Shown piece by piece: positions 1 through 64,000 of a stretch of 64,000 nucleotides of DNA. The notes beneath the pieces were generated by a model that did no database searches, was not told the origin of the DNA, and saw nothing but the letters and a program-made list of their open reading frames with translations. The number at the start of each line of letters is the position of its first letter. The stretch's first letter is position 1. Source of the stretch: Podarcis vaucheri (Eukaryota); NCBI GenBank assembly GCA_965113315.1, contig OZ220363.1. The stretch is one strand, 5' to 3'. The position numbers and the translations under genes were made by a program.

Positions 1-2657
1 ATCAGACATGTCTAGCTGCTAAAAACTCCATCTAGCACTCATCTGGCATTTACGAACTCCATCGAGTCCAATGTTTCCAGTCTGATTAACGATTCCTTTA
101 ACAGGTACTGAAATGTACTCCAAAGGGGCTTCTGCTGCTGTTATTACAATTTGAACTTCCTAAATTCAGGCAATTAAACAGAGATATTTAACATTTCCTT
201 GGTAGATACTGCCTTGACCCTCATCCACTTGGGAAAGAGGTCTGTCACTATCTATTTTCAGGAGTAACATGGCAAGCAAGGGAATTTTCTTTGTTGCAAA
301 CAGGCCATTGTAGAAGCTATCAAAGCAGATACAAATTGTTTAGTTAAAAGCATTAAGCGAGAGGCAGTGCATATTTGGAGCATGTCTTGGCATGCAATAT
401 CGCCTTTAAAAAGAAATCACCTAACAGAACCCTAAGGAAATGCTATGTAATCTGACTAAGAGGAGGTCTTAGCAATCATCCCGAGACTGTCTCTGTGTAT
501 AGCATCAATGAGTGAAACTTAATTCTCTATTTCTTGCCTATTTTGCTGATTACTCAAGTGTGGATTACTATTTTATCAGAAGAAAGTTGAAGTATGTGAG
601 TGCGGGTGATGAGGATAATTAAACTCCCGCAGTTACAAACCCAGGAGACATAAAAGTAATCTCTCAGCTCAGTGTCCCATCCTACGCTGATGCTGCTAGA
701 TTTAACACCTGGGTGAGTGCTGAGGGTGCCTTTCAGTTAGTCTGGATCTTCAGCTCCTTATCATCTTGGGTCTTCCAGAAAGAAGCATTTCTAAACATAT
801 TAATAAAAAGTGTATGGATAATACAAGCATTGTGTTGGAATACCACAGTTAGGATGTCACAGAAATTCTTTGTGTAAAGTCTCATGCACAGCATTCATTT
901 AAAGCACACTGCTTCCTCCCAAAAATCATGGGAGCTATAGTTTAAGGGTGATGGGGATTGTAGCACCATGGTACATAAAACTACAGCTGCCATATTTCTT
1001 TGAGGGAAGCCATGTGCTTCAAATTTGCTGAAAGTGAAAGGTGAAGCACAAGGCCTCCAGTTAACCCAAATAAAGTTGAAGCAGGGTTGGGATTTCTTAA
1101 TTATAATACTTTTTGTTATGCACATGGAGTTACAAAATACGTCCACATTGGAGCAGTTATGAAGGGTGCTCACATGTAAAAATACCATTTCCCACTTTAA
1201 TATATTTGGGAGAAATGGTCATTTCTTTCTTGGCCTCAAATTACTCAAACTTTGATAGGAAAGGCCACAATTGATATGCAAAAGTCCTCTCCATAAGTGA
1301 TGTGATACACACATGCATTTTTCATTCAGTATCTGAGTACTTGAATATGTAACGATTTCATAAGAAATAATCATTATGCTCTCATTATGCAGGCAAAAAG
1401 TGAAGAAGAACGTACTATTCATGCTGATTATTAGAAATTGTTTCAGAGATAATTTTTGCCTTGCTTTGAGAGTAGAAGTCAGAGAAGAAGAAAAATCTCC
1501 TTAAGGAAGGCCTGTACTTACTTAATGGTCATATAAATAGGATAATGGGGTCTTTTGTCAGCAGAGAGGACACTTCAATTATTGGGATACTCTTAATACA
1601 GAAGCTCTACTGTACATAACTAAGCTAATATTTTCAGGAGGAAAGAGGTGAAGTCACTGATTGTCATTAAAGAGCAGAGGTTCTCATATACTTGGGAAAC
1701 TTTTATGTCCCTGCTCAGAAAAGTATCAGATAACAGAACTGAAAGGGCTCAACAGAATGATATTTCATCCCTTTGAGAGACTTTGAGGATCATATGCTTG
1801 GCTAAGCAATTCTGAATTTTCTTTATCTGAGTCTCCTAAGCTTTTAGGTCACTGGCCAACAGCGCAACAAAAGATTTTACTGCCTTCACGCTTGCAGTAA
1901 CCGAGCATTATCACTTCATTACCTGGTCCAGTAGCTGAGACGCAACTGCAGAGGACAGCAGCAGCCAATTTTAAAAATCATAAATCATTCTACTAAGAAA
2001 CAAAGGTAAAAACAGAAAAGGGAATAATAGACAAACATAATATAGATAGCTTGATATTTCCCTCTTTTCAGTAGAGAAGGAAGCAGAACCAAAGGCTTGT
2101 CTTTCAAATTCACCTTGCCAGACAGGACAACTAAAAGTGGTGAAATAGCACAAATGCAGATTTAACACTTTGTGCCGAGTCAGGGGTACAGTGACCTAAA
2201 ACCTATCCAGTTTTATTCACTAGGACTAAAATGTTTTAATACTTTCATTAAAACACATCATTAAAATTGAATGCACTAGGGCTGCATTCATAACAGACAT
2301 TTAAAACACATTTTCCCCACACAAAGAATCTTAGGAACCAGAGTTTGTTATGGGTGCTGGGAACTGTAGCTCTGTGGAGTGGGCTAAAACACAGTTCCCA
2401 GGTTTCTTTGGGGGGTGTGTGTTTTTAATATGCTTTAAATGTGTGGTGTGTATGCAGCCTTGAATTCTGTTTGCCTTCCATGTTCATTTCTAAAAACCAG
2501 TCCTTTTCAAATGATTGGGATCTGCCTTTTACATCCTACTGGGCATTCCCAAGTCATTGGGTGTATCTGAAATAGCTCATTGGGTCATGGCCACAGATGG
2601 CTGGTTTACAGAATGCAAAAGTAAAGTAGGCTATATTACTATGGACTACAGGTAGAG

Positions 2658-3012
2658 ACGCGGGTGACGCTGTGGGGAAAACCTCAGCGCCTAGGGCTTG
2701 CCGATCGCATGGTTGGCGGTTCGAATCCCCGCGGCGGGGTGAGCTCCCGTCTTTCGGTCCCAGCTCCTGCCCACCTAGCAGTTCGAAAGCACCCCTAAGT
2801 GCAAGTAGATAAATAGGTACCGCTTTATAGCGGGAAGGTAAATGGAGTTTCCGTGTGCTGCGCTGGTGCCGGCTCGCCAGAGCAGCACACGGAAACGCTG
2901 GCCACGTGACCCGGAAGTGTCCTCGGACAGCGCTGGCCCCCAGCCTCTTAAGTGAGATGGGCACACAACCTTAGAGTCGGACACTACTGGCCCGTACGGG
3001 CAGGGGTACCTT
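2658..3012 (+). mobile_element. Sauria SINE, near full length
   Basis: tRNA-like head (acgcgggtgacgctgtggg...ggttcgaatccc), central gcaagtagataaataggtacc, 3' ggggtaccttt; TSD tacaggtagag at 2647-2657 and 3013-3023. Confidence 0.9.
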
Positions 3013-3854
3013 TACAGGTAGAGGACGCTTTTTTTGAAATAATCCCTGCAAGCAATACCCCAGCACACCAGTCTTCCTGTGCTACTTTTCTACTTGAACA
3101 AAATTGGACTTGGGGGATGCAATTACATTTTTAAGTTAGAGGACTTGAATAGCTGTGAGGCTTGCTGTTCAACTGTCCATTGACTTTTATTTGCATTCTT
3201 GTGTTAGAATTAATTGTCTTTTGTACTGTTAGGAGAGATAAAAGGTGTTCAATAGCTTTTTAAAAAACTGGGGGAGCGTTTGTGAAGAAAATCAAAGCTG
3301 AAACATGACTGGAGTTGATAAGAAGTAAATGTTTTTGTTGCCATGTTAAATAGCTGTGAATGTGCTATAAAGATATAGGATTTGGTTTGACCTCACCGAC
3401 TTCTGCATCTGGCTATAGAAAAATAGGCCCTGGCAGCTTTCTAATGGGGTAATGGGTCATCAGCCCACCAAAGATTCCCCACCAGATCGTAAATGAACAA
3501 TAATTCAGCAGATCAGCATTCTGTCCCATTATCCAAAAATAAACATCAACGTTCAGTCAATTTCTTAGCTTCATCAGTGGCCAACGACTAGGAAAGTTTT
3601 CTGCCAGTGTCTGTTCAGCAACGCATACCACAACCACTTCAAAACATAGCTGGTTATATTTTAAGCCTGTCTGACTCCAGGCAAAAGGGGATGAATTGAA
3701 TAGTCTTATTCCATTCATAGAGGAATATTTGATCTAGGAGAAGATTCCACTAATGGAAGAGTAGGCAATTTCTGAGGATAACCCCTGCACCCTTGAATAT
3801 TTGCTGCAGAGGGTTGCACGACATGGGCGATTTAGCATTTAGTACTCCAGTCCT

Positions 3855-4286
3855 CCCAGTGATGTATGGAAGTGAGAGCTGGACCATAAAGAAGGCTGAT
3901 CACCAAAGAATTGATGCTTTTGAATTATAGTGCTGGATGAGACTCTTGAGAGTCCTATAGATTACAAGAAGATCAAACCTATCCATTCTTAAGCAAATCA
4001 GCCCTGAGTGCTCACTGGAAGGACAGATCGTGAAGCTGAGGCTCCAATACTTTGGCTACCTCATAAGAAGAGAAGACTCCCTGGAAAAGACCCTGATGTT
4101 GGGAAAGATGGAGGGCACAAGGAGAAGAGGATGACAGAGGATGAGATGGTTGGACAGTGTTTTTGAAGCTACCAGCATGAGTTTGACCAAACTGCGGGAG
4201 GCAGTGGAAGACAGAAGTGCCTGGTGTGCTCTGGTCCATGGGGTCACGAAGAGTCGGACACAACTAAACGACTAAACAACAACAAC
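3855..4286 (+). mobile_element. Bov-B (RTE) LINE, 5'-truncated 3' end
   Basis: Degenerate RT C-terminus (KLRLQYFGYLIRREDSLEKTLMLGKMEG), tail ggggtcacgaagagtcggacacaactaaacgactaa(caa)n; TSD actccagtcct at 3844-3854 and 4287-4297. Confidence 0.92.
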
Positions 4287-5086
4287 ACTCCAGTCCTTCA
4301 CTGAAGTAAATACTCTTTCACAACCAGAATGGCTCCTCCTGTTCAAAAAACTGGCACCATTGGATACAACCTTTTGTTTCCTTGCTTCTGACCTGAAAAT
4401 GTCCTCTGTGTACTGCTATCCATCAGATGTGCTTTGATAATAATAAGAGTTTTGAGATCAAAGGTACTCAATATTTCCTTAAAAGTGAGATTAACATCTA
4501 CGTGAGATTTAAGGTGGTTCAAAGCACTTTACTGATGGTGTTTAGAATTCACAGAAAGAGAATGCATTATTAGCTTAAATTCAACTGTCACTGAGAATTT
4601 TTCTTTACGCTTTTGATACTACCCATTTGGATTCATTTCCCCAGACAGCCCATTTTGTTGCCAAAATGACCCATTATTCAGAATTGTCATTCCCACAGTC
4701 TGCGCTGGTGCCTGACCCTAAAGCCTCAACGTTGCATGAGGGAAAAACACATGCCTGCTTGTTAAAGAAAACAAAAAGTCGTTTCATTTTGCTGTTACAT
4801 CTCACCAACACCTGAAGCTCTTCATGGCATTTCAAAATTCAAGCTAAGTGGTTGAAGAAGAAATAGAAGGAGGAGGAGGAGGGGGAGGAGGGGGAGAAAC
4901 CTTGAAAGGTCTCAAGAATCTTTTTATGTTGGTGGTATATTTGTAAATTGCATTGTGACATAAAAGCCTATTTATTGATTAAATAATAACAACAATAGCA
5001 ACATACTATAAAATATCTAAAGTGGTGTACATAATGCTGCTGTGCTTATATTATGAGGATAACAACTTATTTCAGATAGGGCCAGC

Positions 5087-5278
5087 CTGCCCATGAGGAG
5101 AACTAAGGCAGTAGAATCCCATGAAGGCACCCTGCCTGACCTTGCCACCATCCCCATTGGAGAAGTGAGGAGAAGCTGGTGCATGATCCAGGTAAGCAAG
5201 ACTTTGGCAGAGAGGTGGTGGAAGGGGACAACACCTTCCCGTTTTACCTCAGGCAGTGAAATGGGATGGGCCATCCCT
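5087..5278. mobile_element. Degenerate non-autonomous DNA element (Harbinger-like MITE)
   Basis: Ends agggccagcc...ggccatccct, internal gaggagaactaaggca / cctcaggcag; family uncertain. Confidence 0.35.
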
Positions 5279-5534
5279 GATTTCAGAGGTTGCCAACCTA
5301 GTGCCCATGGGCACAATGACACCCATGAAGGCTTCCAGTGGTTCTCCAGGGTAGGTACTCCAGACTCTGAGCTTTCATTTAATACATAAAGAGTCCCTAT
5401 CCCCCCCCCCGAAAGAAAGTTAGGTGGCAAAATCATTCTAAGTGATTTATGTGAAATAAATGGTGCAGCTACCTTGCATCTTTTTTCTGGGGGGGGGGGA
5501 AAGCTCTGTTTTGTTATTATCCAACAATTGTAAG

Positions 5535-5555
5535 TGTGTGTGTGTGTGTGTGTGA

Positions 5556-5606
<51 letters not shown>
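5535..5606. repeat. Compound (GT)n(GA)n microsatellite
   Basis: Direct reading. Confidence 0.95.
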
Positions 5607-5610
<4 letters not shown>

Positions 5611-6929
5611 CCATAATTAGGACCAGCAGGACAAGGCTGACTTCCCATGTAAAACATAAAGTTCTCAGCAGTGGTTATCTATTCTTGTGTTACACTATAC
5701 TCTCCATGGCAGCCATTTTGGTTTATGCCACACCCGCTCCATAGCAGCCTTTATGTGACCCCCTAACACTCTCTCAGTTTCTGCATCTGAAATGCACCCT
5801 CTAGTCCATAAAGATTGGTGACCCTAGCCTTATTTTTAAAGAAAGAAAGAAAGAAATACACTGCTTTGAAATTTCATAGTGGTTTCCAAATTAAAAACAC
5901 ATACAAGAGTACCAATTGCATGATACAACAACAACAAGGCAGAAACTCAAACGATTTAGGGTATAAAGAGATGCAATAACGGCCAGTAAACAAAGCAAAG
6001 CATACAACACAGCAATGGTTGGTTTTCAAGAGGACTTTTTTTAAGTCAACTTTGAAAGGGTAGCAGGGAAGAGGCAGCACAATCTTTCTTGCAGAGGGCT
6101 CCTGCTCCTGGTGGATGCTCATCTAGCATCCCCCTAAAATAGGATCTGTAGCAGGACCTTGTCAGATTATCTTAAGTGGCAAGATGACAAAAGCCTCATA
6201 TGGGAGGAGGCATTCCCTGAGATTGTCATATACATTGGAAGCATGTTTTTTCACAGAAAAAGCTGGAACCATTCCAAGCCTATGAACCTATTCTTTTTAT
6301 AGCTGCATATGCAGATGGTGAGATTTCCGCCATAAGATAATAGGAAGCTATTGGGTTTGAATTCTTGCTAGAACTTTAAATTTGGTTGGCCACTGTTAGA
6401 ATGGGATGCTGGGCTAGGAAAGGGCACAGTCAAGGGATACGTTTAGAAAATTATGATCCTATACACATTAGCCTAGGAGTAAATCCCATTGAACTCAATG
6501 GGACTTGGTGAGCTCCACTGAAAATGGGACTTACTTATCAGTGGACATGCAGAGGATTACACCATTAGGCAATCTGTGTATGAGATAGAACCTGAAACTC
6601 AGGAGGCAATTAACCATGGACCTGAAAATCCATTTTCAAGAAGTTTTTCTCAGAATCTTATCTTTTATATGACATGTAGTACCTATGATTATAAACCTTC
6701 TTCCCCCCTTCTATTCCCTCCATCTTGTGTAGCTTCCTCTAACAATTCTGAGTCCACTTAAATCAGGATGTCTGAAGCTTTCAAACATGCCTTTCAATAA
6801 CTCTTAGCTTTGCCCCAGCCTTCAAGCACATCTTTTGAAGAAGCAAATTGTGTGCATGACTTGCCAGATGCAAGATAAGAGCCTTTTGCTTGGTAGAGCA
6901 AGCAGTACCTGTCAACAGCAACAATTTCA

Positions 6930-7262
<333 letters not shown>

Positions 7263-7494
7263 TTATTCCAATGTCCTTCATTGTCAAATACTAAATGACA
7301 AAAAGAGGACAAGATTTAGAAGGACGCTTTTATGGTGTATTTTTTTTTGCAGTTTTTCTGTAAAGCAACTTTATGCTCAGAAAGAAGTTTGGCTAATCAT
7401 CAGTATGCCTGATAGGACAGGATGAATCTTAAAATGAAATTAAGAACCAGACTGGCAGTGACAAGCAATACTGGAGAATGTTTGGAGTGAAGTT

Positions 7495-7629
7495 CATTTA
7501 GAAGACATCTGAAGGCAGCCCTGTTTAGGGAAGTTTTTAATATGTGACATTTTAATGTATTTTTAATCTTTGTTGGAAGCTCCCAAGAGTGGCTGGGGAA
7601 ACCCAGCCAGCCGCACTGGGTACAAATAA

Positions 7630-7672
<43 letters not shown>
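7495..7672 (+). mobile_element. L2-type LINE 3' end with (TTA)n tail
   Basis: ctgaaggcagccctgtttagggaagttttt...gagtggctggggaaacccagccag...ggggtacaaataaa(tta)n, typical squamate L2 tail. Confidence 0.7.
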
Positions 7673-7673
<1 letters not shown>

Positions 7674-8064
7674 CCCACAAGAGAATTCTAAATTTGCTGG
7701 TCATTGCTGTACCCAAACCTTTGATGCAGTGTCTCCTTTCTCCATCCCTAACTGTTTAATAAGGTTTCAAAAACCCAATTAAACATTAGTCCTGATCCCC
7801 AAATTGACCCAGGGCTGGATCTGGGGCTAGATGGCACAGAGCCTCATCCAGTGGTGTTTGTTTGCAGGGGTAGGGAGGTCTTTGCACAGCTCTACTTCTG
7901 GGTAGAATTGAGAATTCCAGTTCTGCAGCATCCATGATGAAACCTCGAACCAAGTGGTCTTCATGCTGGTTTAATTAATTCAGAACATTTCCCCCCCCCC
8001 CACTGGCTTCATCAGCTGTGGCTCTGCCCATTGCCGGCAACCCTGACAGAAAAAAGGGAAAGTG

Positions 8065-8242
8065 TATGGTTCAGTAGAAGATTATGTGCTTTACAAGCAG
8101 AAGGTCCCAGGTTCATTCTCTGCCATCTCCTGGTACAGCTAGGAGAGACTCCCCGGAGGAAACCTTCAGCAGCTGCTTCCAGTCAATGTAGACAATGTTG
8201 AACTAGAGAGATGGGCCGATTTGGTACCAGGCAGTTCCCTAC
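8065..8242 (+). mobile_element. Old tRNA-derived SINE (squamate AnolisSINE2-like)
   Basis: cagaaggtcccaggttca...gccatctcc...agctgcttccagtcaatgtagacaat...gcagttccta; related decayed copies at ~37725-37893 (+) and ~10622-11170 (-, interrupted). Confidence 0.55.
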
Positions 8243-10664
8243 AATGCTTTAGTGGGGGATGAAATTCCATCCAGCACAAGGTAAACGCTGCTACCTGGAC
8301 AGGCAAGCCACCTTCTTGTTTGGTCTGAACTTCAATTTACTGACCCTCAAGCAGTAAATGACCAAGCTTTAAGCTGGTTCAGTAATTCCACTGCATCACC
8401 TGTATCAGATTTAAAAGGTAAACAGAGCTGAGTGACATATTGATGACACCTCATCACAAATCAGCTCATTGTCTTCATGTATTAAAGAGTGGGGGTGGGA
8501 AAGATGGGATCCTGTGGCACACCACAGCAGAGAAGCCAAAACAGAGCTAAGCAGTAGTCCCCCAGCATCAACTTTTGGAAGTTTTCATCCAGTGGAAATA
8601 GCTTTCCAAGATGAATACCATGGCTGATAGTAGCAGAAGCTGCTGAGAGGCTTGGGGGGTGATACAGCCTCACCCCAAACACCCACACCCACATATTTCT
8701 TTTGGCATAGGTCAGAGGTCCTGTCTTTTGTTCTTATGTTCAGTGCCCAAGTCTGAAACTCATTTGAAATGCATATGGTAAGGTCATATTTGAGGAAGAA
8801 GGCAACAAAACCTCATTTCAAGTACCTCTGCACTATGATAGTCATGTGTAATTTTAAGGCCCATATTAAATATAGTACTGGCAGAAGGAATTCTATTTAA
8901 AGACTAGCTCTTTAGCTGGGGCTCATTATTTCTTGCTTCAGACACTTTGCAACCTCTGCTCTTTCTTCCTGAGGGGTTTTTTTTAAATTATTTTTAAAAA
9001 GTCTCTTGCTCAGGGATCCCTTTCTGTGGATTTTTTTAAAACAAAAAACCAAAAAACCAGGGCAATCAATATCAATTACACTGCAGCTTATTGGAAAAAA
9101 ACAGTTTCCTTAGTGATCAGTAATATTTTTAATTACCAGACTAATTGTTTTAGTTCCCTTAGCTAGGTCTTTAATCCCTTAAGTGTGCTAAGATAAGGTT
9201 TCATTAGTCTAGTAGTTGCTGGGGTGAAGCAATGGAGATATTAAAGCTAAGGAACAAACCTATTTTCTTTTTCTGAATTGGTCTTTAGTTATAAATTGGC
9301 CTGATGCATATTGGGATCAAACTGATTTGTATTATGCTTGGAACTTAACTCAAAGAAATTCATGGGAGAAATTCTACGGACTGCAATAAGGATGGGTGCA
9401 TTTCCATGTCACTTCCATATGTGTTCACTCTTGTCTGTTCCTTTCCCATTTCTGCATTAATATTTAAATATATAATATGATGGAAAATCATAATTTAAAT
9501 AAGCATTTCTAAACATATTTCTCCCATAGAGTGTATGCAAAATATATTGTGATACATTCTTTGAATGAAGAACTGTGTTTGAAATTTTTTGAAGCATGAA
9601 AGTACATTGATAGCAGACCAAGTCAGTTCAAATTAGATTTTTCCAAGCACCCATGAAACAGAATAAATCAAAGTATATCACCATTGCAAAGTTGCACATG
9701 GTCAAGTTCCAACAAATCAATGGAGCTTCACTATGACCCAGTTCACATGTAATACCAAATGATGGTTTTATGTTGCATGAGTGAGAGTCATGTATTCAAG
9801 CCAAACTTGTCAAATGTTCTAACTCAAGGGCAAAAAAAAAAAAAAAAAAAAAAGTTAGCTAAAGGGGGTGGAGAGGCAGAGAGAAAGAGAAAGGTGAAGA
9901 GAGTGTGAGCTGGAGAGCTGTATAATCCTCCTAAAATGGTACACATTTCTGTTCCAAGGCAGGGATCCATCTTGGCACAGAATGATGCAATTCACACCTT
10001 TGCTGTGTTGCATTTGGTTGCTCATGTCTGCCAAGCCTCTTGGACTAATGAGATTCCTCTGTATCTGTAGGCTGCTTGCTGTCCTCTTTCTCTGCCCCTT
10101 TTCCTAGCAGTTTAGATAAGTCTGCTGCTCCTTCTGCTGTGCTTTTGCTAAGTAGGTTTTGTGAGGAGTCACGTTAAGCAAGCATGATGTTCCTTGGATG
10201 CTTTGATGCTGTAGCCAAATGCTGATGTTGCTTGATGTTGTGAAGGGAGAGCGGGGGGCGGACTTTCAATCCACACTTTTGGCTCCTTTCCTCTTTAAAG
10301 GATTTGTTCCCGGTTCACTTTTAATTCAAGAGCAGATGGCTTACCAGTGGCAAATTACAGGTGCTTGGCTGACCTTGGCTGTCATCCTGTGCACATTGTG
10401 AGGATGGCAACCCCCACACTCTAACACTGCAGCAAGGAAGGGAGCTGTTCCTATCTTCTAGCAGTAATTAATAACTGAACTGCATCCTACCAGATGTGGT
10501 ATTTAGGAGATTTTAACCCCCCCCCTCTTTCAATGTGGCTTGGAGACAGTGCAAGAGTTGCTATTCTTGTGTGCGATTAGCTTTCTTGGCACAAACTTTC
10601 TGGATAGGAGAATAGAAAACTGTCTTATACTGAGTGAATCTATTGGTTCATCTAGCTCAGTAGC

Positions 10665-10912
10665 AGAAGAAGAAGAGTTTGGATTTGATATCCCGCTTTA
10701 TCACTACCTGAAGGAGTCTCAAAGCGGCTAATTCTCCTTTCCCTTCCTCCCCCACAACAAACACTCTGTGAGGTGAGTGTGGCTGAGAGACTTCAGAGAA
10801 GTGTGACTGGCCCAAGGTCACCCAGCAGCTGCATGTGGAGGAGCGGGGAAGCGAACCCAGTTCCCCAGATTACAAGTCTACCGCTCTTAATCACTACACC
10901 ACACTGGCTCTC
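10665..10912 (-). mobile_element. Squam3-like tRNA/CORE SINE with (CTT)n tail
   Basis: Minus strand gagagccagtgtggtgtagtgattaagagcggtagac...gggttcgcttcccc...gggtgaccttgggccagtcac...aaagcgggatatcaaatccaaactcttcttcttct. Confidence 0.8.
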
Positions 10913-10981
10913 TGTTTGCATTGACTGTTTGCATTGACTGGCATCAGCTTTCTCTGGTTACAGGCAGTGGACACTCTAGGG

Positions 10982-11117
10982 CAGGCATCTCCAAACTCAG
11001 CCCTCCAGATGTTTTGGGACTACAACTCCCATCATTCCTAGCTAACAGGACCAGTGGTCAGGGATGATGGGAATTGTAGTCCCAAAATATCTGGAGGGCC
11101 GAGTTTGGGGATGCCCA
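10982..11117. mobile_element. Palindromic hAT MITE
   Basis: caggcatctccaaact...agtttggggatgccca; long internal arms ccctccagatgttttgggactacaactcccatcat / atgatgggaattgtagtcccaaaatatctggaggg; TSD ctctaggg/atctaggg. Confidence 0.85.
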
Positions 11118-11338
11118 ATCTAGGGTCTTCTGCATGGAAAGCAGCTGTTCTACCACAGAGCTACAGCCCATCCTCTAATTTCATGTGTGCACTCCTGCAG
11201 TAATGGAGTAAGTAAATCATTGTTTGATAAAATAGCATCCCTGCTATCACTAAAAAAGCCAGGTTGGATTGGAAAGCTCATCTCCCTGCATCATTTATCT
11301 TAGGACAGCATACGCTACACAAAAAAAGTCTGACGCAC

Positions 11339-11523
11339 CTCATAATCAATGTTCAAGTCATCCGAATCTCCCTTGGTTCGGAAATGCTGCATATACTTGT
11401 CCACCGTGAAGTTCACCTGCTTATTGAATCGCTCAATGAGGACCGAGTGCCAGTGTTGGTCATCCAGGAGGCTGCCCAAGGTGACGGACGTGTGACTGTT
11501 GCTGAAACGCAGCTTGGCATCTC
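11339..11523 (-). CDS. CNTNAP5: CNTNAP5 coding exon (human exon 6 equivalent), laminin-G domain 1
   Basis: cccctgcag|GAGATGCC...TATGAG|gtgcgt; 185 bp, phase 1 to 0; (G)[61 protein letters not shown]. Confidence 0.96.
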
Positions 11524-11897
11524 CTGCAGGGGCAGCGAAAAGACACAAATTGCAACTGACCCATCGATTCTAAGTCTGGTACCATGCTTCCAAAATGATT
11601 AGCAGCTAATACGTTTTGACTGGTGTATGTACGCAGCCTTGACTTGGCCACCACCCCATGCAGAGAAGCAGCAGCAATACCGTTATCAAGAGCACAAGAT
11701 AATATCACCAAGGCAACTATCGGTAAACAGACAATAAACATCTATAAAAATGGCAAAAGTAGTTTCTTTCCAAAATAGGTTTTATCTTAAACAATTGCAA
11801 ATGCAGTAATAAAGAGTCCCCTTGTGATATACCCCATCTTTGTTCTAAAATAGTGTTCAGGGCACCTTACAAAAATTCCACTCATGCCTACAATATG

Positions 11898-11900
<3 letters not shown>

Positions 11901-11933
<33 letters not shown>
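11901..11933. repeat. (AC)n microsatellite
   Basis: Direct reading; another (AC)n at ~12499-12535. Confidence 0.95.
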
Positions 11934-11937
<4 letters not shown>

Positions 11938-12495
11938 GAACCTAAAACTGTATTTTAAGAAGTAGCCGATAATCAACAGAACCATTACAGAAGGATTAAA
12001 ATGATCATGTAGTGCAGAAATCATGGGTGACTAGACTGGTTGGGTCCCCATGACTTCCTGGAAAAGTGTGCCATTTTCTCTCACATGGTAGGACCCTACA
12101 AGCAGATTAGCACAGGGGAATAAGTCCTTTGGGTATTCCAGCCCCAAATCATGTACAGTTTTATAGGCCAATCTAGAGCTTTTATTGTGGTGACAAACAT
12201 ACTGGCAGCCAGTAGAGATCTTGAAGAACCAGCAAAATATGATTACTGTGGTCAGTCCCCATCAATAAATTGACCATGTATATTGGCTCAGTTGTGACAA
12301 GCCAATCAGCATTCTATTTTGTACTCCCTCACCATCACTGTTATATGCTTTACCTTGCTTCCATATTCCTGACACATAAGAGCAAAAAAGCAGAATGACC
12401 TGGTGCTGCCGCAGGACTAAGGAATGGGAAACAAACCCTAATTCACACTTTTTGAACCAATATGTGTTGTGAAATATTCAACACGTTTTGCATCA

Positions 12496-12536
<41 letters not shown>

Positions 12537-13352
12537 CTGATAGAGAAATTACAAAACTTAGCATTGTATTCAATGTGGCTGTATGGTTGGGGTATGTATG
12601 TGCAGTCCCTGGGCACTTTTCTTCCAAATAAATATTGGTGGCTCTTGACTTCAAAATGTTTGTCCATTCCTTCAGTCCTAATGCATAGAACTTCAGCCTA
12701 AATGGCCTCCCTCTCTTTGTAAAATCAATGGGATATTCTGAACTCTCTCATGAAAAGCAGAGTGACTAATAGTGTCAAAGAACTCTGTTTAAAACTTCCT
12801 TTCAACAACGGATATTTTACAATTGTAATGCACTAATCTCCTTTAGGTATAGGAATAATAGGCATCATTTCCAATGAAAAAAAATAAGAAAGAAAGAGAT
12901 TAGCTGAGGACAAAGCATGTTAATGGGTTTATGTAACAAGGGGAAAGCTCTCAAAAGTTGTCACAAACATAATTAATCAGAAAAGGGAAGATGAGAAAAG
13001 GCTTAAAAAAACTAATTCTCCTTTTAATGCTTTAGCTCAGTCTCTTAAGATGAAAATAAAATCTGCTTAAATATAGCACTTATCAACTGATCATAGAATC
13101 AGATGTCACCTCATTTTAACCTAGACTAGGGTTGCAATCCTACACATACTAGCTGTGAGTCAGTCACTCTGAATGGGATGTGTTAGATTGCATCTAAAGG
13201 TTCAAATCTTATATACACAACTGGAGTAAGCCACACTGAACATAGTGGGACTCACTTCTGATTTATACTATACACAAGTATAGACCAGGGTGGGCATAGG
13301 GTAGACTGTGGTCCATTGATGAACCATTAACCAATTTCTGGTAGACTACATA

Positions 13353-13519
13353 CCATATTTACGCAAATTCAGTGCACCATTGAATCTAATGCACACCTCA
13401 ATTTTCAAAACCTTGAAACCAAAAAAGTATTTTCTGGCACCATCAAATCTAATACGCACCCTAATTTTCAAGATATAATTTGGCCAAAAAAGGAATGCAT
13501 TACATTTGAGTAAATACGG
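13353..13519. mobile_element. Tc1/mariner-superfamily (Tc2/pogo-like) MITE
   Basis: TA|ccatatttacgc...gagtaaatacgg|TA terminal inverted repeats with TA TSD. Confidence 0.7.
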
Positions 13520-13729
13520 TAGTTGTTAAGTTTATTGCAAATAATGCTAGTTGAGGTGGCAAAACAATTAATGTTCTCAAACTAGAGACCATTTTCAGGA
13601 TACTTAAATGGAGTTGGCCTGTTAAGTGTAAAATCCCCTCTTTAAAGATTTAATAAACTTTGGTAACTATTGGGATTCTATTTCTTTTAAGTGCCCACTA
13701 TGAACTTTATTGAATTTAAGAGTGTTCTA

Positions 13730-13865
13730 CAGGCATCCCCAACCTTAGGCCCTCCAGATGTTTTGGCCTACAACTCCCATGATCCCTAGCTAACGGGACC
13801 AGTGCTCAGGGATGATGGGTATTGTAGTCCAAAACATCTGGAGGGCCTAAGGTTGGGGATGCCTG
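13730..13865. mobile_element. Palindromic hAT MITE (same family as 10982-11117)
   Basis: caggcatccccaaccttaggccctccagatgtttt...aaaacatctggagggcctaaggttggggatgcctg near-perfect palindrome. Confidence 0.88.
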
Positions 13866-14178
13866 GTTTACCATCTTTGCAAATCTTCACACTAGGGTAA
13901 GGATGAGGGTGAGGTGTACAACTATTTGCAGATAAATCTGACCTGGTTCTCTGTGATGGAATAGGTGCTAATTCGTACAGGGATTATCTTCTCTCAAATC
14001 AAAGCATTGTTGCAATTTTGCTATTACTACTGTTGAAAATGCCAGTTTTTTATGTTTTTGCTTTGTCTGTTGTTTCTTTTGCTTAACATGAAATTTCACA
14101 GAAAACTATTAGACTCTTTCTTAAGTGAAACATCTGAACAATTTCCAGACTCAAGACCTCCGACAGAACTTCCCAATA

Positions 14179-15327
14179 TGGCGTATCTTCTCATAATCTA
14201 TGCTTGTTCCTCCGACTCGTCTTGTTTTATCAGAGATCTCTTCTGTTAGCAGTCTTTACTCCCCCTCCTTCCTTGAAATATGTGCATTTTTAACTGTGTC
14301 ATTCCAGAGCCCTTATACATTCCACGCTCTTCTTAAAACATGCTTTGGTTCGAAAGTTTACCATATTTTTCGCCCTATAGGACGCACTTTTTCCCCTCCA
14401 AAAATGAAGGGGAAATCTGGGTGCGTCCTATGGGGCGAATGCAGGCTTTTGCTGAAGCTTGGAGAGCGAGAGGGGTCGGTGCGCACCGACCCTTCTCGCT
14501 CTCCAGGCTTCAGGAAGACATCCACAGCCTACGCAGCCCTGTGGGAGGTCCCACAGGGCTGTCTAGGCTGCAGATAGCAGCCTGCTTCCCAGAGCGTCGG
14601 GCGTCCTGAAAGCAGAGTGCCCGGCACTTTGGGAACACATCCGCAGCCTAGGCAGCCCTGCGGGGAGTCCCGCAGGGATGTCTAGGCTGCGGATAGCAGC
14701 CTGCCGCCCAGTGCGAGGGGCGCCCTGAAGCAGAGTGCCCCCCGTGCCCGGCAGACATCCGCAGCGTGGGGAGCCTTGAAGGAGTTCCCCGCAAGGCTCC
14801 CCACGCTGCAGACATCCGCAGCCTGTCACCCGGCGGGCGGGGTGCCCTGAAGCAGAGTGCCCCTCGCTCCGGGCAGACACGGGCCAGCCCCACAAGCTCA
14901 GGGGACAGCAGGGAGGTGCAGCGCCGCCATCCCGCTGTTCCTTGACCTGGTTCGGTTTCCCCAACCTGCTTTTGTGGGGGAAATAAAGGGGGAAAAAATT
15001 CATTGATTTCCCCCCAAAAAAACTAGGTGCGTCCTATGGGACGAAGCGTCCTATGGGACGAAAAATGCGGTATCTCCACACAGCCTTAAATCCACAGCTT
15101 AAGTCCTTAAAACGACATTTCTGACTTGTTGGGAGAGGGGATTCTTGTTTAATCACATGAGGAAAGAAAGGAAAGTTTTTTCCCCTTCCCCCATCAGTCA
15201 TTTGCCATACCGAGTCTTGGCGTATCTTCTCATAATCTATGCTTGTTCCTCCGACTCGTCTTGTTTTATCAGAGATCTCTTCTGTTAGCAGTCTTTACTC
15301 CCCCTCCTTCCTTGAAATATGTGCATT
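14179..15327. repeat. 110-bp direct repeat pair (14179-14288 and 15218-15327)
   Basis: tggcgtatcttctcataatc...ccttgaaatatgtgcatt occurs twice, identical by eye. Confidence 0.9.
14361..15070. mobile_element. Tc2/pogo-like MITE with GC-rich internal tandem repeats
   Basis: TA|ccatatttttcgccctataggacgc...gcgtcctatgggacgaaaaatgcgg|TA; internal repeated gacatccgcagcc / ctgaagcagagtgccc units. Confidence 0.85.
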
Positions 15328-17567
15328 CCTTCATCCAAATTGTTTCTTTTGAAGTTCTTGCACCTAGTGGCGCGGATCAGGGACGGCGTCCAGGAGTGCC
15401 GGAATCCCACAGGAGGGTTTTATGCCTAGTGCCCCCATCCCCACAAATTCGGGGGTGGTATAGGGCACAGCAGGCAAGGGCAGTCCCCTCCACCCTCCTG
15501 GGGGGGGGGTAGGGAGGCTAATTACTCCCATCATAGCCTCCAAATTACCTTGTGTGTGTCGGAGAGATGTTATTGTCAGCCACCTTCTGATGCGCCCCCC
15601 AGTGGCCCCCGAAATAATTGGAACTTTGAGAATAAATTTCTAGTGGTGGGATGATAGGTTACATGTGCCCATGCTGTTGGTGAAGCATTCACCACTAATT
15701 TATAAGTGGCAAAAAATTAATGTACATAAAAAAGGCACCAGAGCAGGCCTTCAGAGCTTGAGGCTACCATGCTAAACTGCAGAAGTAAAACTGCAAAAGG
15801 AAAAGCCTTGTTCCGCTGTCTACCTGCCAAATTGGAGAAGTAGGCACTGGGGGCTATCAAGCACTCAACAGGTCACAACACAAGGTTGGTGGGTTGGTGG
15901 GTTGGTGGGCTGCATTTGGCTTTATGAATCACTAGTTATGTAGGCATGCCTAAAATTCACCCATCTAAAAATACAGATTGAGAAATATTATTAGTTCCTG
16001 CCTTAACTTTAGCAAGCTTGTCACTATGCAAGATGTGTGTCTTCCGGTAAGGAAACTTCTTATGAGAAAGCACTATTGTGCAGAAGAACTAATATGATGA
16101 AATTCATTTTGTTATTTTCAAATGTCTCTCTAACATATACTGCCTTGGTTCTTGCTATGTATTGTTACAATCTGTCTAGTGCTCTTTTGCCACCCACAAT
16201 CTTCCTCCTACTTGCCTGATGCCCCTTATTCATTTTGTCATTTTAGAATTTGATCTGTTTCCTAAGGAGAGAGAGAGAGAGAGACAGAGAGAGAGATTGC
16301 TATGCAATGTTGTTTTAAAATAATTTCCATCCATGTCTCTGATTAAGGGAATTTTAGGCCTGGGGGTCAAATGCATCCTTAATGGATCTTGGGAACTCTC
16401 CTCAGGCCACACTCCCTCACTAGCCCTGCTTTGCATCCTTAGCTTTTTGGGGGTTTCTTTTGCCAGGCTGTCCTTGAGCTCTGATAACACTTCTCGCTTG
16501 CCCGGATGGAAGATAGATAGGGATGTGTCAGTGTGAAGAAACTAGTCTATTTCAAAGATGTTAAATTCACATTTGTTATTATGCCAACTTTTGCCTCTGA
16601 TCCCACCCACCAATGGTTTGTACACAAACACACATGCACAGAGATGAGAGAGAGAGAGAGAGAGAAGCAAATGAGGTCCTCAGCCTGAAAAATGTTCCTG
16701 CCCCTGGGATATAGTATAACAGATCAGGGAAACCATTGCAGAAGACAAAATCCTCTATTTCTGAAGTAGGAGAATGTGGCTCAGGAAATATCACATGATA
16801 CTGAATTATTATGATTTAACCACAAGAGACAGCTCTCTTAGCTGACAATAATGAACAGTTGCACTAGGTTTACATTTCAAAAGGAAGGAAGAAACAAGAA
16901 CCAGAAATAGGAAAATAGGACGGGTTTATTATTGTTGTTATTGTTATTGTTTCTCCTTGGGGAACCTGATGCTGTCTTTATGCTTCTCATGAACTCTTTT
17001 TCTATACACTCCAGACATTTACTCCAGGCTTTCTTATTTTCCTTGCTTGATTGCATACCGATAGCTGAATGCAGCACACACAGCTAACGCGTCTCGCCCA
17101 AGGCAGGGGTTCAATTACAGGGAATCAAAGACCTGTTTTCTGCGTGGACAGAGATGACCCAGCGCAGTGAAGAGCTGCAGCAGCTGTGAAATGAATCCTT
17201 GAAGTGGACAGATGGGCAGGAGCACAACCTCAGCCCTGAAATGATCATCTGAGAAAAGAATCATCTTCTAACCAAAAGGAGGGAGGGAAGGAAAAAGCTT
17301 TGGTAGGCAACACAATTGAACCCTTGCAAACTTGTCTGTTTTAAAGAGTAGGGAACAGAAGCAAGTTTACCAGCTGTTAGTGGCTTTAGTTCATTAACTA
17401 TTTGCCTCTTAACAGATTAATCTGATAGCTAATTAATGAGAATAAGTAAGAGTTGCCCAAACCTGACTCTAAGAATATATAACAAATAGAGCTGGATGAA
17501 TACCAAGCACAAGGAATCACCAATTATGGCTATGTAACTACATCTGTAGCAGGAGGAATGCTCTATA

Positions 17568-17780
17568 CAGGCAACTCCCAATTTACACAGGGGGTTATGT
17601 TCCAAGGCACTGTGCGTTTAAGTGAAATTGTGTATGTCTGAAACATCTTTGAAAAAGCCTGCAAACACCCCGTTCCATCCACTTCCCCGTCCTGCCCCTT
17701 TTGGTGATGTTTTTGGGTCACTTACGAGTTTGTCGCGATGTGAGCATGCACAGTTGTGAACATACTGGACACACCAAAAA
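17568..17780. mobile_element. Degenerate Tigger/mariner-like MITE
   Basis: TA|caggcaactcccaatttacacagggggttatgttccaagg start; right end poorly defined. Confidence 0.4.
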
Positions 17781-20687
17781 TGGTTGCTTTTTGGTCTCCT
17801 TTGTCCTTCCCAGTAAGCAACAGTGCCCCTTCTGCTGCAAAGCTAGCATTGCATTTCTGCCACACCAGGAAAGCCACTTTTGGGTGTGGCATATTCCATT
17901 TGATGTCCTTGGAAGTATGACATCATTTGGGAGAAATGCCTTCCTGTCATCTATTACCTAAATTCGGCAAAATGTCCGGGAATATCTGAATGTATGGCAG
18001 CCCAAGTCAGCAGTGTCGTTCTTGCTGATTTACCTTCAAAATAGCTCAGAAACATTTTTTTCATTTGGGTGATTTTGGCAAAAAAGGTCAACAAGTTTGA
18101 GCAAAACTAAAAAAAAAAAAAGACAACCCTGCTATTACCTCCTTAAATCTTTGGCACCACCTAGTCCCTAGACATAATTCTCTATATATGTCTAGCACAC
18201 TGAGGTGGTGGAGAAATTACATTGTTAATCAATTGACTGTGGCATGCATACTTTTTATTGAAATCTTTGGGATTTCTAAAGGCAAGGCTAGAATGAGGTT
18301 CCACTGCAAATTTTAGAGAGGGAAAACTGATCCTATTGAATAAATAATACTGCTATTGCCCCCAGAATGTCACATAAATCATTATTGCCTTTCTAAAATA
18401 CTAGTTTCCCTGTGCTTCTGCTGTTTGCAGAACAATCTCAAAATGAATCAAATGATCAAAGCCTTAAAGAAATCATATTTCCTAACAAGCTGACAGGCTA
18501 ACAAGCCAATTTTTATTGATTTTCTGTAATGAACACACGCTGAAGCAGACCATGTATAAAAGCAGCTAAGGAGATTTGCAATGATACAATCTAAGCAAAT
18601 CAACCTGCATCAAAGAGAAAGCATACCACGTGTAGGTTAAGAAGCAGCGAATAGGGAAGGAATCAGCCAGGTACCTATGGAGAAGGCACAGCTAAGTGGA
18701 GTCAAATGAAATCTGTGTCTGCCTCCAGATTAATGTCATTCAGGCAGCAGGACTGAAAGAAAACACCTCTAAATGGGTAATCCAGCACATAGTTAAGCAC
18801 ATTGAAGGTTGCCGTCTTTGCGCAGCAGGATTCAATCTCATGGAACTGTTGAATAAACATGTTTTAGGACTGTGCTCCATGTCACACTGAATAAAAGAGA
18901 TCTCGCAATCCTCAAATGTGTGCTGGATTTTCCCAGAAACTACTTGTCATGCACTTGTTATCTGTTCTTCCAAGGCTGAAGTCCTATGCACACTTATTAC
19001 GGAGAAAGCCTAGCGAGGGGTAGAACTGCCTTAATTTGCTCATGTCTATTTCACACACAGCCCTCTGAAAACCTGTTAATTCCCCATTTGCAACTTAATG
19101 TGTGATTTAAACAAACACATACAGAATTTCATTTTAAAAACTGCTTACAATTCCATACAGTGGTCCGAGGGCTGCTTTTTATTTTGTATTTATCATTCGG
19201 TTTGTGGTTTCCATGCTTACAGCAGCTAGAAAGCAGGTTGAAAATTGTTCCTAAAATGGTCTAGGAAGTAACGATACATCCTTGCATGCTTTGACTTAGT
19301 AGATGGCCACAGCCATCTTTTCCCCCATAGGCATTATTTAGTAAATTTGTATCCAACTTTTGTATCCAAAGGCTCCCAGGAGCAGCAAACACAAACATGA
19401 TAAAATGCAATTAAAAAGCCGCACAAACTTATTTAAAATGTTCAGAGACAATTAAAAGCATCTTAAAAATCACATACTCCTGACAGCTGAAAATGTCAAG
19501 GGACAGCACATATCTGTCATTTTATGCCTAGGTAAACATTAATATTTTACCATCACCCAGAAGGCTCTATCATGGGTCAACTCCAAATGGACATTACACA
19601 GCAGCAGTGCCACCAACTGTCACAAGACCCAAGATGTTTAATATTGAAAAAAAGTAGTTTCTTAGGTTGGTGTGTCTAGAGCTATTTAGAGCTTTACACA
19701 CAAGGACTAAGATACTGAGTTGGGTCAGGTCACTTCTGGCAGCCAGTGCAATACTTCCATACTTATCAATTAGAATGACATGCAGTTGCTTCTTGGACCA
19801 CTGAACTGCACTAAAGTCACTGTGCTTTTTGGTTGCGCCTAGCAGCTGGGAAATTGTAAAGTTAACAGAAATAATAAAGAGCAGATCACATCATTCATAT
19901 TCTGAAGTGTATAAATTCTGGAGCATGCCAACCCACACATTGCTTCAGGAAGTATGGATGCGGCAGCTTAGTTCCAGATTGCATAGCATACCACCCTCAA
20001 ATCCCGCCCCCATCCCTAAGTGAATAGGGATACTTATTTCAGAGTATTACATTAACATACTGCTCATCTTACTGATTTCCATGGGACGCCAACTACACAA
20101 TCAGGGAAAGAACTTCAGCCAAGGAATTTGATTTGAACATGGCACATAGATTGATGAGAACTTCTTGAAGATATCAGAAATAACTGATGACCAGAACATT
20201 GCAGGTAATTTGCAAATGTTAGTTCTAGGTAGTTAACATGCATGCTATGTTCATGGGCATAAACAGATGTCAAAATGCAGTAGGCTAACACAGCATACCC
20301 AAAAGCTCAATTAATGGCAGCTGTAGTATTATCTTATAGCATCCGCAGAGTGCAGATCATGTAGGGAGCCAATAGATGTATAACTTGTAAAGAACCAGCT
20401 CTGTGCTGAAGCTCAGGGGGCTGGGTCAGCTAGCATGTTACCTGCCACAGTGCTTACGTTATAGATATGCCATCTGTACAGCAAGAGTGCTTCAAAACTC
20501 AGAACCATATTTTAACAAATTATTTAAACAACAACAACATAATATGTATGTCAATAGATTACTCTCCTTCTCCCAACTCTTTTTGATCAACCTGTCCTTA
20601 GAATTGGCAGATTTAAGGAAAGGATGAAGAAGATGATGATAACAAAAACCGCCATGCTGAAAAATATGCCAAAATGTTTGAACATAC

Positions 20688-20891
20688 CCAGGTTGATGTG
20701 CAAAGAGAGCTTCCCTTTCTGCAGCTCTAGTGTAATATAATCTCCACGCTGCCCTTCTCCATGAAATAGGACCCCATCTCCCTGCATGCTCTTGAACTTC
20801 AGGGAAACAACATCTTTGAAGGTGCTCATCAGTTTTTGGTTGAACCTGTAAAGGAGGGAGCTCCTCCCATCAAAGTCGGCAATATCCGATT
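20688..20891 (-). CDS. CNTNAP5: CNTNAP5 coding exon (human exon 5 equivalent), start of laminin-G domain 1
   Basis: cccctgtag|AATCGGAT...AACCTGG|gtatgt; 204 bp, phase 1 to 1; (K)[67 protein letters not shown](G). The RFNQKLMST motif points to CNTNAP5 rather than CNTNAP2/3/4. Confidence 0.96.
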
Positions 20892-21134
20892 CTACAGGGG
20901 AAAGAAAGCAAATAAACATTAAGCAGGAAGGATCAATATTTATGTACAGGTGTCCAGAGCAAAGCCCTCCCCTGGCAGCTTACAAAAGGTAATTAAAAAC
21001 TTTAAATCAATGTTTGAAATGCAAATGAAATGAGCCAGTCGCAAAAAAAAAGACTCACAGCATTTATAGTAGCAAAACGTAATTTGAAACAAAGTCATTT
21101 AAAAGAATTAGGCCATGTGTACTTATTTTGGGAG

Positions 21135-21451
21135 GGCCACGGGTTAAACCCACAGAAGGTTGGCGGTTCGAATCCCCACGACAGTGTGAGCTCCCATTGC
21201 TCGGTCCCTGCTCCTGCCAACCTAGCAGTTTGAAAGCACGTCAAAGTGCAAGTAGATAAATAGGTACCGCTCCGGCTGGAAGGTAAATAGCGTTTCCGTG
21301 CGCTGCTCTTGTTCACCAGAAGCGGCTTAGTCATGCTGGCCACATGACCTGGAAGCTGTACGCCGGCTCCCTTGGCCAGTAAAACAAGATGAGCACTGCA
21401 ACCCCAGAGTCGTCCACGGCTGGACCTAACGGTCAGGGGTCCCTTTACCTT
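21135..21451 (+). mobile_element. Sauria SINE (second subfamily, 5'-shortened)
   Basis: Diagnostic core plus ggtcaggggtccctttaccttt tail; TSD tacttattttgggag at 21120-21134 and 21452-21466. Confidence 0.9.
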
Positions 21452-21611
21452 TACTTATTTTGGGAGAGAGTTCCAAAGCTGAGGCCACTTCTGAAAAGTC
21501 TCTCTAGCACCTGTCTCTCTAATGCATTTTGATGGTGGACTGATGAGGAGAAGCTCAGAGGTACGTTTCCATGGGTGTAGGTGGTTTGTCAAACACCCTG
21601 TTCAAGCCGTT

Positions 21612-22125
21612 TGCAGAGAGATGTTAAAAATCCTTGTCAGAACCCCTGCTAGTTGATCGGCACAGTTGTTTACCACAATCCCCACACCCCATCTGGACCA
21701 GGGGCTATACTGGGATTCACCGCCCTCAACACAGCTTTCACTTCATGGTCATATAAGAATGAATGGCTGAGAGTTTATAGGCTGGAGGGCAGGAGCTACT
21801 ATACCTGATCTTTTAACCTCATAGCGGGAGAAGAAAATATTCAGCTCCTCTGCCGACGAGTCATCAGCCTTAACCGTGTTCCTCGTATTGCCCTTATAGT
21901 TGGTTAGGTGCTGCAGTCCCTGCCACACTTGTTTTATGTTGTTATCGGCTAAGCAATTCTCCACTTGAAGCTTGTGTTGTTGTTTTGCCACCTTAATGCC
22001 TTTCCTGAGCTTTGTTCTTGCCCCTCTGTATATATCTATGTTCCCTGCCTTAAAGGCAGAGTCGCGGGCTTTCAAGAGTGACCTTACTTCAGCAGTCATC
22101 CAGGGTTTACAGTTCCCATACAAAA
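21612..22125 (-). mobile_element. Rex1/Babar non-LTR retrotransposon ORF2 fragment (EN-RT linker plus RT N-terminus)
   Basis: KPWMTAEVRSLLKARDSAFKAGN...VWQGLQHLTNYK...AEELNIFFSRYE, then after frameshifts EVKAVLRAVNPSIAPGPDGV and CADQLAGVLTRIFNISL, all characteristic Rex1 motifs. Confidence 0.85.
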
Positions 22126-22432
22126 CAGGTCTCAAAAGAAACTCAACAGAATAAAATACAAAAAAATATACAAAAAAAAAACAATGTTAAGCCATGTAGA
22201 ATAACAGAATTCCAAAAATGTTTCCCCAACAGCAAAAATAATGACGAGTTCTACTGCACCCCATAATGAGATGAGCACCACAGTATAGGCTAACGTAACT
22301 ACCAAACGCCTGAATAAGTAAAAAATATATTTTAGCCTGGTGTCTAATTGCAACAATGATGGCACCAGACATGTTTTCCTTGGGTCAGTAATCCACTAAA
22401 CTATTGTATGATGTTCATATGTCTCTTCAAGT

Positions 22433-22655
22433 TGAAGCCAATGGCTTCAAGTTACAACAAAGGAGTTTCCAGCTAAACATCAGGAATAACTTTCTGACAG
22501 TAAGAGCTGATCAACAGTGGACCGACTCCCCTTTCTTGGAGATTTTTAAGCAGAGGTTGGATGACCATCTGTCATGGATGCTTTAGCTGAGATTCCCGCA
22601 ATGCAGGATGTTGGACTACATGACACCAGGGTCCCTTCCAACTCAATGATTCTAT
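22433..22655 (+). mobile_element. CR1 LINE 3' end
   Basis: aatggcttcaagttacaac...aacatcaggaataactttctgacagtaagagc...ggtcccttccaactcaatgattct; a further CR1 piece at ~22835-23100. Confidence 0.8.
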
Positions 22656-23124
22656 TATTGTTCTAGGCATCCCTTTCAAAAAAGGTCATTACCTGAGCCA
22701 CATATATAAAATGAATCTTAATCTGAGCCATATATCATTAGGTTAACATTTGAGAACATTTCCTTTACACAAAGTGAGCTGTTAGGGATGCTGGGACATC
22801 TCCTAGCATAGCCTAATTAGAGTGTGAATCATGTTGGAAGATTCCAGTTAGACAAAAGGAAATACTACTTCACGTACTGCATACTTAACCTACAGAATCT
22901 GCTACCACAAAGCATAGTGATGACCAATAAAATATAATTGGGAAAAGCCCTTAGTGATGACCACTGACTTGGATGGCTTTAAAAGGGGATTGGACAAGGT
23001 AATAGAAGACAATGATATCAATGACTATGATGTCATACAATATTGTAGGAAGTATAAGAGAGAGAGAAAAGGATGCTGAACTAGATAAGTGTATGGTCTG
23101 AGCCCAGCTCTTGTATCTTCATTA

Positions 23125-23341
23125 CTGTCGTACCTTGGTTCTCGAACGCCTTGGCACTAAGATGTTTTGGCTTTTGAAAGCCGAAAACCCAGAAGTAAGT
23201 GTTCTGGTTTTTGAACACAGCTTCTGATTGAGTGCAGGAAGTTTCTGCAGCCAATCGGAAGCAGCACCTTGGCTTTCAAATGGTTTTGAGTGTTGAACGG
23301 ACTCTGGAAATGGATTAAGTTCAAGAACCAAGGTTCCACTG
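23125..23341. mobile_element. Mariner-like MITE (degenerate)
   Basis: TA|ctgtcgtaccttggttctcgaac...gttcaagaaccaaggttccactg|TA. Confidence 0.75.
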
Positions 23342-24728
23342 TAGTTCTTAAGTAAGAAATCCCTAAATTAAAATCTTGCCTGTCCACCAACTTAATACAT
23401 AGCCTTAGGCAACATGCTACCTCTCACTCCCAGTCCCAATCTTTAGTATGTGGACTTCTCCTGCCTTTCTCATGTATAGATCACGAGCTCATGTTTGGCA
23501 AAGGTCTTTGAATACTCTACAATGCTAAAAATCATTATCATTATGGATGAATTGTTAATGCACAGTGGCTCACTGCACAAATTGGCCAGGCCATGTCTCC
23601 ACCAACTTTTTCTTCTGATGTTTGCAGTGGCATGTGCAAAACTGTGTGAACTTCTGCACAAAAGCATTTCTTTGCAATGAAAGCTACAGCCACATCAAGT
23701 CACATAATGCCCCAGCCTTCTCCCTTTAGCAGCTATATTTGACATCAACTTCTCAGAATTTGTAAAGATACAAAACCTTGATCCTATTAACTGATTTGGT
23801 TGAACTGAGGCACAGCAGCCATCTAGAATAAAATAATTTCAATACTACACGGTCAAGCCTACAAATCTTTAGGGATTCCATAGTCTTTGGAAATATTTGT
23901 GCATTCAAGTTCAGTGTCAAATCAGTATATTCTGCTGCCTGAAGCAGAGACCAAATGGTGACCATCCCTCAACCTATGTAAAGATGACCATCTCTTTAAA
24001 AAGTCATCCTACACCATTCAGATACAAATTCTGGCCTTTTTTTATTTCCCACTCATGGTGGCACCTGAATCAGGATGCATCCTCCCCTTGCATGGCAGAT
24101 CTCACCCAGCCTATGACTGTGTAAATACTGTACCTTTAAAACACACTTGAAGCATATTATTTCCCTCAATGAGTTCTGGATCAGTAGTTACGGTTCCCAG
24201 CAACGCTTAAACCATGGTGTCCCAGATTCTTTGAGGGAATGAGGGCTGTGAATGTGCTTTAAAGGTGCTCACAATCTAAATTCTTACTGCTTTGAAACAA
24301 TACATCCACATCTTTTTTTTCCAGACTGCCTTCTTGCTCTTTTAAGATGCAATTATGATATTAACCAGTACAATCTTTGTGCTTTTTGCATCACATTCAA
24401 TCTTCTGGTGCCTATTCCCTATTTGTTTTTCTTAACGCTCTGCTTACCTACCCCCTCACTCCAGCAAAAAGATAAAATAAAATCCATCGGTTGGTGACTG
24501 GTTATTTCCAAATGAGAGGGGAAATGAAAATAATCCCCCTGATACTTGCAAGGAATGAGTTGTGGTTTTCCTGCACACCATACCAGTCTGACTTACTGCG
24601 GGAGAAAATCAATTCACATTTAAAAGTGAGCTTACCTAAACTGCACCATGTGTACCAAAACACAACCACCCATTGAAATTTGCACTTCTGCAAATTTCCA
24701 GCCAAATAATGTCTGCATATAACTAGGG

Positions 24729-24977
24729 CAGGGGTCAGCAAACTTTCAGCAAAGGACCAGTCCACTGTCCCTCAGACCTTGTGGGGGGTTGGACTATATT
24801 TTGTGGGGGGAAATTGAACAAATTCCTATGCCCCACAAATAACCCAGGGATGCATTTTAAATAAAAGGGCACATTCTACTCATGTAAAAAGACGCTGATT
24901 CCCGGACTGTCCGTGGGCCGGATTTAGAAGGCGATTGGGCCAGATCTGGCCCCCGGGCCTTAGCTTGCCTACCCATG
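24729..24977. mobile_element. Non-autonomous hAT element
   Basis: caggggtcagcaaact...agcttgcctacccatg termini, gggccgga-type subterminal repeats; TSD not recovered. Confidence 0.75.
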
Positions 24978-25175
24978 CTGGCTAAACAAGGCTTCCTTCA
25001 GCTGTCTTCTAAAAGTCAGATAGTTGTTTATTTCCTTGACATCTGATGGGAGGGTGTTCCATAGGGTGGGCACCACTACCGAGAAGGCCCTGTGTCTGGT
25101 TCCCTGTAGCTTCACTTCTCGCAGTGAGGGAAGGCCATCGGAGCTGGACCTCAGTGTCCAGGCTGCACAATGGGG
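24978..25175 (-). mobile_element. L2 LINE fragment
   Basis: cagctgtcttctaaaagtcag...gggagggtgttccatagggtgggcaccactaccgagaaggccct, reverse of the L2 ORF2 C-terminal region; a similar fragment at ~44600-44780. Confidence 0.7.
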
Positions 25176-27293
25176 GTCCTAGTGTTGTTGTTATCATTGT
25201 TGTTTGTCCCAGTACTTTCTCTGGGAAAACCCATTTTTTTACAGCTGAATCAGAGCAAATGACAATCCACAGAAAATCCAATTGCTGTTTGCTCTGATTC
25301 AGTGGTAAAATATGGAGTTTCCCAGGTAAAGTGCCAGGACAAAACAAAGAAAACCAAAACATTCAGACACTCAGCTTTAAATCCTGGACCTGTGCCTAGA
25401 AACGTGACACAAAAGGCAGTCTGGATGAGCCCTGAGAGAAACCAAAACTGGCCGATTTGCCCATCCCTACTAAGGGGTAGTGGGAAATTAAATGCAGAAA
25501 TGCAATGTCTGCCCAATGACAAGACAGAGAAGAGCTTCCTATAAACCAAAGTTGGAGTGGGGTTAACTCTACTACAAGTTTTAATGGTTTCTTGTTACTT
25601 GGCAACGGCATATTGTGTATGTTCTCATCCTTCTGTATACATGGATTCAGTAGAGCAGCATTGTCATGTGGTGGGGGAGTACATTATGTCAGACTTCTGC
25701 TCCACTGTTGACATGAAATCTGTGGGGGAATGAAGAACCCTAAGCAAAACAAACAGATGACACCTACAAAGCTAGCACTCGTGACATTCAGAAGTCATCA
25801 GTGACAGTTTGCATGACAACAAATCACTGGCTTCTGCTTAAACATAATAAGAACTTCTTACATGTCAAAAACCATACACTTCATGCAGTTTGGAGATGAA
25901 GCAAAGCTTAAAAAGATGACTTTCTGAAAAGAAAAAAATGGCATCAACTCCCACTAAGGGAGTCGAAATCAGAAATTTATTGTGACAAAGCAGGGAGGGC
26001 CACTGGAACATTTAGGCAAAGTGTACAGAAGTAGAAACAAGTGTGACCTGCAAGATATGTGTGTGTGTGTCAGAATATACTCACCTCCTAGCAGGAGTGT
26101 TCCTGTTCAGGTTGACAGCCAGCCAACTGTGTCTTCCTCACAGATATTATAAGCACATTCTAGTCCCCCTTCCCTAATTTGTATTTTCCAACTGGAGCTC
26201 AACATTTTGTGGCCACTGAGGATGCTCAGACCTTGCTGGGGATTTTTGGGTGTGGAGTGGGGAGTTCCCCTCAGGCTTTTCAGACCTAGGATTATCAGCC
26301 AACATGGTGGGATGATCACAGGTCTCAGGAGTTCTACTGCAACTAAGGCATGAGTTTGATACTAATGATGGTCTGTGATATTTTGTCAATCCCCCCACAA
26401 AGTAGCTGTACCTCATGAACACTCCAGGTCACACTCCAGGATCCCTGCAATGTCACAGAGGATACTCAGATTTCTGGCATCCCTAAAGGTATTGCCATAG
26501 GTTTCTTGTTCAGCCAGGCTGATCCCAATAGTTACTTTATCCATTTTCTCTTACTCTGCTATGAAGACTTCAGCTATCACTCCTTTCAGTTCATAAGCAT
26601 TTCTCTCCAGTACATTAATTTTATCTTATGGCATGAAAGACACAATCAGTGCAGGAAAAGAAGAGGTAGGATAAGGGAGGTTTGCACAATCATTTTCTCC
26701 AAAAGCATAATATGAAAGCACAAGGTGAAGTCAGGCTTCCTAACTTCTGAAAGCAAAGAGTTTCCTGCAGTCATTGAATTGTAATGCTCTTCCCCTCCCC
26801 TTCTCCTTCTCCTTCTCTTTCTCTCTCTCCCTTACATACACTTCTTCCTAGTCAGTTAGCAGAATTTATGCTGGATTGTGCTGATGCTTTTAGACTACTA
26901 TGTAAGTTGTAGAATACAATCAGCATTTGAAGTGTGGCCATCAATCTCTTCCCATTAAAAAAAAAATGCTGCCATTGGTCAGCAGAATTTGCCAGTGATA
27001 AAGCTAACAAGACCTTTCTGAAATGTAATGATAACCTGTTTTCCCTCCAGGCATCCCAAACAATCAGCTTGCCATTTGTCTCCACTTGTCCTCTGATATA
27101 ACTCTGGTTGTTTGTCTTGTCATCATGATCAGATTGCTGTTTGGGATTAGGGAGTAAATGGTTTCTGCATTTGTTCTGTATATAGTCTTGTTGGCCAGGT
27201 TTTCTTTTCTTTTCTTTTTACTCTAACACAGAAAACAAAACGATATGTTACCCTGGAAAATCTATAGCCTTGTTCAGGCAATTCAAGATTGTA

Positions 27294-27657
27294 AAGGTAA
27301 AGGTAAAGGTACCCCTGCCCGAACGGGCCAGTCTTGACAGATTCTGGGGTTTGTGCGCCCATCTCACACAAGAGGCCGGGGGCCAGCGCTGTCCGGAGAC
27401 ACTTCCGGGTCACGTGGCCAGCGTGACAAGCTGCATCTGGCGAGCCAGCGCAGCACACGGAACGCCGTTTACCTTCCCGCTGGTAAGCGGTACCTATTTA
27501 TCTACTTGCACCCGGGGGTGCTTTCGAACTGCTAGGTTGGCAGGCGCTGGGACCGAGCAGCGGGAGCGCACCCCGCTGCGGGGATTCGAACCGCCGACCT
27601 TTCGATCGGCAAGCCCTAGGCGCTGAGGCTTTTACCCACAGCGCCACCCGCGTCCCT
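27294..27657 (-). mobile_element. Sauria SINE, full length, young
   Basis: Intact CpGs, (ACCTTT)n tail; TSD aattcaagattgta at 27280-27293 and 27658-27671. Confidence 0.93.
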
Positions 27658-27929
27658 AATTCAAGATTGTATGGAGCAATAAATAGAGTGCATGCAAGGC
27701 ACGCTGGCCCCACCCCAAAAGTTCAGCCAGCCCTCCTCCCGCATTATTCATCTGCTGTCAATAAATGGGAAGCCTCTTGAATGCATGCAGGCCTCCCCCC
27801 TGTCAACCAAAATAACAAGGAGAGTATTGGGGCCACGGTGAGTGGGTAGACCTAGTGCATATGGCTCCCCTCTCTCTTTAGTTAATCTTAATTGAGTGTT
27901 GGGAATAACACCAAAGGGCGTTGCAGAAA

Positions 27930-27975
27930 GAAAGGAAGGAAGGAAGGAAGGAAGGAAGGAAGGAAGGAAGGAAGG
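27930..27975. repeat. (GGAA)n microsatellite
   Basis: Direct reading. Confidence 0.95.
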
Positions 27976-30939
27976 ACGAAAAGCAACATGAGCAAATTTT
28001 GCAACTGTCCCTCAGATAAGCAGCTGAACTCTGGATGAGATGTCCCATCCTAAGACAACTATAGTGCAATACTACTACTATTACTGCTACTACTACTGCA
28101 TTATACTTATTATAATACTTATTATTATTATTACAGCACCATCTGTGTACATGACACTTTACAAATAACTGATTTGAAAGGTTCATGTTGCAAGGAGTCT
28201 ACAACCTAAAAACGAATATAGGAAAAGACAGGAAAGGGAAGGAAAGGAGACACATAATGATATCAACTGTATGTATTTACTCTTACTGGCAGATTAGTGT
28301 TTGAACCAAGTAATCAAAAGCTCCATTGAAAAAAAGTAAGCGTTGAAGAAGCATTTGAAGGAAATAAGGGGAACAATTGTACAGAGGGCTTGTGAGAAAC
28401 AATTTCATGCATAAGGGCAGAGTTTGTTTCATGAGACCCTAGGGGAACTGATAGAGTTGGATGGATGAAAGTAATAGGCAAATAATGTTGGGGATAAGGT
28501 TTAAGTGCAGAGAGTAAAGGGGGCAAGACCGCAGAGAGTTTGACAAAGGAAACCTGTGTACATTTTTAAAGAAAGGGTGTCATGTGGTCAGAACAATGGG
28601 AGAGGTCCACAATTTTTGCGTGGAACTGTTGAAAAGAGGTGTGAGCAGATCAAGGTGAGATCATGGGAAACTAGGAAGAAAAAATGTCAGAAGGCTAAAA
28701 GGACATTGGTGGTAGTTTTTGCTGAGAGAACAGAGAGGTGAGCTACATTTTTGTAACAGAAGTAATGTGATTCGGTAATGGTCATAATATGGAAGCAAAG
28801 GAGAGAAAGGATACAAGCAAGGCTTCATGCCTGATTAACAAAGTGGGTGGTGATGTTGCCAATGGTTGAAGAGGTTAAATAAGAAAATGAAAGCTTGGAA
28901 GGAAAGATTATAATTTTGGTGTTGGTCATATTGATCTTGAGATTCCGATGACACATCCATGCAAAAATGTCAGATCAATACTTGTGGTTTCGATCACTGT
29001 TCATCTTGATCAATACATTTCAATACATTTCAGATTGGTTGTCTACTGCATAAGTATATAGGGCTTTTTAAGCAACATGACATGACATGATCGGGAGAGG
29101 GTGCATCTAATGAAACACATGCTTTGATTTTACCCTTGGTGTTCTAATGAGACACTTAACTCAAAGCCCTGTTCTCCTGGCTTTGCTCCTAAACAAACGG
29201 TAACAGCTTGGCAGTCACCCAACTGCTCTTCTAATTAATTCACAATCAGGTTCCCTTTTATTCCCTTGTCCAGCTCATCACTTTTCATTTTCTGTGCACT
29301 TGAGATTTAAAGAAAGGAAAAAGCCAGCAGACTCTGAAATATCTCTAGTGGGAGAGACCACACAGTTCCTGCAGTCCATACTAGGGTTATGTCCAGTTTT
29401 GTCACAGTTGCCATCTAGATATAGAAAAGGTTTGGGGCATGTTTTAGAGCAGGGGTGGGGAATATCTTCCAACTAACCTTATCCGCTACCCCCCTGTGGG
29501 CTATTTTGATAGGCGAACAAAGCTGTCAGCCACCTGACAGCACAATGGTGCCCAAAGTAATTTTTGCTCCTTTGTAGATGCTGCTTGAGGGGAACAACTT
29601 TTGTATTGTTGGCTTGTAAACACCAATCCCAGTCTGCTTTTTGTTAGCATTGATCAGCTATGGGTGCTGAGATCAAGCCCACTTTAGGTAGTGAGTGGCT
29701 GCACTATGCAGTTCACCATCAGGAACTCATTTGCAGAGATGATTCCAGAGACTTCTTGTTGGTGCCAATCAGCTGACTTGCGTTGACAGCAAGTCCTGCT
29801 TGCCAGGAAGGCATCAGGAGCGTGCTAAGACTCTGATTGTTCCTTGACAGTCATGTCCATACTTGCCCCAAACCTGACATTATGTATGACACCTGTCACC
29901 CTGAGGAGTAGTTGCAGCAACAGGAGACATCTGCCCCCTGATGTTTTATATACCCTTCCCTGACTTCTCCTGCTCGGAAGTCACTGCTGCTATTCCTGCT
30001 TCAAGCTCCTCCTGGTTCTAGGGGACAGTAGGGAGGAGGATGTGGGGAGTGTACTGACCCATCTGCAGGCTGAAAAGCCTCTTCTTCTGCCACATCTAGA
30101 GAGTCTTCCTCCATCTCAAACTGACCTGACTCTTTCTCCCCAACCCTGTCCTGCCTCCTGCCTTGCGAGCGGCATCAAACCCCATAAATTGTTGGTCCCT
30201 CTCTTGGGTCACTCTCCTGGTCCCCGGCCCCCACCACGCACTTCAGAATCCTGTTAGTCTCTGACAACATCAGACACTTTTTTGGGTGGGAACACCACGG
30301 GTCACCTTAAAAAAAAAGAAAGAGAGGCACTTTAATGCACTAGATATGTCACTAGTCCTGTTCTACCAGGAAACACTGACAGAAAGATTCTAGATGTACT
30401 TTCAGCTTGCCTCCGGCCAAAGGACTTACTTCTGTTATTATTGGGGGTTTTTTTTGCAAAGCTTTCCTCAAACCTTTCACCTCCTGCTAATGTTACCAAA
30501 TATTTGCACTCTGCAGTAATATTATTTGCTCATCCACAATCCTTCTGCCCTTGTTTCCCCTTCTATTTCCTCTTCTTTGACAACATTAGGCTGTCAGATA
30601 CAAGACTTTCCTCTTATTTTAGCCCTGAAAGCAACAATAAAGAATATGTCGAGATCAAGAATCATTAGTCCTCTAAGTTAAAAAAAAAATACCTATCCCT
30701 TTAGCATAGGCTGACTGACCTTTTGTAAAAATCCTTCCTTTGAAGAAGGCAAAGAGGAAAGGGAACAGGCAATAGGAGTATGTTGAAGCAGATTATTCTC
30801 TGCTGCTCAGCACAACACAGTCTCTTCACAAAGAAAGCAGGACATAAAAGGATCATATAAAGAGCTGGATCAGGACAATGTAAACTGACCTGAGACCTGG
30901 GGTATAGAGCAGTATACAAATTTTAATCTTAATCATCAA

Positions 30940-31175
30940 CATCTAGTCCAGCATCCTGTTCTCACAGTGGCCAACCTGATGCCTGCAGGAAACCTGCAAG
31001 GAGAGTCTAAGCATGAGAGCCCTCTCCCCTCCTGGGGCTTCCAAGAAACTGGTTTTCAGAAACATTACTGCCTCTAACCATGGAGGCAGGGCATAACCAT
31101 CATGGCTAGTAGTCAATGATGGCCATAGCCTCTGTGAATTTGTCTAATCCTCTTTTAAAACTGTTCACGTTGGCT
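30940..31175 (-). mobile_element. CR1 LINE 3' end/3'UTR fragment
   Basis: catctagtccagcatcctgttctcacagtggcca...gaatttgtctaatcctcttttaaa, reverse complement of the element type at 55525-56080. Confidence 0.7.
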
Positions 31176-31706
31176 TCCCTACACCCCACACATGCACACT
31201 TGGTACAGTGCATTCTTTCCCTTCCCAAAGAGCCTGTCAACAATGGACCCTGGGGGAGACAAGAACTCAAGACTACTAAGGCATTTTCATAACCTATTTT
31301 TCATTGTCTTCAGGAAGCTGTTTTTCCTCCCAGGCGCAGTTTTTAAGAGCTGATGGTGACTGACTCTCCCCCCCCCCCCGCAGTTTGTACCACTTCCCCT
31401 TGTTCAGCTGTCACTTCTGAGTACAGAGCAAAGGAAACTGAAACAATTTCTATGTGCTGAGCTATTCAGAGGGAAACACACATTATTTCATCACTGGCAA
31501 CAATGGCTCTATTCAGGCGTTCAAGTTGAACATGTATGATCTTAGAGGAGGGAGAGGGTTGCAGACACTTCCACAAGCCTTGCTCACAATATCCTTGCAT
31601 GTGCCAACTCCACTTCAACCGTCTCACATTCAGCAGAATGGATTTTATGTGCATTCAGGTTAACATATTAAGAATCCTCAGTGCAATTTGGAACCTTTTA
31701 ATTATA

Positions 31707-31948
31707 CAGTGGTACCTCAGGTTAAGTACTTAATTCATTCTGGAGGTCCGTTCTTAACCTGAAACTGTTCTTAAAATGAAGCACCACTTTAGCTAATGGG
31801 GCCTCCTGCTGCAGCTGCGCCACCAGAGCACGATTTCTGTTCTTATCCTGAAGCAAAGTTCTTAACCTGAGGTACTATTTCTGGGTTAGCGGAATCTGTA
31901 ACCTAAAGCGTATGTAACCTGAAGCGTATGTAACCCGAGGTACCACTG
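31707..31948. mobile_element. Mariner-like MITE
   Basis: TA|cagtggtacctcaggtta...taacccgaggtaccactg|TA. Confidence 0.88.
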
Positions 31949-32003
31949 TACAAGATAAGAGTTAAACTTTCACATTATTTGATAAGAGTTAAACTTTCAT
32001 ATT

Positions 32004-32250
32004 GAGACTCCAATACTTTGGCCACCTCATGAGAAGAGAAGACTCCCTGGAAAAGACCCTGATGTTGGGAAAGATGGAGGGCACAAGGAGAAGGGGACGA
32101 CAGAGGACGAGATGGTTGGACGGTGTTCTCGAAGCTACAAACATGAGTCTGACCAAACTGCGGGAGGCAGTGGAAGACAGAAGTGCCTGGCGTGCTCTGG
32201 TCCATGGGGTCACGAAGAGTCGGACACGACTAAACGACTAAATAACAACA
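32004..32250 (+). mobile_element. Bov-B LINE 3' end
   Basis: RLQYFGHLMRREDSLEKTLMLGKMEGTRRRGRQRTRWLDGV...WRALVHGVTKSRTRLND; TSD aaactttcatatt at 31991-32003 and 32251-32263. Confidence 0.93.
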
Positions 32251-32934
32251 AAACTTTCATATTATTTGACTTTCATATTTACCCACCTTTCCTCAACTCA
32301 GGGCACTCCTAACTAAATGGTATTTCTGTTTTTCCCAGTCTTTGGGACCCTCGAAACTTTCATCTTCATCTGGCATTTTAATGGGCATCTATCTTAAAGC
32401 TCCAGCTTCTACACTACGCTTATGCAAATAAAACTTCAGTTGATTGCTTATTAAGAAAACATTTCTTTCTAGAATAAAACTATTTCAGTAACAACTTGCT
32501 ACGCTGGCATTTTGCTGTGTTTTTAAATAGTCATGACTAGAATATAATAAAAGGCAATCACAGGCACATGTTTCTCCATTATTAAAAATTAATTTAAGGC
32601 TGATCGCCCATCTGCAGCAGAAGAAATTAAACTTTAAAAATGGTTGTGCTTGCATATATTATAATTCTGCAACATTGTAGGCCATTCTGCACATTGCTAA
32701 AAGGGCAAATGAGACAAGCAGCTGTTTCGTGGGTGGCATTACACTGTTTGTCAGAGAGTGGCAGTGACTACAGTTTCCTACTGAGTAGACATCTGGTGAC
32801 AGGTTCAGTTTGTAGCTATGCAGTGAGTGCAATGGTCTAGCAACAGAGGTTGTAAACAGAGGGAAGTTTACAATGTGGTACCCAGCAGTTCAGTAGAAAT
32901 GTGGCATTTCTGCCAAATCATAGGAAATACTTAC

Positions 32935-33082
32935 TGTATGTACACCCAAAAACTTCAACCCGCAGGCCAATTTTCCCACTCGGACTCCATTTCAAAGGAA
33001 TGAAGCGCACAAAACGAGCTTTCACTGAGTGCAGAAATTTATGCTGCATGACACTGTCAGCATTGCTGTTCCCTTGGAAGAC
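32935..33082 (-). CDS. CNTNAP5: CNTNAP5 internal coding exon (equivalent to human exon 4), C-terminal half of the F5/8 type C (discoidin) domain
   Basis: Read by hand on the minus strand (absent from the ORF track): tttgcag|GTC...; translates [49 protein letters not shown] + A|gtaagta. 148 bp, phase 0 to phase 1. Closely resembles recalled CNTNAP5 [50 protein letters not shown]. Confidence 0.95.
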
Positions 33083-33479
33083 CTGCAAAGAAATAGAATT
33101 GGTTAAGTTATGGATTTTTTCCTTATTTAAAACATTTATCTACCACCCTTCACCTTTGGGGGATTTCAGGATAATGTACAAGCCAACATCCTATTATATA
33201 TATATATTTTAAAAAATCCAAGGGAGTATATTAAAAACAAAACTAAGAATTACAGCAGATTAAAATTCCTGGGTAAAAAAGAAATCTTGTGATGTAGCTG
33301 CCAGGGGAGAATATTCATGGAGGGTCTTCCACAATACAGACCCTACTAGTAAGTACTTACCAGTCGATATCAGGAAAGGTCCTAGGATATATAACTAAAT
33401 GGTCAGCCTGTCAGCCCTCAGAAAAGGATGCTTTGATTACTAAGACCCAGCATGGGTTTCTAAAAAATAAGTCATGCTG

Positions 33480-34072
33480 ATACATGTGAAAAGGATCTAG
33501 GAATCTCAGTATACCACAAGGTTAACATGAGCCTACAGTGTGACATAGCAGAAAAATAAGCTAATGCTATTCTAGGCTGCATCAACAGAAGTATAGTGTC
33601 CTGATCAAGGGAAGCAATAGTACCACTCTAGTCTGCCTTGGTCACCTGGAGTACTGTCTCCAGTTCTGTGAACCACAATTTAAGAAGGATTTTGACAAGC
33701 TGGAACATGTGCAGACAAAAGGTCCAGAAACCAAGCCTTATGAAGAATTGTTGAAGGAGCTGGGTATTTGTAACCTGGAAGAGAGGAGACTGAGAGAAGA
33801 TATGACAGCTGTCTTCAAACATCTAAAGGGCGGTCACAAGGAAGGTGAGGCTTCAAGTTACAAGAAAGGAGATTCTGACTAAACACCAGGAATAACTTTC
33901 TGACAGTAAGAACTGTTGTGTGGAATGGAATCACTCAGAATGTGATGAACTCTTCTTCCTGAGGGGTTTTTAAGCAGAGGTTGGATGCTTTTGTTGTGAT
34001 TTTTACATTGCAGGGGCTTAGATTAGATGACTCTCAGGATCCCTTCCAACTCTACAATTATATGGTTTTGTG
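33480..34072 (+). mobile_element. CR1 LINE ORF2 C-terminal/3' fragment
   Basis: gaaaaggatctagg...gctaatgctattctaggctgcatcaacagaagtatag...cccttccaactctacaatt. Confidence 0.85.
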
Positions 34073-36007
34073 ATTGCTTTATGTGGAAGTTGCATAATAT
34101 GGCTAGACTACATATTTATCTAAAATTGAAGATGGCAGGTAGATAGACTTATGCCTATGGCAATACTCTCAAGGTAATATAAAGCCTTGCCCCACACAAT
34201 AGTTGTGATCACAAGTCAAAAGCTACTAAAATCTAGGATGCTGTTCATTTAGCTGCGCTTTAACCTGTTAATATCAGAATCCATTAAAAGGGGGTGTGCT
34301 GCTGTGTGAAACATTTTTTGTCTTTAAAACTGGGATTAATGTGTGTCTGCAGTGATGCTGATAGGACACAGACAATCTCCTCAATTCCTCAACCTTTGGC
34401 AAAGCATCTGTAAAAAGCAGAAAGAACATTGCAGCTACACATGAGGGGAGAAAGGTTCCCCTGGAAAAAAAGACTGTCCACTCATCAAGGCATAATAAAT
34501 TAAGTGGCAGCATCAGGCACTGGCTGATATGTCTATCTCACTTGATAGCACAAGCCCCAGGATGCCAAAGTCATGGCATCTTCACAGAGCTGCACAAGCT
34601 GGCTACCATAATGACTATGGTGATTATCTTCCCTCTCACTTTATTAGGCAGGTAATGGGACAGGTCTGAACTGTAAATGGAAGGAAGGAGAGTTGGCACA
34701 CCAACACGAATGGTGCATCAACAGACTGGAGGTTAACTGCTTTCCCAGGGAGTTATTTCAAGCGGCTGCTAATGCTTTCTCTCCTGCCAAAGTCACAGAG
34801 GTGAGCTGAACCAAAGGAAAAGGAAAGACTAGGGAGGTGCAGATGCCCACATCACAGATGTTTTTTAATTTGCACTGTTGCATTCCTAATGCAAGAAAGT
34901 GCAGTGGCATAACTCTGCCCACTGCCTTCCACTGAACAAACAGGCCACTTCACACCCACTAATTGAGGCTGAAATGCTGCCCGTGAAAAGTGTATTTAAT
35001 TCCAATGAGATTTAGTGCATATGCAAAATTCTACGATCTATTTGACTATGCTGGGATCATTGACTTTAAGAAGCAGGCCTACCAAACTCTTTGCACCTTG
35101 TGAAGTAGTATATTTAGTTTATTACTTCATATCTTACAGCTATATAACTCTAAGACAAAGCTGGCTACAGGTTCAGGGCTTTAAAGGCAGAATGGTGACA
35201 CCCTGAGTTCCGAATCACTTTCCCAGCAAAGCTGGATGGATACTGCTAAATATCCTGAGCTTCAGCATAGGTATTGGACAGGGAGGGTTGGGGTGGGGTA
35301 TGGAAAGGCAGGTAGGAAGGATAAATAATTTCTGAGCTCAAATTCTTATCTTTTATTTTTTTTAAAAAAAAACCTAAGTGCCTACAAGGTTTAGAAAAAG
35401 TTAAAAAAGAAAAATGCAATTTTTCTTGCAATTCTTGCAATTTCTGCAAAATGAGCCAGTCTGGCTGCTCTGTGTTTATAGTCATTGAGTGAATACAGAG
35501 CTGTGATTGATGATGAGTGGGCACCAGGAATCCTTAATGCTGACAGTCATGATCTGTCATCTACCTAGGTATAAAAGTCTGGGATTTCTTGGGACTTCTT
35601 ATCCTCCAAGCAAGTCACATTGCTTAATTCTGAACATTGCTGCCTCGCCTTTTCTTCACCTCTAACATTGCTACAGGCCTATCCCTCTGACACTCAGGCC
35701 CTGGTAGGGGCCAGTTTGAAGAGTTCCTAAAATGATCTGACCCTGAAAAGGTGCCTCAGCCAGCCATGACGACAACAAGTAGGATGAACAGAGGCAAAGG
35801 AGGACACAACTCGTGTAACTTTCATATTTGTGTAGAAGATTTTTCATGCTAGCAGGTCAAGATGTTCCCCTTTTTAAAATCAAGCTATTCCTGCTTAAGT
35901 TACACCTGCTTTTAAACTTTAGTTTTATCATACAGGATAATCCTAAAAACAGAGGTGGGGAACCTCAGGCCCAGGGTCCAATTGTAATCATCCAAGCTTC
36001 TCTACCC

Positions 36008-36325
36008 AGTGGCGTAGCAAGATCAGGTGGTACCTGGGGCAAAAAAAATATCTTGCCCCCCCCCACACACATTGGTTTTTTTTAATATTTTGCCTGCAAA
36101 AATGGTTTGACTTGCTTTCATGGGGGGGGGGGGAGCCAGAGTGGTTGAGCTTTTTTTGTGGATATTGTGTGCCTTGCGACAAGGCAGGCGGACTCTTTTG
36201 GCAGTGGGAAGCCTGTGGATGCCAAAACCACACCATCTCTCACACAGACGTTGACTGCTGCACAGCATTTTGTCACCCCTCTCAGAGGTGACACCCAGGG
36301 CAGCCCGCACCCACCGCACTGACCT
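36008..36325. mobile_element. Probable Harbinger-like MITE
   Basis: agtggcgtagc start and the tgtcaccccctctcagaggtgacacccagggc hairpin typical of such MITEs. Confidence 0.45.
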
Positions 36326-39300
36326 TGCTCTGCCCCATCTCTACCTTTCCATTAGGACTCTCTCCAAGCCACACAACTTCTTCAGCCACACTCTCTTTTT
36401 CTATGCCCCGTACCTCATTGGCCTCACTTCCCATTCTCCATGGCTGAAATGTGTCCTTGAGTTTTGATATAGACTCTTTCTTTCCTAGACGGAATACAGT
36501 GGTGTGGGTGGGTGGGTGGAATAGCTTACTATACAACAGTAACATTTATAGTCATTGCTCCACCCACATTTGGCTCTGTCCCTGCCAGCATTTGACATGT
36601 GGCTCTGAAATCTTACTTGGAAGAGAATGTGTCCTGCATGCTGTTAATAGTCCCCCTCTCTGTGATGTAGGATCCTGGGCCTCTGGCCATTCTACGGAAA
36701 TGTATGTGAAGCAAGAAAGAGATGTATGGACTGGGGAAAAGATATGGAAATTAAGTATGCCAAAAGCTATGCTCTATCTTCCTGCAGCTATGTTCCTCGC
36801 AGCTTTAGGGATAATTCTTGGTCTTTGGAGAATCTGTCAGGAAGCTCGTCCTACACTCTAGTAGGACCCTGGGAATAATGGTCCCTGACATTTATATACA
36901 TTCTTATAAGACTGTGAGAAAGAACCTGCCAGATGATCTAATCTACACTAAAATGAAAATAGTCTCCTTCCTCCTACCCAAATTCTGTCAAAAATATCAT
37001 GCAATACAGATAATGTAATTAAAACCACAACCCACCACTAAATAGCATTGGATAACAAGCTTAGTATATCTTAAAAAAAAACACAAAAAAACTTTGTTGT
37101 TTGGAAAGCTTGCCAAATATATGTAGCTGTTAAATTAGTTAATTAGGTTGTTTATTTGGAGCCATACATATAGGTCTGGGCATTTTAAAAACGTAAGCAG
37201 AGAAAATGGAGTATTTTCCCCAGTTGACAAGGTTACACTAAGATGCTACCCTCCATCTCAATGTGTTTTGATTACATGATTCACTCAAGCAGAAACACCC
37301 ATTATGAGCTGCTAAATAACACAAGTTCTCTGCTTCAAATCCCAAGCAAAATACTAACAATATAAGTTTTTGCTGCAAAGCAAATTCTCTTTAGCACCAC
37401 CAAAGTTTGTAATACTCATATGAAATAATTATTTTTTATTTGTTATGATACCCAGGCATCGACTGCATGACCACAGATTTAGACTGAAATTCCAGAATGT
37501 ACTTTGCTGGAAGTAAACTGTATTGAAATCAATGGAACATGGTTTCAAGCAATCATGGCTGAGAGCATTTTGTGTGATGTAGGAGCACAACTCAGATTAA
37601 GCAGAATATTCCACCTTGACTTGGTGGCCCAGACAGCTAGGCTTCTCAGCTGGCATCAACTCTTACTTTGAGTTTACAAATTAGCAGGGCAGGTGCTTAG
37701 TTGGAGATAAACATTCATCCTTTGCTTAGTAGTCAAGCATCTGCTTTGAATACAGAGAGTTCAGGTTCAATCCCTGAGATCTTCAGATAGAGTGGGTAGG
37801 GTCTGCTGTCTGAGAACCCGGAAAGCCACTGTCAACACTACTGAGCTAAATAGATTGACCAATGGCCTGACTTGGTTTAAAACAGCTTCCTATATTAAAG
37901 GACTGGAATCAGGCTATTCTCAATCTAGGTCTGGCCTATTATAATACATTAAGACCACATTCACCTTTACCAGCAATGTTTGTGCCATCAGCGCCTTAAG
38001 AATAGTCAGAGCACACAAACAATATTTAGGGGGATCACTCAATCAAGCCATAGGTTCAATGACCACGTGAAGATACTCAGCACATTCTTTGGATACTGCT
38101 TACCCCAGGATCTTCCAGAAGGACTCTTAAGTTCATTCATAGGTACTCACAAAGGGTGCCTTACACAGTTGCAAAAAACATGATATCAGTAGCATAGCTA
38201 GTATGTTAGTGGGGCTGGTGGTGGAACACTATCAAGAACCCCTTAACACATTTTTTGGAGCTAAGAGACTATTTGAGTGTCCCCAGCTTATTGTTACATT
38301 GTGTAAACAAAACAAGGCAGGTCTCTGTCTATACATGAACCTTGTGTAACCCAACTGTATTCTTAAGAATGCGGTGAATATGTTTAGTGTCTAGCAGTGG
38401 GGAGCAATGCTTAAAGCCTTTGCATATTAGTCTCATCAGTAAGAGGTTAACCAGCTACCACTGTATTTCTTATTCCTATACTTTTAAATTAATTGGCCAG
38501 CTTTGTCCAATGAGATGACCCTAGGGAGATCTCTCTTATTCCACACTATAGTGAATTCAAATGAGAAAAAAATATGCTTTCATTATCTTACTGCATTTCA
38601 CAGGTAACAGTATGATAGCACCTCTAGTCAGACCTCTAAAGTAACACCATAGCAGTGAATATGGGGTAGAAGGGTCAATTTCCCTCAGGAGAATCCATCT
38701 CTGCTTAATGAGCTAAAATCCTTGGCATTCCAAATTCTCTTTAAGAAAAGTGAATTATAATGAAGTGCTTATGAAATATTTTGACCCCAGAAGAAATCTC
38801 ATTTTCACCTTATATACGTTTATGGGGGGGGCAATAAGAAAGTGTGTTTTGGACTTCCATGGGTACATCCAAAGACCCCTCTGTTCATTCCCACCACCTT
38901 CCTCTTCCTTTGCACAAGTGGCCACAGCCACTGGGATGTTCAATTCCCATCTTATATTAGCGATTAAGTCAGTGTTACTGCACACTCTTCATCACCCCCA
39001 AGAATGACAAAGATGCCTCTCTCTCTGTGCATTAAGGCAGCCTTCCTGGATTCACAGACAATACCCCACAACAGTGAGCCCGTGGTCCCACTCAAGAGCA
39101 CCTTGGTACAGAATGAATAGTCCAGCAGTTTATTCTGGCAACTTTACGTCAACCTTCTTGCAGGAGTTTAAAATGTATTGTTCTTCCCTTCCAGAAACAT
39201 CCTGCCTCCCTGGGTGCTGAGGCGACAGAGTCCACTCAATAATGTCTAAGTCCCAGGCAGTGCTTATGCAGCCTTTCAGGGACTCAGGAGGACTTCCTGT

Positions 39301-41583
39301 TACACGGGAGGGAACTGCCACATGGATGAGCCTAAGTTGGAAGTTCTTTGTGTTATAACAAATACCATAAGCAATAAAATCCTGTGTTAAGTACATTGTA
39401 TGGTATTAAAGACTGAAGTACTCCTATTTAAGATGGCATGTGGGCACATTTTCTTCTCCAGACTCTTTCCCTCTTGAATTATTTTAAGCTTTGTTGCTTC
39501 CTTCCATCTGCACAGTTTTAATTACGTAACCACCAGGCATCAACACAAAACCTTGCAAGGTGCCTATTGATGCCTGTCAATAGCTGAATTTTTAACAACA
39601 GGAAGCTGTGTAGAAGTTTTCAGACAATCTTTTTAAAATGAGAAATGTCCGTTTCTCATTATGCTCCTAAGCGTAAGTGAGAGTGGGAGACATGTGAAGT
39701 GGGATCTACAAATGACATTTGGCTAACGGAAAAAAGAGAAGCAGGTATAACACAACACTTTCAAGAGGCGTTAGAAAAGCTGTCTTCAGCATTTCCGCAG
39801 GTAATAATCTCAGCAAAAGCTCCCCTGAAATATGGCTGTGTGGATATTACCTCTTTAAGATGGTTGTATTTTACTGTGTAAACCAAGAGAGACTCTCAGT
39901 TGGAGCTGAGTTTACAGAATAAGCAGTCACTTACATGCTTTCTTTCCATACAATACTTATAACTTGTTTTAATAGTTAGAAATCATTGTAAATAGGTTTT
40001 AGATATTGACAAGTCGGACCACCAGCAAAATGCTGCTGTATACCCCCCCCCAAAAAAAAAACCTTGTGCTCAGTTCCTCTTTACTCTGGATGCCAGGATT
40101 AGAAACTCTCCCCCTTCAGTTGGGAAGAGAGAAGAGGTGCAAAAAGCTTACCTCTGTGAGTGAGTGTGGTGGTGGGGGGGGTGATATAGGTTCTTTTCAG
40201 CACACAGATAGGGTTCCTGGTGAGGTAACGTATGTACACTGTTTGTTGTCCCCACAGTAGCCATTTTGTGTTATGCCCCATACCCATGATGGCCATTTTA
40301 TGACTGGTGCCCACATAACTTTCACAATATTCCGAATGTACCCACTGGCCCCAAAAGGTTGATGACTCCTGGGGCTGAAGCAAGCTGATTCTCTCTCTTT
40401 CCTTCATTTTATTCCCCACCACCACCAACACTCACAATCATGTGGCTTCTAGTTACCACTGAGAATACTAAGTCCTCGTTGGATAGTTGTTTTTGAGGTG
40501 GCTGGCCCGTTTTAGCTTTTAAAAGATATTTCAAACTTCTAGAAATGCCAGGGATCCCCTGAACATTCTGATAATGCCCTCTTGTTTTGGCTCAGTTCCT
40601 GCTGGTTATTCAGAGTAGATAGATCCAAAGATCCATTAATTTTAATAGGTCTAATCTGGGTAAAACTTAGTTGAAGACCATTCTAAGTTTGTTTTTAGAA
40701 TGAGAGTGTTACAAATGTTTGTTTTCTGCAAGTTGTTTTCGACCACTTGGATCCTGAGATCCAAGGATCTTGGGTTCTTAGCAAAATATGATGGCATGGC
40801 ATTATCAAATGGATAGCTGATGTAAGTCCAACACAGGTTAGAGTAATTGCACTGAGGAAAGTTGGAATGGAGAAAAAGTTTGCAGGAGAAATACTGTCAA
40901 ATGAAACCAGCTGGGACAGCTCAGTCGTCCAGTACTCTTCACTGTATTCAAATATCCAGTAGATAACTGAAAAAGATTTAGATTAGAATTTGATCTCTTT
41001 ATGAAACCAAGTGTAGCTACAAAGGTAGAAAGGGAGATTATGTGTCTTTTTCAAAGTGTTAAAATTATGCATGGTGTAGAGAAAGCAGATAAATAACAGT
41101 TTTTCTCCATCTCTCATTACACTAAAGATTAATACTAATGGATCTATGCCATTGTTGCACTGTGATTCCACCATAACGATGACCCCAACTTGACAACCGC
41201 TGATGCAAAGCTAAAAATAAAGGAGAAGGGTAGATGGCAAACATGAGTTTTCTCACAATCTCCTATAGGCATGAGACCACAGGACTCCACTGACTAACAC
41301 TCCTAATGAAACTCAGCACCACTGCTGCTACTTAAGGCAGCACACACAACCTGCAAAGACAAGGCACACTATCCAGGTAATCAGTGACCGTATCCATTTT
41401 ATTAATTTATTTATATACCACTTTTCATATTAAAAAATTGTACCCTCCTTTGAGCCCCAGCCAATCAAACCTCACTAGGTCATGCTACTGTTGGGAGCAA
41501 GTCACTGGTAGATCACACTGACCTGGACAGATTATATGGGGAAAGCCAGTCTCAGACATAACCCAATCCCAAACTCTCTAGAG

Positions 41584-41905
41584 CAGGGGTGTCAAACTCA
41601 AATTTATCGGGGGCCACATCAGCAGTTTGGTCACCCTCAAAGGGCCGGTTGTATCTGTAGGACTTTACATGAATGCATGTAAAGTGGAGGTTTCCTGTGT
41701 AGAACGGCCGGCGCTGCTAGAGGGCAGACGTTCTCTGGCTTTTAGGCTGCTGCGCATGCGCTGAAGAGGCGGCTTTCTTGTGTCAAAAAAAGAAAGAAAG
41801 CGAGAATAAAAGGTGAAGGCTGGCGGCCGGCGGTGGCTACACGGGCCACATGACGAGGTCTGGCGGGCCGGATTCGGCCCGCGGGCCTTGTGTTTGACAC
41901 CCGTG
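41584..41905. mobile_element. Non-autonomous hAT element with CpG-rich core
   Basis: caggggtgtcaaac...gtttgacacccgtg TIRs; perfect 8-bp TSD ctctagag at 41576-41583 and 41906-41913. Confidence 0.92.
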
Positions 41906-41913
41906 CTCTAGAG

Positions 41914-42295
41914 ATTTATAGGTCTAAAAACCAACACCTTAACCTTGACTAATCAGCAGCCGTTGCAGATCCTCACCACTAGCAATATGCGGGTGTGTAG
42001 GAAGCCCCACATAGCTGCATCACCTTGCACTATCAGTGGCTTCTAGTCATCCAATTATAAAATTGCCAACAATAGCTTGGCCAGAGCTGGAAGTAAGTTC
42101 TCCTTGTCACTTAGGTCACTAGAACTTCCATTGACAAAGACAGACCCAAGAGCACACAAACTTGCCTTTTGAGAGAGAGTGCAACCACATTCTGAATTCC
42201 CTGTTCCCAGACCCAGGAATTTCCCACTCACTGTGCCTGTCTTATCAGGATTCAACTTCAGTTTATTTTGCACCCCTTTGCACAGGCAACTCAAG
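41914..42295 (-). mobile_element. Decayed L2 LINE RT fragment (host of the hAT insertion)
   Basis: Minus-strand NKLKLNPDKT motif, typical of L2 RT. Confidence 0.65.
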
Positions 42296-43389
42296 GAGCT
42301 AGCCTTGGTTTGTAAGTCTGAGCAATGAGGCTATGCTTCTCCATTATTCCTGTTTTACGCAGAGCACCTATTTTTTGTAGTTACCGTACTTGATAAATAA
42401 AATCACAATTAATAGTCTCTTCCTATTCAACTAGTTATTGATGATAACATGGATGCTGCTTTTGTCACTGAAGGGGACAATTTTGTTATGTTATTAAATT
42501 GTCATGCATCAAACAAGGATTCACACCTAGAATCCATGTGATGCTGTGCTTTTCTCAAGACTCCTAAACTTCCATCACCCACAGCCATCTCTTAGCATTT
42601 AAATCAATATGTTTTCTGTTCTCTCTCTGCCCCCTCCCCCAAATCTCTCTCCCCTGTACTTAAAACTAACAAGTGATAGTGCTTGACTTTCAGGAGGGAG
42701 AGTGGGGAAGTGTGATTTTTAACAGGATGCAGATTTCTATTTTGAGCTTCCCCCACCCCCGCCAATTTGAAGGGAAGCCAAAGCAAACCTTACAAATGCA
42801 GAATGATTCACTAGGGATCTTTACAACAAGAACAACATGATGCAGACAAGCTGGGGTGGGGAACTTCCAGTCTGTGGGCCAGGTATTTTTAGGGAAGCCA
42901 CATCCTCCTGCCCTTTATCTGATGCCATACATGATATTGGGCTGAGCAAATAAGGGCAGGACTTTAAAAGAACAACCAGGAGCTGAAAGTGGACTCCTGG
43001 TTATTCATATGCTGTAGCAACACACACTGTTAGCTGCCCATCAGCTGATAGGCAGTAGAAGTGTGCCTTGCTCAAAGAGGGGGGAAATGGGTCCCATTGA
43101 ATGGAAAGTGCTTCTCCCTCCCACCTCTGCTTTTTTAAGCTGCCCCATGTGTCTCCCTTCTACCACCAACAAAGGAGATAGAATGGAGCCCCCCCCAGAC
43201 TGTGGAATGCTTGCAAAACCTTTTGCTACCCTCCCTGTGCTTTCCTTTGCTCCTCTGACACTGGGGAGGCTCACAAAACCCCTTCCAATCTGCAACACAG
43301 GAAAGTTGAAAGGGAGGTTGCAGGGCAGGCATGGGGTTGGTTGATTTTCTGTTCCGCCTTCACCACCCCCCTGTCACCACCACTGTTGA

Positions 43390-43945
43390 TGTTGTTAATG
43401 GAGGAATCCAAGGGTTCCCTTGGGCAAAAAAACAAAAACACCAACCAGGACAATTTGGAGCAAAACAGCAGCCTGTAGGCTTGGCCTTTATTGGAAACTG
43501 TCGCGACAGGACTCCCACCCACAACAAGATGAAGCAAAATGGAAGCCCCGAACAAAAGAAGACCCCAACATTTATTAGCTACTAATCCCCCAAACTACAC
43601 CCCCAAACTACATCACAACTACATCATTGATACATCACAAAAAGGAGAGAGGGGGGAGTTGAGGAGGTAACTCAAGTATCTTGTCACCTGGCTGGTTCCT
43701 CCTTTCCTCCCTCCCTATGAGTCACTTCCAGGAGACAAAAGGGGATTGGCAGTTTCCTGCCCCCAGAGGGAAGATCTGATCATTGTCCTTTGTTCCAGTC
43801 TGTGTTGAATCCACTCCCATATTCAAGTCCATTGTGCCCTTGATGGTCTTCTGTCTGGGACCATCAAGGTTGCCATGCCAACTGGGCAGGGCTCCTGCGT
43901 ACCTGTTGGCACGGTTAAGGGATTATGGCTGTCCTGTATCAAACC
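43390..43945 (-). mobile_element. Probable solo LTR (boundaries approximate)
   Basis: Minus-strand AATAAA (tttatt at 43487) in an aataaaggccaagcctacaggctgctg context; short internal tandem duplications; TSD not found. Confidence 0.45.
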
Positions 43946-44052
43946 ATCCCCTTTGATAGTCCTTCCTTCATGGAGCAAAATAAAAGTGGACCAGTGTAAA
44001 TCCGATGTAAGGTTGATTTACTATGAATTTATAACAGAAACGTCGCGTATAT

Positions 44053-44102
<50 letters not shown>

Positions 44103-44129
44103 TGCGTGTGTGTGTGTGTGTGTGTGTGT
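44053..44129. repeat. (TG)n(GA)n(TG)n compound microsatellite
   Basis: Direct reading. Confidence 0.95.
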
Positions 44130-44411
44130 AGTGCAGTGTTTGTACAAACTGAATGATGGGGGGGGGGGTCCTGCAACACTGTCAGAAAGAAGAGAAAGAA
44201 ACCAACATTTTAAAATGATCAGGAGGGACACCAAATGCAGGATTGCCAGCTAGCCACATTTTGACATACGCAAAGAAATACATTTTGCCATCTAAAAATG
44301 GAGCCTGCAAGATCCTCTAAAGTTGCCTATCTGTCCCGCTACTGAAGGGTGCATAACAGAGTCTTCCTAAGATGGCAATGCTGAACTATTCTACAGAGTG
44401 CATACAGATTT

Positions 44412-44456
44412 GTGAAGAGTTGGACACAACTAAACGACTAAACAACAACAACAACA
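44412..44456 (+). mobile_element. Very short Bov-B 3' tail
   Basis: gaagagttggacacaactaaacgactaa(aca)n. Confidence 0.8.
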
Positions 44457-44935
44457 AAGGCTTCCTCAGCTATAGGTTTAGCCAGTGCACTGCATTTCCT
44501 CTGAAGATCATAGGGTGCATTCCAACACAAATTACAAAATGTGAACACAAAAGACATAAGAAAAACAAAAACAAACCAATAACTGCCCCCCACAAGCACA
44601 TTTAAAAGGACATAGAACGTTCATCAGCCCAAGGCCTGGTTAAAAAGAAACATTTCCCCTTGGCACCTGAAGGTGCAATGAAGGTGCCAGGCGAGGTTTC
44701 CTGGGGAGAGCATTCCACAAAGGTGGAGCCAACATAGAAAAGGCCTGTTTTCATATTGCTACCCTCCAGACCTCTCTGGTGTCAATTGCTTTCCTCTTCC
44801 CTTCCCATTTTGTTTTTCTTTTATATCTTGTCCATTAGATTGTGAACCTTATCTTTTAATGAATGCGCAGAGCACAGATATTTCTAGGTGCTGATTAATA
44901 ATGGCCACTCCCCACATCAAATGGGGGGCATACTT

Positions 44936-45777
44936 TGTGTGGACGCGCACAGCACCCCTGATCCTACACGGCTGCTAACAGTATTGCCTGGCATGCCCTG
45001 CCCCCGGCTGGGTACCTGGAGGTTCCCACCCAACCTTGGACCAATCCCAGTGGGGGAGGCATTGCCAGGGGAGTTGGCCAGGTAGGGGGTGGGACTTCCC
45101 TACCCACACAATAGACGGTGGAACTTACCTGGGGGATCACAGTCGACTCCATAGCTTCTCCCACCCCACCCTCCCTCAGTTAAGCTTTCCTTTGCAGGTT
45201 AACTTCTTCTTCACAGGTGTGCTGGCGCTGCTATGTATTGGTCACTGTTAAAGGGCCGGAAAGGAATTTTCCTGCATTGACAGGTTTTACCTTCCCCGTA
45301 GCAAAACATCACGACTTTGGCGGTTTCAGGCCTTGGGTGGAATCCTTTAGTCTTTCTTCCCTAAAATGGGGAAGGGGGACCATGAAGCGGTGACCCACGC
45401 CCCCCCCCCCATGGTGGCAATCCCAGGGTTCCCCGTTAAAGGGGTTGTTCTGAGGGGAGTCATTGGCCATACGCCAAGAGGCTGTCATTGGTCTCCCCCG
45501 CGTTGCGGTGAATTGGGGGGCGGACTCTCTGTTTGAACAGACGTTCTCCAGAGCCAGTCCAATCCCCACTCAATCTGGATAACCCTGATGTTCCCCAGAT
45601 CCCCGCCTGGGGACTGGGAGGGATAAACGCCCAAGGCCTAAGCCAAGGTCTCCCTACACCTGAATCTTAAATAAAGTTGTGGCCAATTTTCATCCCATAA
45701 CACAGTGTTGTGTGTCTTTATTCCATGCGGGAGCCAGCCTTGGGTTGCGGGGGGGGGGGTCTCCGCCTGTCCGCGCA
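44936..45777 (+). mobile_element. Probable solo LTR (~840 bp)
   Basis: Termini tgtgtggac...gtccgcgca (TG...CA, short inverted repeat), GC-rich body, AATAAAgttgtggcc at 45670; TSD not recovered. Confidence 0.65.
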
Positions 45778-46972
45778 ATGATAATAACAGTAATACTAAT
45801 AACAGTGCATTTAAAAATAATAATGATAATATTGCAAACTGATCAATGCCAACCCAAAATACAGTCATTTTTGCACTCCCCCATCACAATTCCCTTGGCA
45901 CCCACCTAATTTAATTGAAAAGCACATTGATTCTTTTCAGGCACACAGACTGACATGACCTTAAAACTGAAGCGTGGCTCATTATATGGTAACAATTGTT
46001 CTTGATACAGTTTTTTCTCTTCACCACCCACATTCACAGCAGCACAAAGAACGATCTGGGCCCAGTACTTTGCATCCAGACCATTGTGCTTTCCCCCTTA
46101 TTAATTTGACACAGACAGCAAACTTCCTCAGGCTGCAATCGTTAACTCTCTCTCTCTGACATTTGTGGTTACAGATGCACGCAGTCAGAGAAATGGCACT
46201 GCAATTAAATAACTACTAACCAATGCAAACACATGATATAACACCAGGCTATGATGCAAATGTTCTTGGTTTCTATTTTAATAAGACTAGTGACACTGCC
46301 GGTTAACAATGAAGGCAATAGGCACATTATAAGCTGGCAGGCAGACATTAGGTAACACAGAATTCACAGCCTAGGTCTCTGTAATGAATGCGCTAAAGGA
46401 AAGCATCTGAAGTGTACTCTTCTTAATATGCTTTGTCTCTTTTTCACTTGAAAGCCGCTAGAAGGAAGCCAGATTAGTTTACAGGGTTCTCCCCCTCCTC
46501 CCGTAATATGGAATAGTAGGCTTGGGGGTGTAATTTACTTGCTCCTGAAATAAATAGCAACATAGGTACAGTTCTTAAGGTGGTATAGTCACACAGAGTG
46601 CCTATTCAACACACCAGCAGAGTGTGCCAATGGAACAGAAATACACCAGACAGTTCTAGGTTTACTAGCACTGTAATGCAGTTGCACAGCTTGTAAATTA
46701 CATACAGTTGTAATATACAGACCTTCTAGGAGCATATAGTCTCCTTGCAATGTTTGAACACATACTAGGCTCAGGGCAAGGGCTTCAAATTGAAACTTGC
46801 TTCAAAATGTATTTATACTAGATTGTGCTGAGTCACTCTCTCATGCTTGACATGAGCCAACAGTGTGGCACGGCAGCTAAAAAGCCAATGCAATTGTGGG
46901 CTGCATCAATAGGAGTATAGCATCTGTCATAGGGCAGTTGGTGGCCCTGTGTGGGGAGGGGATAGTCTAGTT

Positions 46973-48396
46973 CAGTGTTTCCCAACCTTTTTTGGGCAAA
47001 GGCACACTTGTTTCATGAAAAAAATCTCGAGGCACACCACCATTACAGCCCCGTGACGTCAGCGCGCAGCGTCACGCCGGGAGGGACATGAATTGCTAGC
47101 AAATTACATAATCACCTCCTTGAGGGCTGGCTCATCTTCTCCGAAGGCAGAACCCCATTAATTAACAGCACAGACTCACACCATAGCCAAGACGAGGGGG
47201 GAAACCTCAGTCATGCACAGTCATGCACATGTGGGGGCTAAATGAGGATGAAGACCGGGCAGAGAGCAGGGTTCAAATCACCCCACCTGGCCAGGACAAT
47301 CCCTGGGTGCTCCCTTGGGCCACTCGCCTGACCCACCTCGCAGGGCTGTTGTTGCGAGGATAACACGGGGAGAACCACGCGCGCCCCCGGGAGCTCCTTG
47401 GAGGAGAAAGCGGGCGATGAATGCAATGCACGAAATATATGAGAGGCGACCAGGTTTTGCAGGTGAGGGGCCCCCGCCAGCCTCCGCTTCCAACACCCGG
47501 CGCAACGACGCCGAAGTTTTCCCCCGGGCTCGGCTCGGGGAGCAGCGCTGCTCCCCCCCGGCTCCCCTTCGCCCTCCTGGCTCTCTCTGCCGCCCACTGG
47601 GGACCCCCCTCACCTGCCAAGTCCGGAGCGCCGGTGGAAGTTGCATGCATGCATGCAGGGCGCCACGTTGCCATTGCATTGCACTGCACTCCATGCAATG
47701 CCTGCACGCATGCATTGCCTTGCACGCCCGCCAAGGGGTCTCCCCACGGTCTGATGCGTCCCCTCTGGCGCGGATGCAGCATTGCAAAAATAAAAAACCC
47801 CCGACGCAGCCCTACCTGGGGGGCAGCCTCCGCCGCTCCGCCTCCGCGGGGATCCCCGGGCTCCATCCTGCCGCCCGATCTCCGCGGGGGCGCAGGCAGG
47901 CTGCGCAGGGTCTGCGCGGAAGAGCCCCTGCCCGCCCGGCCGCCGCCGCTGCGCTCATTCCATGGCCGGGAGAAGAGCGCTTCAAACAAAACGCCCGGCC
48001 CGCCAGGCCACGCTGGGAAACGTAGTTTGCGCACCCCATGCGGGCGCGGAGCCCAAGGGCGAGGGGACTACGGATCCCGGCAGCCCCCGCGCCGGGGACG
48101 GAGGGGGAGAGGCCGGGTGCAGGGATGGAGGGACGGGTGGGCGAGCGAGTGAGTGAGTGGCAGCCGCCAAGCCTTGGCCGAGAGCCAGGAAGGGCCTCCC
48201 CGGAGGAGGAGGAGGAGGGAGGCGCAGAGCGGGAGGGAGGGAGGGAACCCCAGGGGTCATCTAGTGACGGCGCCCCAATCGAAAATTTGACTTAAAAAAA
48301 AATATATATTTCGAATTTTTTAATTTTTCCCGCGGCACACCAGGCAACATCTCGCGGCACACTAGTGTGCCGCGGAACAGTGGTTGGGAAACACTG
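46973..48396. mobile_element. Non-autonomous hAT element carrying a CpG-island-like cargo
   Basis: Perfect 15-bp TIR cagtgtttcccaacc / ggttgggaaacactg; perfect 8-bp TSD gtctagtt at 46965-46972 and 48397-48404; no transposase ORF. Confidence 0.93.
47760..48260. promoter_or_regulatory. CpG-island promoter-like segment inside the hAT element
   Basis: Very high GC/CpG; ZNF143/THAP11-type motifs actacgtttcccagcgtggcc (minus, 48006-48026) and actacggatcccggcagccc (plus, 48067-48086); Kozak ATG at 47866 and CAG|GTAGGG donor at 47816/47815 on the minus strand. Confidence 0.55.
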
Positions 48397-49701
48397 GTCT
48401 AGTTGGAACAGAATTAATATACTGCTATTATATTGGCTACAGCAGAGAGGACACCATAAACAAACAAACAAGCAAGCAACCAAACAAGCAAGCAAACAAA
48501 CGGACAAACTTCGCTGTCTCAACCTCGCCACCCTGCTGCCTGGGAGTCGTACAAGGAGGGGCTGCTAAAATTTATGGACCTATGCCAGCCGACCAGAGGT
48601 TCCACACCACTCCTATAGACTGCAAGGAGGCCATCCCCCTTCTGGTTGTGTGTGCCAGAGGCACTGATATCAATCTGATGTGCCCACCAGCTCCTGATCC
48701 TCTTCCAGGTTCTCTGCCAGTCTGGTTCTACACACTGTCATGTTACCTGTGGAATTTTAAAGGATTTCAGTGTAGGATGGCAAAAACATTATGAGAGATG
48801 CTAGAGGTAAAGAAAGCCATAGATGAACACTCAGATTATCCTGGCCTCTGCAGCATAGATTGTTTAATAGAATGGGGCAGTGCAGCACTTTTAAAACCTT
48901 AACCGTTCTGGCTATAAAATACAACTCCACTGGGCTCTTCTTTTAGAAGAGTTATGACAAGTGTAATCAATAAGGCTTGTTAGCATATGGTGTGAAAGGG
49001 TCAGAGGACTCCTTCAACTCCCTGGGTGCATCATTTGAAAGGGCAATAGGGATATATCACTGCACTGTGCAAGACAATAATTCCATTCAAAGTCCCAGGT
49101 TCCGAATGTTTCATATGAAAACATTAAATATTGTCAGAAATTCTCTGTCTTTCCATTGTAACGTTGGTCTTCACAATAGGACATAAATTCAGCACTGATT
49201 TAAAACTGATATAAAACTGCAAGATGTTTCAATGAATTGTTGCCATTCATTAATCACCTACCCATATGTTTTTGTTGACTGGAACATATAATGGCCTAGC
49301 ATACTCAAAAGCAGAGGCTTCTGAGATCTGATATTTTCAGTTTAGACATTAAGGGCTGCTCTTCACTAGAGCACTCTCCACATGATTGCCGTGTGGCCAA
49401 CTTCCATGCACAGGGATCATACACACAGCTTGCATGCAAAGGGACAGGAGTGGGACTTTCCATCCCACTTCAATGTTCAAAACTCCCACTGTTCTAGGCA
49501 CATTTTGTGACAGGGAATTTCATTAGCACAAGCAGTTTCTGAGCGCTAGGCACAGTACTGCGCCTAAGATTTCAGACTAAAACTGCAGAGTAGAAGGAAA
49601 GGATGACCTTTTTCTGCCTCCCCACTTCCAGCTACTCTATGAAGACAGGAGAAGAGACCTTCTTAAAAATATTAGGAGGGTGGCCAGGAGAAGGACTAGA
49701 C

Positions 49702-49837
49702 TGGGCACCCCCAAACTCACCTCTCCAGATGTTTTGGGACTACAGTTCCCATCATCCCTGACCACTGGTCCTGTTAACTAGGGATAATGGGAGTTTTAGT
49801 CCCAAAACATCTGGAGGGCCAAGTCTGGGGATACCTG
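49702..49837. mobile_element. Palindromic hAT MITE (same family as 10982, 13730)
   Basis: Same arms; 8-bp TSD gactagac at 49694-49701 and 49838-49845. Confidence 0.88.
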
Positions 49838-50214
49838 GACTAGACCATGTGAAAAATGAATATAATATTTTAGCTGCAGTTCATTCATTTCCAGCATTGT
49901 ATTCTTGTTATAAAAAAGTGCACCTAGGCATTCCATTGTTACACCCATAACCTAGGTTTAAGGTGCCATTTAGCTCCTAGCTTTCATATCTCAGTTTCTA
50001 ACACTTTCCCACTTCCAATTCAATGCCCACATGAAAAGCCATATTTACATGCACAGAGGAACCTAGGACAATCCTTGGGTAGCAGCCTAACCTTTCTTGT
50101 GTGTGCTCATTATGTCTAAGACTATATGTTGTGGAATACATTGTATACACATCTTAAATACTTAACGTAGAATCTATGGGACTCAAGGGTCATCTAGCAA
50201 CGCCCCCATGTCAA

Positions 50215-50365
50215 CTTAGATAGCTCAGTTGGTTAGAGTGTGGTGCTGATAATGCCAAGTTTGCAGGATTGATCCCTGTGTGGGACAGCTGCATATTCCT
50301 GCACTGCAAGGACAGATAGATAGACTAGATAGAACTCAGGGTGGCTTCCAGCTCTACAATTCTAG
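50215..50365 (+). mobile_element. tRNA-Ile-derived SINE with CR1-type 3' tail
   Basis: tagctcagttggttagagtgtggtgctgataatgccaag...gatccc head followed by actagat...cttccagctctacaattct CR1-like tail. Confidence 0.75.
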
Positions 50366-50489
50366 GTAAAGTTGCCCTACGTTTGGACCTTGCTTTGTGT
50401 TTCCTTTCCATGTAGAAATCCCTTTCCACATGGATCCCAGCCAGCATTTTCTAAATATCACCTGGCAATTGGAGGAAGCGACCTAGTGT

Positions 50490-50863
50490 TAACAGAAACT
50501 CTGGATGACTTGTTAAAGTAATCAGTAACCTTCCTGTTGCAACATTCCCCCAGCCTCCAAATCCATGCAGATTAGTAGTGAAAACTGTACCCAGACCACC
50601 AATCAGCAATCTCTGAATCATATACCTATGAACCAATCACTAAATTGCCTCTGTTGATCTCATGGAGATCTGCCAATCCTGAAGGTATCAAACAAAACAG
50701 CACCTGCAAAGCATGCAATGTCCAATTGACTGCAAATGGACGGGGCCACATTCACTCAGCATGTGGGTAAAACAACAACTGACCTCTGCACAAACATTTT
50801 AAGAACCATAAATCCACAAGATTGGCAATCAATCAATCAATGGAACTACTGGTTGCAAAACAG
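50490..50863 (+). mobile_element. Penelope-like element remnant (RT/GIY-YIG linker and endonuclease)
   Basis: Frameshifted motifs LPVATFPQPPNPCRLVV, IKQNSTCKACNV, QHVGKTTTDLCT, FKNHKST, LVAKQ match the PLE pattern AFRQPPNL...ITC.S.NVIY...YVG.T...L.TRF.NH...VA.H. Confidence 0.7.
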
Positions 50864-51321
50864 TAGTAGTAACAGTAGTATAACAGTAGTATTTAGATAA
50901 TAACAGTCCATCTGATTGAACAATTATTGCAATAAATATGCAATCTGATCCTAGAACATTGGTAACAAGAAAAACTGTCTATTTTATTGATTTATCTGGT
51001 TATAAAAGTATTAGATACTGTTAATTTGTACAATAGAACATGACAGTGTACGGCAATATATACAATAAAACATCATTAAAACAGTACAAAACAGTCTGCA
51101 TATATACTACAGCAGATACAACACATCTAAATATTCCCTCCTCACTGCACCATTTGATTCACATCAGAGCAGCTAAAGAAGGTGGAAGCCTGAAGAATAT
51201 ATATGTTTTCCTTTTCAAATATATCTCTGTTTTATTAGTCAATGCAATAAATGTTTAGTTTTAGTGGCTAACAGCATCCTTCCAAGATCTAGAGCAAACA
51301 TGCCTGAAGTGCTGTTTGATG

Positions 51322-51322
<1 letters not shown>

Positions 51323-51397
<75 letters not shown>
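51323..51397. repeat. (TG)n(AG)n microsatellite
   Basis: Direct reading. Confidence 0.95.
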
Positions 51398-51401
<4 letters not shown>

Positions 51402-54400
51402 TTATTGTAATGCCCTGGAAGATATCTGTCATAAAGACGTTGCAGATGTTCCTTGTATGCTTGACACCACAAAAATAATGCATCTGTTAACACACAGCTT
51501 CTTTTATGTCCCATAAAGATACATTTTGCAGTCCTCTTTTCTGTCCTATGTCCTTACACCTCCAAGGCATGAATATGGGGAAGCAATAACCAAAGCTGCC
51601 TTCAGACCCTGTTTGAACTTCATTCATTTAAAGCAGGGATGGGGAACCTCCAGCTCATGAGCCAAACTAGCCTCACCAAGTTTTCTAATTAGACCTGTGA
51701 GGCAATATTTCCCTGACAGGCCTATAAGAACTGCTGCAGCTGCTACCACCCAGGAAGACTCCCCTGCTCAGTGCCTGAGGGCCCCAGTCCTGCCACTCAC
51801 CGCCTGGCCCAGGGCAGGGCCTGATGGGCTCTATAAAAGACTGCTGCCACTGCTGCTGCTGGGCAGAGAGGGCTCCATTTTGTTTTGCTTTTTGTTTAAA
51901 TTGCTGTTATTTTTTACCTATGTCATTTTAAACTGATAGTAATGCTGTATTCTTAGTTTTAGATTTCATTTATGTGGAAATTGTTTCCCATTTAGGTTTT
52001 TTTTATGTGGTTTATTTATTGTTTATGACTTTTGTAACTATGTAAATCTTGTTATGCTGTAAACCGCCTTGAGCATTGTTTTTTAACTGTGGAAAGGCGG
52101 CATACAAATAAAAAATGATGATGATGATGCCACAGCCACCTGCCCCACAGGTGTTGACATAAGATGACCAGTGTGAGGCAGCCGGGGATGCCACAAAATT
52201 CTAATTCAGAGGGCCAGGCCCCCCAGCTTCTATGGCAGCCATGCACACATGCCACAGGCCATGCTGACATCATGCGCACATGCTGTGGGGCATGTATACA
52301 CGGCACACTGACATCACACAGCCCCGAACTCCCTAAATCATGGGGGCAAGGTACGCGTGTGGAGGCAGGTAAAATCACAGCTGTAGAGGAACACCTCTAA
52401 ACCTTAGAATGTATTCCTGATGTTGCATTCAGTGCCTTTTAAATTTGCAATTGCAAATTCTGCTGGAATCAGTTTCACACAGGAGCTCCTGATCAGAGTG
52501 TGGCCAAATCCCTGTCAAATGCTAAGCCAAGACGGTTTTAAATTCAGTGCCAAATACACAGCTCACTAGGATCTGAGCTTCTGCGCAAAGCAAATCCCTG
52601 ATTGGAGTAGGGGTTTCGTTTAACAATGAATTTTAGTGCTGCTTTCTGCTGGAATTTTTGCAGCTGTAGCTTGAATTCAACATTTGGTTGAAAAGGAAGA
52701 ACTAGGGATGCACTTTGAATGTGTGACTGATTCTTTCTTTGATGTTTGAATCAATTGCAGCCATACAATGTCAGGTGACTGAGAGACTGATGGCCCCATA
52801 TACCTGTCAGAAGCGTCCCATGTCTGCTTTAAAGGCATGTCTAAACTTAAAATGTTAACCACAGTTTTCATTGTTTCTTCTAAAATATCCTGAGAATTGT
52901 AACTCTTGCAAGGAGATTTCTACCAAATAAGTTTTAGCACCTACAGAAAACTACAATTCTTTGGTAGAAGACACACTATCTGCTCCCAAACCAAATAGTC
53001 TGAATGTCTTCGACTTTTTTTTTTTTTTTTGGTATGATTTACTGCCTAGTTCTGCATAACTGCCACTGCCATTCCATTCTTAGGTATCCCTGTACTTCTT
53101 GAACCCCAAAATGAAGCACCCTATGCTCGATTCCGTACTTGCCAGGCCTCATCTCAGATTTGGAACAGAACTGCACTGTTGTTTCCTATGCCTTAAATAC
53201 TAACTTCCTCCCAGGAATACAAGTCTATGAAATGGTATATTGAGCAGAAACCAAATCAAGGCAAATAGTATCTTCTCAAACAAAACAAAGGTGACTCAAA
53301 CAAGCACAGAGATAAATATATCACAAATGAAAGGAGAGAAAGTTCTCAAAGGAGATGAATCCAATTCTAAATGTAACATAAAAGAAATAAATAGTCGCTT
53401 TTTAATTTGCAAATTGGAAACAAGCCCCCATTCAAGTTGTGCCTTATAGAAGAAACATTTGAAGAACTCTTGGTGCTCTGGTTATTTTACATAGATGATT
53501 AATCTGGTTGAAAATTCTTAAGGCTGTATTCTCAGCCCAAGGGATATTCAGCCATCCCCTTTATTAATCTATTCTAGAAGGCTTCATCCTCTTATCACTT
53601 TGCTGATTTGCTTTCTGTCTCCAGAGGTCTGTAATATATACAAGTATTACCTAAATCCAAAAGCTAAAACTGATTGAATTTTATAGCACTGTGTTATACA
53701 CTGACAAAAACAAAACAGCGCATGAAAACTGTACTGGGACTTGGGATGAAATTTTCATTTCTATTTTTGTTCAAGCACATTCCCCCGCTTTCTTAATATA
53801 CAGGTAAATTTGTAAAGAAATGCTTCTAATGATAGCAGCAGAATGGATATGCAAGCTTAATAAGTCATTATTTTTAAATACTTTAAGAGCCTAACTGTAG
53901 TGGAATGAAAGCTGAGAAATAAAGCTGCTACCTTTAGGAAGATGAAGCTACATGGAATACTGGTACTGGCTATGGATGGTCATCCCTCAGTTTCCCATCT
54001 GATGGTAGGACCCCACATCCCTCAGCATGGGTGTAAGGTCAGTTCCCACTGGTCCTCTGCAACATTGAGTTGGGTGAATGAAGACAAATGCCTACAATTA
54101 CAAATGCATAGATGCTCCACACAGTTAAGAGCTCTGCATGATCAAGGGGCACAACAGCAACTGCATTCGTGCCTGTGCTCTTTTTGATACCTTCTGCTCA
54201 ATGTGCAGACATTGATTGATGCACCAATGTCAGGCACAAAGGCAGCAGGTTGAGGTCTGCTTGATTCACACAGTTATTATATATTGGATGAAAACATGGA
54301 AAGGCATACAGTGTGCAACAAAGAGGTTGGGTGCTCTAGTATACAAACAATTGGAAGCTGACTTGAAAATGGCTTCCAAATAACTTTGGAAAACCCATGC

Positions 54401-55524
54401 AGAAGGGAAGGGAAGAGATGGGAAGTGAGGGAGGGAGGGGGAATGTCTGGGGTTCAGGCAATCAGCTGCTGCTCTGAATACCTAAGCATACTGATGATTA
54501 CCTGTAGTACAGAGACTGCTCCTGGACATGAAGGCAATTCATTGGAGCCTACTAATTCCTGTCCTTCTCTACAAGTGGAAACGGATGTGGATAGCACCAC
54601 AGTTTTGCCAGTAGATAGCGGGAAGTGTGTCCTCACTTTCCTGCTTATTAGGAAGGGACACTCCATCAAAATATTGAAATACCTGTCTCCACCATTCGCT
54701 TTGTCCAGCAGAATTTTGGTGGGTCTTGGAGCAGTAGGAAAAGCAGAAGGCAGGCAGAGGGAGTGTTCACATGTGTTTTGAGTGCACCAACTCCAAACAT
54801 ATCGAAAACATAAAGATCCAACACAGGGATGCTTGCATATTTATACACACTCACCTGATATTCTTTTCTCATATTAAAATATGTTATCACTGATATTTTG
54901 TTTTTGTATCTGCTTTATACAGCTGCTACTGTATAAGGCTGTACAGCTCTCAGTACTGGAAGTTTGATATACATAACAGGGAGTGGACATTACATTCTCC
55001 TTTGTCAGCTTCCAAGAGCATTCAAAGGAAGACTTGCTTCCACCATGGACTTCCATCCAAAGCCCTCAGTGGGAACTAGTGTCTGGGATCTTCTGACTAA
55101 CAATAAAGGAAGATGTGGGTTCATCCTGGGCTGAGTGAAGTCCACCCCACCCCCACCCCACTTGCCTCACAGGTCCTTATTGGGCCTCTCACCTCACAAC
55201 CCAAGGAAGACCAAGAATGTGGGGGGAATGCTGTCCAAATACATCTGTCACCATGTTATTTCTGATTATATGTGAATATATTTTTTAAACTTGATTGTAT
55301 TAGGCATACAACAGCTTTTATAAGCTGTTCTGAAAGCATATTGGGGATATAGAGTGGGTTAAAATATTCTAAATAGACAAATCTGGCTGCATTGTTGAAG
55401 GAAGAATGTCATTATCCCCCGGAGTTTGATCAGCTAAAGCAAACTTATTCTTTTATTCTTAAGCCAAATACGACCTTGCCAGCTTTCCATCTCCCCACAG
55501 CACTTTCTCACTCGGAAGAAATTT

Positions 55525-56083
55525 GGAAAAGGGAAACATAAATGATCAAGGGAATTGAACAACTCCCATGTGAGCAAAAGGTTTGGGGCATTTTAGCTGA
55601 GAGAAATGACAAGTAAGAGGTGACTTGACGGAGGTGTGTGAAATTATGCATGGCATGAAGAAAGTTGACAGAGAAAAGTTTCTCTTCCTTTTTCATAACA
55701 CTAGAACTTGGAGATATCCAATTAAGTTGAACACTGAAAGATACAAGCCAGGCAAACTAAAGTACGTCTTCACTCAGTGCATAGTTAAACTATCGTATTC
55801 ACTCCCACAAGAAGTAATGATGGCCACCAACTTGGATGGCCTTAAAAGAGGATTGGACAAATTCATGAATGATGAAGTTATCAGTGACTACTAACTCTGA
55901 TGGACATGTTCTGCCTCCATGGCTGGAATCAGTAGGCTTCTGCATACCACTTGCTGGGAATCACAAGTGGGAGAGTGCTGGCCCTGTTTTTTGGTTTCCC
56001 ATAGGCATTTGGGTGGCCTCTGTGAGAACTTGATGCTGAATTAGATGGGCCGTTGACCTGATCCAGTAGGCTTTCCTTACATT
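55525..56083 (+). mobile_element. CR1 LINE 3' fragment
   Basis: EVCEIMHGMKKVDREKFLFLFHNTRTWRYPIKL...LPQEVMMATNLDGLKRGLDKFM plus 3'UTR. Confidence 0.85.
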
Positions 56084-56152
56084 CAGACAATCAGCCCACA
56101 CTTCTGCCCTGAATAACCGCCTCTAGTCAGTCACTGAGGAGCTGATCTAGTA

Positions 56153-56363
56153 CAGTGGTACCTCGGGTTACAAACACCTCGGGTTACAAACACTTTGGGT
56201 TACAGACTCCGCTAACCTAGAAGTAGTACCTTGGGTTAAGAACTTTGCCCCAGCATGAGAACGGAAATCGCGTGGTAGCGGGAGGCCCCATTAGCTAAAG
56301 TGGTACCTCAGGTTAAGAACGGACCTCTGGAACGAATTAAGTTCATAACCAGAGGTACCACTG
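56153..56363. mobile_element. Mariner-like MITE (same family as 31707-31948, opposite orientation)
   Basis: TA|cagtggtacctcgggtta...aaccagaggtaccactg|TA. Confidence 0.88.
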
Positions 56364-59300
56364 TAGTAACAGCAGAGTCCTCACTTTATGAGTCAACAAG
56401 TGACCTGTTGGCTTATATTTCACTTCAGTTGTAAAAGGGTACCTTTGAACAGGACAAAAAAATGTATTGACTAAAAAAATGAGATATTTTGTGAAGCAAA
56501 ATTGCTTGGGTGCATTTTCCTATTCTGCAGTCAACTAGCCAAAATAAAAGATCTGGACTAAGTCCAAGGGATGAAACCAATTATGATAAATAGCTAAATC
56601 TGTGAATACCTATGAATCACCTGACTGTAGCATAATCACTTAGAAGTGATACCCCTGAGGCTACTGTTAAAACATGGCAGTGAAATCATCACTACTTTCA
56701 TCAGGGTAATTATAAATCATCATTGTCATTCTCTTTCTAGCCTTGTCGGAACAAAGTCTCAGGAAATTCTTTTCATTTTGCTATGCCTAGCTTTAGTCTG
56801 ATCCAAAATTTATTACTAAAGAGCTCTAGGTTTCATAGTAAACTTTCTAACACATCATTTCTACACATTTACAACCCAGTCCACAGTTTCAGGAAGAAAC
56901 ATTTAAGTTGATATATATTTATTTGAATGGGACTAATTTAGTATAGATTATTGGTGTTCGTATGTCTGAAATCCACAGGTGCCAATATCCTTTGAAATAA
57001 CATTTCCCTCTTCTGAAATAGCAATGGGTCATTTAGCTGCCATTGCACTACTTATTCCCTGGGAAATAATATACCCTAGATATTATTTCAAATCTGATGT
57101 CCTTTCATGATTGTCATAGTTCCTCCCAGCTTCATGACTCACAGTCAAAGTCATGTGATAAACACTGCTTAACGATTCCATGTGGGGATTCAGCAGATAA
57201 GTGAAAATGGGTAAAACCAAGCATACTAAAATAATAGATGTCTTTCCACCACAATAATCAATCTTATCCCATGTGTACATAAACTGAGAACCATACAAAA
57301 TGCAGTCTCCCAAAATGTATGGAGACAGCCTATTCACATACAATTTGTACGTGCACAGACATCATTTTGACTCTAGAATTGAAAAGATGGGATGAAGGAT
57401 AGGGCCAGTAGACACAACTCCAATTCTTCTCCCATGTGTAGAGAGGAACACACATGTAGGTCCTATCTAGATTCACTGTCCTTCATACTTGAAAGCTTTG
57501 CCAATCACAGCAAGTGTTAATTGTAGTAGCTTGCATATGAATGAGAAACTCTGAAGAAGAAAAATCACTTTCATTTTACATTGACCAGGCTAAATACACT
57601 TCAATTAAACAAGAGCATTTCCACATTTATTTCAACAAAACCTACCAACACAGAGTTTCCATTGTTCTCAAAACCTTCACACATTGCAGCATTCTACAAT
57701 CTGATTGCTGTGAAGCCTGACAAATTTGTGTGTGTGTGTTATGTTTCATCTCCTCATTTTCTTATCTCTTTTAAAGGTCACTTGCTTTCAGTCCTTCTTT
57801 AAAGTTTTCATGCTTAATCTCCTTTATTGACACAAGGTCATGAAATACTCTTGTTGTATTGAGGATATACAGACACACTCCATTAATACCCAGTCAATGC
57901 ATTATTTTCAAGGATAATGCAAATGATGGCATTGAAAATCAGCCTTATATTTAATTTTATTATCTCCATCAGCACAAAGGGTCAGATTCAGCAATCTGTA
58001 TACATAAAAAGGTCTATTTATCCAGGTGCATAAAGTCTACATTCTTGCATGTATCTGTATAATGTCTATGCCCCTTACTTGTAATAACCTTTCTAATGTA
58101 AGCAGGTTTCAGTGGCTGGCTTTTAGATTTTAAATGTAAAAAAATATATCAATGAACTTCTTAGTGTTCTGTGTGAATATATACATATCCCCTGTTATTA
58201 AAAACATCTATTTCTATAATAAATCACAGTATCTATGTCCTCTGGCAAAAGGTCTCTTTTTTGTTGTGGTGAACATTTCAGAACAGAGAAATGCAGCCTT
58301 TATTTTGAAGACTAACATTTAAATCCATAGCCAGTGTCCAGCTAGCTGATGTCAACCTATATTTTTGACACTGACTGAAGCCGGTAATTCTGATAAGGCA
58401 AAGGGAAGCTTTTCCCTATCAAAAAAGATTTGGGTCACAACAAGAAGCTTCTTTTCAAATAAAAAAATCTAACCTTACAAGATATTTCAGTGGCCCAGTG
58501 ACTGTAGTGTTTTAGCCAGGCTACCATATCATACACTACACTGAAATCTCACTGGATTAGGGAGATCTGCTATTTTAACTCCTCACTGTGACTGTATACT
58601 ATTTCACTGTCACCTGCATACACAACCAGAATCAAAACACACAGATTCCACACACAGTTTATGGGAGTGTTCACATTACTGCCTTAGTATACAATAATGA
58701 TGATGTTTTTCTGAGTGCTTCACATCTCCTTCCTTCCTAGTGGTTCATATCAGCATGGCTTCATTAGTGTCAGATTCATTTCTGTTTGTGTACACACCAG
58801 GGGGTGTGAATTTCTTCACCATATGCAAAGGGATTCATATCTCAGAGATAAATTAGGATTGCCTTAAGGATTCCAATCGGTATGAAGCTGGCTTGAGAAA
58901 CAACACCTTAAACAGTAGTATTTTATAACAAACTACAAGAAACACATGCAGTTTAGATAACAATGTGTGAATACGGATTAAAAACCCAGCCCTGGAAATG
59001 GAGTTAGCGAATAGTAAAAGCCTATGTTACTAAAAGCCAATATTGTTGGTAGCAGTGATCAAACATAAGCACATTATGGATGTTATTAGCTGGTATAAAC
59101 CTGATAGGATTGGCTAAAGACCAATAGCTTGGGCAATTGTCATCACCTTTGCAACAGCCAGTGTATTTCCCAACCCTACATGCAGCTCAAACCTCCACAC
59201 ACACACACTCAGAAATAAGTACCACTGTTTGCAGTGGGACTTGGTAATGAGACTGCCACCTAAGACTTCAAAGGGCTTAGTTATCTTTTCTGATGGCTTA

Positions 59301-59384
59301 CCCAGGCAGATCATCAACAGAAAGTAATATGACTATATCCCAAACTGAACCCACAGAATTTACAATACCTTTTATCTAGACTTA

Positions 59385-59740
59385 CCGTATTTTTTGCCCT
59401 ATAGGACGCACTTTTTTCCCTCCAAAAATGAAGGGGAAATCTGTGTGCGTCCTATGGGGCGAATGCAGGCTTTTGCTGAAGCTTGGAGAGCGAGAGGGGT
59501 CGGTGCGCACCGACGCCTCTCGCTCTCCAGGCTTCAGGAAGCTATCAGCAAGCCTGGGGAGCCCGCGGGAGTTCCCGCAGGGCTCCCTAGGCTGTGGATA
59601 GCAGCCTGATGCCTGGAGTGTGGGGCGCGCTGAAGCCGCGGCTGGGGGGGGGATAATTTTTTTTCTTTACTCCCCCCCCAAAAAAAAAACAACTAGGTGC
59701 GTCCTATGGGCCGGCGCGTCCTATGGGGCAAAAAATATGG
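59385..59740. mobile_element. Tc2/pogo-like MITE, short variant of 14361-15070
   Basis: TA|ccgtattttttgccctataggacgc...gcgtcctatggggcaaaaaatatgg|TA; first ~155 bp nearly identical to the 14361 copy. Confidence 0.87.
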
Positions 59741-60048
59741 TACATACATTTTCAGTAAAGCGAGAATCTTCTAAGGAAAGGTTTTGACTTGCAACTATGA
59801 AAGCTAGAGCAAGTGGATTGTATTAAATTCTCAGTGGCCTCATAAACTGGACTGACTTTTATTCTCAGCTATTCTGTAGCAGTAGCTTCGGAGGGTAACT
59901 TTCTGCAAAACTTTCAAAATGTAAATTTACTTACAGAACAATTAATAATCTCCATTCTACTTATGGAACACATAATAATCTCTATCCTACTTATGGATAA
60001 GGCTATCCACAGATACTTGATAATTACACTTTACTAACTGCAGCAAAT

Positions 60049-60413
60049 TGGGACGCGGGTGGCGCTGTGGGCTAAAGCCTCAGCGCCTAGGGCTTGCCGA
60101 TCGAAAGGTCGGCGGTTCGAATCCCCGCGGCGGGGTGCGCTCCCGCTGTTCGGTCCCAGCGCCTGCCCACCTAGCAGTTCGAAAGCACCCCCGGGTGCAA
60201 GTAGATAAATAGGTACCGCTTACCAGCGGGAAGGTAAACGGCGTTCCGTGTGCGGCTCTGGCGCGCCAGAGCAGCGATGTCACGCTGGCCACGTGACCCG
60301 GAAGTGTCCCCGGACAGCGCTGGCCCCCGGCCAATAAATGTGAGATGGGCGCACAAACCCCACAGTCTGTCAAGACTGGCCCGTTCGGGCAGGGGTACCT
60401 TTACCTTTACCTT
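60049..60413 (+). mobile_element. Sauria SINE, full length, young
   Basis: (ACCTTT)n tail; TSD taactgcagcaaat at 60035-60048 and 60414-60427; highly similar to the 27294 copy. Confidence 0.93.
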
Positions 60414-60619
60414 TAACTGCAGCAAATATACTTAACATTTGAAGCAGACCTTGCATTATTCTCCTGCTCCTTTTAAAGCTGATCAACTAGAAATTTAGGA
60501 TACCTCTTGCAAGGCATACATTTGACTCCACCTCCTGTTTTGTTTTTGGTCTTTTGAAATACTTCCCAATCAAGTGACAGACATATAGACATGTGTCATC
60601 AGATTGCCCATAATACACG

Positions 60620-61322
60620 TTGCAGATAGCTCAAGGCAACTTTAGTTGTGAGTTGACACAAGGATACATGTATTTTAGGTTAATGGGCTAAAGAAGGCCA
60701 CAACTTTATTGGTTACAGCATGTGAGTGGTATTGGCTTAGGCACTGGATCAAGTAACCTATATCTGACCCCACCCTGCACAGCGGGGGGGGGGGGGTTGT
60801 CATTATAAGGTTTACAACCAGTGGAAGGAGCTTGTTGATGCAAATACAACTGGAAGCTTCCCTTTATGTCACTGGGGGTCGTGCCATGGCCCTAGGCACC
60901 AGCAGGGCATCGTACAGGATCCATGACTGCTGGGTTCCTTTAACGGAATACCCCAAAAGGGGAGGGGTAGGTGATGGCCACACCCTGCCCACCAACGCAC
61001 GACACATATTCCAATGCCTAACCACCAATTCCATAAAAGTTGTGACGATTTGCTACGAGGTAGGCAAAAAACCAAGAGGCTGGTGCCAATCTGCCAAATG
61101 GACAAAAATTCCTACCAGGCCCCCTGGTCAACCAGGGCAACCAACCAAAGTCCATAGCAAGGTCAAAGTATAAATATGACCTAAAGGGAGGGCAGACAGG
61201 TCATCCGATGATTCCACAGAAGCAGAAAGAGGCATGGGGCTGCCGCAGCCACTTGAATGCGGCTAGGAGAAGGGGGCACAGAGCTATCGACTTGGTTACC
61301 TAATTGTATAAATCCTGTTGCA
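60620..61322 (-). mobile_element. Probable solo LTR (boundaries approximate)
   Basis: ggccacaactttatt at 60696-60710 is the reverse complement of the aataaagttgtggcc poly(A) motif of the 44936 LTR; GC-elevated body. Confidence 0.5.
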
Positions 61323-61916
61323 AGCCGAACAGTCTGGCATTTTTCTCTGCAACTTCAATAGATTAATGAGTTCTGATATAGGTGATGTGTTAGGATGACA
61401 ACTCATGCTCATAAACTCATTTCAGTCCTGGTTTGAAATTAAAATGGGTCTCAACAGTCTTACCTACATTTGATGAACTTTGATAAAAATGCATAACTTT
61501 TATTTGGACCAAGAAACCACATTAGTCATCTTCCCGCACCAGAGGAGGAGAAAGGACATTAACTCATTAGTCCAAGGTATGTCATGTAAACCTTGTAGCC
61601 TGTAGATGTTGTTGAACTACAACTCACATCAGCCCTAGCCAACAAGATTATGGGTGCTGTATTTGAGGAAGGATTGTCTAGTATTACATGCAGTTACAGT
61701 GGCTCTCTCATTACCATCTTGGCTGTGAGTCCTGGAAGACCTGCTCCTTGCCTTTCTCCCTGGCCTGGGAGGTTAGGTCCTCGACTAACTCCAGCTACAA
61801 AAGCTGAGGTTGCTGAAGAGGCCAGAGACCATATTCACTGTCTCTTACTGCAGACTTAGGTCAGCGAGCCTGAGCTTCCACAGCTGCCGCCGGCCATAAA
61901 TCACCACTGGCAGGAT

Positions 61917-61918
<2 letters not shown>

Positions 61919-61956
<38 letters not shown>
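61919..61956. repeat. (CAG/GCA)n trinucleotide repeat, intronic
   Basis: Direct reading. Confidence 0.95.
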
Positions 61957-61958
<2 letters not shown>

Positions 61959-61984
61959 TGTTCTGTGCTTATGATAATATTTTA

Positions 61985-62331
61985 GGTAAAAGGACCCTGA
62001 CCATCAGGTCCAGTCGTGACCGACTCTGGGGTTGCGGCGTTCATCTCGCTTTATTGGCCGAGGGAGCCAACGTACAGCTTCCGGGTCATGTGGCCAGCAT
62101 GACTAAGCCGCTTCTGGTGAACCAGAGCAGCGCACAGAAACGCCGTTTACCTTCCTGTCAGAGCGGTACCTATTTATCTACTTGCACTTTGACGTGCTTT
62201 CGAAATGCTAGGTTGGCAGGAGCAGGGACCGAGCAACTGGAGCTCACCCCGTCACAGGGATTCGAACTGCTGACCTTCTGATCGGCAAGCCCTAGGCTCT
62301 GTGGTTTAACCCACAGCGCCACCTGCGTCCC
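61985..62331 (-). mobile_element. Sauria SINE (second subfamily)
   Basis: TSD tatgataatatttta at 61970-61984 and 62332-62346. Confidence 0.92.
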
Positions 62332-62695
62332 TATGATAATATTTTAATCTCTTGCTAATTATCCTGTTTTAAATGTGTGTTTTATATTTGACTTCCTTTA
62401 GTAATGTTTTCTTTTGAATTTTCTTTTTAACTTCTCTGCATTAGATGTGCATTCTGTAGTTGACCTCCCTTATAATGTTTCATTTTGAAATCTTTAAGAT
62501 AATATTTTGGTTTCCTGTTAATCATGTTGCCTTGAATGCATATTTTATATTTGACTTTCTTCAGTAACGTTTTATTCTGGAATGTTTTATTTGATATTTT
62601 AATGCAGACTGTAAACTGCATGCATTCCCCCCCCCCTTAAAAATATAAGGTAGCATAGAAATTAAATGAATAATAATAGCTATAGCTGCCAACAC

Positions 62696-63014
62696 TGTAA
62701 ACGGAATCCCTGATCCAGACCTATTGCAGAGGAGCAATGAAAGTGCTCTCCACCACAATAAAGAGTGTCAAAGCTTTGGTGTCTAGACCCCAAGACCTCC
62801 CCCAAACCAGAAAGGGGAGATCCCCAGCTGTGCGGCTGCTTAAAAGGGGTAAGCCACGCCCCCATACAACTGGATTGGGTGGCCGGGGACCGTGATGCGG
62901 CCAGGATCTCCCCAATGACGCGGGGCTTAGCCCCGCCCCCCGCTGAGTGCAGAGGCCACGCAGCCTGACCGCAATACCGCCCCACCTAGAAGTGCAGCGG
63001 CCTTACTGGAAACA
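62696..63014 (-). mobile_element. Short GC-rich LTR-like segment
   Basis: tgtaaac...gaaaca termini; on the minus strand GC boxes (ggggcgggg), CCAAT and a ttttaa TATA-like box in promoter order; no TSD found. Confidence 0.4.
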
Positions 63015-63509
63015 GTCTTAAACTAGTTACAAATAAATGCTACAAAATACAAAATAACACATTGCTCTTAAACAAGCAATCAATGCAGTCCAATCTTTTT
63101 AGTTCTTAATACAGTTCAATAACTTTCATCTCACTGATCTCAGAGAGAGATCCTGTACAGGCAACTTGCTTGAAACAACATTGCAGAGCTTCAATGACCA
63201 ACTTAGACACTGAATTCTCTGGTTTCATCTCATGTAAGAGAGATCTTTGCTTTGGTTTCCAGGATGAATGATGAATTAACCTGAATGGAAACCTCCACCC
63301 TTTTCTTTGTTGCATTTAGCTAGAGATACCTTCTCTTGCCTAATGCAAACCTCTCTGCTTGGCATTTTAGATACAATGAATTCAAGGACTGTGTTTTATG
63401 CATATTAAATTTATATCTTTAACACTCTTTATTTAAATTTAGCACAAAAATGGTCTCTGATATAGCTTACATTATTTATACCCTGTTAGTTAGTTAGTTA
63501 GTTAGTTAG

Positions 63510-63680
63510 TTAGCAAACAAAAGCCACGTTGAATGTAAACTCTATACATTTATGTACTGGCAATGCTTTTGCCATAATATCTGCAAGCATTTCTTTGGTT
63601 GGACAATACTGAATTTTTATCACTCCTTGGACAAGCGGAGCCTTTACGATAGCTGCTTTATATCTTGTATTCTTTATTTG
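63510..63680 (-). mobile_element. Ty1/copia pol remnant (RNase H C-terminus)
   Basis: LVQGVIKIQYCPTKEMLADIMAKALP matches the copia RNase H motif G.I.L.YCPT.EMLADI.TK.LP. Confidence 0.75.
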
Positions 63681-64000
63681 TAACACATTGCTCTTAAACA
63701 GCAAAAAAATGTGTTACAAATAAAATACCAAGTGACACATTATAACTGTTTCCAGTATAGGTTTGAAACACATTCTTGTGGCTGGAGAGCAAATTTATTT
63801 CTGCTTTGCACATGGTACAGATCAGGGATTCTGCTTGCAGTACCTCTTAACAACTGGTTGGTCAAAATTAGCATTACACCACAAAATCTAATTGGCTAAT
63901 TCATTGGGGGTGGGGATAGGTTAAATTTGCTTAGCTAACTTTTGCCCAGAGCTCCAGTGGCTGAGGGAGCAATTTGGGTGCAATCTATCCCCATTTCTAA

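Follow-up and report, generated by a model that had tools for sequence, protein, structure and literature searches.

Results

The locus, its repeats and the sequencing runs

The window analysed here is a 64,000-nucleotide stretch of Podarcis vaucheri contig OZ220363.1 (assembly GCA_965113315.1). On its minus strand we found four exons of a gene which we take to be CNTNAP5, and which we presume to be its exons 4 to 7. By profile search they encode the end of an F5/8 domain followed by the start of laminin G, while a PDB search could not separate the CNTNAP paralogues for these exons. Motifs of exon 3 were not found in the 64-kb window. The host gene features are:

32935..33082, minus strand: CNTNAP5-like exon 4, the proposed acceptor; 148 nt, phase 0 start, end of F5/8
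20688..20891, minus strand: CNTNAP5-like exon 5; start of laminin G
11339..11523, minus strand: CNTNAP5-like exon 6; part of the open frame
6969..7112, minus strand: CNTNAP5-like exon 7; part of the open frame

Several repeats share the window with these exons. A GC-rich repeat, built on a 119-bp tandem unit and containing internal palindromes, is present in two related copies (14179-15327 and 59382-59742), and positions 14179-14288 of the former are repeated exactly at 15218-15327, like terminal direct repeats. A SINE-like family is represented by five copies (2653-3015, 21153-21454, 27292-27661, 60046-60415 and 61984-62334), and another repeat by three pieces (4037-4289, 32003-32255 and 44414-44453); we take this family and the three-piece repeat to be Sauria SINE and Bov-B. 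Two LTR-like stretches of high DNA depth (about 43430-43790 and about 44930-45790) lie in the same intron as the element described below, and the first of them has sense-strand AATAAA hexamers at 43576 and 43492.

A search of sequencing runs listed 24, of which 20, from 11 studies, contain the stretch, none of these being recorded as RNA; 14 contained at least half of the sampled words, under six organism labels. Four runs of one congener were mapped onto 32700-48800, namely X5 (DNA-type) and the RNA-type runs X15, X20 and X23. That X15 and X20 are RNA is a guess, made because 11 and 9 of their 30 bins, respectively, have zero depth, a pattern that X5 does not show.

A non-autonomous hAT element

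The intron upstream of exon 4 holds a non-autonomous element of 1,424 bp (46973-48396), the ends of which are perfect 15-bp terminal inverted repeats (TIRs) flanked by an 8-bp target site duplication (TSD). The candidate first exon to which the first-pass annotation had drawn attention lies between these ends and is transposon-borne, as had been proposed. The features of the element are:

46965..46972, plus strand: left copy of the TSD, GTCTAGTT; matches nnnTAnnn
48397..48404, plus strand: right copy of the TSD, GTCTAGTT; identical to the left copy
46973..46987, plus strand: perfect 15-bp TIR, CAGTGTTTCCCAACC; opposite TIR at 48382-48396
46973..47087, no strand: transposon arm common to shorter sister elements; loose ends at 47045 and 47087
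48332..48396, no strand: other transposon arm, also present in a mini-element of some 96 bp; X5 has a joint between 46995 and 48332
47088..47815, minus strand: likely start of KRBA1 intron 1, CpG-rich; judged by its position behind the KRBA1-like exon
47810..47815, minus strand: splice donor GTAGGG; phase 0 for the ATG at 47866, and the KRBA1 peptide match stops at the donor codon
47816..47866, minus strand: copy of the KRBA1 first coding exon, 17 codons; match to lacertid KRBA1
47867..48300, minus strand: likely KRBA1 promoter and 5' UTR, from Lacerta model tracking and CpG observed/expected ratio (o/e); upper boundary within about 35 bp either way
48014..48026, minus strand: perfect match to the M4 motif ACTAYRNNNCCCR, THAP11/ZNF143-type; motif scan
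48067..48079, plus strand: second perfect M4 match; motif scan

Buster-family hAT elements are described as having an 8-bp TSD of consensus nnnTAnnn and short TIRs of 5-27 bp, in the part of the source available to us (PMC3517528). All of these are found here, with an 8-bp TSD, a 15-bp TIR and an nnnTAnnn site, and at other left flanks the consensus drawn from 137 reads ends in CCTAGAC. Judged by its TIRs, TSD and target site, the element is a non-autonomous hAT, probably of Buster type. A Helitron is ruled out by the TIRs and the 8-bp TSD, as Helitrons are not known to have TIRs or a target duplication. The interior had also been considered as the 5' end of a transposase gene, a reading given up after the match to KRBA1 reported below.

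The ends are shared with other elements. Loose ends in X23 comprise 117 reads at 47045 and 118 at 47087, the same positions recur in X5, and two sister families part from the element after these points, having only its first 73 and 115 bases in common. The mini-element in X5 joins the two arms to each other. At least three shorter sister elements with the same ends are present, one of which could be the parent that preceded the capture. One metagenome scan with the arm sequence returned no matches. A second hAT-type MITE of 322 bp lies at 41584-41905; its 8-bp duplication CTCTAGAG fits nnnTAnnn, and its depth in X5 is high.

The interior resembles the 5' end of KRBA1

The minus strand carries a start codon at 47866 whose context has A at -3 and G at +4. 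The 51 nt from there to 47816 encode the peptide MEPGDPRGGGAAEAAPQ; the donor is CAG/GTAGGG, where CAG is codon 17 itself and the intron starts at 47815. The 17-codon exon and its phase-0 donor, as first annotated, are thereby confirmed in the sequence. The two upstream ATGs noted with them are likewise present, at 47963 (two codons) and at 47958 (phase 2 at the donor), although the earlier list left out a third at 48039, which lies in the 47958 frame. After a splice to exon 4 the upstream frames would stop inside that exon, at 67 and 94 codons.

A protein search of the candidate peptides, proposed at the outset as a way to find the donor gene, led to KRBA1. For the 40-aa frame that ends at the donor, one of 356 candidates matched, the Lacerta agilis KRBA1 XP_033021945.1, with 31 of 42 positions identical (E 0.25 in a database of 5.8 billion sequences). 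The match stops exactly at the donor codon, after which the Lacerta protein runs into its KRAB box. For the first 114 residues of this model, counterparts can be traced along the element from 48260 down to 47816, in pieces that fall in three frames. Although the 40-aa query missed it, the Zootoca vivipara KRBA1 (XP_034985679.1) carries a homologous peptide from residue 1 and then the KRAB box, and in shuffle tests of the element peptide 0 of 20,000 shuffles reached the score against Zootoca and 0 of 20,000 that against Lacerta. The exon of the element is shorter by indels (17 codons, against 28 aa in Zootoca and 23 aa in Lacerta). In the Podarcis muralis model A0A670JB11 the KRBA1 match begins at the residue after the donor-codon Q, a start that fits an exon boundary at the donor. 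The 75-aa frame read from 48039 and 47958 had no protein match among 5,403 candidates and for that reason is not taken as the donor gene's frame. No other KRBA1 exon was found in the window by tblastn with three proteins.

On this protein-level evidence the donor gene is KRBA1, and the piece taken is its first coding exon. By structure the element is thus classed as a Pack-TIR, with host gene sequence between TIRs and a match to KRBA1 N-termini. Because the peptide matches KRBA1 exon 1, the ATG and donor of the exon are the working ones of the parent gene.

The P. muralis KRBA1 models P0003 and P0034 both come without the first coding exon, which could reflect repeat masking of a multiplied exon or an assembly gap; in the former case the element family may explain why these models are without exon 1. 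At the other end of the protein, the C-terminal 200 residues of squamate KRBA1 (P0006, P0007) comprise a coiled-coil-like region and a further motif, which in our view resembles LINE-1 ORF1p; a LINE-1 ORF1-like C-terminus had no Pfam support across five proteins (E 0.01).

The interior as a whole (47088-48300) has 65% G+C and a CpG o/e of 0.72, compared with 0.27 for the window. This value indicates little decay and fits a young element, but it fits an unmethylated active state as well. Besides the exon's own donor, further GT donors occur in 47088-47815, after 47614 and 47337. The two M4 matches follow a THAP11/ZNF143-type motif definition taken from the part of the source available to us (PMC5006282), and two matches arose by chance in 1 of 2,000 dinucleotide shuffles of the interior. 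M4 also occurs five times in the window outside the element, four of these in a palindromic repeat family, and because of this recurrence the pair is no proof of a promoter. That family is MITE-like, about 140-150 bp long with M4 in its arms (10975-11123, 13730-13865 and 49693-49846), and accounts for four of the seven matches in the window.

Direction of the capture

Clear similarity to exon 1 is confined to lacertids, and the Lacerta match reaches 48260, near the inner boundary of the element. Both would also be expected if the transfer had run the other way, with an older copy of the element landing before the KRAB exon and being adopted as the lacertid KRBA1 exon 1. We consider this highly improbable. 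A leader already stands before the KRAB box in each of the seven named orthologues examined from squamates other than lacertids (Hemicordylus, Sceloporus, Sphaerodactylus, Pogona, Candoia, Paroedura and Pseudonaja). It measures 37-64 aa in six of them and is mostly rich in G, A and P, and the Sceloporus model has a 150-aa leader, inside which an MEP start lies some 35 residues ahead of the box. The gecko leader is, like that of Zootoca, 28 residues long to the Q-T boundary. Outside lacertids the similarity of exon 1 itself is weak (401 of 20,000 shuffles for Zootoca against gecko, 5,641 of 20,000 for Lacerta against gecko). Further, the element is young, differing by about 1% from RNA-type contigs of a congener, whereas the exons of Lacerta and Zootoca are separated by several indels. 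A short first coding exon thus looks ancestral, as judged from the non-lacertid leaders in the protein models, and this favours KRBA1 as the donor.

Copy number and age

In X5 the two interior bins reach summed depths of 511,984 and 499,203, and six single-copy bins have a median of 108; the resulting ratio of 4,600-4,700 is summed over contigs and no direct copy number. By our own reasoning, contigs built from 31-letter words would inflate depth at most 31-fold, an assumption that leaves a floor of about 150 copies. Read in this way, the summed depth makes roughly 150 to 4,700 copies likely in the congener. In line with many insertions, the flanks into which 137 raw reads run from the left TIR are mixed (agreement 0.66).

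Since the depth is a sum over contigs, since 46973-48396 is the single full copy read, and since most animal Pack-TIRs are single-copy in the part of the survey available to us (PMC8277862), we asked how well the data would fit a low-copy element whose interior depth has a different source, be it an array of tandem copies, a second carrier element or an artefact of depth. Such an origin is strongly disfavoured, as about 150 copies remain even after 31-fold inflation, the interior depth in X5 is as high as that of the element's end bins, and contigs of X15 and X20 (start 47059) join the interior to the transposon arm.

As for age, the congener differs from the window at 219 of 9,368 letters in unique flanks (2.3%), and from the interior at 13 of 1,244 (X20) and 12 of 1,218 (X15), or about 1%. 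The amplification is likely no older than the congeners' split, because interior divergence is about half of flank divergence. No empty site was found among the 15 of 121 joints listed. Taken together, the DNA depth and the one full copy read describe what is apparently a young, high-copy hAT family carrying the KRBA1 5' end.

The putative splice into CNTNAP5 exon 4

The first-pass annotation had proposed that the exon could splice in frame into exon 4 (33082), which also starts in phase 0. The acceptor there is TTTGCAG, 14,733 nt downstream of the donor, and an in-silico splice of the element exon to exons 4-7 gives 244 codons with no stop; the frame therefore allows the splice. The phase match needs no selection, because exon 1 of KRBA1 already has phase 0 towards the KRAB exon of that gene, and insertions of the element are apparently very widespread. 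Exon 4 covers F5/8 profile positions 86-127 of 127, so that the product would lose about two thirds of the discoidin domain and not half, as had been stated. Its N-terminus would be without a hydrophobic stretch (Kyte-Doolittle mean of 0.62 at best over 9 residues), and for want of a hydrophobic leader it would likely not enter the secretory route normally.

Actual use of this copy finds no support in the RNA-type runs. A joint from 47816 to 33082 is not among the 15 of 121 joints listed for the congener runs, no place with many molecule starts is listed within the element in the three RNA-type runs, and no loose end at the donor is among the 24 listed (1,097 more stand outside the list, as would in any case an end at about 12-fold depth). 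In X23 the depth of the exon bin (12.6) equals that of the intron bin (13.0), and in X20 a single contig of 1,254 nt (47059-48302) reads through the donor. Depth in the exon-4 bin is no more than 15 in the DNA run and, across the three RNA-type runs, 0, 0.18 and 0; the host gene may be silent in these samples, or the bin filtered out. This negative result is weak, because the other species may be without the insertion, 15 of 121 joints were listed, exon 4 may have been filtered, and CNTNAP5 is apparently not expressed.

The X15 contigs (47059-47845, 47823-47916 and 47887-48223) include an end at 47845 that could reflect use of the donor by some locus, which we regard as only a hint, since a variant at 47846 would give the same contig end. 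A break at 47845 is expected if the next exon does not start with G, as in KRBA1 exon 2 (Thr codon), while a splice to exon 4 predicts 47843.

Relative to DNA depth, RNA depth over the interior is low. The ratio in X23 is 2.5e-5, with six of seven other repeat bins higher (4.1e-5 to 8.7e-5) and one lower (6.6e-6), and it lies below six of seven bins in X15 too and below all seven in X20, in ratios that are blurred by contig merging and uneven inflation. A low interior ratio is as expected for background read-through. In the unique bins beside the element (45588-46661) the depth is at most 2.55 in X15, 0 in X20 and at most 0.08 in X23.

Discussion

The stretch examined here is best explained as a copy of KRBA1 exon 1, likely captured along with promoter and initial part of intron 1 by a non-autonomous hAT element that has likely reached hundreds to thousands of copies, this copy likely being a mostly silent passenger in an intron of the CNTNAP5-like gene. 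We assign this reading a probability of roughly two thirds. Under it, a short Buster-type element would have acquired, between its two arms, some 1.2 kb from the CpG island of KRBA1 with its ends kept, and would then have been amplified in trans by an autonomous Buster transposase. As promoter motifs, ATG and donor travel together, each sense-oriented intronic copy would constitute a latent promoter trap. Most copies are likely repressed, their RNA being mostly read-through from host introns or UTRs.

Two more active roles for this copy were weighed. In the first, it would be in active use as an alternative first exon, joined by splicing to exon 4, and would yield a CNTNAP5 without signal peptide. 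Such a role could draw on a real ATG and donor inherited from KRBA1, two M4 motifs, a sense orientation and a frame open through exons 4-7, and it has a precedent in HelibatN3, which acted as an exon trap in HeLa cells (PMC4778049). We nevertheless regard it as very unlikely. The RNA-type runs gave no such joint among the 15 of 121 listed, no pile of starts and flat depth, which is a weak test, and the X15 break at 47845 lies two bases off the expected 47843. Between donor and exon 4 stand 21 crude acceptor candidates and 13 AATAAA hexamers, three upstream ATGs precede the start, and the product is without a hydrophobic N-terminal stretch. A chimeric protein from this copy would consequently need an unmethylated element, scanning past up to three upstream ATGs, and skipping of all these acceptors and hexamers. 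In bats, too, only three transcripts passed a strict start-site test from a family of about a thousand copies, according to the portions of the reports available to us (PMC4778049, PMC4224331).

In the second, the promoter of this copy would fire and its RNA would end or splice before exon 4, or run antisense, giving noncoding transcripts. The opposite orientation of the two M4 motifs, the many cryptic acceptors and poly(A) hexamers downstream, the poly(A) signals of the LTR-like stretch and the splicing of HelibatN3 to cryptic sites (PMC4778049) are all compatible with such transcripts. The adjoining unique bins, on the other hand, have practically no depth in the three RNA-type runs, even if the congener may be without the insertion, and we deem this outcome unlikely.

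Beyond the likely silent copy at this locus, the family as a whole may have brought working KRBA1 CpG-island promoters, each with its ATG and phase-0 donor, to hundreds or thousands of places in wall-lizard genomes, a subset of which would act as gene traps and give rise to N-terminally truncated host proteins. We advance this tentatively, at somewhat less than even odds. A young hAT family with a complete CpG-island promoter, exon and donor in so many copies would amount to a natural experiment that places the same CpG island in hundreds of contexts. One could then ask whether CpG islands and motifs of the THAP11/ZNF143 type shield themselves from methylation, how frequently an insertion leads to a chimeric gene, and whether a transposon that carries a host promoter spreads better for it. 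For lizard neurobiology, a CNTNAP5 isoform would gain weight only once demonstrated.

Among known systems, SVA_F1 with MAST2 exon 1 in humans is presumably an analogue, in which a mobile element took up a CpG-island first exon and spread. SVA_F1 is a retrotransposon, its capture took place at the RNA level by splicing, and no intron is carried.

Closer in structure are the Pack-TIRs of animals. A survey of 100 animal genomes arrived at 370 Pack-TIRs, whose inserts have a median of 224 bp; four are multicopy, and none comes from anoCar2, its one lizard genome (PMC8277862, here and below as far as the available part of that paper extends). Its worked example, Pack-hAT-N8_XT, carries the 5' UTR of CAPSL in three copies, and multicopy animal Pack-TIRs tend to capture GC-rich DNA (PMC8277862). 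The KRBA1 element shares with animal Pack-TIRs the TIR structure, the hAT superfamily and host sequence between the arms, but differs in an insert of about 1.2 kb with promoter motifs, exon and donor and in an apparent copy number of hundreds to thousands. KRBA1 and Podarcis are not mentioned in the supplements of that survey (PMC8277862). With Buster hAT MITEs such as Mar, as portrayed in the available part of PMC3517528, it has in common short TIRs, an 8-bp nnnTAnnn TSD, no coding capacity of its own and a high copy number; its interior, in contrast, is a GC-rich host gene fragment and not AT-rich filler or a transposase remnant, and it is placed near them by its ends.

The closest functional parallel is HelibatN3, a bat Helitron of about a thousand copies that holds the promoter, the initial codons, the splice donor and part of intron 1 of NUBPL (PMC4224331, from the part at hand). 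It functioned as an exon trap in HeLa cells, only three Myotis brandtii transcripts passed a strict start-site test (PMC4778049), and the prediction is that its intronic copies express host genes truncated at the N-terminus (PMC4778049, PMC4224331; both from the sections available). High-copy capture of a promoter and first exon has thus been described for bat Helitrons, and animal Pack-TIRs are, in the portion of the survey at hand, almost only single-copy (PMC8277862). Like HelibatN3, the KRBA1 element carries an ATG and a donor together, as shown by homology, while a promoter and a partial intron are suggested by position, CpG content and M4. HelibatN3 is a rolling-circle Helitron of bats, whereas the present element is a cut-and-paste hAT of lizards with TIRs, an 8-bp TSD and KRBA1 as its donor gene; and exon-trap activity has been demonstrated for HelibatN3, whereas for the KRBA1 element it is hypothetical. 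No earlier description of a KRBA1-carrying family was found in the literature searched (subscription journals, Repbase and Dfam lay outside its scope, and the family may exist there as an unannotated repeat). Our analysis points to a KRBA1-carrying hAT family, apparently undescribed in that literature, which would work in the manner of the HelibatN3 promoter trap.
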